NCBI GenBank assembly: GCA_043771335.1
Contig: JAYVHM010000001.1
Location: 28,773-92,772 of the forward strand
From: a bacterium
GTDB lineage: Bacteria; Patescibacteriota; Minisyncoccia; Phycocordibacterales; UBA5272
Direction of reading: 5' to 3'
Length of the DNA stretch: 64,000 nucleotides
A model generated the notes under the pieces. It had not been told where the DNA came from. It did not search any database and saw only the letters and a program-made list of their open reading frames with translations. Shown in pieces: positions 1 to 64,000 of the stretch (position 1 is the stretch's first letter; every line of letters begins with the position of its first letter). The position numbers were made by a program, and so were the translations under genes.

Positions 1-928
1 AAAACTATTTAAAAGAGAAACAAATACCATGCCACAATGGGCAGGGAGTAGCTGGTATTATTTGAGATTTTTAGATCCGCATAATGATAACTTTTTAATA
101 GACCCTAAAGTAGAATCAGAATGGCAGACAAAAGATAATAAGACAGTAGATGTATATGTTGGTGGCGATCACGCTACAAGACACCTCATATATGCACGTT
201 TTTGGCATAAGTTTTTATATGATATCGGAGTGGTCACAACCCTTGAGCCGTTTAATAGATTAGAATTCTTGGGATTTATACTAGCAGAAGACGGTACAAA
301 AATGAGCAAGAGTAAAGGTAATACCATTAACCCAGATACTATCGTAGATGAGTATGGGTCAGATGCATTTAGAATATATGAAATGTTTATGGCGCCATTT
401 GAGGCAACAGCAGTATGGAGTACTAGTAGCATAAAAGGAGTAAAAAGATTTGTAGAGCGTGTAGAGAAATTGAAAAATAACACAGGAATACCTTGTGCTG
501 ATGAAAACATCATACATCAGACTGTTAAGAAGGTGGGAGAAGATATAGAGAGCTTTAAATTCAACACTTGTGTTAGTCAGCTAATGATATGTCTTAATAC
601 TTTTGAAGAGAAAGGGTGTAGTAAGGAAGAGCTTGAAAACTTTCTAAAAATACTCGCACCATTTGCGCCTACACTGTGCAAAGATTATCTAAAATCAGAC
701 TGGCCCACTTATGATGAAAACAAATTAGTCGCAAATACAGTAAACATAGCCTTACAAATCAACGGTAAGTTAAGAGCAACTTTCCAAGCAGAACTAAATA
801 CTGATGATGAAGCAGTAAAAGAATTAGCAAAAAATACAGATGCTTATAAAAAATATATTTTAGAAGAAAAAGTAGAAATTAAAAAAATAATAGTAGTCAA
901 GAATAAAATAGTAAATATAGTAATATAA
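1..928 (+). CDS. leuS: Leucyl-tRNA synthetase, C-terminal part (gene starts upstream of the window)
   Basis: The translation carries class I aaRS features, including the KMSKS-type 'KMSKSKGN' motif and a LeuRS-like anticodon-binding C-terminus. The ORF is open from the window edge. Confidence 0.85.
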   Translation, partial: KLFKRETNTMPQWAGSSWYYLRFLDPHNDNFLIDPKVESEWQTKDNKTVDVYVGGDHATRHLIYARFWHKFLYDIGVVTTLEPFNRLEFLGFILAEDGTKMSKSKGNTINPDTIVDEYGSDAFRIYEMFMAPFEATAVWSTSSIKGVKRFVERVEKLKNNTGIPCADENIIHQTVKKVGEDIESFKFNTCVSQLMICLNTFEEKGCSKEELENFLKILAPFAPTLCKDYLKSDWPTYDENKLVANTVNIALQINGKLRATFQAELNTDDEAVKELAKNTDAYKKYILEEKVEIKKIIVVKNKIVNIVI

Positions 929-1132
929 ATATTATTTTTATTTCTTTTTGGTTTTACTTTAGATTACTTTACCTTACCAAATGTAACTAGTATATATTCT
1001 ATTTATATTGGTGGTATTTTTATATTACTAATTGGAACACTTATTTATACAAGAGAGATTTTAGGAAAGGGTAGAATAAATATTAAGGGTGGAGATATTG
1101 TTGCTAAGATACCCATATTAATCTTTACACTT

Positions 1133-1822
1133 TTGCTGATGCTGTCTAATGAATTTATTAAAAACAAATGGAGACTATACGTTGACCTAATAAGCTACTC
1201 CCTTGCTAGTATTTTTTATTTTATCTTTGCTGTGCCATATATATTAAAAAATATAAATCTTTTTTCTTTTTTAATATCACTTTTGATTTCTAACTTGTTC
1301 TTATATTTTTATTTAAGAGCAGTGTTCAAATTTAATAAAGATACATTAAAACATAAATTACATAACTACCTTCTAATACCCAGCCTATTTTTATCTTTAA
1401 TATATGTTAGCAATATGTTTCCAGCCGTGCCACTTAATTTAAAATATACTGGATTATACAAAGAGATATTAGTTACGCTAGAAAATAATATCACATCTTA
1501 CAAATTAGATGGATTTATAGGTAGAAATTTATTTTTGCAGAATGTAATAAAAAAAGAGGATACAGGGCATATTAATTTTTATACAGAATTACAAGCTCCA
1601 AATAATCTATCAGGTCAAGTCAGTCATATTTGGGAATTTTATAATAAAAATAAAAAAGAATGGGTAAAAATAAATGAAATCAAATATAATATTTATGGAG
1701 GTAGAGAAGGTGGGTACAGAGGGTATAGCAAAATAACAAATCTACAAGTTGGTGAGTACAGGATAAAAGTATTATTAAATAGTAGTAGGTTAGCTGGTGA
1801 AAAACATTTTGTGGTAGAGTAG
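1133..1822 (+). CDS. Hypothetical integral membrane protein with a soluble C-terminal domain
   Basis: The N-terminus has several hydrophobic helices. The ORF uses a TTG start, and no catalytic motif was recognised. Confidence 0.4.
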   Translation: MLMLSNEFIKNKWRLYVDLISYSLASIFYFIFAVPYILKNINLFSFLISLLISNLFLYFYLRAVFKFNKDTLKHKLHNYLLIPSLFLSLIYVSNMFPAVPLNLKYTGLYKEILVTLENNITSYKLDGFIGRNLFLQNVIKKEDTGHINFYTELQAPNNLSGQVSHIWEFYNKNKKEWVKINEIKYNIYGGREGGYRGYSKITNLQVGEYRIKVLLNSSRLAGEKHFVVE

Positions 1823-1891
1823 TTTTTTTATAAGTTTTGAAATATTCATGCCTATTTACTAATTGCAGTATATATGGTATAAATAATAATT

Positions 1892-2083
1892 ATGAGAATC
1901 ATAAAAATATTTTTGTATTATTTGTTATATGTTTTAACTGCGGCATTTCTCTTCGTCTTAGTGGATATTATTGATTTTATTATTCAAGAAGACTTTCTTA
2001 GTAATCTTGCTAAGGTTTTATTTTTTGTTTTTTTTATAAACATACAGTTCTGTATCTTAAAAAATGCTTATACTTTAAAATAA
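1892..2083 (+). CDS. Small membrane protein, translationally coupled to the downstream glycosyltransferase
   Basis: This 63-aa hydrophobic ORF ends 1 nt before the 2085 start. Confidence 0.3.
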   Translation: MRIIKIFLYYLLYVLTAAFLFVLVDIIDFIIQEDFLSNLAKVLFFVFFINIQFCILKNAYTLK

Positions 2084-2084
2084 T

Positions 2085-3449
2085 ATGAAAAAAATACTTA
2101 ATATTTTTTGGAAAAATAGAAATAAAATTTTTGTATATTTTATATTGTATTTAATTTCTACATGTATTATATACTTTAGCTTTTTTAAAAATACAAGTTT
2201 TAATGAAGAATATGTTTATTTTAGAGGTGTAATAATTTTTTTCGCCACAGTGCTTTTAGCAAAATATATTTTATACATAACCGTTAGCCCTTTTTATAAT
2301 ATAAGTAAAATAATTTCTAAAAGAAAGAAAAAATATAACCCTACAGTTTCTGTAATCGTGCCTGCCTGGAATGAAGAAATGGGCATATTAACTACAATTA
2401 ATTCTTTATTAAAGAGTAGCTATAAAAACTTAGAAATAATTGTTATTAATGATGGTTCTACTGATGGATCCGACAAAATACTGACTAATTTTAAGCTAAA
2501 CTATGATTTAAATAAAGAGAGAAATTGTCCTAATTTTATATATCATTACAAAAAAAATGGAGGGAAAGGAGATGCCCTTAATGCTGGGATTGCGATGTCG
2601 AAAGGTAGTATCATAATATCTATTGATGCTGATTGTTACGTTGAGGAAGAGACTATTGAGAATTTTGTAAAAGCATTTCAAGATAGAAAGGTTATGGCAG
2701 CTGTCGGTAAAGTTTACATAGGCAATACACAGACAATCATAGGCGTTGTACAATACTTAGAATTTTTATTTTCGTTCTATTTTAAAAAAGCAGACTCAAT
2801 AATGAATGCTATATATATAATTGGTGGCGCGGCAGGGGCTTTTCGTAGAGAAATATTTACGAAGCTTGGAATGTATAATACGACTAATATAACAGAAGAT
2901 ATAGAGTTGTCCATGCGTATACAAAATGCAGGCTATAAAATAGTATATGCAGATGATGCAATCGTATATACAGAAGGTGCCACATCCTTAGCTGGACTAA
3001 TGAAGCAGAGACTAAGATGGAAAAGGGGAAGACTTGAAACTTTTGGTCAGTTTAAAAATATGTTTTTTAGCTTTAATCACAAACATAAATTTATATTATG
3101 TTGGATAATACTGCCAATTTCTATTTTTGGAGAATTACAAATGTTTATGGAGCCAATTTTTATTATTGCGCTCTATACTTATTGTTTTTTAACAAATGAT
3201 TTTATCTCATTTGTGTCGGGTATGTTGATTGTTTCTACCATGTTTTATATTATATTCTTATTTGATAATTTTAGTATAAAAAATATGAAGAAGTCAGAAT
3301 TTTTAATACTTGCACCGATAAGCTGGTTGCTATTTTATATAGCTACATTTGTTGAATTTGTCGCGCTAATTCAATCTGTGTGGGGTATACTTAAGAAAAA
3401 AGAGATTAAGTGGCAAAAATGGGATAGAGTTGGGGTAGATGGAAAATAA
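2085..3449 (+). CDS. Membrane-embedded processive family-2 glycosyltransferase (CesA/NodC/IcaA/HAS-like polysaccharide synthase)
   Basis: The protein carries GT2 motifs: 'NDGSTDGS', 'ISIDADCY' (DxD), 'ITEDIELS' (TED) and 'KQRLRWKRG' (QxxRW). Transmembrane segments are present at the N- and C-termini. Confidence 0.75.
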   Translation: MKKILNIFWKNRNKIFVYFILYLISTCIIYFSFFKNTSFNEEYVYFRGVIIFFATVLLAKYILYITVSPFYNISKIISKRKKKYNPTVSVIVPAWNEEMGILTTINSLLKSSYKNLEIIVINDGSTDGSDKILTNFKLNYDLNKERNCPNFIYHYKKNGGKGDALNAGIAMSKGSIIISIDADCYVEEETIENFVKAFQDRKVMAAVGKVYIGNTQTIIGVVQYLEFLFSFYFKKADSIMNAIYIIGGAAGAFRREIFTKLGMYNTTNITEDIELSMRIQNAGYKIVYADDAIVYTEGATSLAGLMKQRLRWKRGRLETFGQFKNMFFSFNHKHKFILCWIILPISIFGELQMFMEPIFIIALYTYCFLTNDFISFVSGMLIVSTMFYIIFLFDNFSIKNMKKSEFLILAPISWLLFYIATFVEFVALIQSVWGILKKKEIKWQKWDRVGVDGK

Positions 3450-3648
3450 ATATTAGTTTATCTTTATTAAAATTGTCTTATTTATAATAATTAATAATAT
3501 TAGAAAGTTAACTTTTTTAATTTTGTCTAGAATAAGTTACATCCTAACTACAGTGTATTTTAAAATGTGCAGTAAATAATTTGATAAATTTCTGATTTTA
3601 TGTTATTGTCAAAACGTAAGTTCATTTTAATTCAAAAAGGGTAACAAA

Positions 3649-4002
3649 ATGTCTAAACATACGAGGATACAAGTTGTTGGGGCTAGTCTTACAGACTGCT
3701 TACGTAAATTAGAAAAAGAAGCTGGTCTCCCTAATGGTGACCTGTCTATATCGGACACTAAAGGAGTGGAGGTTGCTGGTTGGCCAACTGGACATGAAGC
3801 AACAAAACATAATTTTATATCAGAGACGTCAGAAAATATCAAGCTGAGCCCAGGTATGGAAGGTTGTATAGTTGGCAGTGTCTTAAAGTCACATGACTCC
3901 ATTGCAGGCATACAGTATGGAGCCACAATGCATATAAGCAAAAACTGCCCAGGGATTTATAGTGATGGAGGGTGTACTAGTTGTGGTGATAGGAGTTTTT
4001 AA
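3649..4002 (+). CDS. Hypothetical 117-aa protein in a locally GC-rich segment
   Basis: The ORF is preceded by 'aaaggg' 8 nt upstream and followed by a perfect terminator hairpin. Its GC content is far above the flanks. The antisense frame (3627..3941) is also open, so the coding call is uncertain. Confidence 0.35.
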   Translation: MSKHTRIQVVGASLTDCLRKLEKEAGLPNGDLSISDTKGVEVAGWPTGHEATKHNFISETSENIKLSPGMEGCIVGSVLKSHDSIAGIQYGATMHISKNCPGIYSDGGCTSCGDRSF

Positions 4003-4014
4003 TTTCAATTTTGT

Positions 4015-4046
4015 AAAACCGCAAAGCTTTGCTTTGCGGTTTTTTA
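4015..4046 (+). terminator. Rho-independent terminator
   Basis: This is a perfect inverted repeat, AAAACCGCAAAGC-TTT-GCTTTGCGGTTTT, followed by a T-tract. Confidence 0.65.
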
Positions 4047-4110
4047 TTTGATATTTTTTACATTTTATGTTATAATTCTAGTCTAAAATAAGTACAAAAA
4101 TTACAAATAT

Positions 4111-5904
4111 ATGCAACAAGAAATTAGAAATATCGCGATTATCGCCCATGTGGACCATGGAAAAACAACTCTTACTGACTCACTAATGCAGCAATGCGGT
4201 ACAGGAGAAAAAGGAGCAACGATGGACAGTAATGCACTAGAACAAGAGCGTGGTATTACCATTTATGCTAAAAATACTTCTGTAGATTACAAAGGTGTAA
4301 AGATAAATATTTTAGATACACCAGGTCATGCTGACTTTGGATCTGAGGTGGAGCGTGTATTACGTTCTATTGACTCGGTGTTGCTTGTTGTTGATGCTCA
4401 GGAAGGCCCTATGCCTCAGACACGTTTTGTACTTAAAAAATCTCTCGAGCTTGGATTAAAACCAATAGTAGTTATAAATAAAATTGATAAACCGGCAGCT
4501 GATGCATCTCGCGTGCATGATGAAGTGTTTGAATTATTTATGGAGCTAGGTGCTAATGATGAGCAGTTACAATTTTCAACAGTGTATGCTATAGGCCGTG
4601 ATGGTGTTGCTATGAAAAATGAATTAGACGAGCGTGTTAACCTTGACCCACTTTTAGATATGATTTTAGAAAAAGTTCCAAAAGCAACAGGTGATGTAAA
4701 TAATAAATTCAAAGCACAAGTATTTAATCTTGCATATGATAACTTCCTAGGTCGTATGGCGACGGCTCGTATTTATGATGGTAAAGTTAAAATGGGACAA
4801 ACTATTACAGTTATAAAGCCAACAGGTGAGACTAGAACTGGTAAGATTTCAAAAATGTTTGCCTTTCGTGGCATTTCAAGAGTAGAGGTACAAGAGGGTG
4901 TAGCTGGTGACATTGTGATGATCGCTGGATTCCCAGATATTTTTATTGGAGAGACTTTTGCAGAAGATGCTACACTGGAGCCAGTAAAAGCTATCAATGT
5001 AGATGAGCCAACTATCGCACTTTACTTCCTTGTTAATGATTCACCATTTGCAGGAAAAGAAGGTAAATTTGTAACTACAAGACAAATCAGAGATAGACTA
5101 GAAAAAGAATTAGAGGTTAACGTGGGTATGCGTGTTAATTTTGATGGAGATAGATATGAAGTGTTCGGACGTGGTGAGATGCATGTGTCAGTATTACTCG
5201 AGACTATGCGCCGTGAAGGATTTGAACTTCAGGTGTCACAACCGAAAGTTATCATACACACTCTTGCTGATGGAAGTAAAGAAGAGCCATATGAGGAGGT
5301 GGTAATAGACGTACCGACAGAACACAGCGGTATCGTTATGGAGAAAATGGGTAAACGTAAAGGTATGATCACAGACATGAATGAAAAAGACGGCACTACT
5401 CGTATCAAGGCCGAGATACCAACTCGTGGATTACTTGGTTACCGTGGAGAATTTATCGTAGATACTAAAGGTCTCGGTATCTTATCAGCAAGATTTACAA
5501 AATTTGGACCGTATGCTGGAACTATTGACCGTCGTGACGTAGGATCTATGACATCTATGGAAACAGGTAAGGCACTTGGATTCTCTCTTTGGAACTTGCA
5601 AGATCGTGGTGTTATGTATATACATCCAGCTACTGAGGTATATGAGGGTATGATCGTAGGTAATACAAGCAAGGGAGAGGAGATGATGGTGAATCCAACA
5701 AAAGGTAAACAATTATCAAATATGCGTTCATCAGGAGCTGATGAAGCCATAACTCTTGTTCCTCCATTTGAGATTAGTATCGAGCGTGGACTTGAAATCA
5801 TGAATGCTGATGAATACTTAGAGATAACTCCAAAATCAGTAAGACTTCGTAAACAGCTTTTAACTGATACAGAGAGATCAAAGAATAAAAGAAAAGATAA
5901 TTAA
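4111..5904 (+). CDS. typA: Translational GTPase TypA/BipA
   Basis: The G1 motif 'AIIAHVDHGKTTL' and G3 'DTPGHADF' are present. The protein is 597 aa with an EF-G-like domain order. Confidence 0.9.
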   Translation: MQQEIRNIAIIAHVDHGKTTLTDSLMQQCGTGEKGATMDSNALEQERGITIYAKNTSVDYKGVKINILDTPGHADFGSEVERVLRSIDSVLLVVDAQEGPMPQTRFVLKKSLELGLKPIVVINKIDKPAADASRVHDEVFELFMELGANDEQLQFSTVYAIGRDGVAMKNELDERVNLDPLLDMILEKVPKATGDVNNKFKAQVFNLAYDNFLGRMATARIYDGKVKMGQTITVIKPTGETRTGKISKMFAFRGISRVEVQEGVAGDIVMIAGFPDIFIGETFAEDATLEPVKAINVDEPTIALYFLVNDSPFAGKEGKFVTTRQIRDRLEKELEVNVGMRVNFDGDRYEVFGRGEMHVSVLLETMRREGFELQVSQPKVIIHTLADGSKEEPYEEVVIDVPTEHSGIVMEKMGKRKGMITDMNEKDGTTRIKAEIPTRGLLGYRGEFIVDTKGLGILSARFTKFGPYAGTIDRRDVGSMTSMETGKALGFSLWNLQDRGVMYIHPATEVYEGMIVGNTSKGEEMMVNPTKGKQLSNMRSSGADEAITLVPPFEISIERGLEIMNADEYLEITPKSVRLRKQLLTDTERSKNKRKDN

Positions 5905-5947
5905 TTTGCCTAAACTCTAAAATTTGTTTTTATTCTAAATATAACAC

Positions 5948-5978
5948 AAAAATACTCTTATATATTAAGAGTATTTTT
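5948..5978. terminator. Bidirectional intrinsic terminator between convergent typA and dnaB
   Basis: The palindrome AAAAATACTCTTA-TATAT-TAAGAGTATTTTT has A/T runs on both sides. Confidence 0.55.
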
Positions 5979-6006
5979 ATGTTAAAAAGTATATATTCGT
6001 TTTCAT

Positions 6007-7458
6007 CTAAAAACCGCTCACGCTCATTGCTGGCATTTGAAAATCTCCAAATGCGTCCTCGGCGACTTCTGAGAAGCTGGTAGTCTTTGCATCGAACATT
6101 AACTTGACCATTCCTGTAGCACCATTACGATGTTTTTCTATCAGTAACTCTACCACATTATTATTCTGAGCCTGCTCACCATACTTCTCTTCACGATGTA
6201 TGAACATAACCACGTCAGCATCCTGCTCGATTGATCCTGAGTCACGAAGGTCGGACAGGCGAGGTTTACCTCCACGCTGTTCTACATTACGACTTAGCTG
6301 TGATAGAGCGATTACGGGGCAGTTGAACTCTTTTGCTAACACTTTTAATGATTTAGATATATCACTCACCTGATGCACCATGCTATCAAAATTTTTAGTA
6401 GTGCTCATAAGTTGTAAGTAGTCCACTATGATTAACCCTACAGGCTTCTCAGCGCGTAACCTACGTAACACTGAGCGCATGTTCACAATGTTATTAGCTG
6501 GCGTATCGTCTATGAATATCGGAGCTTTTGACAATTCATTTAGTCCTTGTTGCAGTCTCTCTATGTCATGTTCCATAGATAATTTCCCAGTACGCAGTTT
6601 CCAGCCATCCACATGTGACTGAGCAGCTAGCATACGGTCAAAAAGCTGCTCTTTACTCATTTCCAATGAGAATATTGCAGTGTGCACATTATGCTTCACG
6701 GCTGCTGAACGGGCAAAGTCTAACATGAGTGATGACTTACCAACAGACGGACGGGCAGCTAAAATAATTAAGTCAGATTTTTGAAATCCAGATAGTTTGT
6801 GATCAACAGAAGAGAAGCCAGTCGGCACGCCACGCAGACTACCATCGTCACCCTGCATCATTTCTATTCTTTCCCAGGCACCGTCTATTAGCTCAGCTAA
6901 TTTTACTAATTTCCCGGCACCAGTTCCAAAACTAGTTATCTCAAATATATCTTTTTCTGCTGTCTCTAATATATGTTCTACTTCGTGTTTTTCTTCGTAA
7001 CTTACATCGGCTATTTTTGTACTAACTTCTATGAGCCTTCTTAAGAGTTCTTTCTTTTTTAAAATAGTCGCATAGTATTTTATATTTGCAGCAGATGCTA
7101 CGAAATTAGAAAGCTCAGCCAAATAAGCTGGTCCACCTATTTGATCTAAAATATTTTTTTGTTTTAATTTATTATTGAGCGAGATTAGGTCTACCGGTTC
7201 CTTTGCAGCAGTTAACTCTTGCATTGTATTCCATATGCTTCTGTGTTTTTCTGCATAGAAACTTTTCTCTCGTATCAAATCTTCTATATCATAGTAACTT
7301 TCAGGTGAGATGATGATAGCGCCGAGCAGAGCACGCTCACTATCTATATCTTGAGGAGGCACACGCATACCATCAAATGGATTCTTGCTATCATATCTTC
7401 TATTCTTGTCTCCAAAATTATCATATTTCTTTTTATATTCTTTTTGTGAGTCTGACAT
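6007..7458 (-). CDS. dnaB: Replicative DNA helicase DnaB
   Basis: The protein is 483 aa with a RecA-like C-domain and a Walker A 'ARPSVGKSS'. The motifs 'GLIIVDYLQLM' and 'ALSQLSR' are typical of DnaB. Confidence 0.9.
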   Translation of the reverse strand: MSDSQKEYKKKYDNFGDKNRRYDSKNPFDGMRVPPQDIDSERALLGAIIISPESYYDIEDLIREKSFYAEKHRSIWNTMQELTAAKEPVDLISLNNKLKQKNILDQIGGPAYLAELSNFVASAANIKYYATILKKKELLRRLIEVSTKIADVSYEEKHEVEHILETAEKDIFEITSFGTGAGKLVKLAELIDGAWERIEMMQGDDGSLRGVPTGFSSVDHKLSGFQKSDLIILAARPSVGKSSLMLDFARSAAVKHNVHTAIFSLEMSKEQLFDRMLAAQSHVDGWKLRTGKLSMEHDIERLQQGLNELSKAPIFIDDTPANNIVNMRSVLRRLRAEKPVGLIIVDYLQLMSTTKNFDSMVHQVSDISKSLKVLAKEFNCPVIALSQLSRNVEQRGGKPRLSDLRDSGSIEQDADVVMFIHREEKYGEQAQNNNVVELLIEKHRNGATGMVKLMFDAKTTSFSEVAEDAFGDFQMPAMSVSGF

Positions 7459-7692
7459 GATATTTTTTAATTTATTATTTTTGTAAAAAGATATTAAGTT
7501 ATTTCTTATTTATAATTATAATATTTTAACAGTTATATATCTAGACTATGCAAGTCAAATATCTGTGTATTATGTGTAGAAGTCAAAATAATCATAAAAA
7601 TATAACTCTTGCATTTCAAAGACTTTTGTTGTAGTATGTAAAAGTAAGCCTATTTTAGGTTCTAAATCAACTTTTAAAGAAAGAGGTACAAA

Positions 7693-7998
7693 ATGGCAAC
7701 TTCCAGATTCATACAGGCCGCAGTAAGAGCCTTAGATCACACTGTCCAGAATAATCCTAACTGCGTCTGCAGTATTGATTTTAAGAATTCGCAAATTCTC
7801 CCATTCTTTCGAATTAATAATGTGCCAGAGTTTTTAAAAAATACAGAAGTAAAGCATTATAAAGTTACTATAAAAATAGTTGATTCTACTAAAAAAATCT
7901 CAAAAGTTATTTATAAAATACATAGGTCTCATCAACGTTGGTGGTTCAGGATCATTGAAGAAACTGAACTGGATGAATTCATAGAAATAGATGGTTAA
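7693..7998 (+). CDS. Hypothetical protein (101 aa)
   Basis: An ORF with a downstream hairpin terminator. No motif was recognised. Confidence 0.35.
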   Translation: MATSRFIQAAVRALDHTVQNNPNCVCSIDFKNSQILPFFRINNVPEFLKNTEVKHYKVTIKIVDSTKKISKVIYKIHRSHQRWWFRIIEETELDEFIEIDG

Positions 7999-8007
7999 AT
8001 TAAGATA

Positions 8008-8036
8008 AATGCGCAAAATATTGCGCATTTTTATTT
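8008..8036. terminator. Bidirectional intrinsic terminator
   Basis: The hairpin AATGCGCAA-AATA-TTGCGCATT is followed by TTTTATTTT, between convergent genes. Confidence 0.55.
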
Positions 8037-8046
8037 TATTTATTTA

Positions 8047-8715
8047 TTATTTCCTAAAACTAAAAGCAGATTTAAAAGTATCATGATCTATATACTCCAT
8101 CTCAAGACCAGTAGACACACCACGAGCTAACATTGAGATTTTTACTTTATCCATACCAACTACTTGGGTTATGGTTTTTTTAATATATTCCACCTGATTA
8201 TCACCTTCGTCATTCGCTGGTAATGCAAATATTATCTCAGATAAATTAGCAGTTTTCTCTTCTGAGTTTTCTTGATTTTCTACTCTAGAATCTAATTTCT
8301 TTCTAAGTATTTCCACCAGCTCACGTATTCTTATATGCTCTCGAGGGTCATCGACAAGGAAAGGTAACTTACCTCCGGTTACAAAGTATACACCACTATA
8401 CTCAGAAGTTTTTTCTATGGCATTTACGTCTAATTCTTTTTCTACGATTAATACTACTTTTCTGTCTCTGCTTTCGTCACTACAAATATTACATAATTTA
8501 TTTTTCTCAACATTTACATTTGTATTAGAAAAAAAAGAATAACACTCAGCACATTGTGAGCTATTTAATTTTATATTCAAAATATTTTTGGATAAGCTAT
8601 CTATAAAGTTTTTATTCTGTTTCATCAAGTAATAAGCAAAACGCTCAGCCTGCTTTGGGCCGATACCAGGTAATCTCTGTAAATCTGCTATGAGGCTATC
8701 TTTTACGTTATTCAT
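8047..8715 (-). CDS. recR: Recombination protein RecR
   Basis: The N-terminal HhH motif 'LPGIGPKQAERFAYYL' is present, followed by a C4 zinc finger 'CAECYSF...CNICS' and a Toprim domain. The protein is 222 aa. Confidence 0.85.
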   Translation of the reverse strand: MNNVKDSLIADLQRLPGIGPKQAERFAYYLMKQNKNFIDSLSKNILNIKLNSSQCAECYSFFSNTNVNVEKNKLCNICSDESRDRKVVLIVEKELDVNAIEKTSEYSGVYFVTGGKLPFLVDDPREHIRIRELVEILRKKLDSRVENQENSEEKTANLSEIIFALPANDEGDNQVEYIKKTITQVVGMDKVKISMLARGVSTGLEMEYIDHDTFKSAFSFRK

Positions 8716-8763
8716 AGGTTTTGAGTTATTTTCTTTGTTAATTATAGCATATTTACAGCTTCA

Positions 8764-8772
8764 TGCTATAAT
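8764..8772 (+). promoter_or_regulatory. Extended -10 promoter element TGCTATAAT
   Basis: Exact TGnTATAAT match 24 nt upstream of the 8796 ATG. Confidence 0.45.
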
Positions 8773-8795
8773 TATAATTCGAACAATATAAATAT

Positions 8796-9962
8796 ATGCA
8801 AAAAAAAGTAAATATAAAAAAGTTTTTATCAAAATTCACACAAAATACACTTTTAAAACAACTTTTTGAAATGCATCATAATGAGATAGATAAAAAGGGA
8901 AAGAAAAAATTCACTGTGCCAAATATAATGGATGGAAAAAATGATGAGAAGGTCACTGATGACTGGTATGAATTTTACAAAAGTCTTGAATTAGAAGATA
9001 GAGAAAATATAAATGAAAGCATAGAAAAAATAAATCTACTTTGTAATAAAGATTCTAATGACATATATAAAAATTACACCAGCAAGACTGACCCCACAGC
9101 AAATGAGGTAATAGCATTTTCATTCCACGATAAGGGGCTCGCATTTTTTATTGACCATTTTGAAAAGTTTGAAGATATTATATTTATAATTTCTTTTTAT
9201 AAAAAAAATAGCTGGAAAAGATTTGAAGCAAAAGGTGCCGTAGAAAAAGATATAGAAGTTATAGATGAGGAGTTAAAAGAAAAATATTCTGAGTATCTAG
9301 AAGCGGTTATTGGGAGTAGTGTGGGAGCGAGTCTCGAAGTTAAAACTTTAAAACATGACAATATGTTCATGACTAATATTTCTTATCGTGATGGTGGCAT
9401 TAAAAATATTTCGCTAGTTTACCTCTTTGAGCATCAAGAAGTTATGGTAAAAGCATCAGGTAACAAAGAAGTACAGTTCGCCTACGCAGAAATGTATATG
9501 AAGAAGGTCAATGGCTTTGCTATGGATTATAAAGAGATGAGTTATGACCTGGATACTTTTGTTAACTTGGAAGATTTTAAAGCACCACTTCAAGACAATA
9601 CAAATGTGAATGCTTGGGCAGTTAAAAGTGTAAAGTTAATTAGTGGCAGAAGTCAGATTAATATTACTTTTAAATTAAGCGATGAAGAGAAGTATATGCA
9701 AGGCATGCATAATACTTTTGAGAATCTAAACATGTTAGAAGGTCTAAAATCTGGAATACACAAGATAAATAACGTTAGCTTTAACATGCAAGTAACCGGT
9801 GAAGATTATAACAAGGGCAAGAAAAATGTTGGGGTTATAATAAAAGAAAACGCCACCAACCTGAATATATTAAAAAAGGAACACAGGCTAATAGATAAAA
9901 TCTTAAAAGATAGGGCAGTAGCGACAGGGTATAAAGACATAGAAATCAGCAAGCAAAAATAG
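8796..9962 (+). CDS. Hypothetical protein (388 aa), immediately upstream of tRNA-Glu
   Basis: A long, Lys/Glu-rich ORF. No motif was recognised. Confidence 0.45.
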   Translation: MQKKVNIKKFLSKFTQNTLLKQLFEMHHNEIDKKGKKKFTVPNIMDGKNDEKVTDDWYEFYKSLELEDRENINESIEKINLLCNKDSNDIYKNYTSKTDPTANEVIAFSFHDKGLAFFIDHFEKFEDIIFIISFYKKNSWKRFEAKGAVEKDIEVIDEELKEKYSEYLEAVIGSSVGASLEVKTLKHDNMFMTNISYRDGGIKNISLVYLFEHQEVMVKASGNKEVQFAYAEMYMKKVNGFAMDYKEMSYDLDTFVNLEDFKAPLQDNTNVNAWAVKSVKLISGRSQINITFKLSDEEKYMQGMHNTFENLNMLEGLKSGIHKINNVSFNMQVTGEDYNKGKKNVGVIIKENATNLNILKKEHRLIDKILKDRAVATGYKDIEISKQK

Positions 9963-9990
9963 GTTTTTATTTTGCATAATTTCAAATATA

Positions 9991-9999
9991 TGTTATAAT
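9991..9999 (+). promoter_or_regulatory. Extended -10 promoter TGTTATAAT, probably driving tRNA-Glu
   Basis: Exact TGnTATAAT match about 35 nt upstream of the tRNA 5' end. Confidence 0.5.
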
Positions 10000-10034
10000 A
10001 TAAAAGTTAAATACTTTCCAAGGTATTTAACGCT

Positions 10035-10106
10035 GGTCCCATCGTCTAATGGTTAGGACAACAGGTTTTCAATCTGTTAACGGGAGTTCGACTCTCCCTG
10101 GGATCA
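10035..10106 (+). tRNA. tRNA-Glu (anticodon UUC)
   Basis: A manual cloverleaf was drawn. It has a 7-bp acceptor stem GGTCCCA/TGGGATC, a D arm GTCT..GGAC, an anticodon stem ACAGG/TCTGT with loop TTTTCAA giving anticodon TTC, and a T arm GGGAG-TTCGACT-CTCCC. No CCA is encoded. Confidence 0.8.
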
Positions 10107-10147
10107 CAAAAATGAAAAAAATGTTAACAAGATAAGAGATAAAAAAA

Positions 10148-10429
10148 ATGTCAGAGATAATTGGTGATGATTTTGAACAGATAAAGTTTTTATACCAAGA
10201 AGCTTTGGATTTATACAAGAATAAAAAAATAACTCACGAGCATAATGGAAAATTAGTGGATCAGTATATACTAATGTTCAGATACAGGGACAAGACACAA
10301 AATGAATCCAAGGGTAATAAATTACAGCATTTACATATACACGTCTCTCCGGATGTTGAGGGGGCTTTTAACTTGATACTGGACAAGGACGCGAGTAAAA
10401 TAGACGTGGATGATTTTTTGAGGGGTTAA
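10148..10429 (+). CDS. Small HIT-like (histidine-triad) protein, tentative
   Basis: The 93-aa protein contains 'HLHIHV', which fits the H-phi-H-phi-H-phi HIT signature. It is shorter than canonical HIT proteins. Confidence 0.35.
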   Translation: MSEIIGDDFEQIKFLYQEALDLYKNKKITHEHNGKLVDQYILMFRYRDKTQNESKGNKLQHLHIHVSPDVEGAFNLILDKDASKIDVDDFLRG

Positions 10430-10511
10430 TTTTTAACATTTACTTAACTAATAAAATATGTTACTATGCATTTGTAAATAGTTCTTTTTAATTTTTTGAA
10501 AGGTAATCAAA

Positions 10512-10970
10512 ATGGGTAATGGAAGAAAAATCGGAATGTTTTCCTATAACAGCTTTCTTTCTGATGAGGTACCTGGCTGGAAAAAAGGTAATAATCATGA
10601 AATCTTTCTAGTGCAAAATCCAGATGGGAAAGCTTTTGCTACCACGCAAATTGGCATATCAACTTCTGAAATGAAAGAGGAGACCGCGGGAGTTGTCTTA
10701 ACTGGCTGGCAAATATTAAGTACTGAGTTAGAAAAGCTCGACAAGTTAATCATATATGTCGGTAGTTACGGTGCTGGAAAAGCCATACAAATGGCGAGGA
10801 AAAATAAAATCCCAGATACAAAATTAACTTTTGTAATGTGTGATTGCGACATCAGAGGCAAGAATCAAAAACTTTCTGATTGTAATTATGAAAACGCAGA
10901 AGTTATTATGTGTGAGTGTGGAGGTAATGTTACCATGAAAAAATTATTCACTCAATACATGAAAGCTTAA
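10512..10970 (+). CDS. Hypothetical Cys-rich protein (152 aa)
   Basis: The ORF has a glycine-rich 'YVGSYGAGKA' segment and a C-terminal cysteine cluster 'CDCD...CNYEN...CECGG'. Confidence 0.4.
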   Translation: MGNGRKIGMFSYNSFLSDEVPGWKKGNNHEIFLVQNPDGKAFATTQIGISTSEMKEETAGVVLTGWQILSTELEKLDKLIIYVGSYGAGKAIQMARKNKIPDTKLTFVMCDCDIRGKNQKLSDCNYENAEVIMCECGGNVTMKKLFTQYMKA

Positions 10971-11044
10971 ATAAATAAGCAACAACACTAAGATTGATCT
11001 TGGTGTTTTTTATTACAAAAAAATAATCACTTTATGTTATAATA

Positions 11045-11053
11045 TAAAATAAG
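11045..11053 (+). promoter_or_regulatory. Extended -10 promoter TGTTATAAT upstream of pth
   Basis: Exact motif match. Confidence 0.45.
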
Positions 11054-11079
11054 AAATAATTTTTATTAAAAATCTTTAC

Positions 11080-11643
11080 ATGAAAAAGCTTTACATATTC
11101 TCATTAGGTAATCCATCTGACATAGAAAAAAATAAATACAAATACACTCGCCATAATGCTGCGCGCTTGCTGTGTAATGCTTTTGATTTTGAAAAATATA
11201 ATGAAGAGAATCAGAACAAGAAAGATGAAGCTGCGAGCGCAGCGAGCAGTGATGAGAAAATAATACTTGAATATGTGACACCTGACTGCTATATGAATCT
11301 TAGCGGAAAGTTTATTTTAAACTTTATAAATTATAAAAACATAAATCTAAATCAAGTGGTAATAGCATATGACGACATAGACATAAACTTTGGAGATATA
11401 AAGTTATCCTTTGGCCGTAACAGTGGTGGCCATAACGGAGTAGAGAGCGTAATACAAAATCTAAAAACAAAAGATTTTTACAGGATAAGAGTAGGAATAG
11501 GCGAGAAACCAATAAGAGAAATGTTACTTCAAGATTATGTATTATCAAAATTATCAGAAGAAGAGGTGAAGGATTTGGAAGGTGAAGCAATGAAAAATAA
11601 ATTAGAAGTTAAGTTAAAAGAATTGTTAGATTTGGTAAAGTAA
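11080..11643 (+). CDS. pth: Peptidyl-tRNA hydrolase
   Basis: The protein is 187 aa and carries 'YDDIDINFGDIKLSFGRNSGGHNGVESV', which is the Pth signature. Confidence 0.85.
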   Translation: MKKLYIFSLGNPSDIEKNKYKYTRHNAARLLCNAFDFEKYNEENQNKKDEAASAASSDEKIILEYVTPDCYMNLSGKFILNFINYKNINLNQVVIAYDDIDINFGDIKLSFGRNSGGHNGVESVIQNLKTKDFYRIRVGIGEKPIREMLLQDYVLSKLSEEEVKDLEGEAMKNKLEVKLKELLDLVK

Positions 11644-11658
11644 TAAATATTAAGACGA

Positions 11659-11699
11659 AAACTAAATGGCGACACCGAAGGTGTCGCCATTTAGTTTTC
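11659..11699. terminator. Bidirectional intrinsic terminator (pth / rpsA convergent)
   Basis: An 18-bp stem AAACTAAATGGCGACACC-GAAG-GGTGTCGCCATTTAGTTTT. Confidence 0.65.
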
Positions 11700-11714
11700 A
11701 TTTTCTTTTAAAGA

Positions 11715-12776
11715 TTACGCTTTAAAAGTTAAAGTCATCTTTTGATCATTTGGTTCAAATAAACTTATTTCAAATTTATACATTTTACCAAGTGACATTT
11801 TCTCACGCATCTTAGCCTCATCTCCAAAGTCTGACATATGCATTAAGCCTGCCACACCTTCTTCGATAGAAACTAATGCTCCGTGCTTGTTGAACTTGAT
11901 AACAAGTCCAGAAACTACATCACCTTTATTGTATTTGGTTGCAGCTTCTTTCCAAGGGTTCTCACGAGTGGCTTTTACAGATAGGGAGATTTTACCTGCT
12001 TTGATTTCTATAATCTTAGCACGTAATTTATCTCCTACTTTTGCATGGTTTTTAGTATCTTCTACTAAGCCCCAATCTATTTCTGATTTGTGTATTAATC
12101 CCTCTGTCTCATCTTCTAATTTTACAAAGATACCAAAGTCTACAACACCAGTAACAGTACAAGCAACTTCATCACCAAGCTTGTATTTATTTTCAATCTC
12201 AGCTTTTAACTCTTTTGCATCTACTTTGTCACCACCTAATCCTTTTTGACTAAAGATTAATTTACCTTCCTTTGGTTCAATAGAGATTATATTCATAGGA
12301 ATACGCTTACCGATAAGTTTTTTAAGCTCAACAGTAATCTTCTCTTTGTCTCCGTCTTCAACTCTTGGATAATTTTCTTCGTTCAGTTGTGAAGAAGGTA
12401 AGAATCCTAAGATACCATTCCAATCAATAATAAGACCACCTTTGTTAGCTTCTTTTACAATCAATTCAAGAGTTCTTCTTTCTTTTATTGCAGCTTCTGC
12501 TTCAGCCCAGATAATTGCTTGTCTAGCTTCCTTTAGAGATAGCTCGATATAGCCCTCGTCATTACCAGTGTGTATTACCTTCGCACTAATAGTGTCACCG
12601 ATATTTACACGCTTGATTATCTCACGGGCATTAATGTATTCTGATCCGAATATGATACCAGTACCATAGTTAGGGATTTCAACATACACAGCAGAGCGTT
12701 CTATAGCTACTACTACACCTTCGACAGTGTCATCATTTTTTATAACATTTAAATTTTCTAATTCTGTATTTTCCAT
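11715..12776 (-). CDS. rpsA: 30S ribosomal protein S1 (four-repeat short form)
   Basis: The 353-aa protein is built from repeated S1 OB-fold units with recurring 'G.V..I...GaFV' patterns. Confidence 0.85.
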   Translation of the reverse strand: MENTELENLNVIKNDDTVEGVVVAIERSAVYVEIPNYGTGIIFGSEYINAREIIKRVNIGDTISAKVIHTGNDEGYIELSLKEARQAIIWAEAEAAIKERRTLELIVKEANKGGLIIDWNGILGFLPSSQLNEENYPRVEDGDKEKITVELKKLIGKRIPMNIISIEPKEGKLIFSQKGLGGDKVDAKELKAEIENKYKLGDEVACTVTGVVDFGIFVKLEDETEGLIHKSEIDWGLVEDTKNHAKVGDKLRAKIIEIKAGKISLSVKATRENPWKEAATKYNKGDVVSGLVIKFNKHGALVSIEEGVAGLMHMSDFGDEAKMREKMSLGKMYKFEISLFEPNDQKMTLTFKA

Positions 12777-13064
12777 ACTTTTTATATTTACTCTTCTTTA
12801 CAGAGTCTCGCCCAAATAAAAATCTCACACGCAGTGAGAATATAAATCTGCGCTACTTATGTATCTTTTTTTAAAACTGGAGAAGTGTAATCTAAAAGTT
12901 TTTGCTAATAGATTTTGTTCTGGCCTTAAAAAGGTTATGACACAAAGCTTATTTTTAATTATTGACTATCCGAAACCATGTCTATATATTAACATAAAAT
13001 ACTTATTTTTGCAAATAAAAAAACCAGACAAAATGTCTGGGATTTGGGGTTCTGTTATTTTCTA

Positions 13065-13307
13065 CTAAGTATTCACTAGTTTTTTTGTAACGCTTTCATG
13101 AGCACCTAACCATATTACCTTTCTAAATATGGTTGAACTACGTCCTACCTCTTTTTCTACACGAGCCGCTTCTTTACACATATCAATTGCTGGTTGTTGT
13201 GCTTCTGGTGGTAAGTCAGAAACTATTTTAGCTTGACCTGGAGTTACCCCCATGATTGCACCCAAAAGGATAGAAGAGTTTTCATTTGGATTAAGTTGAT
13301 TTTTCAC
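13065..13307 (-). CDS. Small protein resembling alpha/beta-type small acid-soluble spore proteins (SASP-like DNA-binding protein)
   Basis: The 80-aa ORF uses a GTG start with an AGGAG 8 nt upstream. 'PAIDMCKEAARVEKEVG' aligns with SASP 'QAIDQMKYEIASEFGV', and 'HESVTKKLV' aligns with 'GGEITKRLV'. A hairpin terminator follows at 13024..13040. Confidence 0.4.
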   Translation of the reverse strand: MKNQLNPNENSSILLGAIMGVTPGQAKIVSDLPPEAQQPAIDMCKEAARVEKEVGRSSTIFRKVIWLGAHESVTKKLVNT

Positions 13308-13442
13308 TTTTAAGACTCCTAAAAGTTAATGATATATTACACCCGTAATATATTCAAATACAATACTACAACATATACTTAATTTTTGCAAGTTAAAAAT
13401 ATTCTCTAAATATATGAAAATATACAAAATAAAAATAATATA

Positions 13443-13451
13443 TGTTATAAT
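13443..13451 (+). promoter_or_regulatory. Extended -10 promoter TGTTATAAT
   Basis: Exact motif upstream of the 13506 gene. Confidence 0.45.
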
Positions 13452-13505
13452 ATATACAGATAAAACTAAGTCTTAAAAAACTAGAAAAATAATCAAAAGA
13501 ACATT

Positions 13506-14129
13506 ATGATAATAACTTACCATGGAAAAGGGCATATAAAATTAGTAACAGGTGATGTGACCTTGTCGCTCGGTCCAGTGTCAAAACAATCAAAAAGACG
13601 TCAGACAAAATACGGGTCAGACGTTGCTATGTTACCGCTAATACATCCAGATTATGACGGAGTTGAGAATGCTACGATCGGATCAAAAGTACCATTTGTG
13701 ATTAAGGGCGCAGGCGAGTATGAAGTATCTAATATTTTTATTAACTCTTTTTCTTCAAAGGTAACTCGTGAAAAAGCTGATTACATGGCTAATAGTTTTG
13801 TATTTAATTTTGACGGTATGCGTATCGCTTATATAGGACAAATAAAAGAATTGCTTCCGAGTGAACACAAAGAAATAATAGACGAAGTAGATGTCCTTTT
13901 TGTCCCACTTTCTGGTGATGAGCTTAATCTCAATCCATACGATGCTTATAAATTATCTGTAGGATTAGAACCAAAAATAATCATACCAATAGACCACGAT
14001 GAAAAAACATTACCAATATTCCTAAAGGAGGCGAGTAGTGAAGGTGTAAAATCAGTAGAAAAATTAACCATAAAGAAAAAAGACATACTAGATAAAAAAA
14101 GTGAAGTGATTATCTTAGAAGAGATTTAA
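13506..14129 (+). CDS. Hypothetical protein with weak resemblance to the UPF0173/MBL-fold hydrolase family but lacking the HxHxDH motif
   Basis: The N-terminus 'MIITYHGKGH' resembles the UPF0173 start 'MKVTYHGHS'. No metal-binding His cluster was seen. Confidence 0.35.
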   Translation: MIITYHGKGHIKLVTGDVTLSLGPVSKQSKRRQTKYGSDVAMLPLIHPDYDGVENATIGSKVPFVIKGAGEYEVSNIFINSFSSKVTREKADYMANSFVFNFDGMRIAYIGQIKELLPSEHKEIIDEVDVLFVPLSGDELNLNPYDAYKLSVGLEPKIIIPIDHDEKTLPIFLKEASSEGVKSVEKLTIKKKDILDKKSEVIILEEI

Positions 14130-14154
14130 AATAACTTATAAATATTATAAATAT

Positions 14155-14349
14155 ATGCGCTCTGTAAAAAACTATTTAAAACACGTTAGATCTCAAAGCG
14201 AGAATGTAAAGTTAATGCATGCGGTCATAGTCTCTAGTATACTTACTGGTATATTCGCGGGAGTGTACTTATACCTAGTTCGTGACATGAGACCTCCTAC
14301 TCCAGATATATTAATAAGTGAGCCGGTAATTTATCAAGCAGAAAATTAA
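14155..14349 (+). CDS. Small membrane protein (64 aa)
   Basis: It has a single hydrophobic helix and sits 5 nt upstream of trpS. Confidence 0.3.
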   Translation: MRSVKNYLKHVRSQSENVKLMHAVIVSSILTGIFAGVYLYLVRDMRPPTPDILISEPVIYQAEN

Positions 14350-14354
14350 AAAAT

Positions 14355-15377
14355 ATGGAAAATAATAATTTAAATACAAATAAAAAAGTTTTAGTTAGTG
14401 GAGTACAGAGTAGTGGCAAGTTACATATTGGTAATTACTTTGGAGCATTAAAACAAAACATAGACTTGGCCAACAGTGGAGAATACGAGAGTAATATATT
14501 TATAGCTGATTATCACAGCATGACAACTCAGACCAATGCAAAACAGAGAAGGGAGGATATTTTAGATATAGCCTGCGTGTACTTAGCTTGCGGATTAGAT
14601 GTTACAAAAACCAATCTATTCAAACAGTCAGATGTGCCAAGTCACACAGAATTATCTTGGATATTATCTACTGTAACACCCATGCCCATGCTTGAGCTCG
14701 CCCATGCTTACAAAGACAAACAAGGAAAGGAGGAAGATCGTCACCTCGTTAATGCAGGGCTTTTTACTTATCCAGTTCTGATGGCTGCGGATATATTAAT
14801 GTATAATGCAGAAGTTGTTCCAGTTGGAAAAGATCAAGAACAACACGTAGAGATAGCAAGAGAGATCGCTGGAAAATACAACAGGACTTATGGACAGACT
14901 TTTAAAATGCCACAAGCTTTTATAAAAAAAGAAGTAGCTATAGTACCAGGTGTTGATGGTAAAAAAATGAGTAAAAGTAAAAATAATTATATACCGATAT
15001 TTGCAACAGAAAATGAAATCACAAAAGCAGTTATGAGTATAGTCACAGATAGTGCGAGACCAGAAGAGAGAAAGGATTCTCAAAATAATAACATTTATAA
15101 CATACATAAATTATTTTTAAATAACGAAGAAGCAGAGAGTCTAAAAAAAAGATATGAAGAGTCTAGCGTAGAAAAACCATTTGGTTATGCTGAAGCAAAA
15201 AAAGAGTGTGCAAAAGCAGTTATAAATTATTTTTCTAATATGTCAGAAAAATATAATTATTATAAAAATAATAGAGCAGAAGTAGAGCAAATATTAGTCG
15301 CAGGTGCATCAAAAGCGAATCAAAAAGCAAAAGAAATGATGACAAAAATAAGACAAGATACAGGTTTAGATTTTTAA
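14355..15377 (+). CDS. trpS: Tryptophanyl-tRNA synthetase
   Basis: The HIGH-type motif 'KLHIGNYFG' and the KMSKS motif 'KKMSKSK' are present. The protein is 340 aa. Confidence 0.9.
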   Translation: MENNNLNTNKKVLVSGVQSSGKLHIGNYFGALKQNIDLANSGEYESNIFIADYHSMTTQTNAKQRREDILDIACVYLACGLDVTKTNLFKQSDVPSHTELSWILSTVTPMPMLELAHAYKDKQGKEEDRHLVNAGLFTYPVLMAADILMYNAEVVPVGKDQEQHVEIAREIAGKYNRTYGQTFKMPQAFIKKEVAIVPGVDGKKMSKSKNNYIPIFATENEITKAVMSIVTDSARPEERKDSQNNNIYNIHKLFLNNEEAESLKKRYEESSVEKPFGYAEAKKECAKAVINYFSNMSEKYNYYKNNRAEVEQILVAGASKANQKAKEMMTKIRQDTGLDF

Positions 15378-15388
15378 TAAATATCCGT

Positions 15389-15417
15389 TTGACTTTATTT
15401 GTGGTGTATAGTATAAT
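15389..15417 (+). promoter_or_regulatory. Sigma70-type promoter TTGACT-17 nt-TATAAT
   Basis: TTGACT at 15389..15394, a 17-nt spacer, and TATAAT at 15412..15417, lying upstream of the 15473 gene. Confidence 0.5.
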
Positions 15418-15472
15418 GATATTAATTTAAGTATCTAACTCTAAATTAATAATAATATAAAAAATAAAGATT

Positions 15473-16516
15473 ATGCAAAAAGTTCAATTAACGTTCAAAC
15501 CGAAAGCAGTTTCTAAGAAATTACTAAATGCTCTTAATCCTAGGACAAAAGAAGTTATAACCAAACGTTATGGCTTACTTGATAATGAGAGAAAAACTTT
15601 AGAGTCTATAGGAAAGGAATATGGTATCACAAGAGAGAGAGTTAGACAAATAGAAAACTTCGCATTGGGCACAATACGCAAGTCACAAGATTACAAAGAT
15701 CATCAAAACGTTTTTGAAGAATTAGCCGAAGTAGTAAAAAACATGGGCTCAGTAGTTCCAGAGGACATATTAATGGAAGTATTTTCTAATGATAAAGTAG
15801 TACATAATCACATGAACTTTTTTATGACTGTTTCGGATAAATTCAATAGGCACAAGGAAGATGATAACTTTAATCACAGATGGAGCATAGATGACAAGAT
15901 AGCAACACATGTGCATGACGCACTTACTAACTTACACACTACAGTAAGTAAGGACGAACTCTTAAAAGAAGAAGATATAATAGCTAGATTCTTAGCTAAC
16001 CTTATAGATCTTGGAGATGATTACAAAAATAATCGTGAAGTTATAGATAGATATCTAAAAATCTCAAAGATAATCTCTAAAAATCCACTCAATGAATGGG
16101 GTCATGTCTCTAGCCCATCTGTAAAAGCAAGAGGAATAAAAGACTTTGCATATTTGATATTACGCAAAAATGGAACCCCTATGCATTTTCGTGAAGTAGC
16201 TAATACTATAAACAAAACTTTTAATAAAAATGCTCATGTCGCTACTTGCCATAATGAATTAATAAAAGACAAGAGATTCGTATTAGTAGGGCGTGGTATG
16301 TACGGATTGCGTGAGTGGGGTCAAGTAGGGGGAACAGTTAAGGACCTTATCAACATCGTCATTAATGAAGCAGGTGAGAAAATGAAAAAAGATGACATTG
16401 TAAGAAAAGTATTAGAACTTCGTGACGTAAAAGAGAATACTGTTTTAGTTAATCTTAACAATCCAAAATTATTTAAGAAATTAGCAGATAATCACTACAA
16501 TGTGCTTTCAAAATAA
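15473..16516 (+). CDS. Putative transcription factor: N-terminal sigma-70 region-4-like HTH plus C-terminal HARE-HTH (RNAP delta N-domain-like) winged helix
   Basis: The N-terminal 'LESIGKEYGITRERVRQIENFAL' matches the sigma70 region 4 consensus. The C-terminal 'MHFREVANTINKTF...FVLVGRGMYGLREWG' matches the HARE-HTH 'G.Y/WGLR.W' signature. Confidence 0.5.
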   Translation: MQKVQLTFKPKAVSKKLLNALNPRTKEVITKRYGLLDNERKTLESIGKEYGITRERVRQIENFALGTIRKSQDYKDHQNVFEELAEVVKNMGSVVPEDILMEVFSNDKVVHNHMNFFMTVSDKFNRHKEDDNFNHRWSIDDKIATHVHDALTNLHTTVSKDELLKEEDIIARFLANLIDLGDDYKNNREVIDRYLKISKIISKNPLNEWGHVSSPSVKARGIKDFAYLILRKNGTPMHFREVANTINKTFNKNAHVATCHNELIKDKRFVLVGRGMYGLREWGQVGGTVKDLINIVINEAGEKMKKDDIVRKVLELRDVKENTVLVNLNNPKLFKKLADNHYNVLSK

Positions 16517-16544
16517 TCTAATAAATATTTTACATATACACAAT

Positions 16545-16577
16545 AAAAATACTCACATCGAAAATGTGAGTATTTTT
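16545..16577 (+). terminator. Intrinsic terminator
   Basis: AAAAATACTCACAT-CGAAA-ATGTGAGTATTTTT. Confidence 0.6.
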
Positions 16578-16578
16578 C

Positions 16579-16587
16579 TGCTATAAT
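16579..16587 (+). promoter_or_regulatory. Extended -10 TGCTATAAT only 6 nt before the ATG, indicating a leaderless mRNA
   Basis: An exact TGnTATAAT ends 6 nt upstream of the 16594 ATG, and no Shine-Dalgarno sequence is possible. Confidence 0.45.
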
Positions 16588-16593
16588 GTATGT

Positions 16594-18165
16594 ATGCAAA
16601 TCGCTTTAGATATTCTCTTATTAATAATTTATATATCTATACTTTTACTTTTGTGCACCTATGTCTGGAGATTCTGGCTAATGTATGTGCAACAAAGATT
16701 CTTATCTAAAATGGATTGGGTACTATTAGAAATAAAGCTACCAAGAGAAATAAACAAATCCCCAGAAGCTATGGAAATAGTAGCCAACGCCTTTTTACAA
16801 AGTGGTGGTGTCGCTCAGTGGTATAAAAGGAACTGGCTTGGTAACTTAGTTACTTATTTTTCCTTAGAGATAGCCTCTCTTGAGGGTGATGTTAGATTTT
16901 TTGTCCGCACAGAGAGAAAGTTCAAGGAGCTTGTCACCAATAATTTCTATTCTCAATATCCAGGCATAGAGATAACAGAGGCAGATGACTATGTTAAAAA
17001 AATATATTATGATCACAGACAGACAGATGTTTCTATATGGGGACTCTCTAATACTTTTGGGGATAGATTTAATTTACCTAAAATAAATAAAGAGAGAGTA
17101 GTATTAGAAGATAAAGATTTAGAACTACCTGCTGATTATAAAATGCTTAAAACTTATGTTGATTATGGTCTAGACAGAGACCCAAAAGAAGAGTTTAAGC
17201 ATGACGCATTAACTCCTATTTTAGAATGGTTAGGCTCGATGAGAAAAGGTGAACATGCTTGGTATCAAGTAATAGTTCAGGATGCTAGTAAATTCGACGG
17301 TAAGACTTTTCCAAAAACTTATGAAAATGTAAAAACCCATGAATCTTTTACATTAAAAGAATTAGCTGAGGAAAGAAAAAAACAAATCAGAACAAAAATA
17401 ATAGGTCCAACATACAAAAAAGGAGACAAGATTTTTGATGATTTTGGATATCCAAAAATGACAAAGCAGAAAATAGGTGTGGATTCGGAGGGAAAAGCTA
17501 TTTTTGAAGATGTGCAAATGGAGTGGCAAAAAGATCAAGAAATGTCAACAGAAAGTGTAAAAGAAAATGAAATCTTTGAGGAATACAAAGACGAGATAAA
17601 AATGATTAATAGGAAATTACAAAAACCACTACTGCGTGCGCTTATAAGGGTTGTATACATTGCAGATTCTAACTATCATAAGACCGGGGCTAATGTCCAA
17701 TCATTACTTAGTGTATTCAAACAATATACCGGCCCTGGCTTTAATTCTTTTAGGCCATCACCGACTGACCCTTATGATTACAGCTGGGAAAACAGTTACA
17801 AAAAGAGAGTGCCGTGGCGCAGTGAAGAGTGTTTTGAATCTTATGTAGAACGCGAAGCCTTTTATCCACATTTACCAAATAGAGGTAGTGCAAAATCTAC
17901 TTTAGGTAAAATGTTTTTAAATGGTGGCATAGACTGGTATTCTGATGTTCATCTTTTTAAAAAATCTATGGGCTTTAGAAAGATTTTTAGATTAATTTAT
18001 GAAGGTATATTCCATCCATTTTATCACATGACACCGAGCCTCATGACTATTAACCTTGAAGAATTAGCTTCTCTGTGGCACTTGCCTGGCACAGTAGCTA
18101 CAACCCCTGGAATTAAGAGAGTAGACAGTTTAAAAAGCGATGCTCCTAGCGACTTACCTAGGTAG
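16594..18165 (+). CDS. Hypothetical membrane-anchored protein (523 aa)
   Basis: An N-terminal TM helix is followed by a large soluble domain. No Walker motif or other motif was recognised. Confidence 0.5.
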   Translation: MQIALDILLLIIYISILLLLCTYVWRFWLMYVQQRFLSKMDWVLLEIKLPREINKSPEAMEIVANAFLQSGGVAQWYKRNWLGNLVTYFSLEIASLEGDVRFFVRTERKFKELVTNNFYSQYPGIEITEADDYVKKIYYDHRQTDVSIWGLSNTFGDRFNLPKINKERVVLEDKDLELPADYKMLKTYVDYGLDRDPKEEFKHDALTPILEWLGSMRKGEHAWYQVIVQDASKFDGKTFPKTYENVKTHESFTLKELAEERKKQIRTKIIGPTYKKGDKIFDDFGYPKMTKQKIGVDSEGKAIFEDVQMEWQKDQEMSTESVKENEIFEEYKDEIKMINRKLQKPLLRALIRVVYIADSNYHKTGANVQSLLSVFKQYTGPGFNSFRPSPTDPYDYSWENSYKKRVPWRSEECFESYVEREAFYPHLPNRGSAKSTLGKMFLNGGIDWYSDVHLFKKSMGFRKIFRLIYEGIFHPFYHMTPSLMTINLEELASLWHLPGTVATTPGIKRVDSLKSDAPSDLPR

Positions 18166-18188
18166 TAATATTTATTCCCAATGAATCA

Positions 18189-18197
18189 TGCTATAAT
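18189..18197 (+). promoter_or_regulatory. Extended -10 TGCTATAAT
   Basis: The motif ends 3 nt before the first ATG at 18200. The true start may therefore be the in-frame ATG at 18224. Confidence 0.4.
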
Positions 18198-18199
18198 AT

Positions 18200-19084
18200 A
18201 TGAAATTACACAAAAGAAGTCCTATGTATAAATATAAAAAAACATTATTAGTTTTATTCATAACTGCAATTACTTATTTCTTTTACCTTATATTAGTTCC
18301 AGTTAACATAAACGATAACTACTATTTTGAAATAGAAAATGGAGACAATGTGAACACTGTTGCCAGTAAGCTAGAAAAAGAGAATATGATTAGGTCTACT
18401 ATTTTATTTAAAATTCTAATCACACAAAGTCTTGGTGATAAAAAATTAGCCTATGGAAAATATAATATAAAAAAATACAGACTAGGCAGTGAAAACATAA
18501 ATATGTTAGGAGTAATAGACATACTAGTTAACAAAAAAAATTACACTCCTGGCTACGCACTAGTAATTCCAGAAGGGTTTACATTAGAAGAGATAAGCAG
18601 TAGAGTGGCAAAAGTTTTCAATATATCTTATGATGAGTTCTATAAATATGCAAAAAATAAAAATGGCTACCTATATCCTGAGACATATTATTTCCCTCAA
18701 AACGTAACAAAGGAGGAAATAGTTACAAAGATGCTTGCTGAATTTGAAAAAGGTGTAGGTATAATATCGAAAGAAGACCTAATATTAGCTAGCTTAGTAG
18801 AAGGGGAAGGTAAAGATGCAGAAGACATGAAGATGATTGCTGGAATACTAATGAATAGGATAAAAATAGGAATGGCCCTGCAGGTAGACGTAGCGCCTAT
18901 CACTTACAAAAGCAGAGACCTTCCAAAAGAGCCAATAAATAATCCAGGACTGACAGCAATAGAAGCTGTTAGAAACCCTACAAAGTCAAAATATCTTTAT
19001 TACATAACTGGAAATGACGGTAATTTTTACTACACTGAAACATACCCAGAACATGTAAAGAATATTAAAAAATATTTAAAGTAA
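18200..19084 (+). CDS. mltG: Endolytic murein transglycosylase MltG (YceG-like)
   Basis: An N-terminal TM helix is present. The C-terminal 'LPKEPINNPGLTAIEAVRNPTKSKYLYYITGNDGNFYYTETYPEHVKNIKKY' matches the YceG/MltG signature. The real start is probably M9 at 18224. Confidence 0.7.
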   Translation: MKLHKRSPMYKYKKTLLVLFITAITYFFYLILVPVNINDNYYFEIENGDNVNTVASKLEKENMIRSTILFKILITQSLGDKKLAYGKYNIKKYRLGSENINMLGVIDILVNKKNYTPGYALVIPEGFTLEEISSRVAKVFNISYDEFYKYAKNKNGYLYPETYYFPQNVTKEEIVTKMLAEFEKGVGIISKEDLILASLVEGEGKDAEDMKMIAGILMNRIKIGMALQVDVAPITYKSRDLPKEPINNPGLTAIEAVRNPTKSKYLYYITGNDGNFYYTETYPEHVKNIKKYLK

Positions 19085-19103
19085 AAATTAAATAGACAAA
19101 ATA

Positions 19104-19131
19104 AAAACGCGTTAAAACATTAACGCGTTTT
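19104..19131. terminator. Bidirectional intrinsic terminator
   Basis: AAAACGCGTTAA-AACA-TTAACGCGTTTT. Confidence 0.6.
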
Positions 19132-19166
19132 ACTGTGGTTATTTTTATGGTTATTTTATTCTTGTA

Positions 19167-19946
19167 TTATGTTACCAAAGCAAATAATACAGGACAATCA
19201 AAACCGCTATCACGATCATCTTTGAAACTTATTCTTGGTTTGATGTAACCCAAAAGATTATCTATTTGAATTCTACTGGCATCATCCACATCAAAGAGAA
19301 TAAAATTATTAGCAACAGTCCTATTACTTATTTCTTTTTTATAAAATAAATAAGCTAAAGCATTTGGACTATTCACAAAATCTTCTGTAATATCTTTGAG
19401 GTTTTTCATACCAATACCATGACCTGGGGAGAATAATGTCTTAACGATGATTACACTGGCATCTCTTTTTTGTTTTAGCATGCGTAACTCTAGAAGTATT
19501 AGTTCGTAAATCTTGCTAGTTTTTTCTTTAGCTACATCAAGGTAATTTGGAGCAATACTATCTGTTCCACCTGGATACAGTATATGAAAAATATCTTGCC
19601 ATAAATCATCGTCAGATGCCGGAGCAAAAGCAAGGAAGGTGGTAAGTGGGTAAGCTGCTGTAATTTCTAGTCCTTCAGAATAATTAGAACATTTGACTAC
19701 AGTCTGTCCTTCTTTTAGATTTGGACTTTTCAGTTTTATAAATTTCTCTAATTTTCTAATTTTTACTGTTGCTTCTGCTTGAGTATTCTTATAGATATCA
19801 TTAATTGATTTCTGAAGTCGTACAACTTCAAAGAGTTTCTTGTCTGTAATATTATGCTTATAGGCTAGAAAGATTCGATTATTTTTAATAAGTCCGATCA
19901 TAAACTTACGCAGATCTAAGGCTTCTAGTTTTGTAAATTCTACCAT
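19167..19946 (-). CDS. Hypothetical protein (259 aa)
   Basis: A long ORF with no motif recognised. Confidence 0.45.
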   Translation of the reverse strand: MVEFTKLEALDLRKFMIGLIKNNRIFLAYKHNITDKKLFEVVRLQKSINDIYKNTQAEATVKIRKLEKFIKLKSPNLKEGQTVVKCSNYSEGLEITAAYPLTTFLAFAPASDDDLWQDIFHILYPGGTDSIAPNYLDVAKEKTSKIYELILLELRMLKQKRDASVIIVKTLFSPGHGIGMKNLKDITEDFVNSPNALAYLFYKKEISNRTVANNFILFDVDDASRIQIDNLLGYIKPRISFKDDRDSGFDCPVLFALVT

Positions 19947-20106
19947 TTGATTTTCTCCAATAAGATTATCAGTTTAAAAAGGGCAATGACTTTGCAATTA
20001 ATGCATTCGTCAAAAAAAACTATAACACTTTTTTATGATAAAAGCAAATTAAAGGTTTGGCTAATTTTAAAATTATGGAAAAATGATAATATCTATAATG
20101 TTTCTA

Positions 20107-20115
20107 TGTTATAAT
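20107..20115 (+). promoter_or_regulatory. Extended -10 TGTTATAAT
   Basis: Exact motif upstream of the 20161 gene. Confidence 0.45.
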
Positions 20116-20160
20116 ATATAATCAAATAAAATAATTTAAAAACTAAAATATAAATAAAAT

Positions 20161-20712
20161 ATGAAAACTCAAAACTTAGCTTTTATAGACACAGAGACAA
20201 CAGGTTTAGATGCAGATACACATGAGATAATAGAGCTGGCTGTGGTATTAGTAAGGCAAACAGAAAGACCAGGAAAAGGTCCAAGTATAGAAATAATAGC
20301 TGAAAAAGATTGGAAAATTAAAATGGAAAATCCAGAAGTGGCAGAAGAGCAAGCCTTACGCGTGAATGGTTATAATGAAGTTGATTGGATGTTCGCAGTT
20401 TCACTCGAATCAGCAATGAAAGAGTTTTCAAAGATGACAGAAGGAGCGAGCTTTGTATCTCATAATGTGACTTTTGACTATGCATTTATGCAAAATGCTT
20501 TTAAGAAAACAGGAGTAGATAATAAAATGCACTTTGCAAAATTAGATACCATATCTATCGCCTTTGCGAGACTGTATGATGTTCCTCAGGCCACTTCTTT
20601 TTCATTAAAATCATTAGCTGCTTTATTTAAAATAGAAAATAAAAAAGCACACACTGCACTTGCAGACACAGTTACACTTGTTGAAATATATAAAAAATTA
20701 ATGGCAATATAG
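20161..20712 (+). CDS. DEDDh 3'-5' exonuclease (DNA polymerase III epsilon-like)
   Basis: The three exonuclease motifs are present: Exo I 'FIDTETTGL', Exo II 'HNVTFDYAFM' and Exo III 'HTALADT'. Confidence 0.8.
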   Translation: MKTQNLAFIDTETTGLDADTHEIIELAVVLVRQTERPGKGPSIEIIAEKDWKIKMENPEVAEEQALRVNGYNEVDWMFAVSLESAMKEFSKMTEGASFVSHNVTFDYAFMQNAFKKTGVDNKMHFAKLDTISIAFARLYDVPQATSFSLKSLAALFKIENKKAHTALADTVTLVEIYKKLMAI

Positions 20713-20729
20713 TATATAATATACATAAG

Positions 20730-22346
20730 ATGAATGACATATTTACAAGTCAAAAAAGACAAGATACTTTACTGATAGAAAAATACAGTACTGACGCTAG
20801 CATTTTTAAAGTGACACCAAGAGAAGCTATAGAGTCTGTGGATTTTAAAAATGTAATCGAATCCATAAAAAACAAGGAAAAGTTTTCAGTTAGAGCCGCT
20901 GGAACATGCATGAGTGGTGGGTCGCTAACTAATGAAAAAGTAATACGTATAAAACCTATAAAAAACTTTAAACTTAAATCGGGAGACATAAATACAGAAA
21001 ATCCTTCTGACGACACTCAGAACATATCAGAATACATATGGGTTGATTCTAATATATATATAAAAGACTTATTAGAAGAATTAAAAAAAAGAAATAAGTT
21101 TTTTGCACCTTATACTAGCTCAAAAGACGTTTGCATGTTATCTGGAATGATAGGTAATAACAGTAGTGGAGAAAAGTCACTAACTTACGGACCAACTAGT
21201 AGAAATATTTCAGAATTAAAAGTTATATTAAATACAAAAGAACTTTATGGTGAAGTGTATCACGCCAAAGAAAAGAAAATAATGGAGAGTGATGGCTTAG
21301 AAAGATATGACTACAAATTTGAAGAAGAGATAGTAAATATAATAAAAAACAATCTAGAAATAATAAATAAAAATAAACCAACTACCAATAAAAATGCTGC
21401 TGGATATAACATGTGGGATGTGTACGATTCAGAAAAGAATACTTTTAATCTAACTCCACTTTTTATAGGAGCGCAGGGGACACTAGGTATAGTTACAGAA
21501 GCAAAAATAAAAATAAAAAATATTTTAAAATTTGAGTGTATGCTTATTATACCGCTTAGTAACATACATGAATTACCAAGTGTAGTTAAGGAAGCAGTGA
21601 GTGGTGGCGCCACTAGTGTTGAATGTTTTGATCATGAGACTTATGAATTAGCTAAAATACACATGGCTCAAGATTCAAAACTAGCAAATTACGCTAATAA
21701 TAAAAAAATAGTTATATTTGCAGAATTCTGCAATGATAAAATATCTGTAAATAAAAATAAAATAAATCTATTAAAAAATAATTTACATAAATTAGGAATA
21801 AATAGTTACTTGACAGAAAATATAGAAGAGAGCCAGGCTTATTGGAACATAAGGAGAGCAAGCTTTAAATTACTAAGAGACTTTGCTCCAAAGGGATACA
21901 AAGCGATACCAATCATAGAGGATACTATTATTTCACTCGAACATTATGACAACTACTTAAAAGAGTTGCTTGAAATACTTTACAAATATGACATGCGTTA
22001 TACTTATGCTGGACATATCGGAGATGGATCCATAAGACTAATACCACTTATAAGAAAAGACCAAACAGGAGCAAAAGAGGATATTTTAAATATGGCCGAC
22101 GAAGTATACACACTAGTCAAAAAATACAATGGTAGTATTAGCTGTGATCACAATGATGGACTCGCTCGCACTTATGCACTAAGCATGCAGTATGACGAGG
22201 AAATACTACATATATTCAAAGATATAAAATCTATTTTAGATTATAATAACATACTTAACCCGGGCAAGAAAATCACTCATTGTAAAAATTACAATAATAA
22301 TAGAGAAGCAAGGGAGTATGTATTAAAAAATATTTATCTAGCTTAG
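20730..22346 (+). CDS. FAD-linked oxidoreductase (PCMH-type FAD-binding, GlcD/D-lactate dehydrogenase-like)
   Basis: The N-terminal part has an FAD-binding-domain pattern 'VRAAGTCMSGGSL'. The 538-aa length is consistent with the family. Confidence 0.55.
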   Translation: MNDIFTSQKRQDTLLIEKYSTDASIFKVTPREAIESVDFKNVIESIKNKEKFSVRAAGTCMSGGSLTNEKVIRIKPIKNFKLKSGDINTENPSDDTQNISEYIWVDSNIYIKDLLEELKKRNKFFAPYTSSKDVCMLSGMIGNNSSGEKSLTYGPTSRNISELKVILNTKELYGEVYHAKEKKIMESDGLERYDYKFEEEIVNIIKNNLEIINKNKPTTNKNAAGYNMWDVYDSEKNTFNLTPLFIGAQGTLGIVTEAKIKIKNILKFECMLIIPLSNIHELPSVVKEAVSGGATSVECFDHETYELAKIHMAQDSKLANYANNKKIVIFAEFCNDKISVNKNKINLLKNNLHKLGINSYLTENIEESQAYWNIRRASFKLLRDFAPKGYKAIPIIEDTIISLEHYDNYLKELLEILYKYDMRYTYAGHIGDGSIRLIPLIRKDQTGAKEDILNMADEVYTLVKKYNGSISCDHNDGLARTYALSMQYDEEILHIFKDIKSILDYNNILNPGKKITHCKNYNNNREAREYVLKNIYLA

Positions 22347-23377
22347 TGAGGATGCGTGTGAATATTTTTTTCATTACTAGAAACCAAATATACAGCAATT
22401 ACTGTTGTCAGTGGTATAGCCAATAATAACCCTACAGAGCCGATAAGTGATCTAAATATTTCTGTAGCTATTATTTCTTTATTTAATAAAAATACTGGGT
22501 CTAATTTACTAGTATACATGAGTAAGAGTAACGGTAAGGCAGAACCAACATAAGCAAGGACAAGGGTATTAATCATAGCCCCAGCATGATCTGACCCTAC
22601 ACGCATAGCTCTTTTATAATATTCTGCGTTACTTAAATTTTTATTTGCATGTTTTAACTCAGCCACTATTCCTGCTTGAGTTATAGCACCATCATCCACC
22701 ACACCTATTACTCCTATTATTATGCTAGCTATTACCAGAAGTGGGAAATTAATAATTCCTTCTGTATTAAAATATAAATAAGAGCTTGTCTCATCTACAA
22801 ATCCAGTTATATTTGCATTAATAATAGTTAGATAAGAAATAATTATAGTTATAAAAATAGAAATAGAGCAACCAAGCAATGCAGAATGTGTTACTCTATT
22901 ATTACCATGAGTTAAAAACATAACGGAAAACAATAAACAAATAGAAATAAAACTTGCAACCAGTACTGGATTGTATCCTTTTAAAGTTAATGGGAGTAGT
23001 ATAAAAAATATAATACCAAGTGAGACCAGAAGTGAAGATAGAGCTCTAAGACCTTTTTTTCCAAATACAACAACTATGACAGATATAAATAAAAATAAAG
23101 TTATTAAAATAGAATTATATTTTACAGATTCTCCAAGATTATAATAAATAGAACCATCTATTTCTTTTATTTCCTCTAAAAAAACTCTATCTCCTATCTC
23201 AAAAGCATATCCATTTGAGTATGTGTTTATTATTTTACCGATATTTTCACCTTCTAATATTTCAACTTCATAATTTGGGAAAAGTACTTCAGTATTAGTG
23301 CTATTAATTATTTTTACTACTTCTGATTTATAATTATTAACTTCTGGTAAAATTATTTTAACTTCATTTTTATTCAT
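22343..23377 (-). CDS. YibE/F-family integral membrane protein
   Basis: An N-terminal extracytoplasmic domain is followed by multiple TM helices, and the C-terminal region 'GSDHAGAMINTLVLAYVGSALPLLLL' is typical of YibE/F. Confidence 0.55.
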   Translation of the reverse strand: MNKNEVKIILPEVNNYKSEVVKIINSTNTEVLFPNYEVEILEGENIGKIINTYSNGYAFEIGDRVFLEEIKEIDGSIYYNLGESVKYNSILITLFLFISVIVVVFGKKGLRALSSLLVSLGIIFFILLPLTLKGYNPVLVASFISICLLFSVMFLTHGNNRVTHSALLGCSISIFITIIISYLTIINANITGFVDETSSYLYFNTEGIINFPLLVIASIIIGVIGVVDDGAITQAGIVAELKHANKNLSNAEYYKRAMRVGSDHAGAMINTLVLAYVGSALPLLLLMYTSKLDPVFLLNKEIIATEIFRSLIGSVGLLLAIPLTTVIAVYLVSSNEKNIHTHPH

Positions 23378-23382
23378 ATATT

Positions 23383-23811
23383 TTAAGCACAGGACTTACA
23401 AAGTCCGTAAATATCTACAGAAGGGCTTGTGTTGACAGTAGAAAATTTTTTACTTTTCTTTACTAATTTTTTCAAAGACTCTTCAAAATAGCTGGCATTT
23501 ATTTTCTCCATAATCTCACAGTTATTACAAATAATTTTATGTACTACTTCATCGCTAGTCATCTCATAATGAGCATGACCGTGGTTATAGTCAAAACGAG
23601 ATATAATTCCTGATTCTTCTAATGATGTCAGGTTACGATAGACAGTGGCCTGATCTATATCATATCTTTTCTTTAAATCCTCTATTAATTTATGTACAGC
23701 TACTGGTGACTTGGATTTTGAGACTCGAGTTAACACAGCTAATCTGTGTTCAGTTAATTTTAAATCAGATTCTTTTATTAGACTTACCAATTCTGTTTCT
23801 GTGTATTTCAT
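23383..23811 (-). CDS. Fur-family metalloregulator (Fur/Zur/PerR-like)
   Basis: The protein is 142 aa with a winged-helix 'ATVYRNLTSLEESGII' and the metal-site residues 'HGHAHYEM' and 'CNNCEIM...CKSC'. Confidence 0.8.
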   Translation of the reverse strand: MKYTETELVSLIKESDLKLTEHRLAVLTRVSKSKSPVAVHKLIEDLKKRYDIDQATVYRNLTSLEESGIISRFDYNHGHAHYEMTSDEVVHKIICNNCEIMEKINASYFEESLKKLVKKSKKFSTVNTSPSVDIYGLCKSCA

Positions 23812-23824
23812 ATATTTTATAATT

Positions 23825-24403
23825 TTAATTATGTTTTCTATGAATATTAAAGGTTTTTAAAAGTAATCTTATGACAATTGCAAATAAAGAAGCTAAGGCC
23901 ACAGCTTCTAAAACTTCATGGTATTTTTCATTTATTTCTGTGCCTATATAATAAAAAATAAATGCAGAAATAGGCAAGCCCACTTGTGTATAAACTAAAT
24001 ATTTTATACTCTTTAAGAAAGTTTTTACTTCAGATATTATAATTAAATATGTTCCAAATATCTTAGGCAGTTCATGACCAAAAACAGATAAAAGTGTTCC
24101 CACTCCCAAGCTAGGATTAACATAAAAGGCAAAACCTATGATCGCTCCGTCTAAAAGAGAATGAATAAACTCTGTAAATATTAAAGCTTTTAACTCTTTC
24201 TTATGAGTGTGATTATGCGTAAAGTAAGTAATAAACAAGTAGACAAATATAAAGGAGAAGAAAACAATAATAAAACTTATTTTATTAAAATCATTTGAAT
24301 GCTCAAGTAATGAATCATAAAGTCCAAAACCAATAAACATAGACCCCAGTATTAGTGTAAAAGTTTGTATTTCTTTTTGATAATTTATAAAAAAGTTTTT
24401 CAT
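23825..24403 (-). CDS. Short ZIP-family (ZupT-like) divalent metal transporter
   Basis: Two ZIP signatures are present: the TM4 motif 'HSLLDGAIIG' and the TM5 motif 'GHELPKIFG'. The 192-aa length is short for the family. Confidence 0.55.
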   Translation of the reverse strand: MKNFFINYQKEIQTFTLILGSMFIGFGLYDSLLEHSNDFNKISFIIVFFSFIFVYLFITYFTHNHTHKKELKALIFTEFIHSLLDGAIIGFAFYVNPSLGVGTLLSVFGHELPKIFGTYLIIISEVKTFLKSIKYLVYTQVGLPISAFIFYYIGTEINEKYHEVLEAVALASLFAIVIRLLLKTFNIHRKHN

Positions 24404-24410
24404 GAATTTA

Positions 24411-24426
24411 TTGTATATTTATACAA
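24411..24426. promoter_or_regulatory. Candidate Zur/Fur-type operator palindrome in the divergent promoter
   Basis: TTGTATA-TT-TATACAA is a perfect 7-bp inverted repeat lying 8 nt from the ZIP-gene start codon, between the ZIP-Fur operon and the NAS gene. Confidence 0.4.
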
Positions 24427-24485
24427 AATATATCACAAATGCAAATAACTTGCAACTAGACAATAATTATGTTACTCTATGAAAA

Positions 24486-25247
24486 ATGAAAGATTTAAAG
24501 ATATTCCACAAAATATTAAACTTAAAATCCTTAAAACCTTCAAAAGAAACGAATGAGGCTTTTTCAGAATTAGTAAGATATTCTGAAAATAGCTTTAATA
24601 AAGTTAATCTAAATGAGTTAGAAATATTTAAACTTAGAAAACTTTCTTCTGAAGCAGAGTATGAGATGGAAGTACACTGGGCAGATAAAATAATAAAATC
24701 TAAAAACCCAAATGATGAACTTAAAAAGTTTTGGTATTATAAAAATTATGAAGATCTTGTAACTTTAGAACATATAAATATAATAAGTATAAATAAAAAA
24801 GTAAAGAAAGTTTTATTTGTAGGTGGTGGTCCATTACCACTAACAGCAATAGTATTAGCTACAAAATATAATAAAGATTGTATTGTACTAGAAAAAGATG
24901 AATTAAGTTTTTTAAAATCTTCTGAACTAATATCAAAATTAAAATTGGATAAACAGATAAAAATTATAAATATAAAAGCAGAAAATTATAACGCTTACAA
25001 TGAGTATGATTTAATTTACTTAGCAGCTCTGGTTGGGGAAAATGAAAAATCAAAGACTAAGACAGTCAATTATATCTACAAACGACTATGTAACAAAAGT
25101 TTATTTTTATGTAGATCGTCTCACGGAAGTAGAAAGATAATCTATAACCCTATTAATAAAAATATATTCAAAAAACTAAAACCCTTATTAGAAGTCAGGC
25201 CATATAGCTCCATAATTAATTCTTTTTTTATCTTGCAAAAAAATTAA
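24486..25247 (+). CDS. Nicotianamine synthase-like enzyme (NAS/CntL family, SAM-dependent aminobutyryl transferase)
   Basis: Three blocks align with plant and archaeal NAS. 'LKSLKPSKETNEAFSELV' aligns with 'LESLKPSKDVNILFKQLV'. 'KKVLFVGGGPLPLTAIVLA' aligns with 'VAFIGSGPLPLTSIVLA'. 'LIYLAALVGENEKSKTK...LFLCRSSHGSRKIIYNPI' aligns with 'VVFLAALVGMNKEEKVK...LMLRSAHGPRAFLYPIV'. Confidence 0.8.
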   Translation: MKDLKIFHKILNLKSLKPSKETNEAFSELVRYSENSFNKVNLNELEIFKLRKLSSEAEYEMEVHWADKIIKSKNPNDELKKFWYYKNYEDLVTLEHINIISINKKVKKVLFVGGGPLPLTAIVLATKYNKDCIVLEKDELSFLKSSELISKLKLDKQIKIINIKAENYNAYNEYDLIYLAALVGENEKSKTKTVNYIYKRLCNKSLFLCRSSHGSRKIIYNPINKNIFKKLKPLLEVRPYSSIINSFFILQKN

Positions 25248-25305
25248 AAAAGTTGTAAGATAAAAAATATGCTCCTTCGATAAATTAAAAATTAGAAAGT
25301 AAAAT

Positions 25306-25872
25306 ATGAAAAATGTAGAATTAGAAAGATTATTAAGTTACACAGAAACAGAAGTTAATTCTTTGCTTTTATCTTATGCCGAATATAAAGAACTTTCTAA
25401 ACAAATAGATTTAGGTCAAGTTGAAAATAAATCTAAACCTAGTTTTTCTTTTTTTAAAAATATAGGAAAAATGCAAAACTTGGACCCATTGACTGATGCT
25501 AAAAAAGAATTAAATAAAATCGGTGAGGATATGAAGTTTCAAAATCCCTTGATTTGGCTAACATACAAAGATGTTGCTTATAAAAATGAACCAGGCAAGG
25601 CCTTAAATACATTAAGAGACCTAAGAGAGCATTGTAAAGTAGACGGCATTTGTTTTAGAAGATTTGATGCTATTAATTCTTATTTAAGATCTAAACATAA
25701 CGGACTAGACTTGAACTCTGATTATTTTCTTGCGGCCGAGACTAGACTTGAAATTCTAGAAAAAGATTCTAGATTCATACAGATGTGCCTAGATAAAGAA
25801 TTCATTAGCTGTTGGCATTCTAATGAAAATGACAGATCAGGGAAATGGAAGAATTACAAGATATCTGCTTAG
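25306..25872 (+). CDS. Hypothetical protein (188 aa) downstream of the NAS-like gene
   Basis: An ORF with no motif recognised. Its 3' end overlaps mnmA by 4 nt. Confidence 0.4.
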   Translation: MKNVELERLLSYTETEVNSLLLSYAEYKELSKQIDLGQVENKSKPSFSFFKNIGKMQNLDPLTDAKKELNKIGEDMKFQNPLIWLTYKDVAYKNEPGKALNTLRDLREHCKVDGICFRRFDAINSYLRSKHNGLDLNSDYFLAAETRLEILEKDSRFIQMCLDKEFISCWHSNENDRSGKWKNYKISA

Positions 25873-27029
25873 AGAATACCACCAAGAATCACAGCGCTCT
25901 TATCGTAGACAACAATACTTTGCCCAGATACGGCAAAAAAGTTTTCTGCAATAGGGGTGATTTTTATTTGCACACTATTATCTTTATCATTTATAGACTT
26001 TGTTATATTTAATTTTATCTCATATTTTTCACCCCTATATTTTGTCATGCAAGTATATATTTTGTTTTCATATATTTTATTTAAATCCACAAAACAATTT
26101 ACATCTTTTATAGTAACAATTTTTTCAGGGTTATTTTTATTAGATTCAAAGATTTTGTTTTCGTTTTGAGTTACATATAATATATTTTGCTCAAAATCTT
26201 TTTTATATACAAAATATGGTAGAAAACTATTGTTTATCTCTTTTTTACTTTCTAGAAAATTATTAAAATTAGCATCTACGTTATTTTTCTTTATCACGTT
26301 AAATCCATGTCTTTCACCAATTGTATATAATATAACTCCGTCATGAGTCCCTATTATTTCTCCTGTTTCATTACACACATCACCATTTTTTGGATTCAAT
26401 TCCTTTATTAAAAAGTCCTTCATGCTAATATCACCCAACATGCATATACCCATGCTTTCTTTTTTATCTGCAACATACAGATTATTATCTGTAGCTATTT
26501 TTCTAACTTCAGATTTTTCTAGGTCAGCAAGTGGGAATAATATATCTTTTAAATTTTCTTTTTTAATTTGATATAAAAAATATGTCTGATCTTTATTTAT
26601 ATCCTTAGGAATACATAAAAAATTATTTTTAATATTTGCATAGTGACCAGTAGCAATAATTGCTCCATTCTCTTTTGCATAATTTAAAAATCCATCGAAT
26701 TTTATATATTTATTACACATAATATCGGGGTTAGGGGTGTTATTTTTTGCGTATTCACTAAGCATATAATCTATAACATTATCTTTATACTCTTTCTCAA
26801 GATCAAGTGTTCTAAATGGAATATCAAGCTGCGCACATATACGCATAGCATCTAATCTGTCATTTTTCCAGGTGCATTCTATATAATCTGGTTGCCAAGT
26901 CTTTATAAATACGCCAGTCACATCATATCCGTCCTTTTTGAGTAAGTATGCAGATACAGCACTATCAACACCACCAGAGAGTCCAACATAGACTTTTTTA
27001 TTTCTTTTTTTATTAAAGAAGTTTAACAT
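25869..27029 (-). CDS. mnmA: tRNA-specific 2-thiouridylase MnmA
   Basis: The PP-loop 'VGLSGGVDSAVSAYLL' is present in a 386-aa protein with MnmA domain order. Confidence 0.85.
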   Translation of the reverse strand: MLNFFNKKRNKKVYVGLSGGVDSAVSAYLLKKDGYDVTGVFIKTWQPDYIECTWKNDRLDAMRICAQLDIPFRTLDLEKEYKDNVIDYMLSEYAKNNTPNPDIMCNKYIKFDGFLNYAKENGAIIATGHYANIKNNFLCIPKDINKDQTYFLYQIKKENLKDILFPLADLEKSEVRKIATDNNLYVADKKESMGICMLGDISMKDFLIKELNPKNGDVCNETGEIIGTHDGVILYTIGERHGFNVIKKNNVDANFNNFLESKKEINNSFLPYFVYKKDFEQNILYVTQNENKIFESNKNNPEKIVTIKDVNCFVDLNKIYENKIYTCMTKYRGEKYEIKLNITKSINDKDNSVQIKITPIAENFFAVSGQSIVVYDKSAVILGGIL

Positions 27030-27084
27030 TTATTTATAATAACACATATTTTCAAATACATAAAGGTATAATTTAAAACTTTTA

Positions 27085-27093
27085 TGTTATAAT
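27085..27093 (+). promoter_or_regulatory. Extended -10 TGTTATAAT
   Basis: Exact motif upstream of dnaX. Confidence 0.45.
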
Positions 27094-27109
27094 TTAAATA
27101 AGAAAAAAT

Positions 27110-28075
27110 ATGAGCTTATATCAAAAATACAGACCACAAACTTTTAGTGATGTGTCAGGGCACAGTGACAATATTACTATGCTAGAGAATATTATAAAAA
27201 GTAGTGCTGCAGGGGAAAAAATACCTCATGCATACATATTCTCAGGTAGTCATGGTATAGGGAAAACTACGCTCGCTAGAATATTTGCTCGTGACCTAAA
27301 AACAGATGAGGCAGATATCTATGAATTAGACGCGGCTAGTACAAGTAAGAAAATAGATGACATGCGTAAGATGATAGAGAGTGTGCATACATTACCGATA
27401 ATTTCAAAATACAAAGTATATATTTTAGATGAGGCGCACATGCTAACACCAGAGAGTAGTAATGCATTCTTAAAAACATTAGAAGAGCCACCAACTCATG
27501 TCATATTCATACTTTGTACCACTAACCCAGAAAAAATATTAAGTACAGTCAGGTCCAGATGTAATATAATAAAGTTAGTCTCTCCAACTAATGAAGAGAT
27601 AGTTAATAGATTATCAGAAATATCTAAGAAAGAAAAAATAATTCTGAGTGAAAACAAAGAAGAGGCAAAAAAGATATTAGAATTAATAGCAAAAAATAGT
27701 AACTCATCGTATAGAGATAGTATTACCAATCTTGAAAAGGTGATACATACTTTTGGTGATGATATTAATTTGCAAAATGTAGAGAAGCTGTTTGGTAAAA
27801 CTGACCATGAGAATTATATGGAAATCATAGACCTGCTTTCTAATAATATTGAGAACAAGAAAATAGCTGAAATAATAAAATTCGTTAGTAAAAATTATAA
27901 AGATTTTTCATATAATACTTTTTTAGAGATAATCAGAAATAAGATAATAGAGGAGGGTGGCGAATCTGGATTCTATACTTTTAAAAATTTATTATACTTT
28001 TTAGAAAAAGAAAACACTTACAAAAATTCTCAAGACAAGTTTTCGGCCTTACTTGCTATATTTGGGAATATGTAG
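27110..28075 (+). CDS. dnaX: DNA polymerase III clamp-loader subunit (gamma/tau-like, short form)
   Basis: The N-terminus 'YRPQTFSDVSGH', the Walker A 'GSHGIGKTTLARIF', the DEAH-like 'ILDEAHML' and the SRC motif 'VRSRC' are all present. Confidence 0.75.
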   Translation: MSLYQKYRPQTFSDVSGHSDNITMLENIIKSSAAGEKIPHAYIFSGSHGIGKTTLARIFARDLKTDEADIYELDAASTSKKIDDMRKMIESVHTLPIISKYKVYILDEAHMLTPESSNAFLKTLEEPPTHVIFILCTTNPEKILSTVRSRCNIIKLVSPTNEEIVNRLSEISKKEKIILSENKEEAKKILELIAKNSNSSYRDSITNLEKVIHTFGDDINLQNVEKLFGKTDHENYMEIIDLLSNNIENKKIAEIIKFVSKNYKDFSYNTFLEIIRNKIIEEGGESGFYTFKNLLYFLEKENTYKNSQDKFSALLAIFGNM

Positions 28076-28112
28076 TAGTATTTATTTTGACATAATAGAT
28101 CGTTCTATTGTG

Positions 28113-28142
28113 TCCTGCTGAGCGATCGGCGGGCTAGCAGGC
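28113..28142 (+). other. GC-rich hairpin element in an otherwise AT-rich spacer
   Basis: CCTGCT(G)...(C)AGCAGG forms a stem around the palindromic core 'AGCGATCGGCGGGC'. It is not directly followed by a T-tract. Confidence 0.3.
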
Positions 28143-28180
28143 AACTGCTTTCACCTTGTACTTTTTATTGGAGAATCATT

Positions 28181-29131
28181 ATGAATCAGAAAGTTTTAGT
28201 TTTAGATCATGTAGCGTATGACGTAGATGTGTATGGTAGTCCTAAGGTTATATTTAAAAGAGATATGCCCGGCAACTTCATCTCTAACTTTTCATATAGC
28301 CAAAATTCTTTAGATGTTAAAAATAATCTAGACAAATTTATTGAGAGAATCTCAAAACTACTATTAAAAGCATGCTTGGAGAATCCAGAATTAACAAAAC
28401 GTTATCTGGGTAGGGGTAAGATAGGTATAAATGAAAAGGGTGGTTCTGCCATAGAATTATTTACCTGTCTGCAAAAAGATGATACATATGTTTTCACTTC
28501 AGAGATATTTGGAGTTGAGGTGAATATGACAGACACGGGTAAAAATTTTATATTTTCCGCACTCAGCTATAACTCTAATGATAAGCACGAGATACTACAA
28601 GGCCTACTAGAAGAGGTAAACCCACTATGGAAATCATTCACAAAAGAAATCACTATCGGAGTAAAGCATATAGATTTTACTAATGAAAAAAATGATTTAT
28701 ATGGTTATTCTCCTCATAAGATAGCTACTAGTATTCTAAAATACCTACCAATCACAGATAACTACGTAGGTTTTGGATTATCTGCAGAAGGTGTTATGAA
28801 TTCATTCCACTCAATGGACAACGATGGTTTGCTCATATTTAACGTGTATGGAATTGATGTGTTTTTTCGTCTTAACATACAAGGTAGTCTAGAGATCAGT
28901 AGACAGGCTACAGCAGTTAAGGTTTTAGATGATAAGATCTTAATGCGGCAAGCAACTCCTATGGCTGAGCTAATTATACGATCATCTTTTACACCTTTTC
29001 ACCTATCGAATCAAAGTTTTGATTATGCAGATGAGCAAAATAATATGAATCGAGTAGCCAGGATAATTCACTTAGGATTATCCCAGTGGGCAGAGGGTGA
29101 TTTTGAAAGGTTAGGAAAAGATATAGAATAA
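28181..29131 (+). CDS. Hypothetical soluble protein (316 aa) upstream of the atp genes
   Basis: An ORF with no motif recognised. It is not hydrophobic, so it is not ATP synthase subunit a. Confidence 0.45.
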   Translation: MNQKVLVLDHVAYDVDVYGSPKVIFKRDMPGNFISNFSYSQNSLDVKNNLDKFIERISKLLLKACLENPELTKRYLGRGKIGINEKGGSAIELFTCLQKDDTYVFTSEIFGVEVNMTDTGKNFIFSALSYNSNDKHEILQGLLEEVNPLWKSFTKEITIGVKHIDFTNEKNDLYGYSPHKIATSILKYLPITDNYVGFGLSAEGVMNSFHSMDNDGLLIFNVYGIDVFFRLNIQGSLEISRQATAVKVLDDKILMRQATPMAELIIRSSFTPFHLSNQSFDYADEQNNMNRVARIIHLGLSQWAEGDFERLGKDIE

Positions 29132-29148
29132 CCAAAGTAATGCTCTCA

Positions 29149-29178
29149 AGGGCGATTCCTAAGAATCGCCTTTTTATT
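29149..29178 (+). terminator. Intrinsic terminator
   Basis: AGGGCGATTC-CTAA-GAATCGCCTTTTTATTTT. Confidence 0.65.
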
Positions 29179-29219
29179 TTACCAAAATACACATCAAGCT
29201 TTGAAAAAAGTCGCTTTTG

Positions 29220-29228
29220 TGCTATAAT
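29220..29228 (+). promoter_or_regulatory. Extended -10 TGCTATAAT upstream of atpE
   Basis: Exact motif match. Confidence 0.45.
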
Positions 29229-29273
29229 ATTCGTATTAAATTATCTTTTAATTAAACAATAAACAACAAATAT

Positions 29274-29492
29274 ATGACAACAGAAGGAGCATTATACATA
29301 GCAAAATCAATTACAATATTAGGAATGTTAGCGACAGCATTAGGTCAAGGATACCTTATAGGTAAAGCTTTTGAGGCTATTGGCCGTAATCCAGAGATAG
29401 AAGCATCAATCTTCTCTAAAATGATTGTGGGTGTAGCGATGACTGAGACGACTGCTATTTTTGCATTCGTAGCATTCTTCTTACTTGGTTAA
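29274..29492 (+). CDS. atpE: F0F1 ATP synthase subunit c
   Basis: The 72-aa hairpin proteolipid has the conserved loop 'AIGRNPE' and a carboxylate in helix 2 ('MTETTAIF'). Confidence 0.9.
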   Translation: MTTEGALYIAKSITILGMLATALGQGYLIGKAFEAIGRNPEIEASIFSKMIVGVAMTETTAIFAFVAFFLLG

Positions 29493-29511
29493 TCTGTAAA
29501 AATATAATTTT

Positions 29512-30009
29512 ATGGATTTCATTTTATCAGTATTACACTCTATAGGTTTCAATTGGCATGTTGCACTTGCTAATTTTGTTAATTTCTTAATTATACTTTT
29601 TATTTTAAACAAATTTGTATTTAAAAAAATAATAAAAACCATAGACAATAGAGATAGTATTATCAAAAGAGGCTTAGAAGATGCGAGTCAAGCTGAAACC
29701 AATTTAAAAAAGGCTAATGAGCTAGGTGAAAATATTATTGTCGAAGCAAAAGCAAAAGCAGAAGCAGATATAAGAAATAAAATAGACCATGCAAATGCTG
29801 AGGCACTGAGTATTGTTAATCATTCTAAGGATCACATAGAGAATCTTAAAAACACTTTGACTAATAAAATACAAAATGCTGAAAATGATGTGAATGAGAA
29901 CTTTGCAAAGATAGCACCAACTCTATTAGTTAAGATGTTTAAAGAAACTTTATCTAAAAACTTGGATGAAAAAACTAATGACCAGCTAGTTTCGGCCTTG
30001 ATAAAATAA
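29512..30009 (+). CDS. atpF: F0F1 ATP synthase subunit b
   Basis: An N-terminal TM helix is followed by a long charged helix, and the position within the operon fits. The protein is 165 aa. Confidence 0.7.
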   Translation: MDFILSVLHSIGFNWHVALANFVNFLIILFILNKFVFKKIIKTIDNRDSIIKRGLEDASQAETNLKKANELGENIIVEAKAKAEADIRNKIDHANAEALSIVNHSKDHIENLKNTLTNKIQNAENDVNENFAKIAPTLLVKMFKETLSKNLDEKTNDQLVSALIK

Positions 30010-30018
30010 TTACAAATT

Positions 30019-30366
30019 ATGAATAGTTTAAAATTAGCAAGATTATTAATAGAAAAAAATGAAAGCAAAGATGGTCTTGTTAATTTTTTAAAGGTTTTAG
30101 ATAAGAACAAATTAAATTATATATTACCAAATATATTAGAAAGCTTGAAAAAGATAGATAGTAAAGAAAAGGCAGAAAATCAAGAAATAATAATCAGCTC
30201 ATATGCGTTAGAAAAAAAGACAAAAGACAACTTAAAAGAAAAATATAAGTTAAACAATCCAGAAAACAGAGAAGATAAGAGTATAATAACTGGATTCAAA
30301 ATATATACCAAAGATAAAATAGTCGACGCAAGCCTAAGCACAATATTAAAAAAGTTTACAAAATAA
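30019..30366 (+). CDS. atpH: F0F1 ATP synthase subunit delta (short, OSCP C-terminal-like)
   Basis: It lies between atpF and atpA. The C-terminus '[25 protein letters not shown]' matches the delta C-terminal pattern. At 115 aa it is shorter than the roughly 180 aa typical of delta. Confidence 0.55.
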
Positions 30367-30377
30367 AAAATAAAATC

Positions 30378-31874
30378 ATGTCAATACAAAAAATACAAAA
30401 TGAAATAGAGAAGATGATAGGTGCTATGGACCTAAATATAGAAACAAAATCAGCAGGGCATGTTGGTAAAGTTTCTGATGGTATAGCTACTGTTTATGGT
30501 CTGACCGATGTAGAGTCTATGGAAATGCTTGATTTTGAATCTGGCGCGCGCGGTATAGCTTTTAATCTTGAGATTGATAGTGTTGGTGTGGTTATTATTG
30601 ATGGTTTTGATAAAGTAAAAGAAGGTGAGAGAGTAATGAGAACAAATCAAATACTCTCTATTCCAGTTAGTGACGAAGTCATAGGGCGTGTAGTAGACCC
30701 ATTAATGAAAGTGTTAGATGGTAAATCAGAAATAAAAGCAAAAACATTTCAAAATATAGAACGTGTTGCCCCTGGTGTTATGACTCGCGAGCCAGTAACG
30801 GTCCCTATGCAGACAGGAATAAAAGCAATAGATGCGATGATACCAGTAGGGCGTGGCCAACGTGAACTTATAATCGGCGACAGACAGACAGGTAAGACTA
30901 CTATTGCTATCGATACTATTGTTAATCAAAAAGGTAACGGAGTGATTTGTGTCTATGTTGCCATAGGTCAAAAAGAAAGTAAAATAGCTCAAATAGTAGA
31001 AACACTAAAAGCAAATGGTGCCATGGATTACACGTGTGTAGTACTAGCTGGTGTCTCGCAAGGTGCCACAAAATCATACTTAGCACCATACACAGGAGCA
31101 GCAATAGCAGAATATTTTATGGGTCAAGGAAAAGACGTATTAGTTATTTACGACGACCTATCAAAACACGCTGTAGCTTATCGTGAGATGTCATTACTGT
31201 TAAAGCGTGCACCAGGACGTGAAGCTTATCCGGGAGACGTGTTTTATTTACATTCAAGATTACTGGAAAGAGCTTGTAGGCTAAATGCCGAGAATGGTGG
31301 TGGATCAATCACTGCATTACCTATTATAGAGACTCAGGCAGGTGACATATCAGCATACATACCGACAAATGTGATATCAATCACTGACGGACAAATCTTT
31401 ACGGACTCTGGACTATTCTACAAAGGTGTACGTCCAGCTGTTGATGTAGGATTGTCAGTGTCACGTGTTGGTGGTGCAGCACAATCAAAACCAATGAAGA
31501 AAAATGCAGGTATGATGAAGTTATCCCTTGCTCAATATCGTGAACTTGAGAGCTTCTCTCAATTCGACTCAGATCTAGACCCAAAAACAAAAGAAACTAT
31601 AGAGCGTGGAAAAAGGACTGTAGAAATATTAAAACAGGTTAATGGAAATCCAATGAGTGTAGGGCAGCAAGTAGCTTCTATCTATGCAGTTAATAATGGT
31701 TTTGTGGATAAGGTTGAAGTTAAAAATGTGGTAGACTTTGAGAATAAAATGCAAACAAAATTAACTAAATACCATCATGACCTAGAAGCTAACCTTTCTA
31801 AAAACTGGTCACCAGAAATAGAATCAGAGCTAAAAGATTTTCTAAGCACTTTTGTAAATGAATACAAAGCATAA
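30378..31874 (+). CDS. atpA: F0F1 ATP synthase subunit alpha
   Basis: The Walker A 'GDRQTGKTT' is present, and the 498-aa protein has extensive alpha-subunit conservation. Confidence 0.95.
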
Positions 31875-31911
31875 AATTTTGAGTGATTAGTTTTTAAAAT
31901 AAAAAATATTT

Positions 31912-32826
31912 ATGAACACAAAAGTTATTAAAGGTAAGATAAAATCAACAGGCAGTATAAAAAAAATCACCAGAACAATGGAGATGGTTTCTGTTGCTAA
32001 AATGAAAAAAGCTGTATCAATGGCTGATGGTTATAAATCTTTTGGCATTGAAGCCAAAAAAATAATAAATATTTTAGGTGATCAGCGAGAAAAACATATA
32101 TTATCTTCAGAAAAGAATAACCTTAAGATAAAAAATACATTAATCATATTAATAGCTGGACAAAAAGGTCTTTGCGGTGGGTATAATTCTAATCTTTACA
32201 GATATATATATAAGAATTATGCTCTAGAAAAAAGTAATTTAAGATTTATAACCATAGGCAAATACGGAGAGAAAATAGCAAAAAAGTTCGACACTAATAG
32301 TGGAACTGAAAGAGAGGGCAATAATATAGTCGCTGCTTTTTCTGGTAAAGATTTTCTGTCTGCTGACTCCCGAGTGATAATAAAAAAGATAATCTCAGAA
32401 TTCAAAGAAGATAAATATAAACAAGTTAAATTAATTTATACTGATTTTACAAATGTGAATACGCAAAATGTTGCCGAGAATGTAATGTTGCCTTTTTCTA
32501 AAAAAACTATTATCGACCCAGAAAACAAAGAAAGTATATTCAAGGAAAATAAAATTGCTGATGATTTAGAATATACTTTTGAGCCAAATATCTCTGAGGT
32601 GTTTGAGTATGCAGTAAAAGTTTTACTAGAAAATATTATATTAGGAAGTGTGATGAGGGCGAGAGCAGCTGAGCACGCAGCGCGCATGATGGCTATGAAA
32701 ACCGCAACAGACAATGCTGGTGAGATGTTAAAAGAACTTAAAACCTATTTTAATAAAGCTCGCCAAGCAGCAATCACTCAAGAAATAGCTGAAATATCCT
32801 CAGGAGCTATGGCAAGTGCCAAATAA
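31912..32826 (+). CDS. atpG: F0F1 ATP synthase subunit gamma
   Basis: The N-terminus 'IKSTGSIKKITRTMEMVSVAKM' and the C-terminus 'ARQAAITQEIAEI' are gamma-subunit signatures. Confidence 0.85.
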   Translation: MNTKVIKGKIKSTGSIKKITRTMEMVSVAKMKKAVSMADGYKSFGIEAKKIINILGDQREKHILSSEKNNLKIKNTLIILIAGQKGLCGGYNSNLYRYIYKNYALEKSNLRFITIGKYGEKIAKKFDTNSGTEREGNNIVAAFSGKDFLSADSRVIIKKIISEFKEDKYKQVKLIYTDFTNVNTQNVAENVMLPFSKKTIIDPENKESIFKENKIADDLEYTFEPNISEVFEYAVKVLLENIILGSVMRARAAEHAARMMAMKTATDNAGEMLKELKTYFNKARQAAITQEIAEISSGAMASAK

Positions 32827-32832
32827 ATCTGT

Positions 32833-32841
32833 GTTATAATA
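32833..32841 (+). promoter_or_regulatory. Extended -10 TGTTATAAT between atpG and prfB
   Basis: Exact motif 14 nt upstream of the prfB ATG. Confidence 0.4.
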
Positions 32842-32854
32842 TAGACAAGAATAC

Positions 32855-33742
32855 ATGCAAGAAGATTTTGATAAAAAAAATTTTGAATCTAGGATTTTAG
32901 ATATAGAAAATGAAATGCAAAATGCAGAGTTTTGGATAGATAAATTATCAGCCCAAGAAAAGATAAAAGAATTAAAAACTTTAAAATTAAAAGTTGGTGG
33001 TGAAAAAATCTTAGAAGAGGGTGGGGCAATACTCAATATAATTTCTGGAGCTGGCGGTGACGATAGTGAAGACTGGGCATTTTTACTTTTTGAAATGTAT
33101 AGAAAATACTCTGAAAAAAATAATTGGACATTAACTATATTACACGCGCATAATAATGAGCACGGTGGTGTTAAAAATATAACAGCAGAGATTAATGGTA
33201 AAAATGTATATAGCTCACTTAAAAATGAATCTGGAGTTCATAGACTAGTCAGAATATCACCTTTCAACTCAAATGCAAAAAGACATACTAGTTTCGCCAT
33301 GGCAGAAGTTTTACCGATAGTTGGTGACGACATAGAGATAAATCTTAAACCAGAAGAGATAGAAATCACTACCCAAAAAGCCAGTGGCCCAGGAGGGCAG
33401 AATGTAAACAAGCGAGAGACTGCAGTGCGTATAGTTCATATTGAGACCGGTATAAGCGTGCATGTCGCAGAAGAAAGGTCTCAAGAAGCTAATCGTGAAA
33501 AAGCATTAAAACTCATCAAAGCAAAGCTTTACAAATTAGAACAAGAGAAAGTAAAAGCAGAAAAAGAGGGTAGAATGATTAGTAAAACTACCGAAATAGA
33601 GTGGGGGAACCAGATACGTAACTATGTTATGCACCCATATAAATTAGTTAAGGATTTGCGAACAGGAGTAGAAACTAGTGATATATCCAGTGTTCTCTCT
33701 GGGGACATAGAAGCTTTCATTGTAGCAGAAAGTGCGTTATAA
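32855..33742 (+). CDS. prfB: Peptide chain release factor 2 (short form, no programmed frameshift)
   Basis: The GGQ motif 'GPGGQNVNK' and the SPF tripeptide 'RISPFNSNAKRHTSFA' are present. The protein is 295 aa, and only 28 nt separate it from atpG, so there is no room for an upstream frameshift ORF. Confidence 0.85.
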   Translation: MQEDFDKKNFESRILDIENEMQNAEFWIDKLSAQEKIKELKTLKLKVGGEKILEEGGAILNIISGAGGDDSEDWAFLLFEMYRKYSEKNNWTLTILHAHNNEHGGVKNITAEINGKNVYSSLKNESGVHRLVRISPFNSNAKRHTSFAMAEVLPIVGDDIEINLKPEEIEITTQKASGPGGQNVNKRETAVRIVHIETGISVHVAEERSQEANREKALKLIKAKLYKLEQEKVKAEKEGRMISKTTEIEWGNQIRNYVMHPYKLVKDLRTGVETSDISSVLSGDIEAFIVAESAL

Positions 33743-33755
33743 TTAGAATATAAAT

Positions 33756-34433
33756 ATGCTTTACTTCGAAAATGTAACAAAGGAATACTTAGGGAAAAAG
33801 ATACTAGATGGAATCAATATAAATATAGAAAAAGGCGAACTTGTTAGTATAGTAGGACATTCTGGTGCAGGTAAAACTTCTCTTATAAAATTATTATTAG
33901 CTGAAGAAAAGCCGACACATGGTAAAGTCTCTTTTCATTCTACATCTATACACACTTTAAAAGGCAGACTACTGAATGACTACAGAAGAAAAATAGGTGT
34001 AGTCTTTCAAGATTTTAGATTATTACCTAATAGAACAGCATATGAAAATATAGCCTTCGCAATGGAAGCAGCAGGGAAGAGCGACGCAGAGATAAAATCT
34101 GATGTTCCTCATGTTTTAGATCTTGTGGACCTTAAGGACAAGCTGCATCATTTTCCACATCAAATGTCAGGAGGAGAAAAACAACGTGTAGCTATAGCAC
34201 GCGCAATAGTTAACAGGCCTGATATAATAATCGCTGATGAGCCGACAGGTAATCTAGACCCTGTTAATACTTATGATATAGTTCAAATATTTAAAAAAAT
34301 AAATGACTTGGGAACCACTGTCATACTAACTACTCACAACAAGGGTGTGATAGATAATTTAGGTAAGAGAGTAATTACTATGGATGGTGGTAAAGTCTCT
34401 CGTGATGATAAAAATGGCAAATATGTCATTTAG
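33756..34433 (+). CDS. ftsE: Cell-division ABC transporter ATP-binding protein FtsE
   Basis: The Walker A 'GHSGAGKTS', the ABC signature '[14 protein letters not shown]' and the Walker B '[11 protein letters not shown]' are present. Confidence 0.9.
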
Positions 34434-34454
34434 AAAAAAATAATTAAAAAATAT

Positions 34455-35372
34455 ATGCAACTTTTCAAAAGAATAATCACAGCAGGTTTCAATGGTTTTT
34501 ACAGAAATAGAACCATATCTATTTCTTCTATTTTTATATTAGTAGTTACTCTTTCTATAATAGCTAGTATACTTATGTTCAGGGATGTTTTCAATAACTC
34601 TATAACACAAATAAAAACTAAGGTCGACATTAGTATATATCTTAAAAATGACACTACTGATGCATCTATAATTTCTATAAAGCAAAAGTTACAGGGCATA
34701 TCAACAGTAAAAGATGTTAACTTTGTCTCAAAAGATGAGACTTTAGAAAAATTTAAAGAGCAATATAAAAATGATACCGCAACTATAAAAGCTTTAGATG
34801 AAGTTGGAGTTAATCCATTTGGGGCCAGCTTCCAAGTTATAGCAAAAGACACAACTGATTACAATAACATAATGAAGAAAATAGAGACAGAGAATTACTT
34901 GGGAGATGACACAAAAGACATAGACAAGATAAACTACGTAGACATAAAAGATAGTATAGAAAAATTAAATAGCTTAATAACTTGGTTCAATACTTTTGGT
35001 ATAACGATGATTACAATCTTCATAATAATGTCTCTTATGATTGTATATAATACAATAAGGTTGGCCATATTTACTTTCAAAGATGAGATCTCAGTCATGA
35101 AGCTTGTTGGTGCCAGTGACATGTATATACGTGGTCCATTTATAGTTGAATCAATTCTTTACGGTGCAATAGCTTCACTCATAACTACGATTATTTTTTA
35201 TCCCATAACAAAGTATGTTACAAATAAAACTTTGGACTTTTTTGGAGGATATAGTATACACGCATATTACCTGGATAACATAGCATTGATATTTGTAACT
35301 CTATTTATATCTGGAACTTTAGTGGCTATTATATCTTCTGTGCTTGCAGTTAGAAAATATTTGAGTGTTTAA
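34455..35372 (+). CDS. ftsX: Cell-division permease-like protein FtsX
   Basis: The protein has a TM helix, a large extracytoplasmic domain and three C-terminal TM helices, and it is immediately downstream of ftsE. Confidence 0.8.
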   Translation: MQLFKRIITAGFNGFYRNRTISISSIFILVVTLSIIASILMFRDVFNNSITQIKTKVDISIYLKNDTTDASIISIKQKLQGISTVKDVNFVSKDETLEKFKEQYKNDTATIKALDEVGVNPFGASFQVIAKDTTDYNNIMKKIETENYLGDDTKDIDKINYVDIKDSIEKLNSLITWFNTFGITMITIFIIMSLMIVYNTIRLAIFTFKDEISVMKLVGASDMYIRGPFIVESILYGAIASLITTIIFYPITKYVTNKTLDFFGGYSIHAYYLDNIALIFVTLFISGTLVAIISSVLAVRKYLSV

Positions 35373-35402
35373 AAAATAAAAAGGTAAAATATTAGACAAA
35401 TA

Positions 35403-35430
35403 AAAAAGCGACATAAATATGTCGCTTTTT
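35403..35430. terminator. Bidirectional intrinsic terminator
   Basis: AAAAAGCGACATA-AAT-ATGTCGCTTTTT. Confidence 0.6.
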
Positions 35431-35450
35431 AATAACTCTTTTAAGAGTTA

Positions 35451-35969
35451 TTACTTTACAAGTGAGATTACGGTGCAGTGTGTACCTATTTCATACATAG
35501 ATACTGGACACTGAGTTTTTCCTAGAAAGTCTATTTTATTACTAAAATAAATGTTCCAGCTCAAAACAGTGTTGTAGAAAAAGACATGTGCATTTTTTGT
35601 GTACAGCACATAACATATAGATGGCATACCTTCTTTCTTTTTTTCAACTAGTCCTTGGCGGATCAGTGAAGCTATGATTTCTAGTATCTCAGCCGGCCTA
35701 AGAAAAGCATGTTTTTGGAACTCAGCTTCATCAGATATGTAACCATCTCTAGTAAGCGGATGTAAATTTAATTTTACTTCACCAGATAAAAATTTGCTAT
35801 TAACAGCAATATTTTTTGTTACCGGAGCATCTGTCCAAATCAACTCTTTGTTGCCGCAACTTTTTTGAACTTCAACATATTTGTCGCTAATAAAAAAATG
35901 CGAGGTTGGATATTTGTTATTGTCTATGTTAACGGTGACAGACATAGGATCTTTGAAAAGACTACTCAT
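35451..35969 (-). CDS. Hypothetical protein (172 aa)
   Basis: An ORF with no motif recognised. Confidence 0.4.
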   Translation of the reverse strand: MSSLFKDPMSVTVNIDNNKYPTSHFFISDKYVEVQKSCGNKELIWTDAPVTKNIAVNSKFLSGEVKLNLHPLTRDGYISDEAEFQKHAFLRPAEILEIIASLIRQGLVEKKKEGMPSICYVLYTKNAHVFFYNTVLSWNIYFSNKIDFLGKTQCPVSMYEIGTHCTVISLVK

Positions 35970-36627
35970 TTTTGTAACTCCTATTATTAAATGTACAGAA
36001 GACTAAAAACAGAATTGTAATTAATCTATATTAAATATAATATACTATTTATATACTTTTGTCAAGTATTTTACTTGTATGCTAAAAATAAGAAATAAAA
36101 ATAGGGTGGAGTAAAGCTTTGGGGGAAAATAATCAAATATACAATCTTAACGTCTTGTATATTATAAAATAAATATAAACAAAAGAGTAGAGGGATGAGT
36201 CTCTAAGTTGTAGATAGAGTGTATCATATTTAAGTATCTCCTGATCTTTGTTTTAAAAGCTTTAATCTATACCTGTTGTCGCACAATATATCTTTTGCGA
36301 CTATCTATACTATAAATATAAAGCAACTTAAGGAGGCTTTAGCTCGTATTAGTTTACCTAGACACTTTAGATTCTTCCATCTTTAGTGTACAGCTTTGTG
36401 TAACTTATAAGCTCCGTAGATTACGCTTAATATGAATATTAATATCAATCCTAGAGCAAAAGTTTTTAATTCAATTCTTATCATTTTATTTTTTATTTTA
36501 AATCTCCATAAAGGAATTTTTCCCATAATTTCCCCCCCATAGACTTACCTAAAATAAATGCTACTAGTATGGCGATTATTAATTGTATGTAGCTAATTGT
36601 TATCATGATAATATTATACTATATTTT

Positions 36628-37965
36628 TTAAAAATAACTAAGTGGGTTAAGATAAGCGTTACGAGGTGCTATCGGTATACGCATATATGTGCCACATGAT
36701 TTTGATTTGTATTCTGTTGGACCAGCTACATGCACACCTTGAGTAGCATAAACGGTAAAGTGTAAATGTGGACCTGTGCTATATCCAGTATTGCCACTAA
36801 GACCTATTTTTTGTCCTGAGGAGACAGTCTGACCTTCTGACACTGCAAAACTTGACATATGAGCATAAAGTGTTGCCAGACCATTAGTGTGCTTTATAAG
36901 TATCCATTTACCGTAAGAAGCCCCTCGGCAACTAGCGTCACTATCGTCTACACCCACAACAACACCATCTGCAGCCGCATAGAGCGGTGTTCCTAATGGT
37001 ATAGCAAAATCTATACCATTATGTCCTGCCCCATTATATACTTGTGGATTTTTTGTTGAAAAGGATGTGTTTCCAAAATACTGAGTTATATTAACTTTTT
37101 TAACAGGGTAACTAAGTATACCATTACCTGTTTTTGGTAAAAGATTAACATCTACTATGGCTTTTAATTTTGACTCAAAATCTAAAGTTTCTTTTTCTAA
37201 AGCATCTTTTATTTTTTTTCTTTCTGCTAATTTCTTTTTATATACCTCTTCTTTTGATTTTGTTTCTTTCAAAAGTCTATCATTCTCTACCCTGGTCTGT
37301 TCTACTAACTTTTTTTTATCACTCAATTCTTCTTTTTGCTCTTTCAAGGTAGTATATTTATCTTCATACACTACTTTATTTTTCTCTAAAAACCCTTTTA
37401 TTTCTTTTATATCTGTTGTTGATTTTTGTAGGGTATTTTTAAGACTTTCAATATTATTTATTTGAGTTGATATATCACTCAAGCTTTTCTTGCTAAAAAA
37501 AGTCAAAATATAATTATCTTGATTTTTAAAATATCTAATTTCTTTTAATGATGTTATGACCCCTTCTTTTAAATTCTCAAGCTTCTGATTCGAAACTTTT
37601 ATCTTGTCAGTGACTTCATATATATCATACTCTGTATTCTTTATTTTTAAATTCGCTGAATCTATTTCTAAATTAAGATTCTTTTTCCTTCCCTCAAGTA
37701 TACTCAAAGCTTGTTTTAGTGTTCCTGCTTCCCCTTTTGTATTTGCTATTTTTGTATTATATTCATTAATTTCTTTTTCCAAAGAATCTAATTTTGTTTT
37801 ATTTTCTTGTATTTGTTTTGCTAGATCTTCTTTTGTATCCGCATTAGAAATAAAAATAGGAGTTGACAATATAGCTACGGACAAAAAAACTACTGCCGGT
37901 AATTTTAAGAAAAAAGAGCTATATTTTTTATGAATCTTATTTTTAATTATCTGTGAGAGTAACAT
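36628..37965 (-). CDS. Coiled-coil M23 (LytM) metallopeptidase, EnvC/PcsB-like FtsEX-associated murein hydrolase
   Basis: An N-terminal TM or signal sequence is followed by a roughly 280-aa heptad-rich coiled coil. The C-terminal M23 domain keeps its catalytic residues: 'HNGIDFA', 'ADG' and 'GNTGYSTGPHLHFTVY'. Confidence 0.8.
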   Translation of the reverse strand: MLLSQIIKNKIHKKYSSFFLKLPAVVFLSVAILSTPIFISNADTKEDLAKQIQENKTKLDSLEKEINEYNTKIANTKGEAGTLKQALSILEGRKKNLNLEIDSANLKIKNTEYDIYEVTDKIKVSNQKLENLKEGVITSLKEIRYFKNQDNYILTFFSKKSLSDISTQINNIESLKNTLQKSTTDIKEIKGFLEKNKVVYEDKYTTLKEQKEELSDKKKLVEQTRVENDRLLKETKSKEEVYKKKLAERKKIKDALEKETLDFESKLKAIVDVNLLPKTGNGILSYPVKKVNITQYFGNTSFSTKNPQVYNGAGHNGIDFAIPLGTPLYAAADGVVVGVDDSDASCRGASYGKWILIKHTNGLATLYAHMSSFAVSEGQTVSSGQKIGLSGNTGYSTGPHLHFTVYATQGVHVAGPTEYKSKSCGTYMRIPIAPRNAYLNPLSYF

Positions 37966-39053
37966 ATTTCGATTATCTCATTTGCTATTATTTCTCCTGC
38001 ATTTTTATTAGATATATTCTTACAAGCATTTACCATTTTTTTATATTCTTCTTTGTTATCTACAATATCAGAAATCAAGCTAAGTAAAAGATTTGGAGAT
38101 AAGTTATTTTCATTTATGGTGTGAGACATTCCTTTTCTATAGAAAACATTAGCGTTACTCGTCTGATCCCTGCTAACCTGTTCTGAGATTGGTATAACAA
38201 TAGAAGGTAACTGCCAAGAAGCTATCTCAAACAAGCTACTCCCTGCCCTAGTTACAACAATATCAACCGAAGGGTATATTTTTGAAAAGTCTAGACTACC
38301 ATAAGCAGCATAAGCTTCGGCATTATAGTCTTTTAAAATAACACTTGTTCTAGATTTTATATCTTCCAAATTATCGTCACCTACTTGATGAATGAGATTA
38401 TATCTGCCAAGTATCTGTGGTAAAATAGCTAAAATAGCATCATTGATCTTAGAACTACCACTAGATCCTCCCATGACTAAAATATTTTTTCTAGGATTCT
38501 CATTATATGCTCTTTCAAAATCTGTCGGTGGTGTATACTTTTCTAATATTGGCTGACCGGTGTAAGCTATCTTATCTATATATTTAAAATATTTTATAGA
38601 CTCTTCATAAGAAACAGCAATACGATAAGCAAATCTAGAAACAAGTAAAGATGCGCGACCAGGCACACTGTCACTATCATGCATGATGATTGGTATTCTT
38701 AAAATAAAAGCAGCAAAACAAGTAGGTAAGCTATCGTAGCCACCTTTTGAAAAAATAACATCTGGATAAATAAAAAGTAATTTGAAAAATGCTACAATAA
38801 CACCAAAAGCCAGCTTAAATACATCTGTAAAATTAAGTAGAGAAAAATATAATCTGTTCTTACCACTAGGAATCCAAGAATATTTTATATTTTTAGAAGA
38901 TAACATTTCCGAATAAGTATTTTTGGAAGAAAAATAATATTCTATAGGAAAAACTAATTTATTTTTATAAACTAATTTCCTAACCTGCTCTGATACTGCC
39001 ATAAGCGGATAAAAATGTCCTCCTGTTCCACCGCCTGTATAGATTATTTTCAT
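37947..39053 (-). CDS. murG: UDP-GlcNAc:lipid I N-acetylglucosaminyltransferase MurG
   Basis: The N-terminal G-loop 'YTGGGTGGHFYPL' is present and the 368-aa length fits. Confidence 0.85.
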   Translation of the reverse strand: MKIIYTGGGTGGHFYPLMAVSEQVRKLVYKNKLVFPIEYYFSSKNTYSEMLSSKNIKYSWIPSGKNRLYFSLLNFTDVFKLAFGVIVAFFKLLFIYPDVIFSKGGYDSLPTCFAAFILRIPIIMHDSDSVPGRASLLVSRFAYRIAVSYEESIKYFKYIDKIAYTGQPILEKYTPPTDFERAYNENPRKNILVMGGSSGSSKINDAILAILPQILGRYNLIHQVGDDNLEDIKSRTSVILKDYNAEAYAAYGSLDFSKIYPSVDIVVTRAGSSLFEIASWQLPSIVIPISEQVSRDQTSNANVFYRKGMSHTINENNLSPNLLLSLISDIVDNKEEYKKMVNACKNISNKNAGEIIANEIIEICYSHR

Positions 39054-40165
39054 ATATATTTTTTAGTTAATTGTAATAATAATCCCATTATAATAAAATT
39101 AGCGATAAGTGACGTTCCTCCTTGTGAGAAAAAAGGTAAAGTATCTCCTGACAATGGTATTATTTTCAACATAGAGCCGATATTAAGTAGGCTCTGAAAG
39201 AATAGTAATACAGCTGAACCTATTATAACATTTTTTATAAAAATGTCCTTAATGTAAATTGACTTCAACATAAGATTTACACATAAAAAACCAAATAACA
39301 AGACAACAATGACTGAACCAAAAAAACCAAACTCTTCTGAAAACACAGCGAAAACAGAGTCCCCTGCTGGTTCAGGTAGGTAGTGGAATTTTTGTATACT
39401 CTTTCCTAGACCTCTGCCAAAAATACCACCATTGCCAATAGCTATTAAGGCTTGATCTGCCTGATAAGATATACCCTTACTATTTCCTCCAATACCTGCG
39501 TAGTCATATATTCTATTTCTAACATAACTATTCATAGAAACATATAGCAATGCGACCAAAACACCTATACCCATAAAACTTAAAATATGAGTAATTTTAC
39601 TTTTAGAAGTAAAGAAAATCACTGTAACTATGGAACCAATAACTATCAAAGTTCCGAGGTCTTTTTGTAAAAACATTGCTATGGCAACAGGACCCATTAT
39701 AATAAAATATCCTATTAGAGCGTATTTTATTTCTCTAATTTTCCCATCATATTTTTTAAGATACCAAGCAGTTATAAGTACTGTAGAAATCTTTATTAGC
39801 TCAGCTGGCTGCAAAGAGAAGCCAAAAACATTTATCCATCTTGTAGAACCTCCATGAGCAATACCTACGCCAGGTAAAAAAACTAAAAAAGAAGATACTA
39901 TGGTCAGTATATATATATAAGGTGATAGCCTGTATATATACACATAAGAAAAAATAAAAGAAATACACATCAAAATTATCCCTATAAGATAAGCATACAT
40001 CTGGCTTTCAATCATTCCATAGAACTTAACTTCATTTCTATTTAAAATGCCGAGAGAAGCTGAAAAAAAGGCTATAGCTCCCAAAGAGATAATAGCTAAA
40101 AAAGGTAGTAAAATGCTTTTACTGATATAATCTATTTCTAATTTATCGTATATTTTTTCTAGCAT
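39050..40165 (-). CDS. ftsW: SEDS-family peptidoglycan polymerase (FtsW/RodA)
   Basis: The protein has about 10 TM segments and lies between mraY and murG. Confidence 0.8.
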   Translation of the reverse strand: MLEKIYDKLEIDYISKSILLPFLAIISLGAIAFFSASLGILNRNEVKFYGMIESQMYAYLIGIILMCISFIFSYVYIYRLSPYIYILTIVSSFLVFLPGVGIAHGGSTRWINVFGFSLQPAELIKISTVLITAWYLKKYDGKIREIKYALIGYFIIMGPVAIAMFLQKDLGTLIVIGSIVTVIFFTSKSKITHILSFMGIGVLVALLYVSMNSYVRNRIYDYAGIGGNSKGISYQADQALIAIGNGGIFGRGLGKSIQKFHYLPEPAGDSVFAVFSEEFGFFGSVIVVLLFGFLCVNLMLKSIYIKDIFIKNVIIGSAVLLFFQSLLNIGSMLKIIPLSGDTLPFFSQGGTSLIANFIIMGLLLQLTKKYI

Positions 40166-40169
40166 AATT

Positions 40170-41234
40170 CTATAAAAAAGATAGCAACACTCCAGCTATG
40201 GCACAAAAATAAGCGACTATCCAGTATCTCATGGCTACTTTATAATTTGGCATTCCTTTTGCTTCAAAATGATGATGTATTGGAGCAACTAAAAATATTT
40301 TCTTACCTCTAAACTTTTTAGAAAGTAACTGTAATATTGTAGAAGCTACTGTTGCATATAATAAAAATCCTATTACTGGTAAATAAGCAATACCATCAGT
40401 TAAATAAGCAATTATAACTATAGTCAAAAGTAATGGAGTCATACCAGTCTCCATGTTGTAAAATTTGGCTGGTGGTATGTTGAACCATAGAAAAGCAAGT
40501 ATACCAGACACGATAACAAAGCAAAGTGTAGCCATATCATACTGATCATGAGTTAAGGCTATTACTCCATAAGCACTGTATATCATCATCATAACCCCTC
40601 CAGAGAGTCCATCTACACCATCTATGATTCCTCCAGCATAAGTAGCTAACATAAATAAAACTAAAATAATGGCAAATACAGCTGGCGATAGAAACATTAC
40701 ACCAAAAAATGGCAAGTTAATGCTATTCATGTCTAACTTGCAAATAAACCAATACGCTACAAAAATAGAAACCAGAAAAACAAAAAATAATCTTACTTTT
40801 AAAGATAGTCCTCCACCTATATAGCTGCCAGCTTTTTTGAAATATTCCACAACAGATAAATCATCTATGGCCCCTAATACTCCACCAAATAATAAAGAAA
40901 ATAATGGCAACCAAGTCTGAGACCTAGAAGTAAAGTCTAATTTATTAAATATTTCTATATTTGTAAACTTATCAAATGCGTAAAAAATAGATGCTGTGCT
41001 TAAAACACTTATCCAAATAATAAGACCACCCATGCGAGGGACTTTTACTTTTTCATCATTATGTAACATTGCTGTTATGGGAGCGTCTTTACCGTCAATA
41101 GACTTTGCAACATTTTTCTTTTTCCAAATCTGATTTTTAACCAACCATTTATGTATTGGAAAACTTATAAATATTCCTATTGCAAAAGTTATTGTGGATG
41201 GTAAAAGTATACTTAATAGATTTATTGGGTTCAT
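40170..41234 (-). CDS. mraY: Phospho-N-acetylmuramoyl-pentapeptide transferase MraY
   Basis: The motifs 'GAIDD', 'DGVDGL' and 'HHHFE' are present in a polytopic membrane protein. Confidence 0.9.
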   Translation of the reverse strand: MNPINLLSILLPSTITFAIGIFISFPIHKWLVKNQIWKKKNVAKSIDGKDAPITAMLHNDEKVKVPRMGGLIIWISVLSTASIFYAFDKFTNIEIFNKLDFTSRSQTWLPLFSLLFGGVLGAIDDLSVVEYFKKAGSYIGGGLSLKVRLFFVFLVSIFVAYWFICKLDMNSINLPFFGVMFLSPAVFAIILVLFMLATYAGGIIDGVDGLSGGVMMMIYSAYGVIALTHDQYDMATLCFVIVSGILAFLWFNIPPAKFYNMETGMTPLLLTIVIIAYLTDGIAYLPVIGFLLYATVASTILQLLSKKFRGKKIFLVAPIHHHFEAKGMPNYKVAMRYWIVAYFCAIAGVLLSFL

Positions 41235-41265
41235 ATTTTTATTTTCTTTACTTATAATTATATCA

Positions 41266-42132
41266 CTATTTTAGATAATAATTAAGAAGTAATTCAGTGT
41301 CTTTATATCTCCCTTCTTTTGTGGATCCCATCACTACGATAGCGAATCTAGACTCTTTTGTGATTTCATATATTGTAGCCAAGTTACCACCAGCTACGTC
41401 TGTAAATCCAGTTTTTGAACCCACAAGAAAAGGTATTTCACTCACAGCCTCATTAGTATTTTTAACTCCAGAGAATATTGCTCTTGTGGTATGACTTAAT
41501 ATTTCAGGATTCTTGCTATATAGAAGATCTATAAGCTTCACAACTGAAATAGCACTACCATAATTACTTGCTGTTATCTCTGCGCCACTCTCAAGATCTT
41601 CATCTGTGTCTAAGCCTGATGGATTAGTGTAAGTCATATTCAAAAGATTTTTGTTCGCCACTTCATTCATTTTTTTTATAAACTCTACACTATTTGGACA
41701 ATTATCTGCTATGTTATTTGCACTTTCATTGTCTGATGCTATTAATAACTTGTCTAATTCCAACTTAAGCACGTCATTACAATTATCAAGAGCAATATAT
41801 GCAGTCATTAATTTTGTAAGGCTAGCCAGTGGAAACTTTTCATTTTCTTTTTCTCCTAAAATTAATTTCTTATTAGTTAAGTCATAAATAATATAACTTT
41901 TAGCTAAGATATTTTTTCTTTCTAGTATTTTATTAGTCTCTGTATTTTTAATATTCTCTCCAAGAAATAACAAAGAGTTCTTTTTATAATCTTCTTCAAA
42001 AATATTTTCTCTAAAATTAAATCTGAACCTGTCTTTAAAATAAAAGAAAACAAAAGAAAAAAGCAAAGTAATAAGCAAGGTGCAAATTATAAGTTTTCTT
42101 TTCTCTATATTGTCTTTTTTTATCTTACGCAT
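41266..42132 (-). CDS. Serine-type D-Ala-D-Ala carboxypeptidase (PBP5/S11-like low-molecular-weight PBP)
   Basis: The SxxK motif 'ASLTK', the SxN motif 'ASDNE' and the KTG motif 'GSKTGFT' are present, with an N-terminal TM anchor. Confidence 0.65.
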   Translation of the reverse strand: MRKIKKDNIEKRKLIICTLLITLLFSFVFFYFKDRFRFNFRENIFEEDYKKNSLLFLGENIKNTETNKILERKNILAKSYIIYDLTNKKLILGEKENEKFPLASLTKLMTAYIALDNCNDVLKLELDKLLIASDNESANNIADNCPNSVEFIKKMNEVANKNLLNMTYTNPSGLDTDEDLESGAEITASNYGSAISVVKLIDLLYSKNPEILSHTTRAIFSGVKNTNEAVSEIPFLVGSKTGFTDVAGGNLATIYEITKESRFAIVVMGSTKEGRYKDTELLLNYYLK

Positions 42133-42151
42133 AATTTAAAATCTTTTTAGA

Positions 42152-42706
42152 TTAACCATTCAGAGCTTCAGTTAATTTTGATTTCAGATTAGTGCTTATC
42201 TTTTCATAATCTTTCAAATCTTCATTGTTTGTAATCCCTAATATTTTAAAAGCTTCTAAAGTTAGAAAATACTTTTCTAAGATTTTTTTAACTAATCCTC
42301 TGGTCGACAAAGCTCTGAGTGTCTGTACAGACTGCACTCCGCGTATAAATGAAACTTCTTGAACTGTTGTCTCTTTCAAATAAGCGACGATAGTCAGAGT
42401 CTGTAATTGAGCAGGAGTGAGATCTTCCTCAATATGAACCTTAAAATAGGATTCTAATATATTTGCATAGTCTGACTTTGTTGTTAAGCTTAGAAACTTA
42501 GAACCAGTATTTTCACTCACAACTAATTCTAGACCTATACTCTCTAAGTTTTTTTTGATACTTGACAGTGTGCCTTCTATTATTTCTAATGTTACTTTGT
42601 TATCATTTATTTCAGATAATATCTTAGCAATAGTTGATGTCTCTAACCCTTCTCCGCTAGCAAATATTATATTTATTATCTTTTTTTCCATGTCCTCTGT
42701 TTTCAT
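42152..42706 (-). CDS. scpB: Segregation and condensation protein B
   Basis: Tandem winged-helix domains are present and the gene is immediately downstream of scpA. The protein is 184 aa. Confidence 0.7.
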   Translation of the reverse strand: MKTEDMEKKIINIIFASGEGLETSTIAKILSEINDNKVTLEIIEGTLSSIKKNLESIGLELVVSENTGSKFLSLTTKSDYANILESYFKVHIEEDLTPAQLQTLTIVAYLKETTVQEVSFIRGVQSVQTLRALSTRGLVKKILEKYFLTLEAFKILGITNNEDLKDYEKISTNLKSKLTEALNG

Positions 42707-42746
42707 ATGCTCTTATTTATTCTGATTTAATATTATTCTTATTACA

Positions 42747-43538
42747 TTATACTATACTTTTTAATTTTATGTCTCCGTCATGCTCTTCTGCTCTTATTTT
42801 ACCATGTCTGAGTAGTTCTAGGAGAGCTAAAAAACTAACTATAATATTCTTTTTTACCTCTTTTTCAGTGCCACCCATGCTTTTCGCAAAATCCTTCAAA
42901 GAAGTCACATTTTCTGATATTCTACTTATCATTTTCTCTATTACGTCTTCTAACTTTACAGCTTGACGCACTGCTACATTCTTCAGTCTCTCAAAATTAG
43001 GCATTTTAGCAAGAGTAAGTATTGCCACAGAAAAAATATTTTCAAAAGTCACTGAAATAGGTGTAAATATTTTTTCTGTTTTATATTTTACTTCCTCTCT
43101 GGTCAATAGAACATTTTTGCTCCATATTTCTTTTATATTCTCTTCTGCAATTTTTAATTCTTTGTGTAGTTCTAATTTTTTTTCAAGTGTATTTACTTCT
43201 TCTTTTTCATCACTAGTATATTCCATTTGAGGCAGTAGTGACTTTGCTTTTATAAGCATAAGAGTCGAAGCAACTTGAATGAATTGAGATATATCGAGTG
43301 GGTTTATAGTTTCTAAAGTTTTAACATAATTAATATATTCATCGGCTATCTGAGAAAGGGAGATTTCTGATATGGTTAATTTTCTGGATTCTATTAATTC
43401 CAATATCTTCGTATAAGGTCCTTCGAATCTACCTTGCTTTACCGCAAAAGTATTTTTATTAATATCTAAACTATTTGCACTTAAATGCATCTTGCTTAGA
43501 TTTTGAAACTCTTCTAATGTCAGCTCTTGGTCTTGCAT
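42747..43538 (-). CDS. scpA: Segregation and condensation protein A (kleisin)
   Basis: The N-terminus 'FEGPYTKILELIESRKLTISEISLSQIADEY' matches the ScpA consensus. Confidence 0.7.
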   Translation of the reverse strand: MQDQELTLEEFQNLSKMHLSANSLDINKNTFAVKQGRFEGPYTKILELIESRKLTISEISLSQIADEYINYVKTLETINPLDISQFIQVASTLMLIKAKSLLPQMEYTSDEKEEVNTLEKKLELHKELKIAEENIKEIWSKNVLLTREEVKYKTEKIFTPISVTFENIFSVAILTLAKMPNFERLKNVAVRQAVKLEDVIEKMISRISENVTSLKDFAKSMGGTEKEVKKNIIVSFLALLELLRHGKIRAEEHDGDIKLKSIV

Positions 43539-43590
43539 GATGTTATTTTGAGATATTTATATTTATAATAATTATAGCATAAAAAATAAA

Positions 43591-43620
43591 ATGCGAATAA
43601 GAAATATTTCTTATTCGCAT
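43591..43620 (-). terminator. Intrinsic terminator of the 2H-phosphoesterase gene (minus orientation)
   Basis: The palindrome ATGCGAATAAGAAATA|TTTCTTATTCGCAT is preceded on the plus strand by an A-run, which is a U-tract on the minus strand. Confidence 0.6.
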
Positions 43621-43655
43621 CTGAAGCCATTCTGGCGATAAATAGCATCAAACAC

Positions 43656-44366
43656 TCAGAACGTATCGAAAACTGCTGGCTGTAACTGACTGCTGGCAAA
43701 ACGTTCGAATTTGGCACCTTCACTCATATTTTTAACAAAATGAGCTGTATGAAAACGAAAACTTTTACTAAATACATGCGCATAATCTTGCATATTTCTA
43801 AGCCTAGAAAGCAATTTTAGATTACTTTTAATTTTAGATTTATCACAAGTTCCAAGAGTCATATGAAGGTCTATACTTGGACTATTTTGAGACTTCATGT
43901 GCTTATAATAATTACCTCGCTCTCTGATTATAGCCCCTTTCTGGTAACGATTAATAGTATTCATTCTAAGACATAAAGTATTTTTATGAAAATAAAAATC
44001 TTCAACCTTAAGAGGTACACCACCAGTAAAATTAAAAAATTCACTTATATTCGCATGCCACTTACCCCTATGTGCCCTAGTCATGACTTTTTCTTTTGTC
44101 ATAATTACTGGAGCAAGTAATGTTACATGATCACGCAAGGAACTATCATTTACGCTAAAGCCTTCTAAGGTTTTACTTAGGGCTATTTTTAATATGTCTA
44201 ATCTGGTCTGCTCTGTATTAAAAGGTATTAATACCAATACAGACTTAACCATTTCTATTTCTGGGAAAAGACAGGTTTGCTTTTGAACACATTCCATTTT
44301 TGACTCCTCATTAAAAGTTAAAAACAAATACTTTTTAATACTAGCATTTATATACACCTTTTGCAA
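43656..44366 (-). CDS. 2H phosphoesterase superfamily protein (LigT/2'-5' RNA ligase or cyclic phosphodiesterase-like)
   Basis: Two H-x-T-x motifs are present, 'DHVTLL' and 'LHMTLG', about 90 aa apart. The gene is locally GC-rich. Confidence 0.5.
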   Translation of the reverse strand: MQKVYINASIKKYLFLTFNEESKMECVQKQTCLFPEIEMVKSVLVLIPFNTEQTRLDILKIALSKTLEGFSVNDSSLRDHVTLLAPVIMTKEKVMTRAHRGKWHANISEFFNFTGGVPLKVEDFYFHKNTLCLRMNTINRYQKGAIIRERGNYYKHMKSQNSPSIDLHMTLGTCDKSKIKSNLKLLSRLRNMQDYAHVFSKSFRFHTAHFVKNMSEGAKFERFASSQLQPAVFDTF

Positions 44367-44493
44367 AATATTAAGTGTTAAAATTTGATTTTTACTTGAC
44401 TTTATATTTTAATTATGATATTGTGTAAGTTCGTGCATTTGTCTTAATTTTTAATTAAAATAAGTGTATTTTTAACCCCTAAAAAGGAAAAAC

Positions 44494-45444
44494 ATGTTCG
44501 TTTCTAAAAAAATCTTACTGGCTGTAGTTTCTGGTGCTTTGTTGCTGACTGCCTGCGGTGAGGAAGTTGCTGTAAAAAGTAAAAATCCTACTGCTTCTGG
44601 GCCAATAACAACAAACCTAACAGATAACAGCTCAGCTCAAGTAAAACAAACAATGATTACACAAGTATCAAAAAAACATACCGTCAAGAAAGGTGAGTTT
44701 TTAAATGCTATCGCAGGCCGTTATGGTGTCGAGCGCGAAGCGCTCATCTTAGAAAATGCTAAGATGTTGATCGATGAATACGAAGATGCTTGCGAGCGTG
44801 CTCATAAAAAAGCACATAAAAGCAAAAGTCTCTTTTGTAATGAAAATTACAAACGCTCATGGTCCAACACTTTGCTACCTGGCTGGAAAATAACAATTCC
44901 AGCAGCAGCGAGTACATCAACAGAAATGACCACTACGTTCGGCGCTGAAAAAGTTGCAGCGATTACAACTGCTGTATCTAGCCTGAGTGGTGACGACTCG
45001 CTTTCGGTCTTACTGGATGTCTCTGGGTCCATGGGATCAAAACGACAAATGGTCGCCCAATATGTCATGGATACACTAAAAGTAAGTGGTAAAAAATTTG
45101 CTGGACTGTATGTCTATTCAGCTGAAGTTCGTAGCATTAATAATGCCATCGATGCGCCTAGCTTACGCGAGGCATTAACAGCCTCCTACAGTTCATCTGT
45201 AGTTGGTGACACTTCAATTGAAAATACTCACAAAGCACTCAAATATGTTTTTGCTAATAAAAAAGCAACACATGTGCTAGTGATTAGCGATGAAGTTGGT
45301 AATGACTGGAACTGGTCTACGGTGAAAGACATGAAGAATATCATTGCTGTCTGTGTGTCAAATACTCAAGGCCAAGAACCTTGTAATGATAGCTTCAAAA
45401 AACTGTCAAAAGAAGCTACAAATTCTAAGTATATACAGTTGTAA
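44494..45444 (+). CDS. Secreted lipoprotein with LysM and von Willebrand factor A (vWA) domains
   Basis: A signal peptide and lipobox 'LLLTAC' are present. The LysM motif reads 'HTVKKGEFLNAIAGRYGV...LLPGWKITIP'. The vWA MIDAS motifs are 'DVSGSMGS', 'GDTSIENTHKAL' and 'VISDEVGND'. Confidence 0.6.
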   Translation: MFVSKKILLAVVSGALLLTACGEEVAVKSKNPTASGPITTNLTDNSSAQVKQTMITQVSKKHTVKKGEFLNAIAGRYGVEREALILENAKMLIDEYEDACERAHKKAHKSKSLFCNENYKRSWSNTLLPGWKITIPAAASTSTEMTTTFGAEKVAAITTAVSSLSGDDSLSVLLDVSGSMGSKRQMVAQYVMDTLKVSGKKFAGLYVYSAEVRSINNAIDAPSLREALTASYSSSVVGDTSIENTHKALKYVFANKKATHVLVISDEVGNDWNWSTVKDMKNIIAVCVSNTQGQEPCNDSFKKLSKEATNSKYIQL

Positions 45445-45471
45445 GACTTAGTTAGAAAGATTCCCAGCTTT

Positions 45472-45502
45472 AAAGCCGAACTAATTAGTTCGGCTTTTTT
45501 TT
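45472..45502 (+). terminator. Intrinsic terminator
   Basis: AAAGCCGAACTAATTAGTTCGGCTTTTTTTT. Confidence 0.65.
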
Positions 45503-45522
45503 ATTACAAAAATTATAAAATA

Positions 45523-45531
45523 TGCTATAAT
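45523..45531 (+). promoter_or_regulatory. Extended -10 TGCTATAAT upstream of gatB
   Basis: Exact motif match. Confidence 0.45.
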
Positions 45532-45558
45532 ATACATAAGAAAATAAATTATAAATAT

Positions 45559-47034
45559 ATGGAAAAAGAAGGAAACAAAACAGCAAAAGATTTAGATAGT
45601 AAGTATTATGTAACAGTTGGAATGGAAGTGCATGCTGAACTGAAAACTAAAAGTAAAATGTGGTGTGCTTGTAAAAATGACCCATTTTTAAGTGAAGCAA
45701 ATACTAATGTCTGCCCTGTATGTCTAGCTGAGCCTGGGGCATTACCTGTTGCTAATATTGAAGCTTTAAGATCTATAATAAAAGTTGGCCTCGCTGTTGA
45801 TAGTGAGATAGCGAACTTTACTGAGTTTGACCGTAAGAATTATTTTTATCCTGACATGCCAAAAGCGTATCAGATAACACAATTTAAATACCCTGTTGTA
45901 TCTGGTGGTAAGCTTGCCGGTATTGATTTGACTCGTATACACATGGAAGAAGACACAGCAAAGAGCGATCATGAAAAAGGATTATATACGCTAATTGATT
46001 TTAATCGTGCTGGTGTACCATTAATGGAGTTAGTAACAGAAGCTATTACTTATAATTCAAAAGAGGAGGCAGCAAAAGCCAGCGCTAACTTTGGAAAAGA
46101 ATATCAGAGACTACTACGCACTCTAGGGGTCAGTGATGCCGATATGGAAAAAGGACAGTTGAGATTAGAGGCTAATATTTCTATAACAAAAGATCCAAAA
46201 GTTTTTGGCACAAAATGTGAAGTTAAGAATCTTAATTCATTTAACAGTGTAGAAAAGGCAATCATGTACGAAGTAGACAGGCACACTGATATGTTGGCGA
46301 AGGGTGAGACTATATTACAAGAGACACGCGGATGGAATGAAGTAAAGTTAGAGACTTTCTCTCAACGTAAAAAAGAAAATGCAAATGATTACAGATATTT
46401 CCCTGATCCAGACTTACCAAAAATGTATTTACATGAGATTTTTGATATAGAAAAAATGCGATTAGAATTACCAACTTTACCTAATGTAAAAAAAGAAAAA
46501 TATTTAGAGATTGGACTAAGTGAAAAACAAATAGATCAACTGCTGGATGATAATGTGTTTGGTAAATATTATGAATCTGGAATAGCACTTTTAAATAACA
46601 ATGAAAACAAAAAAATATTTGCTAATTATTTATTAACTGACACAATAGGTTTTATATCAAAAGATAACAACTTAAAATTACCAAAAGTTGAGATTTTTGT
46701 AAGTATTATAAATATGCTCTCTTCTGACAAATTATCAAGTCGTGGAGCAAAAGACCTACTTTTAAATATAATAGAAAATCAGAATAAATATGAAGCAGAA
46801 GCAAAAGAATTAAATGCAGAATCCCTAGCGAAAGAATTAAATCTAATACAAACAGTAGATCCAGAAGCTGTAAAAAAGGTAGTAGAAAAAGTCATAGCCG
46901 ATAATCAAAAAGAGTGGCTAGAATACAAGGGAGGGGCTGTAAAACTAGAAATGTTCTTCGTTGGTAAATGCATGAAGGAAAGTGCTGGTAGCGGTAATCC
47001 AAAAGCTTTTATCGACATTATAAAAACTTTATAG
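45559..47034 (+). CDS. gatB: Asp/Glu-tRNA amidotransferase subunit B
   Basis: The N-terminus 'YVTVGMEVHAELKTKSKMWC' is present, and the 491-aa protein ends in a GatB/YqeY-type C-terminal domain. Confidence 0.9.
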   Translation: MEKEGNKTAKDLDSKYYVTVGMEVHAELKTKSKMWCACKNDPFLSEANTNVCPVCLAEPGALPVANIEALRSIIKVGLAVDSEIANFTEFDRKNYFYPDMPKAYQITQFKYPVVSGGKLAGIDLTRIHMEEDTAKSDHEKGLYTLIDFNRAGVPLMELVTEAITYNSKEEAAKASANFGKEYQRLLRTLGVSDADMEKGQLRLEANISITKDPKVFGTKCEVKNLNSFNSVEKAIMYEVDRHTDMLAKGETILQETRGWNEVKLETFSQRKKENANDYRYFPDPDLPKMYLHEIFDIEKMRLELPTLPNVKKEKYLEIGLSEKQIDQLLDDNVFGKYYESGIALLNNNENKKIFANYLLTDTIGFISKDNNLKLPKVEIFVSIINMLSSDKLSSRGAKDLLLNIIENQNKYEAEAKELNAESLAKELNLIQTVDPEAVKKVVEKVIADNQKEWLEYKGGAVKLEMFFVGKCMKESAGSGNPKAFIDIIKTL

Positions 47035-47051
47035 TTTTATATAAAATAATT

Positions 47052-47636
47052 ATGCACAAATTAAAAATTATAATTATAGATTTATTAAAAATTACTTTTG
47101 CTTTATCTTTTATATTTTTAATACTGAATAATAACTATGTTAGACCTAAAATTAAAAAAGGATCTGGATACTTTAAAATTGAAAAGAGAGAACACAAATT
47201 ATTAGCTGGCATAACTGGTCACACTTTTCTAGAGATGCGAGACGATGAGGATAATGTATTACATCAAATACATGGCTTAGCAACTGACTCTGAAGGTAAT
47301 GCAAAAATGATAGGCAACAAAAAAACAGATAAATTAAAAGTCTGGATTTTTGATTATGATCTATACAAAGAAACTAGAAAATTAGATATAGGTGATACAG
47401 GAGTGGAAATAGCTTCGGGTACAAAAGATTATATAAATGTAATATGGGATCAAGCAGCAGCTTGCAAAGAGGACATAAATAATAAAGATATATCTTATCC
47501 GAGATATGGTTTCAGTTTATTTTCAGAAACAGAAAATAGTAACAGCGTAACAGATACACTTATATCTTGTATGCAATTAGAGAACAGAGACTTGGGAATA
47601 TTTACTCCTGGGAAACACAATCAACTTTTAAAGTAA
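47052..47636 (+). CDS. Hypothetical membrane-anchored protein (194 aa)
   Basis: An N-terminal TM helix is present. No motif was recognised. Confidence 0.4.
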   Translation: MHKLKIIIIDLLKITFALSFIFLILNNNYVRPKIKKGSGYFKIEKREHKLLAGITGHTFLEMRDDEDNVLHQIHGLATDSEGNAKMIGNKKTDKLKVWIFDYDLYKETRKLDIGDTGVEIASGTKDYINVIWDQAAACKEDINNKDISYPRYGFSLFSETENSNSVTDTLISCMQLENRDLGIFTPGKHNQLLK

Positions 47637-47647
47637 TAGCAAAAAGA

Positions 47648-48622
47648 TTAATCTACTTTTGATAACTCTAATATTAGATTATCTCCAAATGATTTTACAG
47701 AACTGTCATCAAAAAGAGTAAGTGTTAGTGGCTTTATTTTTGTGTCTTTTTCAAAAGCTTTTACTTTTTCTTTTAATTCTGATTCACTAATAAGGTCTGT
47801 TTTTGATATAACTACTAGCTCTCTTTTTTTACTCATTTCAGAGTCGAACTTTTCTAATTCATTTCTGATTATTTTATATTCTTTTGCAGGATCTTCTTCG
47901 TTAGCAGATATCAGATGTACGAGTGTATTAGTGCGTCTTATATGTTTTAAGAATTTGATTCCTAGACCCTTGCCATCACTCGCACCCTCAATAAGTCCTG
48001 GTATGTCTGCTAAGATGTAATCATGGTAAACTCCAAGATTAGGCTCGAGTGTTGTGAATGGATAATCTCCAACCTTTGCTCCAGCACGAGTCACGGCATT
48101 CAATAGTGATGACTTTCCAGCATTTGGCTTACCTATTAATCCTACATCAGCTATTAGTCGTAACTCTATATCAAAAGTCGCTGACTCACCTATTTGCCCC
48201 CTTGTAAATTCTTCTGGTGTTCTGTTTGTACTAGTCTTAAAGTTCTCATTACCGAGACCTCCGCGTCCACCTTTTAATATTTTGATTAGTTCCCCATCAT
48301 TGCTGAGGTCGTAAGTAATGTCATAGTCGCGATTATATACGATAGACCCTATCGGCACATTCATTATCAGGTCACCAGCATTAGCACCATGCATGCTTCT
48401 CTTCTCTCCTCTGTCACCTTCTTTGGCTGACCATTCTGGTTTTTGTCTGTATTCACCTAGAGCATACACGTCACGTATCACACGCAAGTATACGTCTCCA
48501 CCTTTTCCACCATCACCACCAGCAGGTCCACCATAAGGTATACCTTTTTCACGTCTCCAACGTACCACTCCATCTCCACCCTTACCGGCGCTTAATTTTA
48601 AAGTTACTTTATCTGTTAACAT
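47648..48622 (-). CDS. obg: GTPase Obg (short form without the C-terminal TGS extension)
   Basis: The Gly-rich Obg fold 'KGGDGVVRWRREKGIPYGGPAGGDGGKGGDVYL' is present, with the G motifs 'GKPNAGKSS' and 'DIPG'. Confidence 0.9.
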   Translation of the reverse strand: MLTDKVTLKLSAGKGGDGVVRWRREKGIPYGGPAGGDGGKGGDVYLRVIRDVYALGEYRQKPEWSAKEGDRGEKRSMHGANAGDLIMNVPIGSIVYNRDYDITYDLSNDGELIKILKGGRGGLGNENFKTSTNRTPEEFTRGQIGESATFDIELRLIADVGLIGKPNAGKSSLLNAVTRAGAKVGDYPFTTLEPNLGVYHDYILADIPGLIEGASDGKGLGIKFLKHIRRTNTLVHLISANEEDPAKEYKIIRNELEKFDSEMSKKRELVVISKTDLISESELKEKVKAFEKDTKIKPLTLTLFDDSSVKSFGDNLILELSKVD

Positions 48623-48765
48623 ATGTGTTTTTGTTTATATTCTAATTTTAATTTTAGAACTTTTATTAACCTTATATTAACATATTTTTTACAAAAAGTC
48701 TAGATAAAATAAAAAAGCAAGATTTCTCTTGCTTTTGTTTTTTGCATTCTTTTAAATTAAAGTTT

Positions 48766-49206
48766 TTATTGCTCTAATTTTATCTGAGGTAAATAACAAA
48801 TGTAATGATGCCAAAAAGGTAAATTACTTTGAAGTATGGGATTATCGCTTTTCATAACTTTTGTCAAGATGTCTAATGGATTAAGTGCAACAAGTGCAGT
48901 GATGTCATCGTTGTAACAAAAATACAAGCCTTCATCATTTATAATAAACACAAACTCTGCCGGTAAATCAGGTATTAGTTCACACAGCTCTACACACTCC
49001 ATTTCTGTTAATGAACGAAAACCTGGTTGTAAGCCTGGTCCATAATTATGCCCAAAAGTGAATAGCAGTACTTCTTTACCTGATTTCAAAGTAACTTTTG
49101 GTGTATTTTTTATCTGCTCTACCGTGCAGAGAGGTGACCCATTTTCATGAGCCGCAAGTTGTGAAAAATACTTTCCAACAACTAAAGGGAGTGAAGTATT
49201 AGACAT
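48766..49206 (-). CDS. Hypothetical protein (146 aa)
   Basis: An ORF with a downstream hairpin and T-run at about 48711..48742. Confidence 0.4.
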   Translation of the reverse strand: MSNTSLPLVVGKYFSQLAAHENGSPLCTVEQIKNTPKVTLKSGKEVLLFTFGHNYGPGLQPGFRSLTEMECVELCELIPDLPAEFVFIINDEGLYFCYNDDITALVALNPLDILTKVMKSDNPILQSNLPFWHHYICYLPQIKLEQ

Positions 49207-49361
49207 TAAAGTTTCTCCTTAAAATTAATAAAATGAACAATTGAAAACTTAATATAACACATAATTTTCTAATTTGCAAAAGAAAGAAAAATATTGTATT
49301 ATTACAAAGCTTTGAAATAAACACTCAAACTAAAATCTTTAATTCAACTAAGGAGTTCAAA

Positions 49362-49820
49362 ATGGTTCAGATAAATGAAGATGTCTCTCAAGAAAAAAAT
49401 AATGTAAAAAAAGTTTTAACAAAAAGATTTAAAATCTTAAACGCTTACGAACAATATTGTGTAGCTCATACAGGCATAGGGTCTGGCGAGAGCGAAATAG
49501 TTTATCTCTATGCTACTAGTCTCAGAAAAATAACTGAACATGTATTACCTACTGTAAAAGACGATTTAGGCGAAATTGCTATATTCAAAAAAGATATTAC
49601 TCAAAAAGTAAGACTGATTGATGTCGCTGATTGTGATTATCGTAAGATATTACACGTAGAAGATTTCCCAAAATCTAATTACGTAGAAGCTGACCTCTCT
49701 TTTCTAAAAGAAAAGTTTTTTCACAAATCATTTCAAATCACAATAATATTACACAAAAGAAAACTTTATTTTCTTGGTCCAAAAATTGACATCAAAAACA
49801 TAAAAACAAGCTGGTTCTAA
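49362..49820 (+). CDS. Hypothetical protein (152 aa)
   Basis: An ORF preceded by 'taaggag' Shine-Dalgarno sequence. Confidence 0.4.
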   Translation: MVQINEDVSQEKNNVKKVLTKRFKILNAYEQYCVAHTGIGSGESEIVYLYATSLRKITEHVLPTVKDDLGEIAIFKKDITQKVRLIDVADCDYRKILHVEDFPKSNYVEADLSFLKEKFFHKSFQITIILHKRKLYFLGPKIDIKNIKTSWF

Positions 49821-49894
49821 AAAATAATAAAAACTAAAATATAAAAAAAGTAGTAATCATTTACTGCTTTTTATTTTTATAATCTTATTCATTA

Positions 49895-51565
49895 TTACTT
49901 CACTCTTTCTAGCACCTTGTCTTTTCCTAATGCTTTAAAAATAAAATACAGATTCGGAGTCTTCTCTCTCTTTGTTACCAGCTTTCTCATTATCATCATA
50001 ATCTCACCGAATTTTATATTCTCAAAACTCACATCCTCTGCTTTTAATTTTGCATACTCTTCTTTCATAAAAACCATCCAGTCTTCAAGTTTTGTATCTT
50101 CTTTGTAATTAATATCATCACTTAGTATTGCTTTTATTTTCTCTAAAATATTTTCATCGCACCCTACTATTGTCTCATCACTTTCAAATAGATGATCAAA
50201 CATATAAAAAATATTATACTTTACACTTGATAAGTTATATATATCTTTTCTAGGATTTTCAGTGTTACGCTCTATGTTCAAAACTTTTTCTAAAAATGGA
50301 ATATCTTTTGATATGATATTATAAAAATCTACATCATTTATCTTAGACCAAGCTAGAACTTTTTCTGAAATCTCCTTAGAAGACATGTTAGATACTATAT
50401 CACTTGAAATATTATTTAATTTTACAAAATCAAGTAATGGCCCACGACTACTTCTCTTCATCTCATCCATATTCAAAACATAATCGTCTATTTTGTGTGC
50501 CTTATCTTTTTTATCTGAAACATTCTCTGTGAACCAGTCATCAAAATTAGGATTAGCTAATCTGTACAAATATGCAGTCACAGCCTCTGACGAGTATCCC
50601 TCGTCATCGTAATAGCTCATACTTGCTTCTGGATCTTTTCTTTTAGATAATTTTCTAACTGTATTTTTTATACTTCCATCTTCTAAAACTTTTTGTTCTG
50701 TTTTATTTATTGGCATTATGTGTCCATATTTTGGACAAGGTAGATTTAAAGCCTTCCAAAGAGAGACATGTTTTGGTAATGATGACCACCACTCTTCTGC
50801 CCTAGTAACAAAAGTTGTCCCAAGAAGATAATCGTCTACCACGTGCGCAAAGTGATAAGTTGGTATACCGTCACTTTTGATCAAAATAAAATCTTCGTCA
50901 TTTTCTGGTATCATATGCTCACCGAGGAACTCATCTACGAATTTATTTTTATTTTCTACATTTCCACTTGCTCTCATACGCAGGGCGAATTTTCCCCCTG
51001 TATCTAATTTGTTTTTTATTTCATCAAAAGATAAGTTTCTACTGGTTGCATATTTACCGTATATGCCAGGACGAACTTTACTCGCTGTTTGCACCTCGCG
51101 CAATGCATCTAATTCTTCTTTTGTTATAAAGCATGGATAAGCATGCCCCATCTTCACCATCTCAAAAGCAAAGGCCTTATACTGCTCTACTCTCTCTGAC
51201 TGAACATAATACTCATTGTATTTTATATTATAATCAGCGAGTGTATCTATTATTATCTGTCTCGCACCCTCCATCTCACGCAGAGAATCTGTATCTTCTA
51301 TACGCAGACAAAAAGTTCCATTAGTCTGCCTTGCAATTTTAGAAGATATGAGAGCCATATAAACCAGGCCAATATGTGGAAATCCTGTTGGCGAAGGGGC
51401 AACACGCAATGTCTCAGATCCAGCACTGAGGCGGCCAGATGCTTTGCGAGTTTCTAGTAGCTTTATACGATCATCTTCAAAATGCTCTCTATTTTTCTCT
51501 ATACCACTTGCAATATTTGGAAATAATAAATCAGCTATTTTTTTGTTTTCATTATTATCTTGCAT
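49895..51565 (-). CDS. gltX: Glutamyl-tRNA synthetase (presumably non-discriminating, given gatB)
   Basis: The HIGH motif 'APSPTGFPHIG' and the KMSKS motif 'RKLSKRK' are present. The protein is 556 aa. Confidence 0.85.
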   Translation of the reverse strand: MQDNNENKKIADLLFPNIASGIEKNREHFEDDRIKLLETRKASGRLSAGSETLRVAPSPTGFPHIGLVYMALISSKIARQTNGTFCLRIEDTDSLREMEGARQIIIDTLADYNIKYNEYYVQSERVEQYKAFAFEMVKMGHAYPCFITKEELDALREVQTASKVRPGIYGKYATSRNLSFDEIKNKLDTGGKFALRMRASGNVENKNKFVDEFLGEHMIPENDEDFILIKSDGIPTYHFAHVVDDYLLGTTFVTRAEEWWSSLPKHVSLWKALNLPCPKYGHIMPINKTEQKVLEDGSIKNTVRKLSKRKDPEASMSYYDDEGYSSEAVTAYLYRLANPNFDDWFTENVSDKKDKAHKIDDYVLNMDEMKRSSRGPLLDFVKLNNISSDIVSNMSSKEISEKVLAWSKINDVDFYNIISKDIPFLEKVLNIERNTENPRKDIYNLSSVKYNIFYMFDHLFESDETIVGCDENILEKIKAILSDDINYKEDTKLEDWMVFMKEEYAKLKAEDVSFENIKFGEIMMIMRKLVTKREKTPNLYFIFKALGKDKVLERVK

Positions 51566-51707
51566 ATTTTTTTATATAAATTAATCTTGCTTTTATTATA
51601 ACAAAAGAAAGACTTATTTAACACTTGCTAAAAGTTATAATATAGTGTATTATGTAATTTCCCATGAAGGTGTGAATGTCTCACACTAATATTAAAGGAG
51701 AAAACTC

Positions 51708-52016
51708 ATGGCCATCTTGAACAAAAAAACAAATAAAGCTTACCGGCCAGCAGAAGGCTATCAGTCTTGGAAAAATGTTCTCCAACTTCTAGGTCTGGAA
51801 GCTGAATCTCTTAAATTCACGAAAGATGGAAAGTTGAAAGAACTTTGTTTGAATACTATTTGGTATGCTATTGAGCAACACCAAAGATTTACTTCATTTT
51901 TACGCAAATTAATGCACAACATGAAAACAAAATCGAAGTACAAACCTCGTCTACCAAAATGGTTTACTATGGAGCCATCTATTATTCATCCGAAAATTCA
52001 TTACATTAAACATTAA
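51708..52016 (+). CDS. Hypothetical basic protein (102 aa)
   Basis: The ORF is preceded by an 'aaaggag' Shine-Dalgarno sequence and a palindrome GTGTGA-ATGTC-TCACAC at 51670..51686. A terminator follows at 52035..52075. Confidence 0.35.
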   Translation: MAILNKKTNKAYRPAEGYQSWKNVLQLLGLEAESLKFTKDGKLKELCLNTIWYAIEQHQRFTSFLRKLMHNMKTKSKYKPRLPKWFTMEPSIIHPKIHYIKH

Positions 52017-52034
52017 GTAATTAGGTAAATCCCA

Positions 52035-52075
52035 ATAGCTTCACAATTTTATTTTGTGAAGCTATTTTTATTTTT
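52035..52075. terminator. Bidirectional intrinsic terminator
   Basis: ATAGCTTCACAA-TTTTATTTT-GTGAAGCTAT followed by TTTTATTTTT. Confidence 0.55.
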
Positions 52076-52085
52076 AATCTTATAT

Positions 52086-53342
52086 TTAAATCTTAAACTT
52101 ATTTATAACTTTTTCTAAAGCAATAAAAAATAAATCAATATCTTCTTCTGTATTATAAAAATAAAATGAAACGCGTGTAAGAGCTGAGACTTCTAAGTTT
52201 TTTATAAGTAGCGCCGCACAGTGATGTCCGCTCCTAACACAAACATTATTATCTGCGAGTATCTGAGCTACGTCATGAGCATGCACATCATCTACAGCAA
52301 AACTTATAATACAAATATTATTCTCGAGATTTTCTTCTGAATAGATTTTTATTTTATCTTTTATATATGTACCGTCTGCAAGCTTATAAGTTTCTTGCTT
52401 TTTATAAAAATATTTTAATAATTCCTGATTATGATTATATATATTATCTAATCCAATCTTTTCTAAATAATCTACAGCAGCAGCAAAACCTATTACAGCA
52501 GGGATATTTTGCGTTCCTGCTTCAAAAGCTTTTATATCACTCCTATAATTACTTTCTAATTCATTAACTTCACCGACCATACCACCACCAACATAAACAG
52601 GTAACATATCGCGACTGTATAATCTCTTTAAAAATAAAATCCCAACTCCTGACGGTCCACACATTTTGTGTGAAGAAAAGTAAGCCGCATCACAATCCAA
52701 ATCTTTCAAGTTTACATTCATGTGCCCCACAGCCACGCTAATATCTAATACAGAAAATGCGTGAACCGCTTTACATTTTGCTATAATATTTTTCACAGAT
52801 TCTTCTTTTAAGACGAGTCCAGTAACATTACTAACTAATTGCATAGAGACTAACAAAGTTTTTTCCGTTATCTCTTTTTCAAAATATTCTAAATTGTTTT
52901 CTGTATTTAAAATCTTAATTGTAAGATTGTTTCTTTTTGCATATTCTTGTAGTGGCAGCAACTCACTATGATGAGTGCTGACACTCACCAATATCTCATT
53001 TTTTGTTTTGTATAAATCTTCGTATTTTGCTAAATGTTTTTCTATTAAGAGTACAAGCTTATTAGAACTGTCAGTTGCCCCTGCAGTGAATATGACTTCG
53101 TCATTTTCTACATTCAAAAATCTTGCAACTTTTTTTCTAGCTCCTTCGTATTTTTGCGTAGATATCTCTTCTATTTTGTACAACCCTCTATCTATATTAC
53201 TTTTATGATTAGTGTAATAATCATTCATAGACTCTATAACTTGATTTGGTATTTGCGAAGTTGAGGCATTATCAAAATAGACAAGCTTTGCGCTATTATT
53301 CTTTTCATAATTTTCAAATATTTTAAAATCTTCTCTATTCAT
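52086..53342 (-). CDS. sufS: Cysteine desulfurase (SufS/NifS-like class V aminotransferase)
   Basis: The PLP-lysine region 'FSSHKMCGPSGVGILF' and the active-site 'GHHCA' cysteine motif are present. The protein is 418 aa. Confidence 0.85.
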   Translation of the reverse strand: MNREDFKIFENYEKNNSAKLVYFDNASTSQIPNQVIESMNDYYTNHKSNIDRGLYKIEEISTQKYEGARKKVARFLNVENDEVIFTAGATDSSNKLVLLIEKHLAKYEDLYKTKNEILVSVSTHHSELLPLQEYAKRNNLTIKILNTENNLEYFEKEITEKTLLVSMQLVSNVTGLVLKEESVKNIIAKCKAVHAFSVLDISVAVGHMNVNLKDLDCDAAYFSSHKMCGPSGVGILFLKRLYSRDMLPVYVGGGMVGEVNELESNYRSDIKAFEAGTQNIPAVIGFAAAVDYLEKIGLDNIYNHNQELLKYFYKKQETYKLADGTYIKDKIKIYSEENLENNICIISFAVDDVHAHDVAQILADNNVCVRSGHHCAALLIKNLEVSALTRVSFYFYNTEEDIDLFFIALEKVINKFKI

Positions 53343-53400
53343 AATTAATCTTACTTGACATTATAACATAAATATTATTTTTAAAAAAGTAACTTTATTA

Positions 53401-53997
53401 TTAACTATTTAAAAAACTTTCTACTATCTCTTTTTCTATATCTTCTTTTTCAAAACCATGTAAAGCGAGATAATTAGCCTTCTCTTCACTAATCTTTGTT
53501 ACAGAGAATGAATGCGAACATTTAAAATCGTCTCCCAGTATGCTAAGTGCCGGCTCAGCATCGACTTCACTATCTTCGCTTAATTTTAAAAACTCTGCTT
53601 TTTGTTTTCCTGTACCACTACCACCTTCACTTTTTATATTAGATCTGTATATGATTTTTGCATTACCCTCCACCACACCTTTTGCTTTTATATTTACTTC
53701 TATATTTTTATTTTTTACTAATACCTCATGATAAATATCGCACACTTCACCCTCATTAGCCTCGTTACCAATTTTCCCTACACATTCTATATTTATTTTT
53801 ATATCCTCACGCACACTAATGCATTTTATGTGCATTAAATCACTTGTTAGGTTATGCTTTATAAAAATATCCCCATCACAATATATTTTATATATTCCAG
53901 ATTCAAATAAAACCACATCCCCCGCAGTAGTCATCACTTTCTCTTCATAATCTTTTAAATTATATTTTGTATTTACTTTTAATCCGTAATTAGTCAT
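53401..53997 (-). CDS. Short SufB/SufD-family protein (SufD-like)
   Basis: The C-terminus 'ANYLALHGFEKEDIEKEIVESFL' parallels the sufB C-terminus 'LFYLTGHGFSREDAYRLVVGGF', which itself matches the SufB C-terminal consensus. The central part is beta-helix-like and the protein is only 198 aa. Confidence 0.5.
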   Translation of the reverse strand: MTNYGLKVNTKYNLKDYEEKVMTTAGDVVLFESGIYKIYCDGDIFIKHNLTSDLMHIKCISVREDIKINIECVGKIGNEANEGEVCDIYHEVLVKNKNIEVNIKAKGVVEGNAKIIYRSNIKSEGGSGTGKQKAEFLKLSEDSEVDAEPALSILGDDFKCSHSFSVTKISEEKANYLALHGFEKEDIEKEIVESFLNS

Positions 53998-54070
53998 ATA
54001 TTAAAAATATTTTTTATATTGTAATTATTATAACACAAATATATACAGACTTGCAAAGATATCCATTTTG

Positions 54071-54109
54071 TTGTATTATGTTTTGGTAAATTGTTCTTTT
54101 AACCAAAAC
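54071..54109 (+). repeat. Conserved upstream element, copy 1 (about 38 bp, shared with 56420..56456)
   Basis: TTGTATTATGTTTTGGTAAATTGTTCTTTTAACCAAAAC. It contains the inverted arms TTTTGGT/ACCAAAA and ends 15 nt before the vWA gene ATG. Confidence 0.5.
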
Positions 54110-54124
54110 AGAAAGTGAGAAAAT

Positions 54125-54949
54125 ATGTCTGACAATGACAAAAAATCAAGTAACCTGCCTGCAATTTTTACTGCTCGTGACGCAAAAGCGAAAACAAGTG
54201 ATGAGCTAGCAATCGTAGCAAAGACTCATGCCCTGGACCCAGTCCTAAAAAAGCATGGTATCACCAGCACTGTAATCGACAAGTTCCGGTCAGTAGCTGA
54301 TGTTAGCGGATCTATGAATGTTTATTTTGATAACGGATTCGTACAAATCGCTACTGAGCTTGTCATTACTCTGTCACATCGCTTATTAAAAAATGAAAAT
54401 GCTGAAGTTGACTGTATTGGCCTTGGTAATGTCGCAAAAAATATTGGTAAGATTACTAAGAATCGGTACGGTTCTGCAGCGGCGCTAATACGCTCTCAAT
54501 TTGAAAATGATGAGCGAGGCACACTATACCTGCCAGCGATCAAAATGGCAGTAGGTAGTGGTGACATATCTGATGTTATTTACATTAGCTTTATTACTGA
54601 TGGCGAGGATGAGGGCAATCGTAATGATTTTATAAATTATGTTAAAAGCATAAAAAATAAAAAAGTTTTTGTGCAGTTCATCGGCCTAGGCAGCGAATAT
54701 GATCCACGCACCGGTGGTACTACAGGAGAGTTTTCCACTTTGATACAGCTGGAAAAAGATTGTGATTATGTAGGATTTTTCTCAATGAAAAATCCGAAAA
54801 CTACAAGCGAAGATGATGTGTATGACAAGATGCTTTACAAATTTGCCACATGGGCAAAGATTAATGGCATCATTGATATTTTCTCGGGAGCACAATCTAG
54901 TACTCCAAAAGTATCAGACCTTCGTCAAAAATATTTAGAATTAGGATAA
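54125..54949 (+). CDS. Cytoplasmic vWA-domain protein (TerF/TerY-like vWA, tentative subfamily)
   Basis: The MIDAS motifs are 'DVSGSMN', 'RGTLYLPAI' and 'FITDGEDEG'. There is no signal peptide. Confidence 0.6.
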   Translation: MSDNDKKSSNLPAIFTARDAKAKTSDELAIVAKTHALDPVLKKHGITSTVIDKFRSVADVSGSMNVYFDNGFVQIATELVITLSHRLLKNENAEVDCIGLGNVAKNIGKITKNRYGSAAALIRSQFENDERGTLYLPAIKMAVGSGDISDVIYISFITDGEDEGNRNDFINYVKSIKNKKVFVQFIGLGSEYDPRTGGTTGEFSTLIQLEKDCDYVGFFSMKNPKTTSEDDVYDKMLYKFATWAKINGIIDIFSGAQSSTPKVSDLRQKYLELG

Positions 54950-54964
54950 ATATTAAATAAATAA

Positions 54965-54990
54965 AACCCCACAAATTAATTTGTGGGGTT
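54965..54990. terminator. Bidirectional intrinsic terminator between convergent genes
   Basis: AACCCCACAAATTAATTTGTGGGGTT with flanking A- and T-runs. Confidence 0.6.
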
Positions 54991-54994
54991 GTTT

Positions 54995-56086
54995 TTATAT
55001 ATTTTGTATCTTTTTTTTGAAAGATTTTACACTACTTAACAGATCATCTGTTCCTGCATAATATGTTGAACTTCCATCGTAAGTTGTAGAAGATCCTAAA
55101 GTAACAAACATCATTTCAATCAGAAGCTCAAGCTTTTCATCTACCTTTGTACCGCTATCATTATTGACTTTTCCAGTCTCTCTTACATTTTCAAGAAGTT
55201 TTTCCAATGCATCAGCATTCAAAGACATCCTGTCATATGGAGATATTTTATCCTCAACTGATTTTAACTTTAAATTCACTTTATTGATTCGGCTTCTAAT
55301 TTCCTCTAATTTCTTAGACTCTTTATCGGCTTCAGCTTTTATGGCTTCCACTTCAGCTTTTTTGTTTGCAACTATTTTTTCAAACATATCCAGCTCAGAA
55401 GCAACATCAGCTTTGAAAGCATCTTCTTTCTTTGTTAATTTAGAAAGGAGTTCAGCTTCTTTTACTTTAACAGATTTTGGCTCGATGGTTTGGACTAAAA
55501 TAGTTTGAAGATAAGCCAAATCTTCTAATGTGCTTTTCTTGTCTAAAAGACTAACTAATTCCTCACTAGTAGATTTTGTTTCTTTCTCTAATTGTTCCGA
55601 GAGTTTTAATTGATCTGCAAAATATGCAGGTAATGTCTCTGGGTTTTTATTAAAAATAATAATCATTAATCTTTCGAACCAATTATGTTTTACATCAATT
55701 ACAATTTTTGTTACATTTGGTTTTTCTAGAAATTCTGAAAAGTTTACTGATGAATATTTCGAAAAAGATTTTTTTAATTTTGACAAATACTTACTATCAA
55801 AGTCAGCAAGTAAATTAGATAAGTCTAAAAATAAATCAGAAGCTTTTTCAGATTCTGTAAAAAACTTTTGCTTTTCACTTTCTACTTCGGTTATTTTATT
55901 TTTAAGATTTTCAACTAACTCAGAAGACTCTCTCTCTGGATTCACCTGACCAGAACAAAGCTCGTGCGCTAGGTCTGTATCTTTTTTAACTAAGGCTCTT
56001 GCAAATCTTAAAGATGTATCACTCACAACATCGTCCAATAACATTCTTAGAACTAATTTTCTCAACTTTTCAATACTTGTGCTCAT
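54995..56086 (-). CDS. All-alpha coiled-coil protein, possibly TelA/KlaA-like (toxic-anion-resistance family), tentative
   Basis: The 363-aa protein is predicted almost entirely helical with heptad-rich stretches. Both its length and its vWA neighbour fit Ter/TelA-type gene neighbourhoods. The family assignment is made from memory of that architecture only. Confidence 0.3.
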   Translation of the reverse strand: MSTSIEKLRKLVLRMLLDDVVSDTSLRFARALVKKDTDLAHELCSGQVNPERESSELVENLKNKITEVESEKQKFFTESEKASDLFLDLSNLLADFDSKYLSKLKKSFSKYSSVNFSEFLEKPNVTKIVIDVKHNWFERLMIIIFNKNPETLPAYFADQLKLSEQLEKETKSTSEELVSLLDKKSTLEDLAYLQTILVQTIEPKSVKVKEAELLSKLTKKEDAFKADVASELDMFEKIVANKKAEVEAIKAEADKESKKLEEIRSRINKVNLKLKSVEDKISPYDRMSLNADALEKLLENVRETGKVNNDSGTKVDEKLELLIEMMFVTLGSSTTYDGSSTYYAGTDDLLSSVKSFKKKIQNI

Positions 56087-56419
56087 TTTTCCGCTCCTTA
56101 ATAGTTTAAAAAGTACAGTGTCATACTACACTATTTATTACTTTTAGTCAAATATTTATTTCAAAAGTTTTTATTTTTCCTGTGTGACCTTTTAACAACT
56201 TAACACTGCTTTTAGTGGTCTCAAAATAATCAGCTAACATTTTTATTATCTATTTACTTGCTTCTCCATCTTTTGGTCTTACGCTCGTATAGACATGTAT
56301 CTCATCGAACATGTCCTTCTCTACTGTATTTCTCTTATTATTGGCATGTGCGGTTATTTTGATAATCATTTTAATATTATAACATGATTTTAGAGCCACT
56401 TGTAATTATCGTGTATTTA

Positions 56420-56456
56420 TTGTATTATTATTTTGTAATTGTTCTTTTAACTAAAT
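56420..56456 (+). repeat. Conserved upstream element, copy 2
   Basis: TTGTATTATTATTTTGTAATTGTTCTTTTAACTAAATA. It matches copy 1 at about 33 of 39 positions and ends 18 nt before the 56475 ATG. Confidence 0.5.
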
Positions 56457-56474
56457 AAAATAGGAGCTAATAGC

Positions 56475-56786
56475 ATGCGCGATAAAAATAGGCATTACCC
56501 AGATCATAAATATCGTCCGCCTGAAAAATATATCTTTCCTGGACCGAAAATAACCATGACTCGCTCTGTAATTGTCTCTCTTGTACTTATTGTTTCTATG
56601 TATTTTGGATTTATTCCAAGAGATATAGCTGTCAATGATCTGGGAGTTCAATTCATTGTAGACACGGCAAAAATATTTTTTTACTTGTCTCTCATATATT
56701 CTTTATATTTATGTTTTTGGATTTTACTTAGCATACTGATAATGCACAAAAACTTGAAACACTTAATGAAATTAGAGGAGAATTAA
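56475..56786 (+). CDS. Small membrane protein (103 aa, two predicted TM helices)
   Basis: The ORF has an 'aggag' Shine-Dalgarno sequence, and hydrophobic segments at residues 30-50 and 70-95. Confidence 0.35.
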   Translation: MRDKNRHYPDHKYRPPEKYIFPGPKITMTRSVIVSLVLIVSMYFGFIPRDIAVNDLGVQFIVDTAKIFFYLSLIYSLYLCFWILLSILIMHKNLKHLMKLEEN

Positions 56787-56787
56787 A

Positions 56788-57147
56788 ATGGGTATTTACC
56801 GACAAAAAGAAGATCTTGAAAATAAAGTTAGCAGAGTTTATGCTCATGTTCTAGAGCAGCTCCGAGCACATTTCCCAACACAGCAAATATTAATCTGCAA
56901 AGTAAATAATCTTGAATTAAAAGAGAGGGTAAAACAAGCTTGTGAACACAGAGAACCTGGAGGATTTTTAACTTTAACAATGGAAGAGCCTTTGAGTTGG
57001 TATATTATTATTAACGATGTCATGTACATAATTAAAATGACAACAGCTGCAGCGCTAAAAAGTTATACAATTAAAATCTTATCTGTTGAGCAATCAACTT
57101 TGAAAGCTGGTACACCTACTCCATTTCCAATTCTACAAGGCGGTTGA
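56788..57147 (+). CDS. Hypothetical protein (119 aa), translationally coupled to the 56475 gene
   Basis: The ORF starts 2 nt after the previous stop. Its 3' end overlaps the sufB 3' end by 32 nt on the opposite strand. Confidence 0.3.
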   Translation: MGIYRQKEDLENKVSRVYAHVLEQLRAHFPTQQILICKVNNLELKERVKQACEHREPGGFLTLTMEEPLSWYIIINDVMYIIKMTTAAALKSYTIKILSVEQSTLKAGTPTPFPILQGG

Positions 57148-58456
57148 ACTCAATGGCATACTCAAGGGGAAGCGAGCGGATTATCGGTGACACAAAACCA
57201 CCAACTACTAATCTATAAGCATCTTCTCTTGAAAATCCATGACCCGTGAGGTAAAATAACTCCTTATCACCAATCTTGCCGACTGTCGCTTCATGCGTCA
57301 CGTCGGCATTTTTATTTTCTATTTTATTCATAGGTAAGGTGATGCTAGAACTTTTCTCATCTAATATTAATGCATCACAAGAAACATAACTTTTTGCATT
57401 CTCTGCGCTCTTAGTGACATGAACTAATCCTCTATAATTAGAGACTCCTCCATCCATACTGACACTCTTGCTCTTTATCACTGAGCTAGTATTCTTACCT
57501 ATGTGTATTACTTTACTTCCAGTATCTTGATCCTGATTCTCTCCAGCGAATACTATACCTAGACTTTCTGATTTACTATTATCGCCAAGCAATACAGAAG
57601 TAGGATACAGCATAGTAACTTTTGAACCCATGTTGCCATTGATCCAGTTCATCTCTCCATTTTCATACACTAGGGATTTTTTTGTATTTAAGTTATAAGT
57701 ATTTTTAGACCAATTCTCCACACTTATGTATTTTGCTTTAGCATTTTTATGTACAAATATTTCTACGCAGCCAGCGTGCAAGCTGCTAGCATTATATTTT
57801 GGAGCACTACAACCTTCTATATATTCTACGCTCGCCCCCTCATCTACAATGATTAGTGTATGCTCGAACTGTCCAGCCGATGGCTCATTCATACGAAAAT
57901 ATGCTTGCAGTGGCATACTAACATTTACACCTTTTGGAATATAAATAAAAGTTCCTCCACTCCACACCGCCCCGTGCATGGCAGTAAACATGTGATCATC
58001 AGCTGGTACACAGTCAGTCATAAAATATTTCTGCACTAATTCTGGATACATATGCACGGCCGTGTCCATATTTTCAAATACTACTCCCTGCTTTTTTAAT
58101 ATATCTTTTACTTTGTGATAAACTATACCACTGTCATACTGAGCACCAACGCCACCAAGGTATTCATGCTCTGCTGCTGGTATGCCCAGCTTTACAAAAG
58201 TCTCCTTTATTTCACTTGGAACATCGGCCCACGAGCTCTTCTCGTCAGTTTGTGGTGATTTATAATAAGAGATATTTTCAAAATCAAGACCAGATAAATC
58301 AGGACCCCAAGATGGTAACCCCTTTACTTCTAAAATATTATTAAAAGTTTTGAGTGCCAATAATCTCTTCTCCAACATCCAACTGGGTTCATTCTTCTCA
58401 GAACTTATTTGCTTGACTAACTCTTCTGTAATTATGTTTTTTAGTACTTTTGGCAT
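57116..58456 (-). CDS. sufB: Fe-S cluster assembly protein SufB
   Basis: The 446-aa protein has the SufB signature C-terminus 'DKELFYLTGHGFSREDAYRLVVGGF' and a conserved core. Confidence 0.9.
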   Translation of the reverse strand: MPKVLKNIITEELVKQISSEKNEPSWMLEKRLLALKTFNNILEVKGLPSWGPDLSGLDFENISYYKSPQTDEKSSWADVPSEIKETFVKLGIPAAEHEYLGGVGAQYDSGIVYHKVKDILKKQGVVFENMDTAVHMYPELVQKYFMTDCVPADDHMFTAMHGAVWSGGTFIYIPKGVNVSMPLQAYFRMNEPSAGQFEHTLIIVDEGASVEYIEGCSAPKYNASSLHAGCVEIFVHKNAKAKYISVENWSKNTYNLNTKKSLVYENGEMNWINGNMGSKVTMLYPTSVLLGDNSKSESLGIVFAGENQDQDTGSKVIHIGKNTSSVIKSKSVSMDGGVSNYRGLVHVTKSAENAKSYVSCDALILDEKSSSITLPMNKIENKNADVTHEATVGKIGDKELFYLTGHGFSREDAYRLVVGGFVSPIIRSLPLEYAIEFNRLVELEME

Positions 58457-58524
58457 TATTATTAAATATCTAATTAGTAGTATAACATATTTGCATTATT
58501 CTGTAGATATGCTATTATGTATAT

Positions 58525-58740
58525 ATGCAATCACTCGTTTTAGCTACAAATGTGATATTATCTGTAACATTAATAGTGTTAATCCTTATACAAAGGTCTA
58601 ATACTGACGCTGGTGGAGCCTTTTCACAAGACTCGGCGACCAGCTTCAAACGTCGCGGACTAGAATCAACAATATACAAATCAACAATAATTGTTGCTGT
58701 GCTTTTTGTTTTATCATTAGCATATCATGCTTTTATTTAG
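58525..58740 (+). CDS. secG: Preprotein translocase subunit SecG
   Basis: The 71-aa protein has two TM helices and the characteristic 'LILIQRSNTDAGGAFS' glycine-rich loop. Confidence 0.7.
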   Translation: MQSLVLATNVILSVTLIVLILIQRSNTDAGGAFSQDSATSFKRRGLESTIYKSTIIVAVLFVLSLAYHAFI

Positions 58741-58853
58741 ATATACTCATAAATCAAGTTAGATTTAGAGAATATAAGATTTTAAAAATACAGAAAAATA
58801 TCACAAAAGTCTGTTAGCTTTACAAATGAGTCACTTTGCAATCATAAAAATAT

Positions 58854-60518
58854 ATGATTGACATAAAACTATTCAAAGAAAAAAAGATATTAGAGAAATT
58901 AAAAATCTCTCTTTTTAACCTTCCTCCTGAAAAAAGTTTCTACTCTGGATCTGCTTTTTTTCTGTGTGGTATATTAATTTTGATTTCTACTTTATATTTT
59001 TTAAGCAAGCTTACAGTATTAATACCATCCAGGAACCAAAATATTTCTATTGCCAATGTTGGTAACTTTAAATACTTTTTACCTTTTTATGCTCATTCTG
59101 ATATTGATAACTTTGTTAGTAGTCTACTCTATTCTGGCTTGCTAAAAAAAGACATAAACAATAACTACATAAATGATTTGGCAAATACCGTAACAAAAGA
59201 TGAATCAGGATCAAAAATAACTATACAATTAAAAGATAATTTAAAATTTTCAAATGGAAAACAAATAACTGCAGATGATGTCATATTCACTTACGAATTA
59301 GCTGCTAACATTCTAGTCGATGGTATAAACCGTGTAAAATACGAAGGTTTAACTTTTGAAAAGATAGATGACATAACCTTCACACTTAATCTCTCTAAAA
59401 ACTTTTCAAATGTAAATGAAATATTAACTCTTGGTATAATTTCTAAGGAAGACTATGTAAGTGATAACTTTGAGACGCTTAACACTTCTTCAAAATCTCT
59501 CTACAGCATTACTAGCGGTATATACAAAGTAAACTCTGTAGAAAAAGACGAAACTAATATTAAAAGTGTAAAATTATCTATTAACAATAACAAATACTCT
59601 GCCCCTTATTTAAAATACATTAACATAACAACATACAAAGCCGTAGAAGAGATAAATACTGAAATAGAAGACGGTGTTAATGTTGATGTGGTATTTAATT
59701 CAAACAAAGACACAAAAGATTTTACAAAAATAAATCACATTACTCCAAAAATTACCGCCCTGTTCCTAAATGGTAATAAAAAAGATATATTAGCTAAGAA
59801 AAAAAATAGAGAGTCTATATACTACGCGATAAACAGAAATGAATTAGTTGCTTCAACTGCTTCTGAGAATATACCGACTTTTGATTTGTTTCCTGCATCT
59901 GCATTAAGAACAGACCTCGACAATAATCAAGAAGTAGGACCTGTCTCTTCTTTGCCAGTAAATATAAATCTAACAATAGTCGATAATGAAAAACAAAATA
60001 AATTAGCTGAGTCAATAAAAGAATCTCTCTCTAAAATAAATATCAATATCAATATCGTCAAAGAAAATCAGAGCGACATATTAAATAATATAATTAAAAA
60101 TAGAGATTTTGAAATACTTTTATATTCTATAGAGATAAATAACCCAGAAGATCTGTACGCATTCTGGCACTCTAGCCAACGTAATGCTCCAGGATTAAAT
60201 ATTACAGGATACACCAGCACGGCTTTTGACAAAAATCTCTCCTCAATAAAAACCTCAGCCTCAGAAGAAGAAATTAAAAACTCTCTGGAGAATATGAAGG
60301 TAGAATTCTACACGGAGTATCCATATATACCTCTTTACACAACTACAGAATATCTAGAAATAAGAAATAACTTAACCCTAGAAACACCAAAACAAATATC
60401 AAATAAAAAAGAATTAAGCGCAGATATAATAAACTGGCACAAAGAAAAAGAAAAGATATGGCCAATCATAAACAAATACCAAGACAAGATTGCACTAATT
60501 TATAAATTAATACATTAA
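58854..60518 (+). CDS. Extracellular solute-binding protein, family 5 (OppA/DppA/NikA-like), membrane anchored
   Basis: An N-terminal TM or signal anchor is present. The segment 'YSGLLKKD...KFSNGKQITADDVIFTYEL' is typical of SBP_bac_5. The protein is 554 aa, and no permease or ATPase genes are adjacent. Confidence 0.55.
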   Translation: MIDIKLFKEKKILEKLKISLFNLPPEKSFYSGSAFFLCGILILISTLYFLSKLTVLIPSRNQNISIANVGNFKYFLPFYAHSDIDNFVSSLLYSGLLKKDINNNYINDLANTVTKDESGSKITIQLKDNLKFSNGKQITADDVIFTYELAANILVDGINRVKYEGLTFEKIDDITFTLNLSKNFSNVNEILTLGIISKEDYVSDNFETLNTSSKSLYSITSGIYKVNSVEKDETNIKSVKLSINNNKYSAPYLKYINITTYKAVEEINTEIEDGVNVDVVFNSNKDTKDFTKINHITPKITALFLNGNKKDILAKKKNRESIYYAINRNELVASTASENIPTFDLFPASALRTDLDNNQEVGPVSSLPVNINLTIVDNEKQNKLAESIKESLSKINININIVKENQSDILNNIIKNRDFEILLYSIEINNPEDLYAFWHSSQRNAPGLNITGYTSTAFDKNLSSIKTSASEEEIKNSLENMKVEFYTEYPYIPLYTTTEYLEIRNNLTLETPKQISNKKELSADIINWHKEKEKIWPIINKYQDKIALIYKLIH

Positions 60519-60526
60519 ACAAAAAT

Positions 60527-62245
60527 ATGCAAAATAGAAAACCATTTAAAAAATTTACACAAAATAGCGACCTTCTAGAAAGAAAAGGTGGGTATGTAGC
60601 GCCTCTAAAAGAAGGAAATATTAGAATCATAAATCTTGGGGGAACAGAAGAGTGTGGTAAAAACATGACAGCCCTAGAATACAAAGACAGCATAGTAATA
60701 ATAAATGCCGGAGTTCAGTTCTCAGCATCAAAAATGCCTGGAGTAGACTACATAATTCCAAATACAAAATACTTAGAAGAAAATATAGATAAAATAAAAG
60801 GTGTAATAATAACTAATAGCAGCCTAGAAAACTCTGGAGCTCTACCCTTTCTTATAGAAAAACTAGCGATTAAAAGAGTTTACGGTAGGCTATTTACTAA
60901 TACTTTGATACAAAAGAGAATGGAAGCAAAAGGGATAAATCACAACACCGAATTCGTTCCCGTAGAAGAAGAGATGGTAATGACTGTTGGAGATCTAGAG
61001 ATCAACTTTATAGCAATCAATCACACTACACCAGATTATTTTTCAATAGCAGTAAAAACTGAAGGTGGCGACATAGTATACACTAATGATACAAAAAATA
61101 TAAAAGATGCATTTGATTCTTCTTCTAAGAACATGCTCTTAATAGCTGAATCAATGAACACAGAAACTGGTGGTAAGCCAGTGACTTATCTTGATGTTAA
61201 GAATGATATAGAAGAGACTTTTAAAAGAGCTAGTAAAAAAATCATCGTCTCTACTTTTGCAAATAATATTTTTCATATTAAAACTATTTTAGAAGTAGCA
61301 GAAAAGTTAAATAAAAAAATCGTCTTAGATAGTAATACAATAAGTGAGAATATTTTATCAGCACAGGAGACTGGATTACTTGGTGACTTAAAAGACCTAA
61401 TCGTAAGTGTAGAGGATATAAGCAAATACAAAGCAAATGAAATAGTAATCTTAAACTCTGGAGAAGAAGGCCGTGAAGATGTTAACCTTACCAAAATAGC
61501 TGATGGGAATAATAGTAATATAAAAATAGAAGAAGGTGACGTGATAATAATAGCCACACATCCAATCATACACAATCAACGTTCTGCACAAAATCTAAAA
61601 GACAGTATCTCTAGATTAGGTGGTGTTATAAAACATTACAAATATGGTGACATCTTGATGAGTAACAGTGCTAATTTTGATGAGCTTACTGATTTACACA
61701 GAGGAATGAACCCAAAATTCTTTATTCCTGTTTCTGGTTGCCATTACATGTTACGTGTGCATGCTGACATAGAAAGAAAAATAGGAACTCCAGAAAATCA
61801 TATTATTATTCCAGATAATGGCATGGTAATAGAGGTCAAAACTGACGGATTAAGAATATCAAATACTCGTGAAAAAGTAGAGAGTGAGATAGTGGTAGTA
61901 GATGGAAATAAAATAGGCAAATTACACAATGTAGTAATAAAAGACAGAGAGACTTTGGGTGCTCAGGGTGTATTCTTTGCCATTATATTACTTGATATGC
62001 GTGGTCACAAATTGAAAAAGACTCCAGATATAGCAACACGCGGATTTGTATTTCTAAAAGAATCTCAAGACCTTCTAAATGGTGCCAGAGTTATAATCAA
62101 TGACATAATGACAGATTATCTGAGTAAAAATAGACACATAGAAATAGATGATTTAAAGGGAGAATTGCAAATGCTATTACAAAAATACTTAATGACGAAA
62201 ACTGCAAAAGAGCCGGTAGTTATACCACTAATAATAAAAGTATAA
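60527..62245 (+). CDS. RNase J paralogue with degenerate active site (predicted catalytically inactive)
   Basis: The protein is collinear with the downstream rnj ('IRIINLGGTEECGKNM' against 'IRIIHLGGLEEIGRNM'). The metallo-beta-lactamase motif 2 reads 'ITNSSLENSG' where 'ITHGHLDHIG' is expected. The beta-CASP His pair is also lost: 'SNSANFDE' replaces 'HSSGHANAGE', and 'SGCHY' replaces 'HGYHY'. Confidence 0.8.
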   Translation: MQNRKPFKKFTQNSDLLERKGGYVAPLKEGNIRIINLGGTEECGKNMTALEYKDSIVIINAGVQFSASKMPGVDYIIPNTKYLEENIDKIKGVIITNSSLENSGALPFLIEKLAIKRVYGRLFTNTLIQKRMEAKGINHNTEFVPVEEEMVMTVGDLEINFIAINHTTPDYFSIAVKTEGGDIVYTNDTKNIKDAFDSSSKNMLLIAESMNTETGGKPVTYLDVKNDIEETFKRASKKIIVSTFANNIFHIKTILEVAEKLNKKIVLDSNTISENILSAQETGLLGDLKDLIVSVEDISKYKANEIVILNSGEEGREDVNLTKIADGNNSNIKIEEGDVIIIATHPIIHNQRSAQNLKDSISRLGGVIKHYKYGDILMSNSANFDELTDLHRGMNPKFFIPVSGCHYMLRVHADIERKIGTPENHIIIPDNGMVIEVKTDGLRISNTREKVESEIVVVDGNKIGKLHNVVIKDRETLGAQGVFFAIILLDMRGHKLKKTPDIATRGFVFLKESQDLLNGARVIINDIMTDYLSKNRHIEIDDLKGELQMLLQKYLMTKTAKEPVVIPLIIKV

Positions 62246-62293
62246 AAATAAAAATTAGCACAAGAATAAAAATAAATAATTAATAAAAAATAT

Positions 62294-64000
62294 ATGCAAA
62301 AAAGAATAGTAGACTTTAATAAAAAAGCAGTACCTGCTCCAAAAAAAGAAAATAATTTTTCAAAACCAAATAGTTTTGACAGGAAACCTCCTGTAAAAAA
62401 AGATAAAAAATTAGTACAGCCAGTATTTGAATCACGCATGGGTGAACCAGATGAGACTGCACACATACCACCACTAGCTGATGGAGATATACGTATCATA
62501 CATCTCGGAGGTCTGGAAGAGATCGGCAGAAACATGTCTATGGTAGAATACAAAGACACAATAGTTGTAGTTGATTGTGGTATACAATTCTCAGAACAAT
62601 CAACACCAGGAATAGATTTTATCTTACCTAATACAAAATACTTAGAAGAGCGTGCTAATAAAATAAAAGGAGTATTCATAACTCATGGTCACTTAGACCA
62701 TATAGGAGCTATACCATATATCATGCCACGCATCGGTAATCCTACTATTTACGCTAGAAACTTTACGAACTTAATGATTAGAAAACGTCATGAAGAGTTC
62801 CCTTACCTTGAGCCATTAAAAATAAACGTAATAGAAAAAGGTGGCAGTGTTACTGTTGGTGATTTAAAAGTTAACTTCTTTGGAGTATCGCACGCTATTC
62901 CAGACAGTATGGGTATTATAATAGAAACACCTTATGGTGACATAGTGCACACTGGAGACCTTCGCCTGGATCATATAGATGGTATACCGAGTGAGCGTGA
63001 AGAAAAACAATATGAAGTATTTAAAGATAGAAAGACATTACTCTTAATGACAGACTCTACTAACTGTGAGAATCCTGGCTTCTCTATTTCTGACTCTATA
63101 GTATATGCAAATGTAGAAGCAGCTATTCGTGATACTCCTGGTAGGCTGATTATTTCTACTTTCTCTTCGCAAGTAGAGCGCATGATATTTATGCTAAAGA
63201 TGGCAGAAAAATATGGTAAAAAAGCCATAGTAGAAGGTAGAAGTATGAAAACAAATGTTGAAGTTACTCGCCTCGCAGAACTACTTGATGTTAAGCCAGA
63301 AACTATGATAAGCATAGATCAGATAGATAATTATCCACCTAATAAATTAATAGTTCTGGTGACTGGCGCACAAGGTGAGGACTTTGCGGCCCTCGGCCGT
63401 ATAGGGTTAAAGAATCATAAATATATAAAATTAAATAGATATGACACCATACTAATGAGCTCTTCAATAGTGCCTGGTAATGAGCGTCCAGTGCAAAAAT
63501 TAAAAGACAATCTCTCAAGACAAGGAGCACACTTGATACATTATAGAACTAGTGATGTGCACTCTTCTGGACATGCTAACGCTGGTGAATTAGAGTGGAT
63601 ACACAAAAAAATAAATCCAAAGTTCTTTATCCCTGTTCATGGTTACCATTATCTTCTAACTATGCATGCTGAGATAGCTATGAAGTGCCTAGGTCTACCA
63701 AAAGAAAATGTAGTTATCCCTGACAATGGCTCAGTTGTAGAGATAAGAAAAAATGGAACCGAAATAGTAATACTAAAAGAATCGGCGCCTAGGGATCTAC
63801 TAGTTGTAGATGGGACAAGTGTAGGAAAAGTCTCTGATGTTATATTAAAAGATAGATTAAATCTAGGAGAAGAAGGAGTGTTTTCTATTATTGTGATAAT
63901 AGATGGCGCCACACACAGAATAAAAAAATCTCCAGACATATCTTCACGTGGATTTATATATTTGAAAGAATCTCAGGAGCTACTAATGGATGTTCGTGAG
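62294..64000 (+). CDS. rnj: Ribonuclease J (intact catalytic motifs), which runs off the window end
   Basis: The HxHxDH motif 'ITHGHLDHIGAIPYI' is present, along with 'VSHAIPDS', 'TGDLRLD', the beta-CASP motifs 'HSSGHANAGE' and 'VHGYHY'. The ORF is open to position 64000. Confidence 0.85.
   Translation, partial: MQKRIVDFNKKAVPAPKKENNFSKPNSFDRKPPVKKDKKLVQPVFESRMGEPDETAHIPPLADGDIRIIHLGGLEEIGRNMSMVEYKDTIVVVDCGIQFSEQSTPGIDFILPNTKYLEERANKIKGVFITHGHLDHIGAIPYIMPRIGNPTIYARNFTNLMIRKRHEEFPYLEPLKINVIEKGGSVTVGDLKVNFFGVSHAIPDSMGIIIETPYGDIVHTGDLRLDHIDGIPSEREEKQYEVFKDRKTLLLMTDSTNCENPGFSISDSIVYANVEAAIRDTPGRLIISTFSSQVERMIFMLKMAEKYGKKAIVEGRSMKTNVEVTRLAELLDVKPETMISIDQIDNYPPNKLIVLVTGAQGEDFAALGRIGLKNHKYIKLNRYDTILMSSSIVPGNERPVQKLKDNLSRQGAHLIHYRTSDVHSSGHANAGELEWIHKKINPKFFIPVHGYHYLLTMHAEIAMKCLGLPKENVVIPDNGSVVEIRKNGTEIVILKESAPRDLLVVDGTSVGKVSDVILKDRLNLGEEGVFSIIVIIDGATHRIKKSPDISSRGFIYLKESQELLMDVRE

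Follow-up and report, generated by a model that had tools for sequence, protein, structure and literature searches.

The window analysed here, a stretch of 64,000 nucleotides from a bacterium of the Patescibacteriota, closes with three adjacent genes on the forward strand. The first (58854..60518) encodes a solute-binding-like protein of 554 aa (Pfam SBP_bac_5, 6e-30, 105 bits) with a hydrophobic N-terminal stretch, and 8 nt after its end starts a degenerate RNase J paralogue of 572 aa, hereafter copy 1 (60527..62245, TAA stop included). An A/T-rich spacer of 48 nt (62246..62293) separates copy 1 from a canonical RNase J, copy 2, whose ATG lies at 62294 and which runs past the window end, such that 569 of its 619 aa are inside the window (62294..64000); on the source contig the gene is whole (L001 11768-13627). 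The N-terminus of copy 2 carries an extension of about 60 aa rich in Lys and Pro. No RNase J gene other than these two is found in the window by tblastn. A terminator scan shows no terminator-like site on the forward strand of the spacer, promoter-like sites are fewer in the scan than expected from shuffles (21 vs. 27.9), which leaves the promoter scan uninformative, and an Rfam search of the whole window at the gathering threshold gives a single tRNA-Glu (10035-10107), with no RNA family or leader matched around the three genes. The solute-binding gene and the two RNase J copies are likely to form one transcription unit; for the two copies, co-transcription is suggested by their short spacing and the terminator-free spacer between them.

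The initial annotation had described the solute-binding gene as an orphan. The gene adjoins copy 1 and has no genes for an Opp-type permease (OppB/C) or ATPase (OppD/F) within 10 kb on either side, so that the adjacent transporter expected of an oligopeptide-type ABC importer is missing; the ABC_tran and FtsX genes at 33756-35372 are of the FtsE/FtsX type, and the NCBIfam equivalogs of solute-binding proteins score far under their cut-offs with this protein. However, its association with rnj is conserved: 45 related loci in other Patescibacteria genomes, single-copy loci included, have a SBP_bac_5 homologue as the gene immediately before rnj. The neighbourhood SecG, SBP_bac_5, rnj is shared with Patescibacteria that have only one RNase J.

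Family membership and active-site state

Both copies belong to the RNase J family. They share 38% identity across 513 aa (BLASTP, E=1e-130), both align end to end with RNase J1 of Bacillus subtilis (3zq4; E=3e-84 for copy 1, E=2e-114 for copy 2), and both have the three-domain plan of RNase J, i.e. a metallo-beta-lactamase (MBL) domain with an inserted beta-CASP domain, a linker and an RNase_J_C domain. The Pfam models RNase_J_b_CASP (4.7e-23 in copy 1, 3.5e-36 in copy 2) and RNase_J_C (1.5e-18 in copy 1 at full length, 1.6e-10 in copy 2, where the window ends within the domain) match both proteins, and Lactamase_B and RMMBL give a convincing match in copy 2 only. As open reading frames, domains and alignments agree, the two collinear homologues of the initial annotation are real, with the provision that the C-terminal domain of copy 2 extends beyond the window. 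The difference between the copies is also apparent in the curated NCBIfam model TIGR00649, which has a cut-off of 400 bits: copy 1 remains under it with 350.8 bits, whereas copy 2 passes with 426.7 bits, even though truncated. The AF2 model of copy 1 (pLDDT 79.8) superimposes on RNase J structures with TM scores of 0.74-0.87, the best PDB matches being RNase J1 and J2, and the RNase J fold is therefore predicted to be kept.

Motif states were taken from ungapped, high-posterior alignments. Motif 1 reads IVIINA in copy 1 and VVVDCG in copy 2, a change from Asp to Asn. In motif 2 (60812..60838, forward strand as for all motifs below) TNSSLENSG replaces THGHLDHIG, by which the ligands H, H, D and H become N, S, E and N; N97, S99, E101 and N102 of copy 1 align with H74, H76, D78 and H79 of J1, so the exchange of HxHxDH for TNSSLEN that had been proposed earlier is confirmed at all four positions. 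The same applies to the proposed loss of the beta-CASP histidines, as ILMSNSA replaces VHSSGHA in motif B, the 5'-phosphate pocket (61652..61672, both His gone), and PVSGCHY replaces PVHGYHY in motif C (61727..61747, His to Ser). Motif A keeps its acidic character, with IAESMN in copy 1 and MTDSTN in copy 2 (Asp to Glu). The dismantling of the site has replaced motifs 1, 2, B and C, but motifs 3 and 4 of copy 1 (61016..61096), INHTTPD and YTNDTK, retain His166 and Asp188, the counterparts in copy 2 being VSHAIPD and HTGDLR. Sister species have lost the equivalents of both. The ligand columns vary among 11 copies of the degenerate type, each taken from another species, and the motif B column is unconserved across this whole group (the dead clade). 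Glu101, which takes the place of the motif 2 Asp, does not vary among the 17 copies of group A.

Histidines at shifted positions were considered and rejected. The alignment of motif 2 is ungapped with a high posterior, the profile alignment reveals no displaced metal histidines, and because residues 1-138 of copy 1 contain no histidine at all, the earliest one following after residue 138, there is no HxHxDH at a shifted position. Copy 1 thus lacks the full set of RNase J metal motifs (D; HxHxDH; H; D), of which it keeps the last two, and with the histidines of motifs B and C gone the beta-CASP set A/B/C is also incomplete. Copy 2, on the other hand, retains every catalytic motif in the alignment to 3zq4, as had been claimed: MBL motifs 1-4, with THGHLDHIG at 62681-62707, VSHAIPD at 62885-62905 and HTGDLR at 62948-62965, and beta-CASP motifs A, B and C, with VHSSGHA at 63557-63577 and PVHGYHY at 63632-63652. 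Copy 1 is best explained as an RNase J pseudoenzyme.

Conservation, distribution and origin of the pair

Copy 1 is under strong purifying selection, with a dN/dS of 0.037 at a dS of 0.94 (0.019 for the live partner). Its open reading frame is intact in 13 tandem loci, and about 20 protein clusters with identities between 100% and 45% likewise show intact frames. The order dead-then-live, on the same strand and with a spacing of 3-49 nt, is observed in these 13 loci (L001, L003-L013 and L042) and again in L059, a contig of 755 kb; the pair occurs in at least 13 Patescibacteria species, and an adjacent canonical copy is found in 13 of the 13 tandem loci as well as in L059. The RNase J genes of single-copy Patescibacteria, all of the approximately 40 examined being canonical, are of the same subfamily as copy 2, itself an ordinary member with all motifs. 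A degenerate extra copy is seen in the tandem lineages only, where it sits between the solute-binding gene and rnj.

A set of 150 representatives was aligned with mafft at fast settings. Neighbour-joining trees with Kimura distances give 100% bootstrap for the dead clade, 100% for the clade of live partners and 94% for both together, and the topologies of the two clades mirror one another. The main pair is the result of a single old duplication inside the Patescibacteria, followed by co-divergence. Orthology of copy 1 with the J2 of Firmicutes is rejected, as the live partners form the sister group of the dead clade inside the Patescibacteria (bootstrap 94-100); with phmmer, copy 1 scores 286 bits with J1, 244 bits with J2 and 425 bits with the neighbouring copy 2. 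A second dead-then-live pair, in L060 and L062, is an independent duplication in another Patescibacteria lineage: its four genes cluster with 98% bootstrap, and all dead copies form one group in only 1% of the replicates. Judged from these trees, the dead/live arrangement would be convergent, with at least two origins in the Patescibacteria.

Only the catalytic domains have lost constraint; conservation of the C-terminal domain and of the interface residues equals or exceeds that in the live partner. Mean pairwise identities in the dead and live clades are 0.47 and 0.83 for the N-terminal part of the MBL domain, 0.44 and 0.79 for the beta-CASP domain, and 0.63 and 0.57 for the C-terminal (dimerisation) domain (residues 470-572 of copy 1, 61934..62242), which in the dead lineage is better conserved than any other part. 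Constraint has gone in the dead clade from 55 canonical-conserved positions, 53 of which belong to the MBL and beta-CASP domains and 1 to the C-terminal domain; the latter also holds 15 of the 28 positions that are constrained in the dead clade only. In the RNase J of Deinococcus radiodurans, G59, D61 and D456 are metal ligands at the dimer interface, and removal of the C-terminal domain abolishes dimerisation (PMC4477667). Their counterparts in copy 1, G72, D74 and D459, are invariant in 17 dead copies, and the position of D. radiodurans E477 is an invariant Gln480. The dead clade furthermore has a beta-CASP signature of its own, comprising 11 positions, among which the invariant ATHPI(I/V)HNQR, where canonical copies have the equally invariant SSS(I/V)VPGNER, as well as S269, E314 and K323.

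Comparison with other beta-CASP pairs

The J1/J2 pair of Firmicutes (rnjA/rnjB in B. subtilis, Staphylococcus and Streptococcus) likewise consists of paralogues with the same three domains, one active and one impaired, which form heterodimers and heterotetramers. Unlike these, copy 1 and copy 2 are adjacent and probably in one operon; rnjA and rnjB of Bacillus are not known to be tandem genes. The impaired J2 is without the strict HxHxDH signature (PMC7864078). Heteromers of J1 and J2 are known, and a S. aureus J2 active-site mutant shows normal growth (PMC4419217), which points to a structural role for J2. Staphylococcal J2 still has a one-metal site (H76, H78, H80, H144 and E166) with one Mn and measurable activity, for which in S. 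aureus only H80 and E166 matter, the metal being described as mostly structural (PMC11815676). In the J2 structure 6k6w the motifs read THGHEHA, TTHSIPD, YTGEFK and HASSH, i.e. three motif 2 histidines, the motif 3 His, the motif 4 Glu and the HASSH pocket are kept, whereas copy 1 has no histidine left in motifs 2, B and C, and with all motif 2 histidines gone the one-metal site of J2 is absent. The initial annotation regarded the locus as an extreme version of the Bacillus J1/J2 arrangement. As to degree this is justified, since the active-site loss exceeds that of J2 in 6k6w; as to descent it is not, as trees and phmmer scores place the duplication within the Patescibacteria, independent of that which gave rise to J1 and J2.

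A likeness in the state of the active site is also provided by the eukaryotic CPSF100 (with CPSF73) and IntS9 (with IntS11), which are inactive beta-CASP paralogues without metal ligands next to an active partner, as copy 1 is to copy 2. Copy 1 shares two features of such inactive partners: with its ligands lost the protein is otherwise intact and under selection, and an active paralogue is present in the same genome. It is established that the CPSF and IntS pairs associate via their C-terminal domains, as reported by Wu et al. in 2017. However, copy 1 is not orthologous to them, as Foldseek gives TM scores of about 0.5 with IntS11 and CPSF73 chains at 14-17% identity, compared with 0.74-0.87 for RNase J. 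Its C-terminal domain is of the bacterial RNase_J_C type, unlike those of CPSF100 and IntS9, and a larger complex in the manner of the eukaryotic pairs is not indicated. A review likens J1/J2 to the CPSF and IntS pairs and notes active:inactive beta-CASP pairs in several bacterial genomes (PMC8501993). Such pairs are thus already described, and that of the Patescibacteria is a further, extreme case.

Possible roles of the degenerate copy

Because the ligands are lost while selection is kept, the live copy is always adjacent and constraint has been lost only in the catalytic domains, I consider it probable that copy 1 is a catalytically dead subunit which pairs with the live RNase J, although the pairing itself is what I infer from this combination. 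The two proteins may form a heterodimer, perhaps even an obligate one as the initial annotation predicted, and copy 1 may influence the activity of copy 2. A tandem duplication of rnj in the ancestor of a Paceibacterota-type lineage of Patescibacteria would have placed an extra copy between the solute-binding gene and rnj. This upstream copy would then have lost its zinc/manganese ligands, the 5'-phosphate pocket and most of the constraint on the MBL and beta-CASP domains, and would have retained the RNase J fold, the linker, the C-terminal domain and the residues of the dimer interface. Co-transcribed with the canonical copy, the dead one would most likely assemble with it via the C-terminal/linker interface into an asymmetric dimer (or tetramer) in which each dimer has a single active site. 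In this assembly the dead subunit could lend stability to the live one or modulate it, for example with respect to the balance between exo- and endonuclease activity, substrate choice or the recruitment of partners, a role as proposed for J2 with J1 and for CPSF100 and IntS9 with CPSF73 and IntS11. It is possible, if only tentatively, that the dead copy has gone further and taken on a new function, as a subunit for specificity or regulation with an invariant surface of its own (ATHPIxHNQR, and NTREK before the linker), convergently in at least two cases.

Alternatively, the dead copy could act alone, as a homodimer with a new RNA-binding or regulatory function, for example in protecting RNA ends or sensing a ligand in its remodelled pocket, its tandem position being a mere scar of the duplication. 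The 11-position beta-CASP signature, different from the canonical one, could be read in this way, and the conserved C-terminal domain would fit a dead homodimer equally well. However, the 5'-phosphate pocket and the 53 positions in the MBL and beta-CASP domains have become unconstrained, which argues against RNA still being handled in the manner of RNase J, and adjacency, with spacers of at most 50 nt, has been held down to about 45% identity and also in the second, independent duplication; such long-kept linkage in shuffled and reduced genomes is unexpected for unrelated functions. I regard a solitary role as unlikely.

Still more doubtful is a weak nuclease that works, in the way proposed for staphylococcal J2, by a non-canonical, metal-poor mechanism in which a motif 2 residue and the motif 4 carboxylate serve as acid and base. 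S. aureus J2 is weakly active with a His at the position of the motif 2 Asp and a Glu at that of motif 4 (PMC11815676), and with this precedent the invariant Glu101 and, in this species, His166 and Asp188 might sustain residual non-canonical catalysis in copy 1. But L010-L012 have N or S at the motif 4 position, a wide range of residues occurs at that of motif 3, copy 1 keeps neither any of the motif 2 histidines nor the conserved pocket that J2 has, and the relaxed constraint in both catalytic domains is unexpected for an enzyme. The possibilities that copy 1 is a pseudogene in decay, which would also be expected to lose its catalytic motifs, or that a duplicated region was misassembled, are refuted with virtually no room left by intact full-length open reading frames in at least 13 independent genomes, the identical copy 1 protein on several contigs and assemblies, a dN/dS of 0.04-0.13, 120 invariant columns among 17 dead copies with identities down to 44%, and the confident predicted fold.

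With the dead-partner interpretation preferred, the pair has some bearing on RNA decay in these organisms. RNase J is among the few ribonucleases retained by CPR/Patescibacteria, where rnj is reported to be kept as a core non-redundant ribonuclease (PMC12641178), and the presence of a dead paralogue of 572 aa, under strong purifying selection beside the live enzyme in many species and two separate lineages, in genomes that shed nearly everything dispensable argues that the non-catalytic subunit does something important. Annotation pipelines label copy 1 and copy 2 alike as ribonuclease J, by which the catalytic repertoire is overstated. The related copies also provide a natural series of active-site decay, from P0126 with HxHxDH kept, via TSPHMDH and TNSRLEH with one or two ligands, to TNSSLEN with none, which could be used for dissecting the structural role of J2-like subunits. 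New origins of an active/inactive beta-CASP pair, beside those of J1/J2 in Firmicutes, CPSF73/100 and IntS11/9, strengthen the case for asymmetric dimers as a recurrent solution in beta-CASP enzymes. Were the dead copy indeed such a subunit for specificity or regulation, the main RNA-decay enzyme of these minimal cells would work as an asymmetric RNase J with a single active site, and would be an independently arisen bacterial counterpart of CPSF73/CPSF100.

Gene arrangement and active-site state of the RNase J copies

Three genes lie head to tail on the forward strand at the end of the window: a gene for an SBP_bac_5 solute-binding protein (58854-60518), RNase J copy 1 (60527-62245, 572 aa), which begins 8 nt further on, and RNase J copy 2, whose ATG at 62294 follows copy 1 after 48 nt and which runs beyond the window end. 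An identical copy 1 protein is encoded on a 211-kb metagenomic scaffold (ENA ERZ28573538, scaffold_16; locus L001), where copy 2 measures 619 aa. The window is low in GC (about 30-37%), its closest named relatives are Patescibacteria/Paceibacterota, and its content is that of a housekeeping region (aminoacyl-tRNA synthetases, DnaB, BipA, ATP synthase, RF, FtsEX, Suf, GatB). Elsewhere in it, a 347-aa protein (15473-16516, +) has the unusual architecture of an N-terminal Sigma70 region 4 with a HARE-HTH; a vWA-TerF-like gene (54125-54949, +) adjoins a minus-strand gene (54995-56086) for a Lys/Glu-rich, probably coiled-coil protein of 363 aa with no Pfam family on record; and another vWA/LysM-like protein is encoded at 44494-45444.

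The initial annotation read the two RNase J genes as tandem homologues, a degenerate copy followed by a canonical one, and this is borne out. The copies share 38% identity across 513 aa (E=1e-130) and both match RNase_J_b_CASP and RNase_J_C, whereas convincing Lactamase_B and RMMBL matches are confined to copy 2; with the NCBIfam RNase J model, copy 1 scores 350.8 bits, under the cut-off of 400, and copy 2 lies above it. In ungapped alignments to B. subtilis J1 (3zq4), the motif 2 residues H74/H76/D78/H79 correspond to N97/S99/E101/N102 of copy 1, the motif 1 Asp to Asn, the motif B histidines to L377 and S381, and the motif C His to S403, which confirms both the replacement of HxHxDH and the loss of the beta-CASP histidines. 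H166 of motif 3, D188 of motif 4 and an acidic residue at motif A are retained. As copy 1 contains no histidine upstream of residue 139, the metal-binding histidines have not been kept at shifted positions. All catalytic motifs are present in copy 2. The AF2 model of copy 1 (pLDDT 79.8) resembles RNase J1/J2 structures with TM scores of 0.74-0.87.

No terminator-like site on the forward strand is found in the window's spacer between the two copies. Both RNase J starts are preceded by an A-rich AAAAATATG context (60519-60529, 62280-62296) without a Shine-Dalgarno-like purine run, and the spacers of 13 related loci nearly all finish with AAAAAT or AATAT ahead of the ATG. Copy 2 opens with a Lys/Pro-rich extension of ~60 aa (62294-62480; KKAVPAPKKENNF...RKPPVKKDKK), the P-x-A-P-P/K core of which is also seen in live partners from other species, while copy 1 has only ~25 unconserved residues there; the extension may serve as a tail that binds RNA or the ribosome.

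The solute-binding protein, which has a hydrophobic stretch at its N-terminus, had been called an orphan. This stands insofar as no Opp-type permease or ATPase genes occur within 10 kb, but the gene is a conserved rnj neighbour: at 45 related Patescibacteria loci of other genomes, single-copy ones included, the gene immediately before rnj encodes an SBP_bac_5 homologue. SecG usually precedes it, and does so at every locus for which a gene table was inspected. The string SecG-SBP_bac_5-rnj (58525-60518 in the window, up to the end of the SBP gene) is thus conserved, with SBP ORFs in L003-L054 and with L059, L060 and L062 as further loci. In L059 (ENA ERZ26695388 ctg156495, 755,644 bp), in-frame TGA codons are found within 3328-10096, four in the SBP gene, one in the live RNase J gene and five in the RelA/SpoT gene, all three of which end in TAA; the RNase J TGA is aligned to the conserved Trp in ELEWIHKK, which suggests that UGA is recoded as Trp in this Paceibacterota-type genome.

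Conservation and selective constraint

In a protein search the degenerate copies form about 20 clusters, from 100% down to 45% identity; the next matches, at about 41%, are canonical RNase J proteins of Patescibacteria. The degenerate copy precedes the canonical one on the same strand in L003-L013 and L042 (GTDB species representatives) and on the source contig, with a spacer of 3-49 nt in 13 of 13 loci, and the same order occurs on a 755-kb contig with the distant member P0018. The comparison of L001 with L003 gives the dead copy a dN/dS of 0.037 (dS 0.94) and its partner one of 0.019; at larger distances the dead copy shows 0.05-0.13. Copy 1 is a conserved gene rather than debris, and this low ratio together with intact ORFs in the 13 tandem loci refutes a pseudogene.

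Mean pairwise identities over 10 species show where constraint was lost. Dead copies fall below live ones in MBL-N (0.47 vs. 0.83), beta-CASP (0.44 vs. 0.79), MBL-C (0.58 vs. 0.74) and the linker (0.68 vs. 0.75), and exceed them in the C-terminal domain (0.63 vs. 0.57). Of the positions conserved in all canonical sequences, 55 vary in the dead clade; 53 of these belong to the MBL and beta-CASP domains, among them all of the ligands and the phosphate pocket. Another 28 positions are conserved in the dead clade only, with 15 of them in the C-terminal domain and 8 in MBL-C. The dimer-interface metal of D. radiodurans RNase J is coordinated by G59, D61 and D456 from one protomer together with Q476/E477 from its counterpart, and the enzyme no longer dimerises once the C-terminal domain is deleted (PMC4477667). 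The equivalents of G59, D61 and D456 (G72, D74 and D459 in copy 1) are invariant in 17 of 17 dead copies, and an invariant Gln takes the place of E477.

Duplication and recurrent decay

In neighbour-joining trees with bootstrap, the dead copies fall into one clade (100) and the live partners into a second (100). These are sister clades (94) that mirror each other in topology, and single-copy relatives with the SBP gene directly next to rnj diverge immediately outside the two. Hence a single tandem duplication took place within Patescibacteria, independently of Firmicutes J1/J2. Decay is graded over the dead clade. At its base, P0126 (L058, 170-1795) retains HxHxDH and motifs 3 and C but no longer has motifs 4, A and B; copies with TSPHMDH or TSPNTDH keep the motif C His, those with TNSRLEH or TSSKLEH have one motif 2 ligand left, and those with TSSxLEY or TNSSLEN none.

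A second dead-then-live tandem, in the setting GroEL-GroES/SecG-SBP-dead-live, occurs in L060 (4001-7658) and L062 (4001-7771), with TEASRTHSG or TDGAMSHIG at motif 2 of the dead copy and SHAHLDHIG in the live one. Here the dead and live copies are each other's closest relatives (98% NJ bootstrap), and a grouping of all dead copies is recovered in just 1% of replicates, so the dead/live outcome evolved at least twice. In L063 (4001-7022) ribosomal protein S16 is followed by a dead and then a live copy (cut), and in L061 (1-3128) the order is reversed, live-like then dead. When 1.84 billion representatives were searched with a profile, 34 of the 150 best RNase J representatives departed from the canonical residue at one or more ligand positions, several of them severely; decay of RNase J paralogues is therefore recurrent. 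The motif C His is replaced (PIEG, PIQG, PVYG, PIGG) in many otherwise canonical representatives (P0128-P0251), which makes it less universal than the remaining motifs.

A putative dead-live pair

Most likely, the dead subunit would pair with the live one via a C-terminal/linker interface, giving a dimer with a single active site in which it may stabilise or tune the live enzyme. I base this on the domain constraint pattern and on precedent: J1/J2 form heteromers, S. aureus J2 active-site mutants grow normally (PMC4419217), and J1/J2 have explicitly been likened to CPSF73/100 and IntS11/9 (PMC8501993). Alternatively, the dead copy may have an autonomous new role, in favour of which the sole feature is a dead-clade-specific signature (ATHPIxHNQR vs. 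SSSxVPGNER). Residual acid/base catalysis through E101/D188, modelled on that of J2 (PMC11815676), is also conceivable by analogy; however, D188 and H166 are unconserved within the dead clade.

Copy 1 is no orthologue of J2 and is far more degenerate than the staphylococcal J2, in which THGHEHA, the motif 3 His, HASSH, a Glu at motif 4 and one Mn are retained. A review citing Callebaut 2002 (PMC8501993) lists active:inactive beta-CASP pairs from several bacteria, and literature searches turned up no publication on Patescibacteria RNase J paralogues. The concept of an active/inactive pair is already known, and it is well supported that copies 1 and 2 represent an extreme, convergently evolved case of it.
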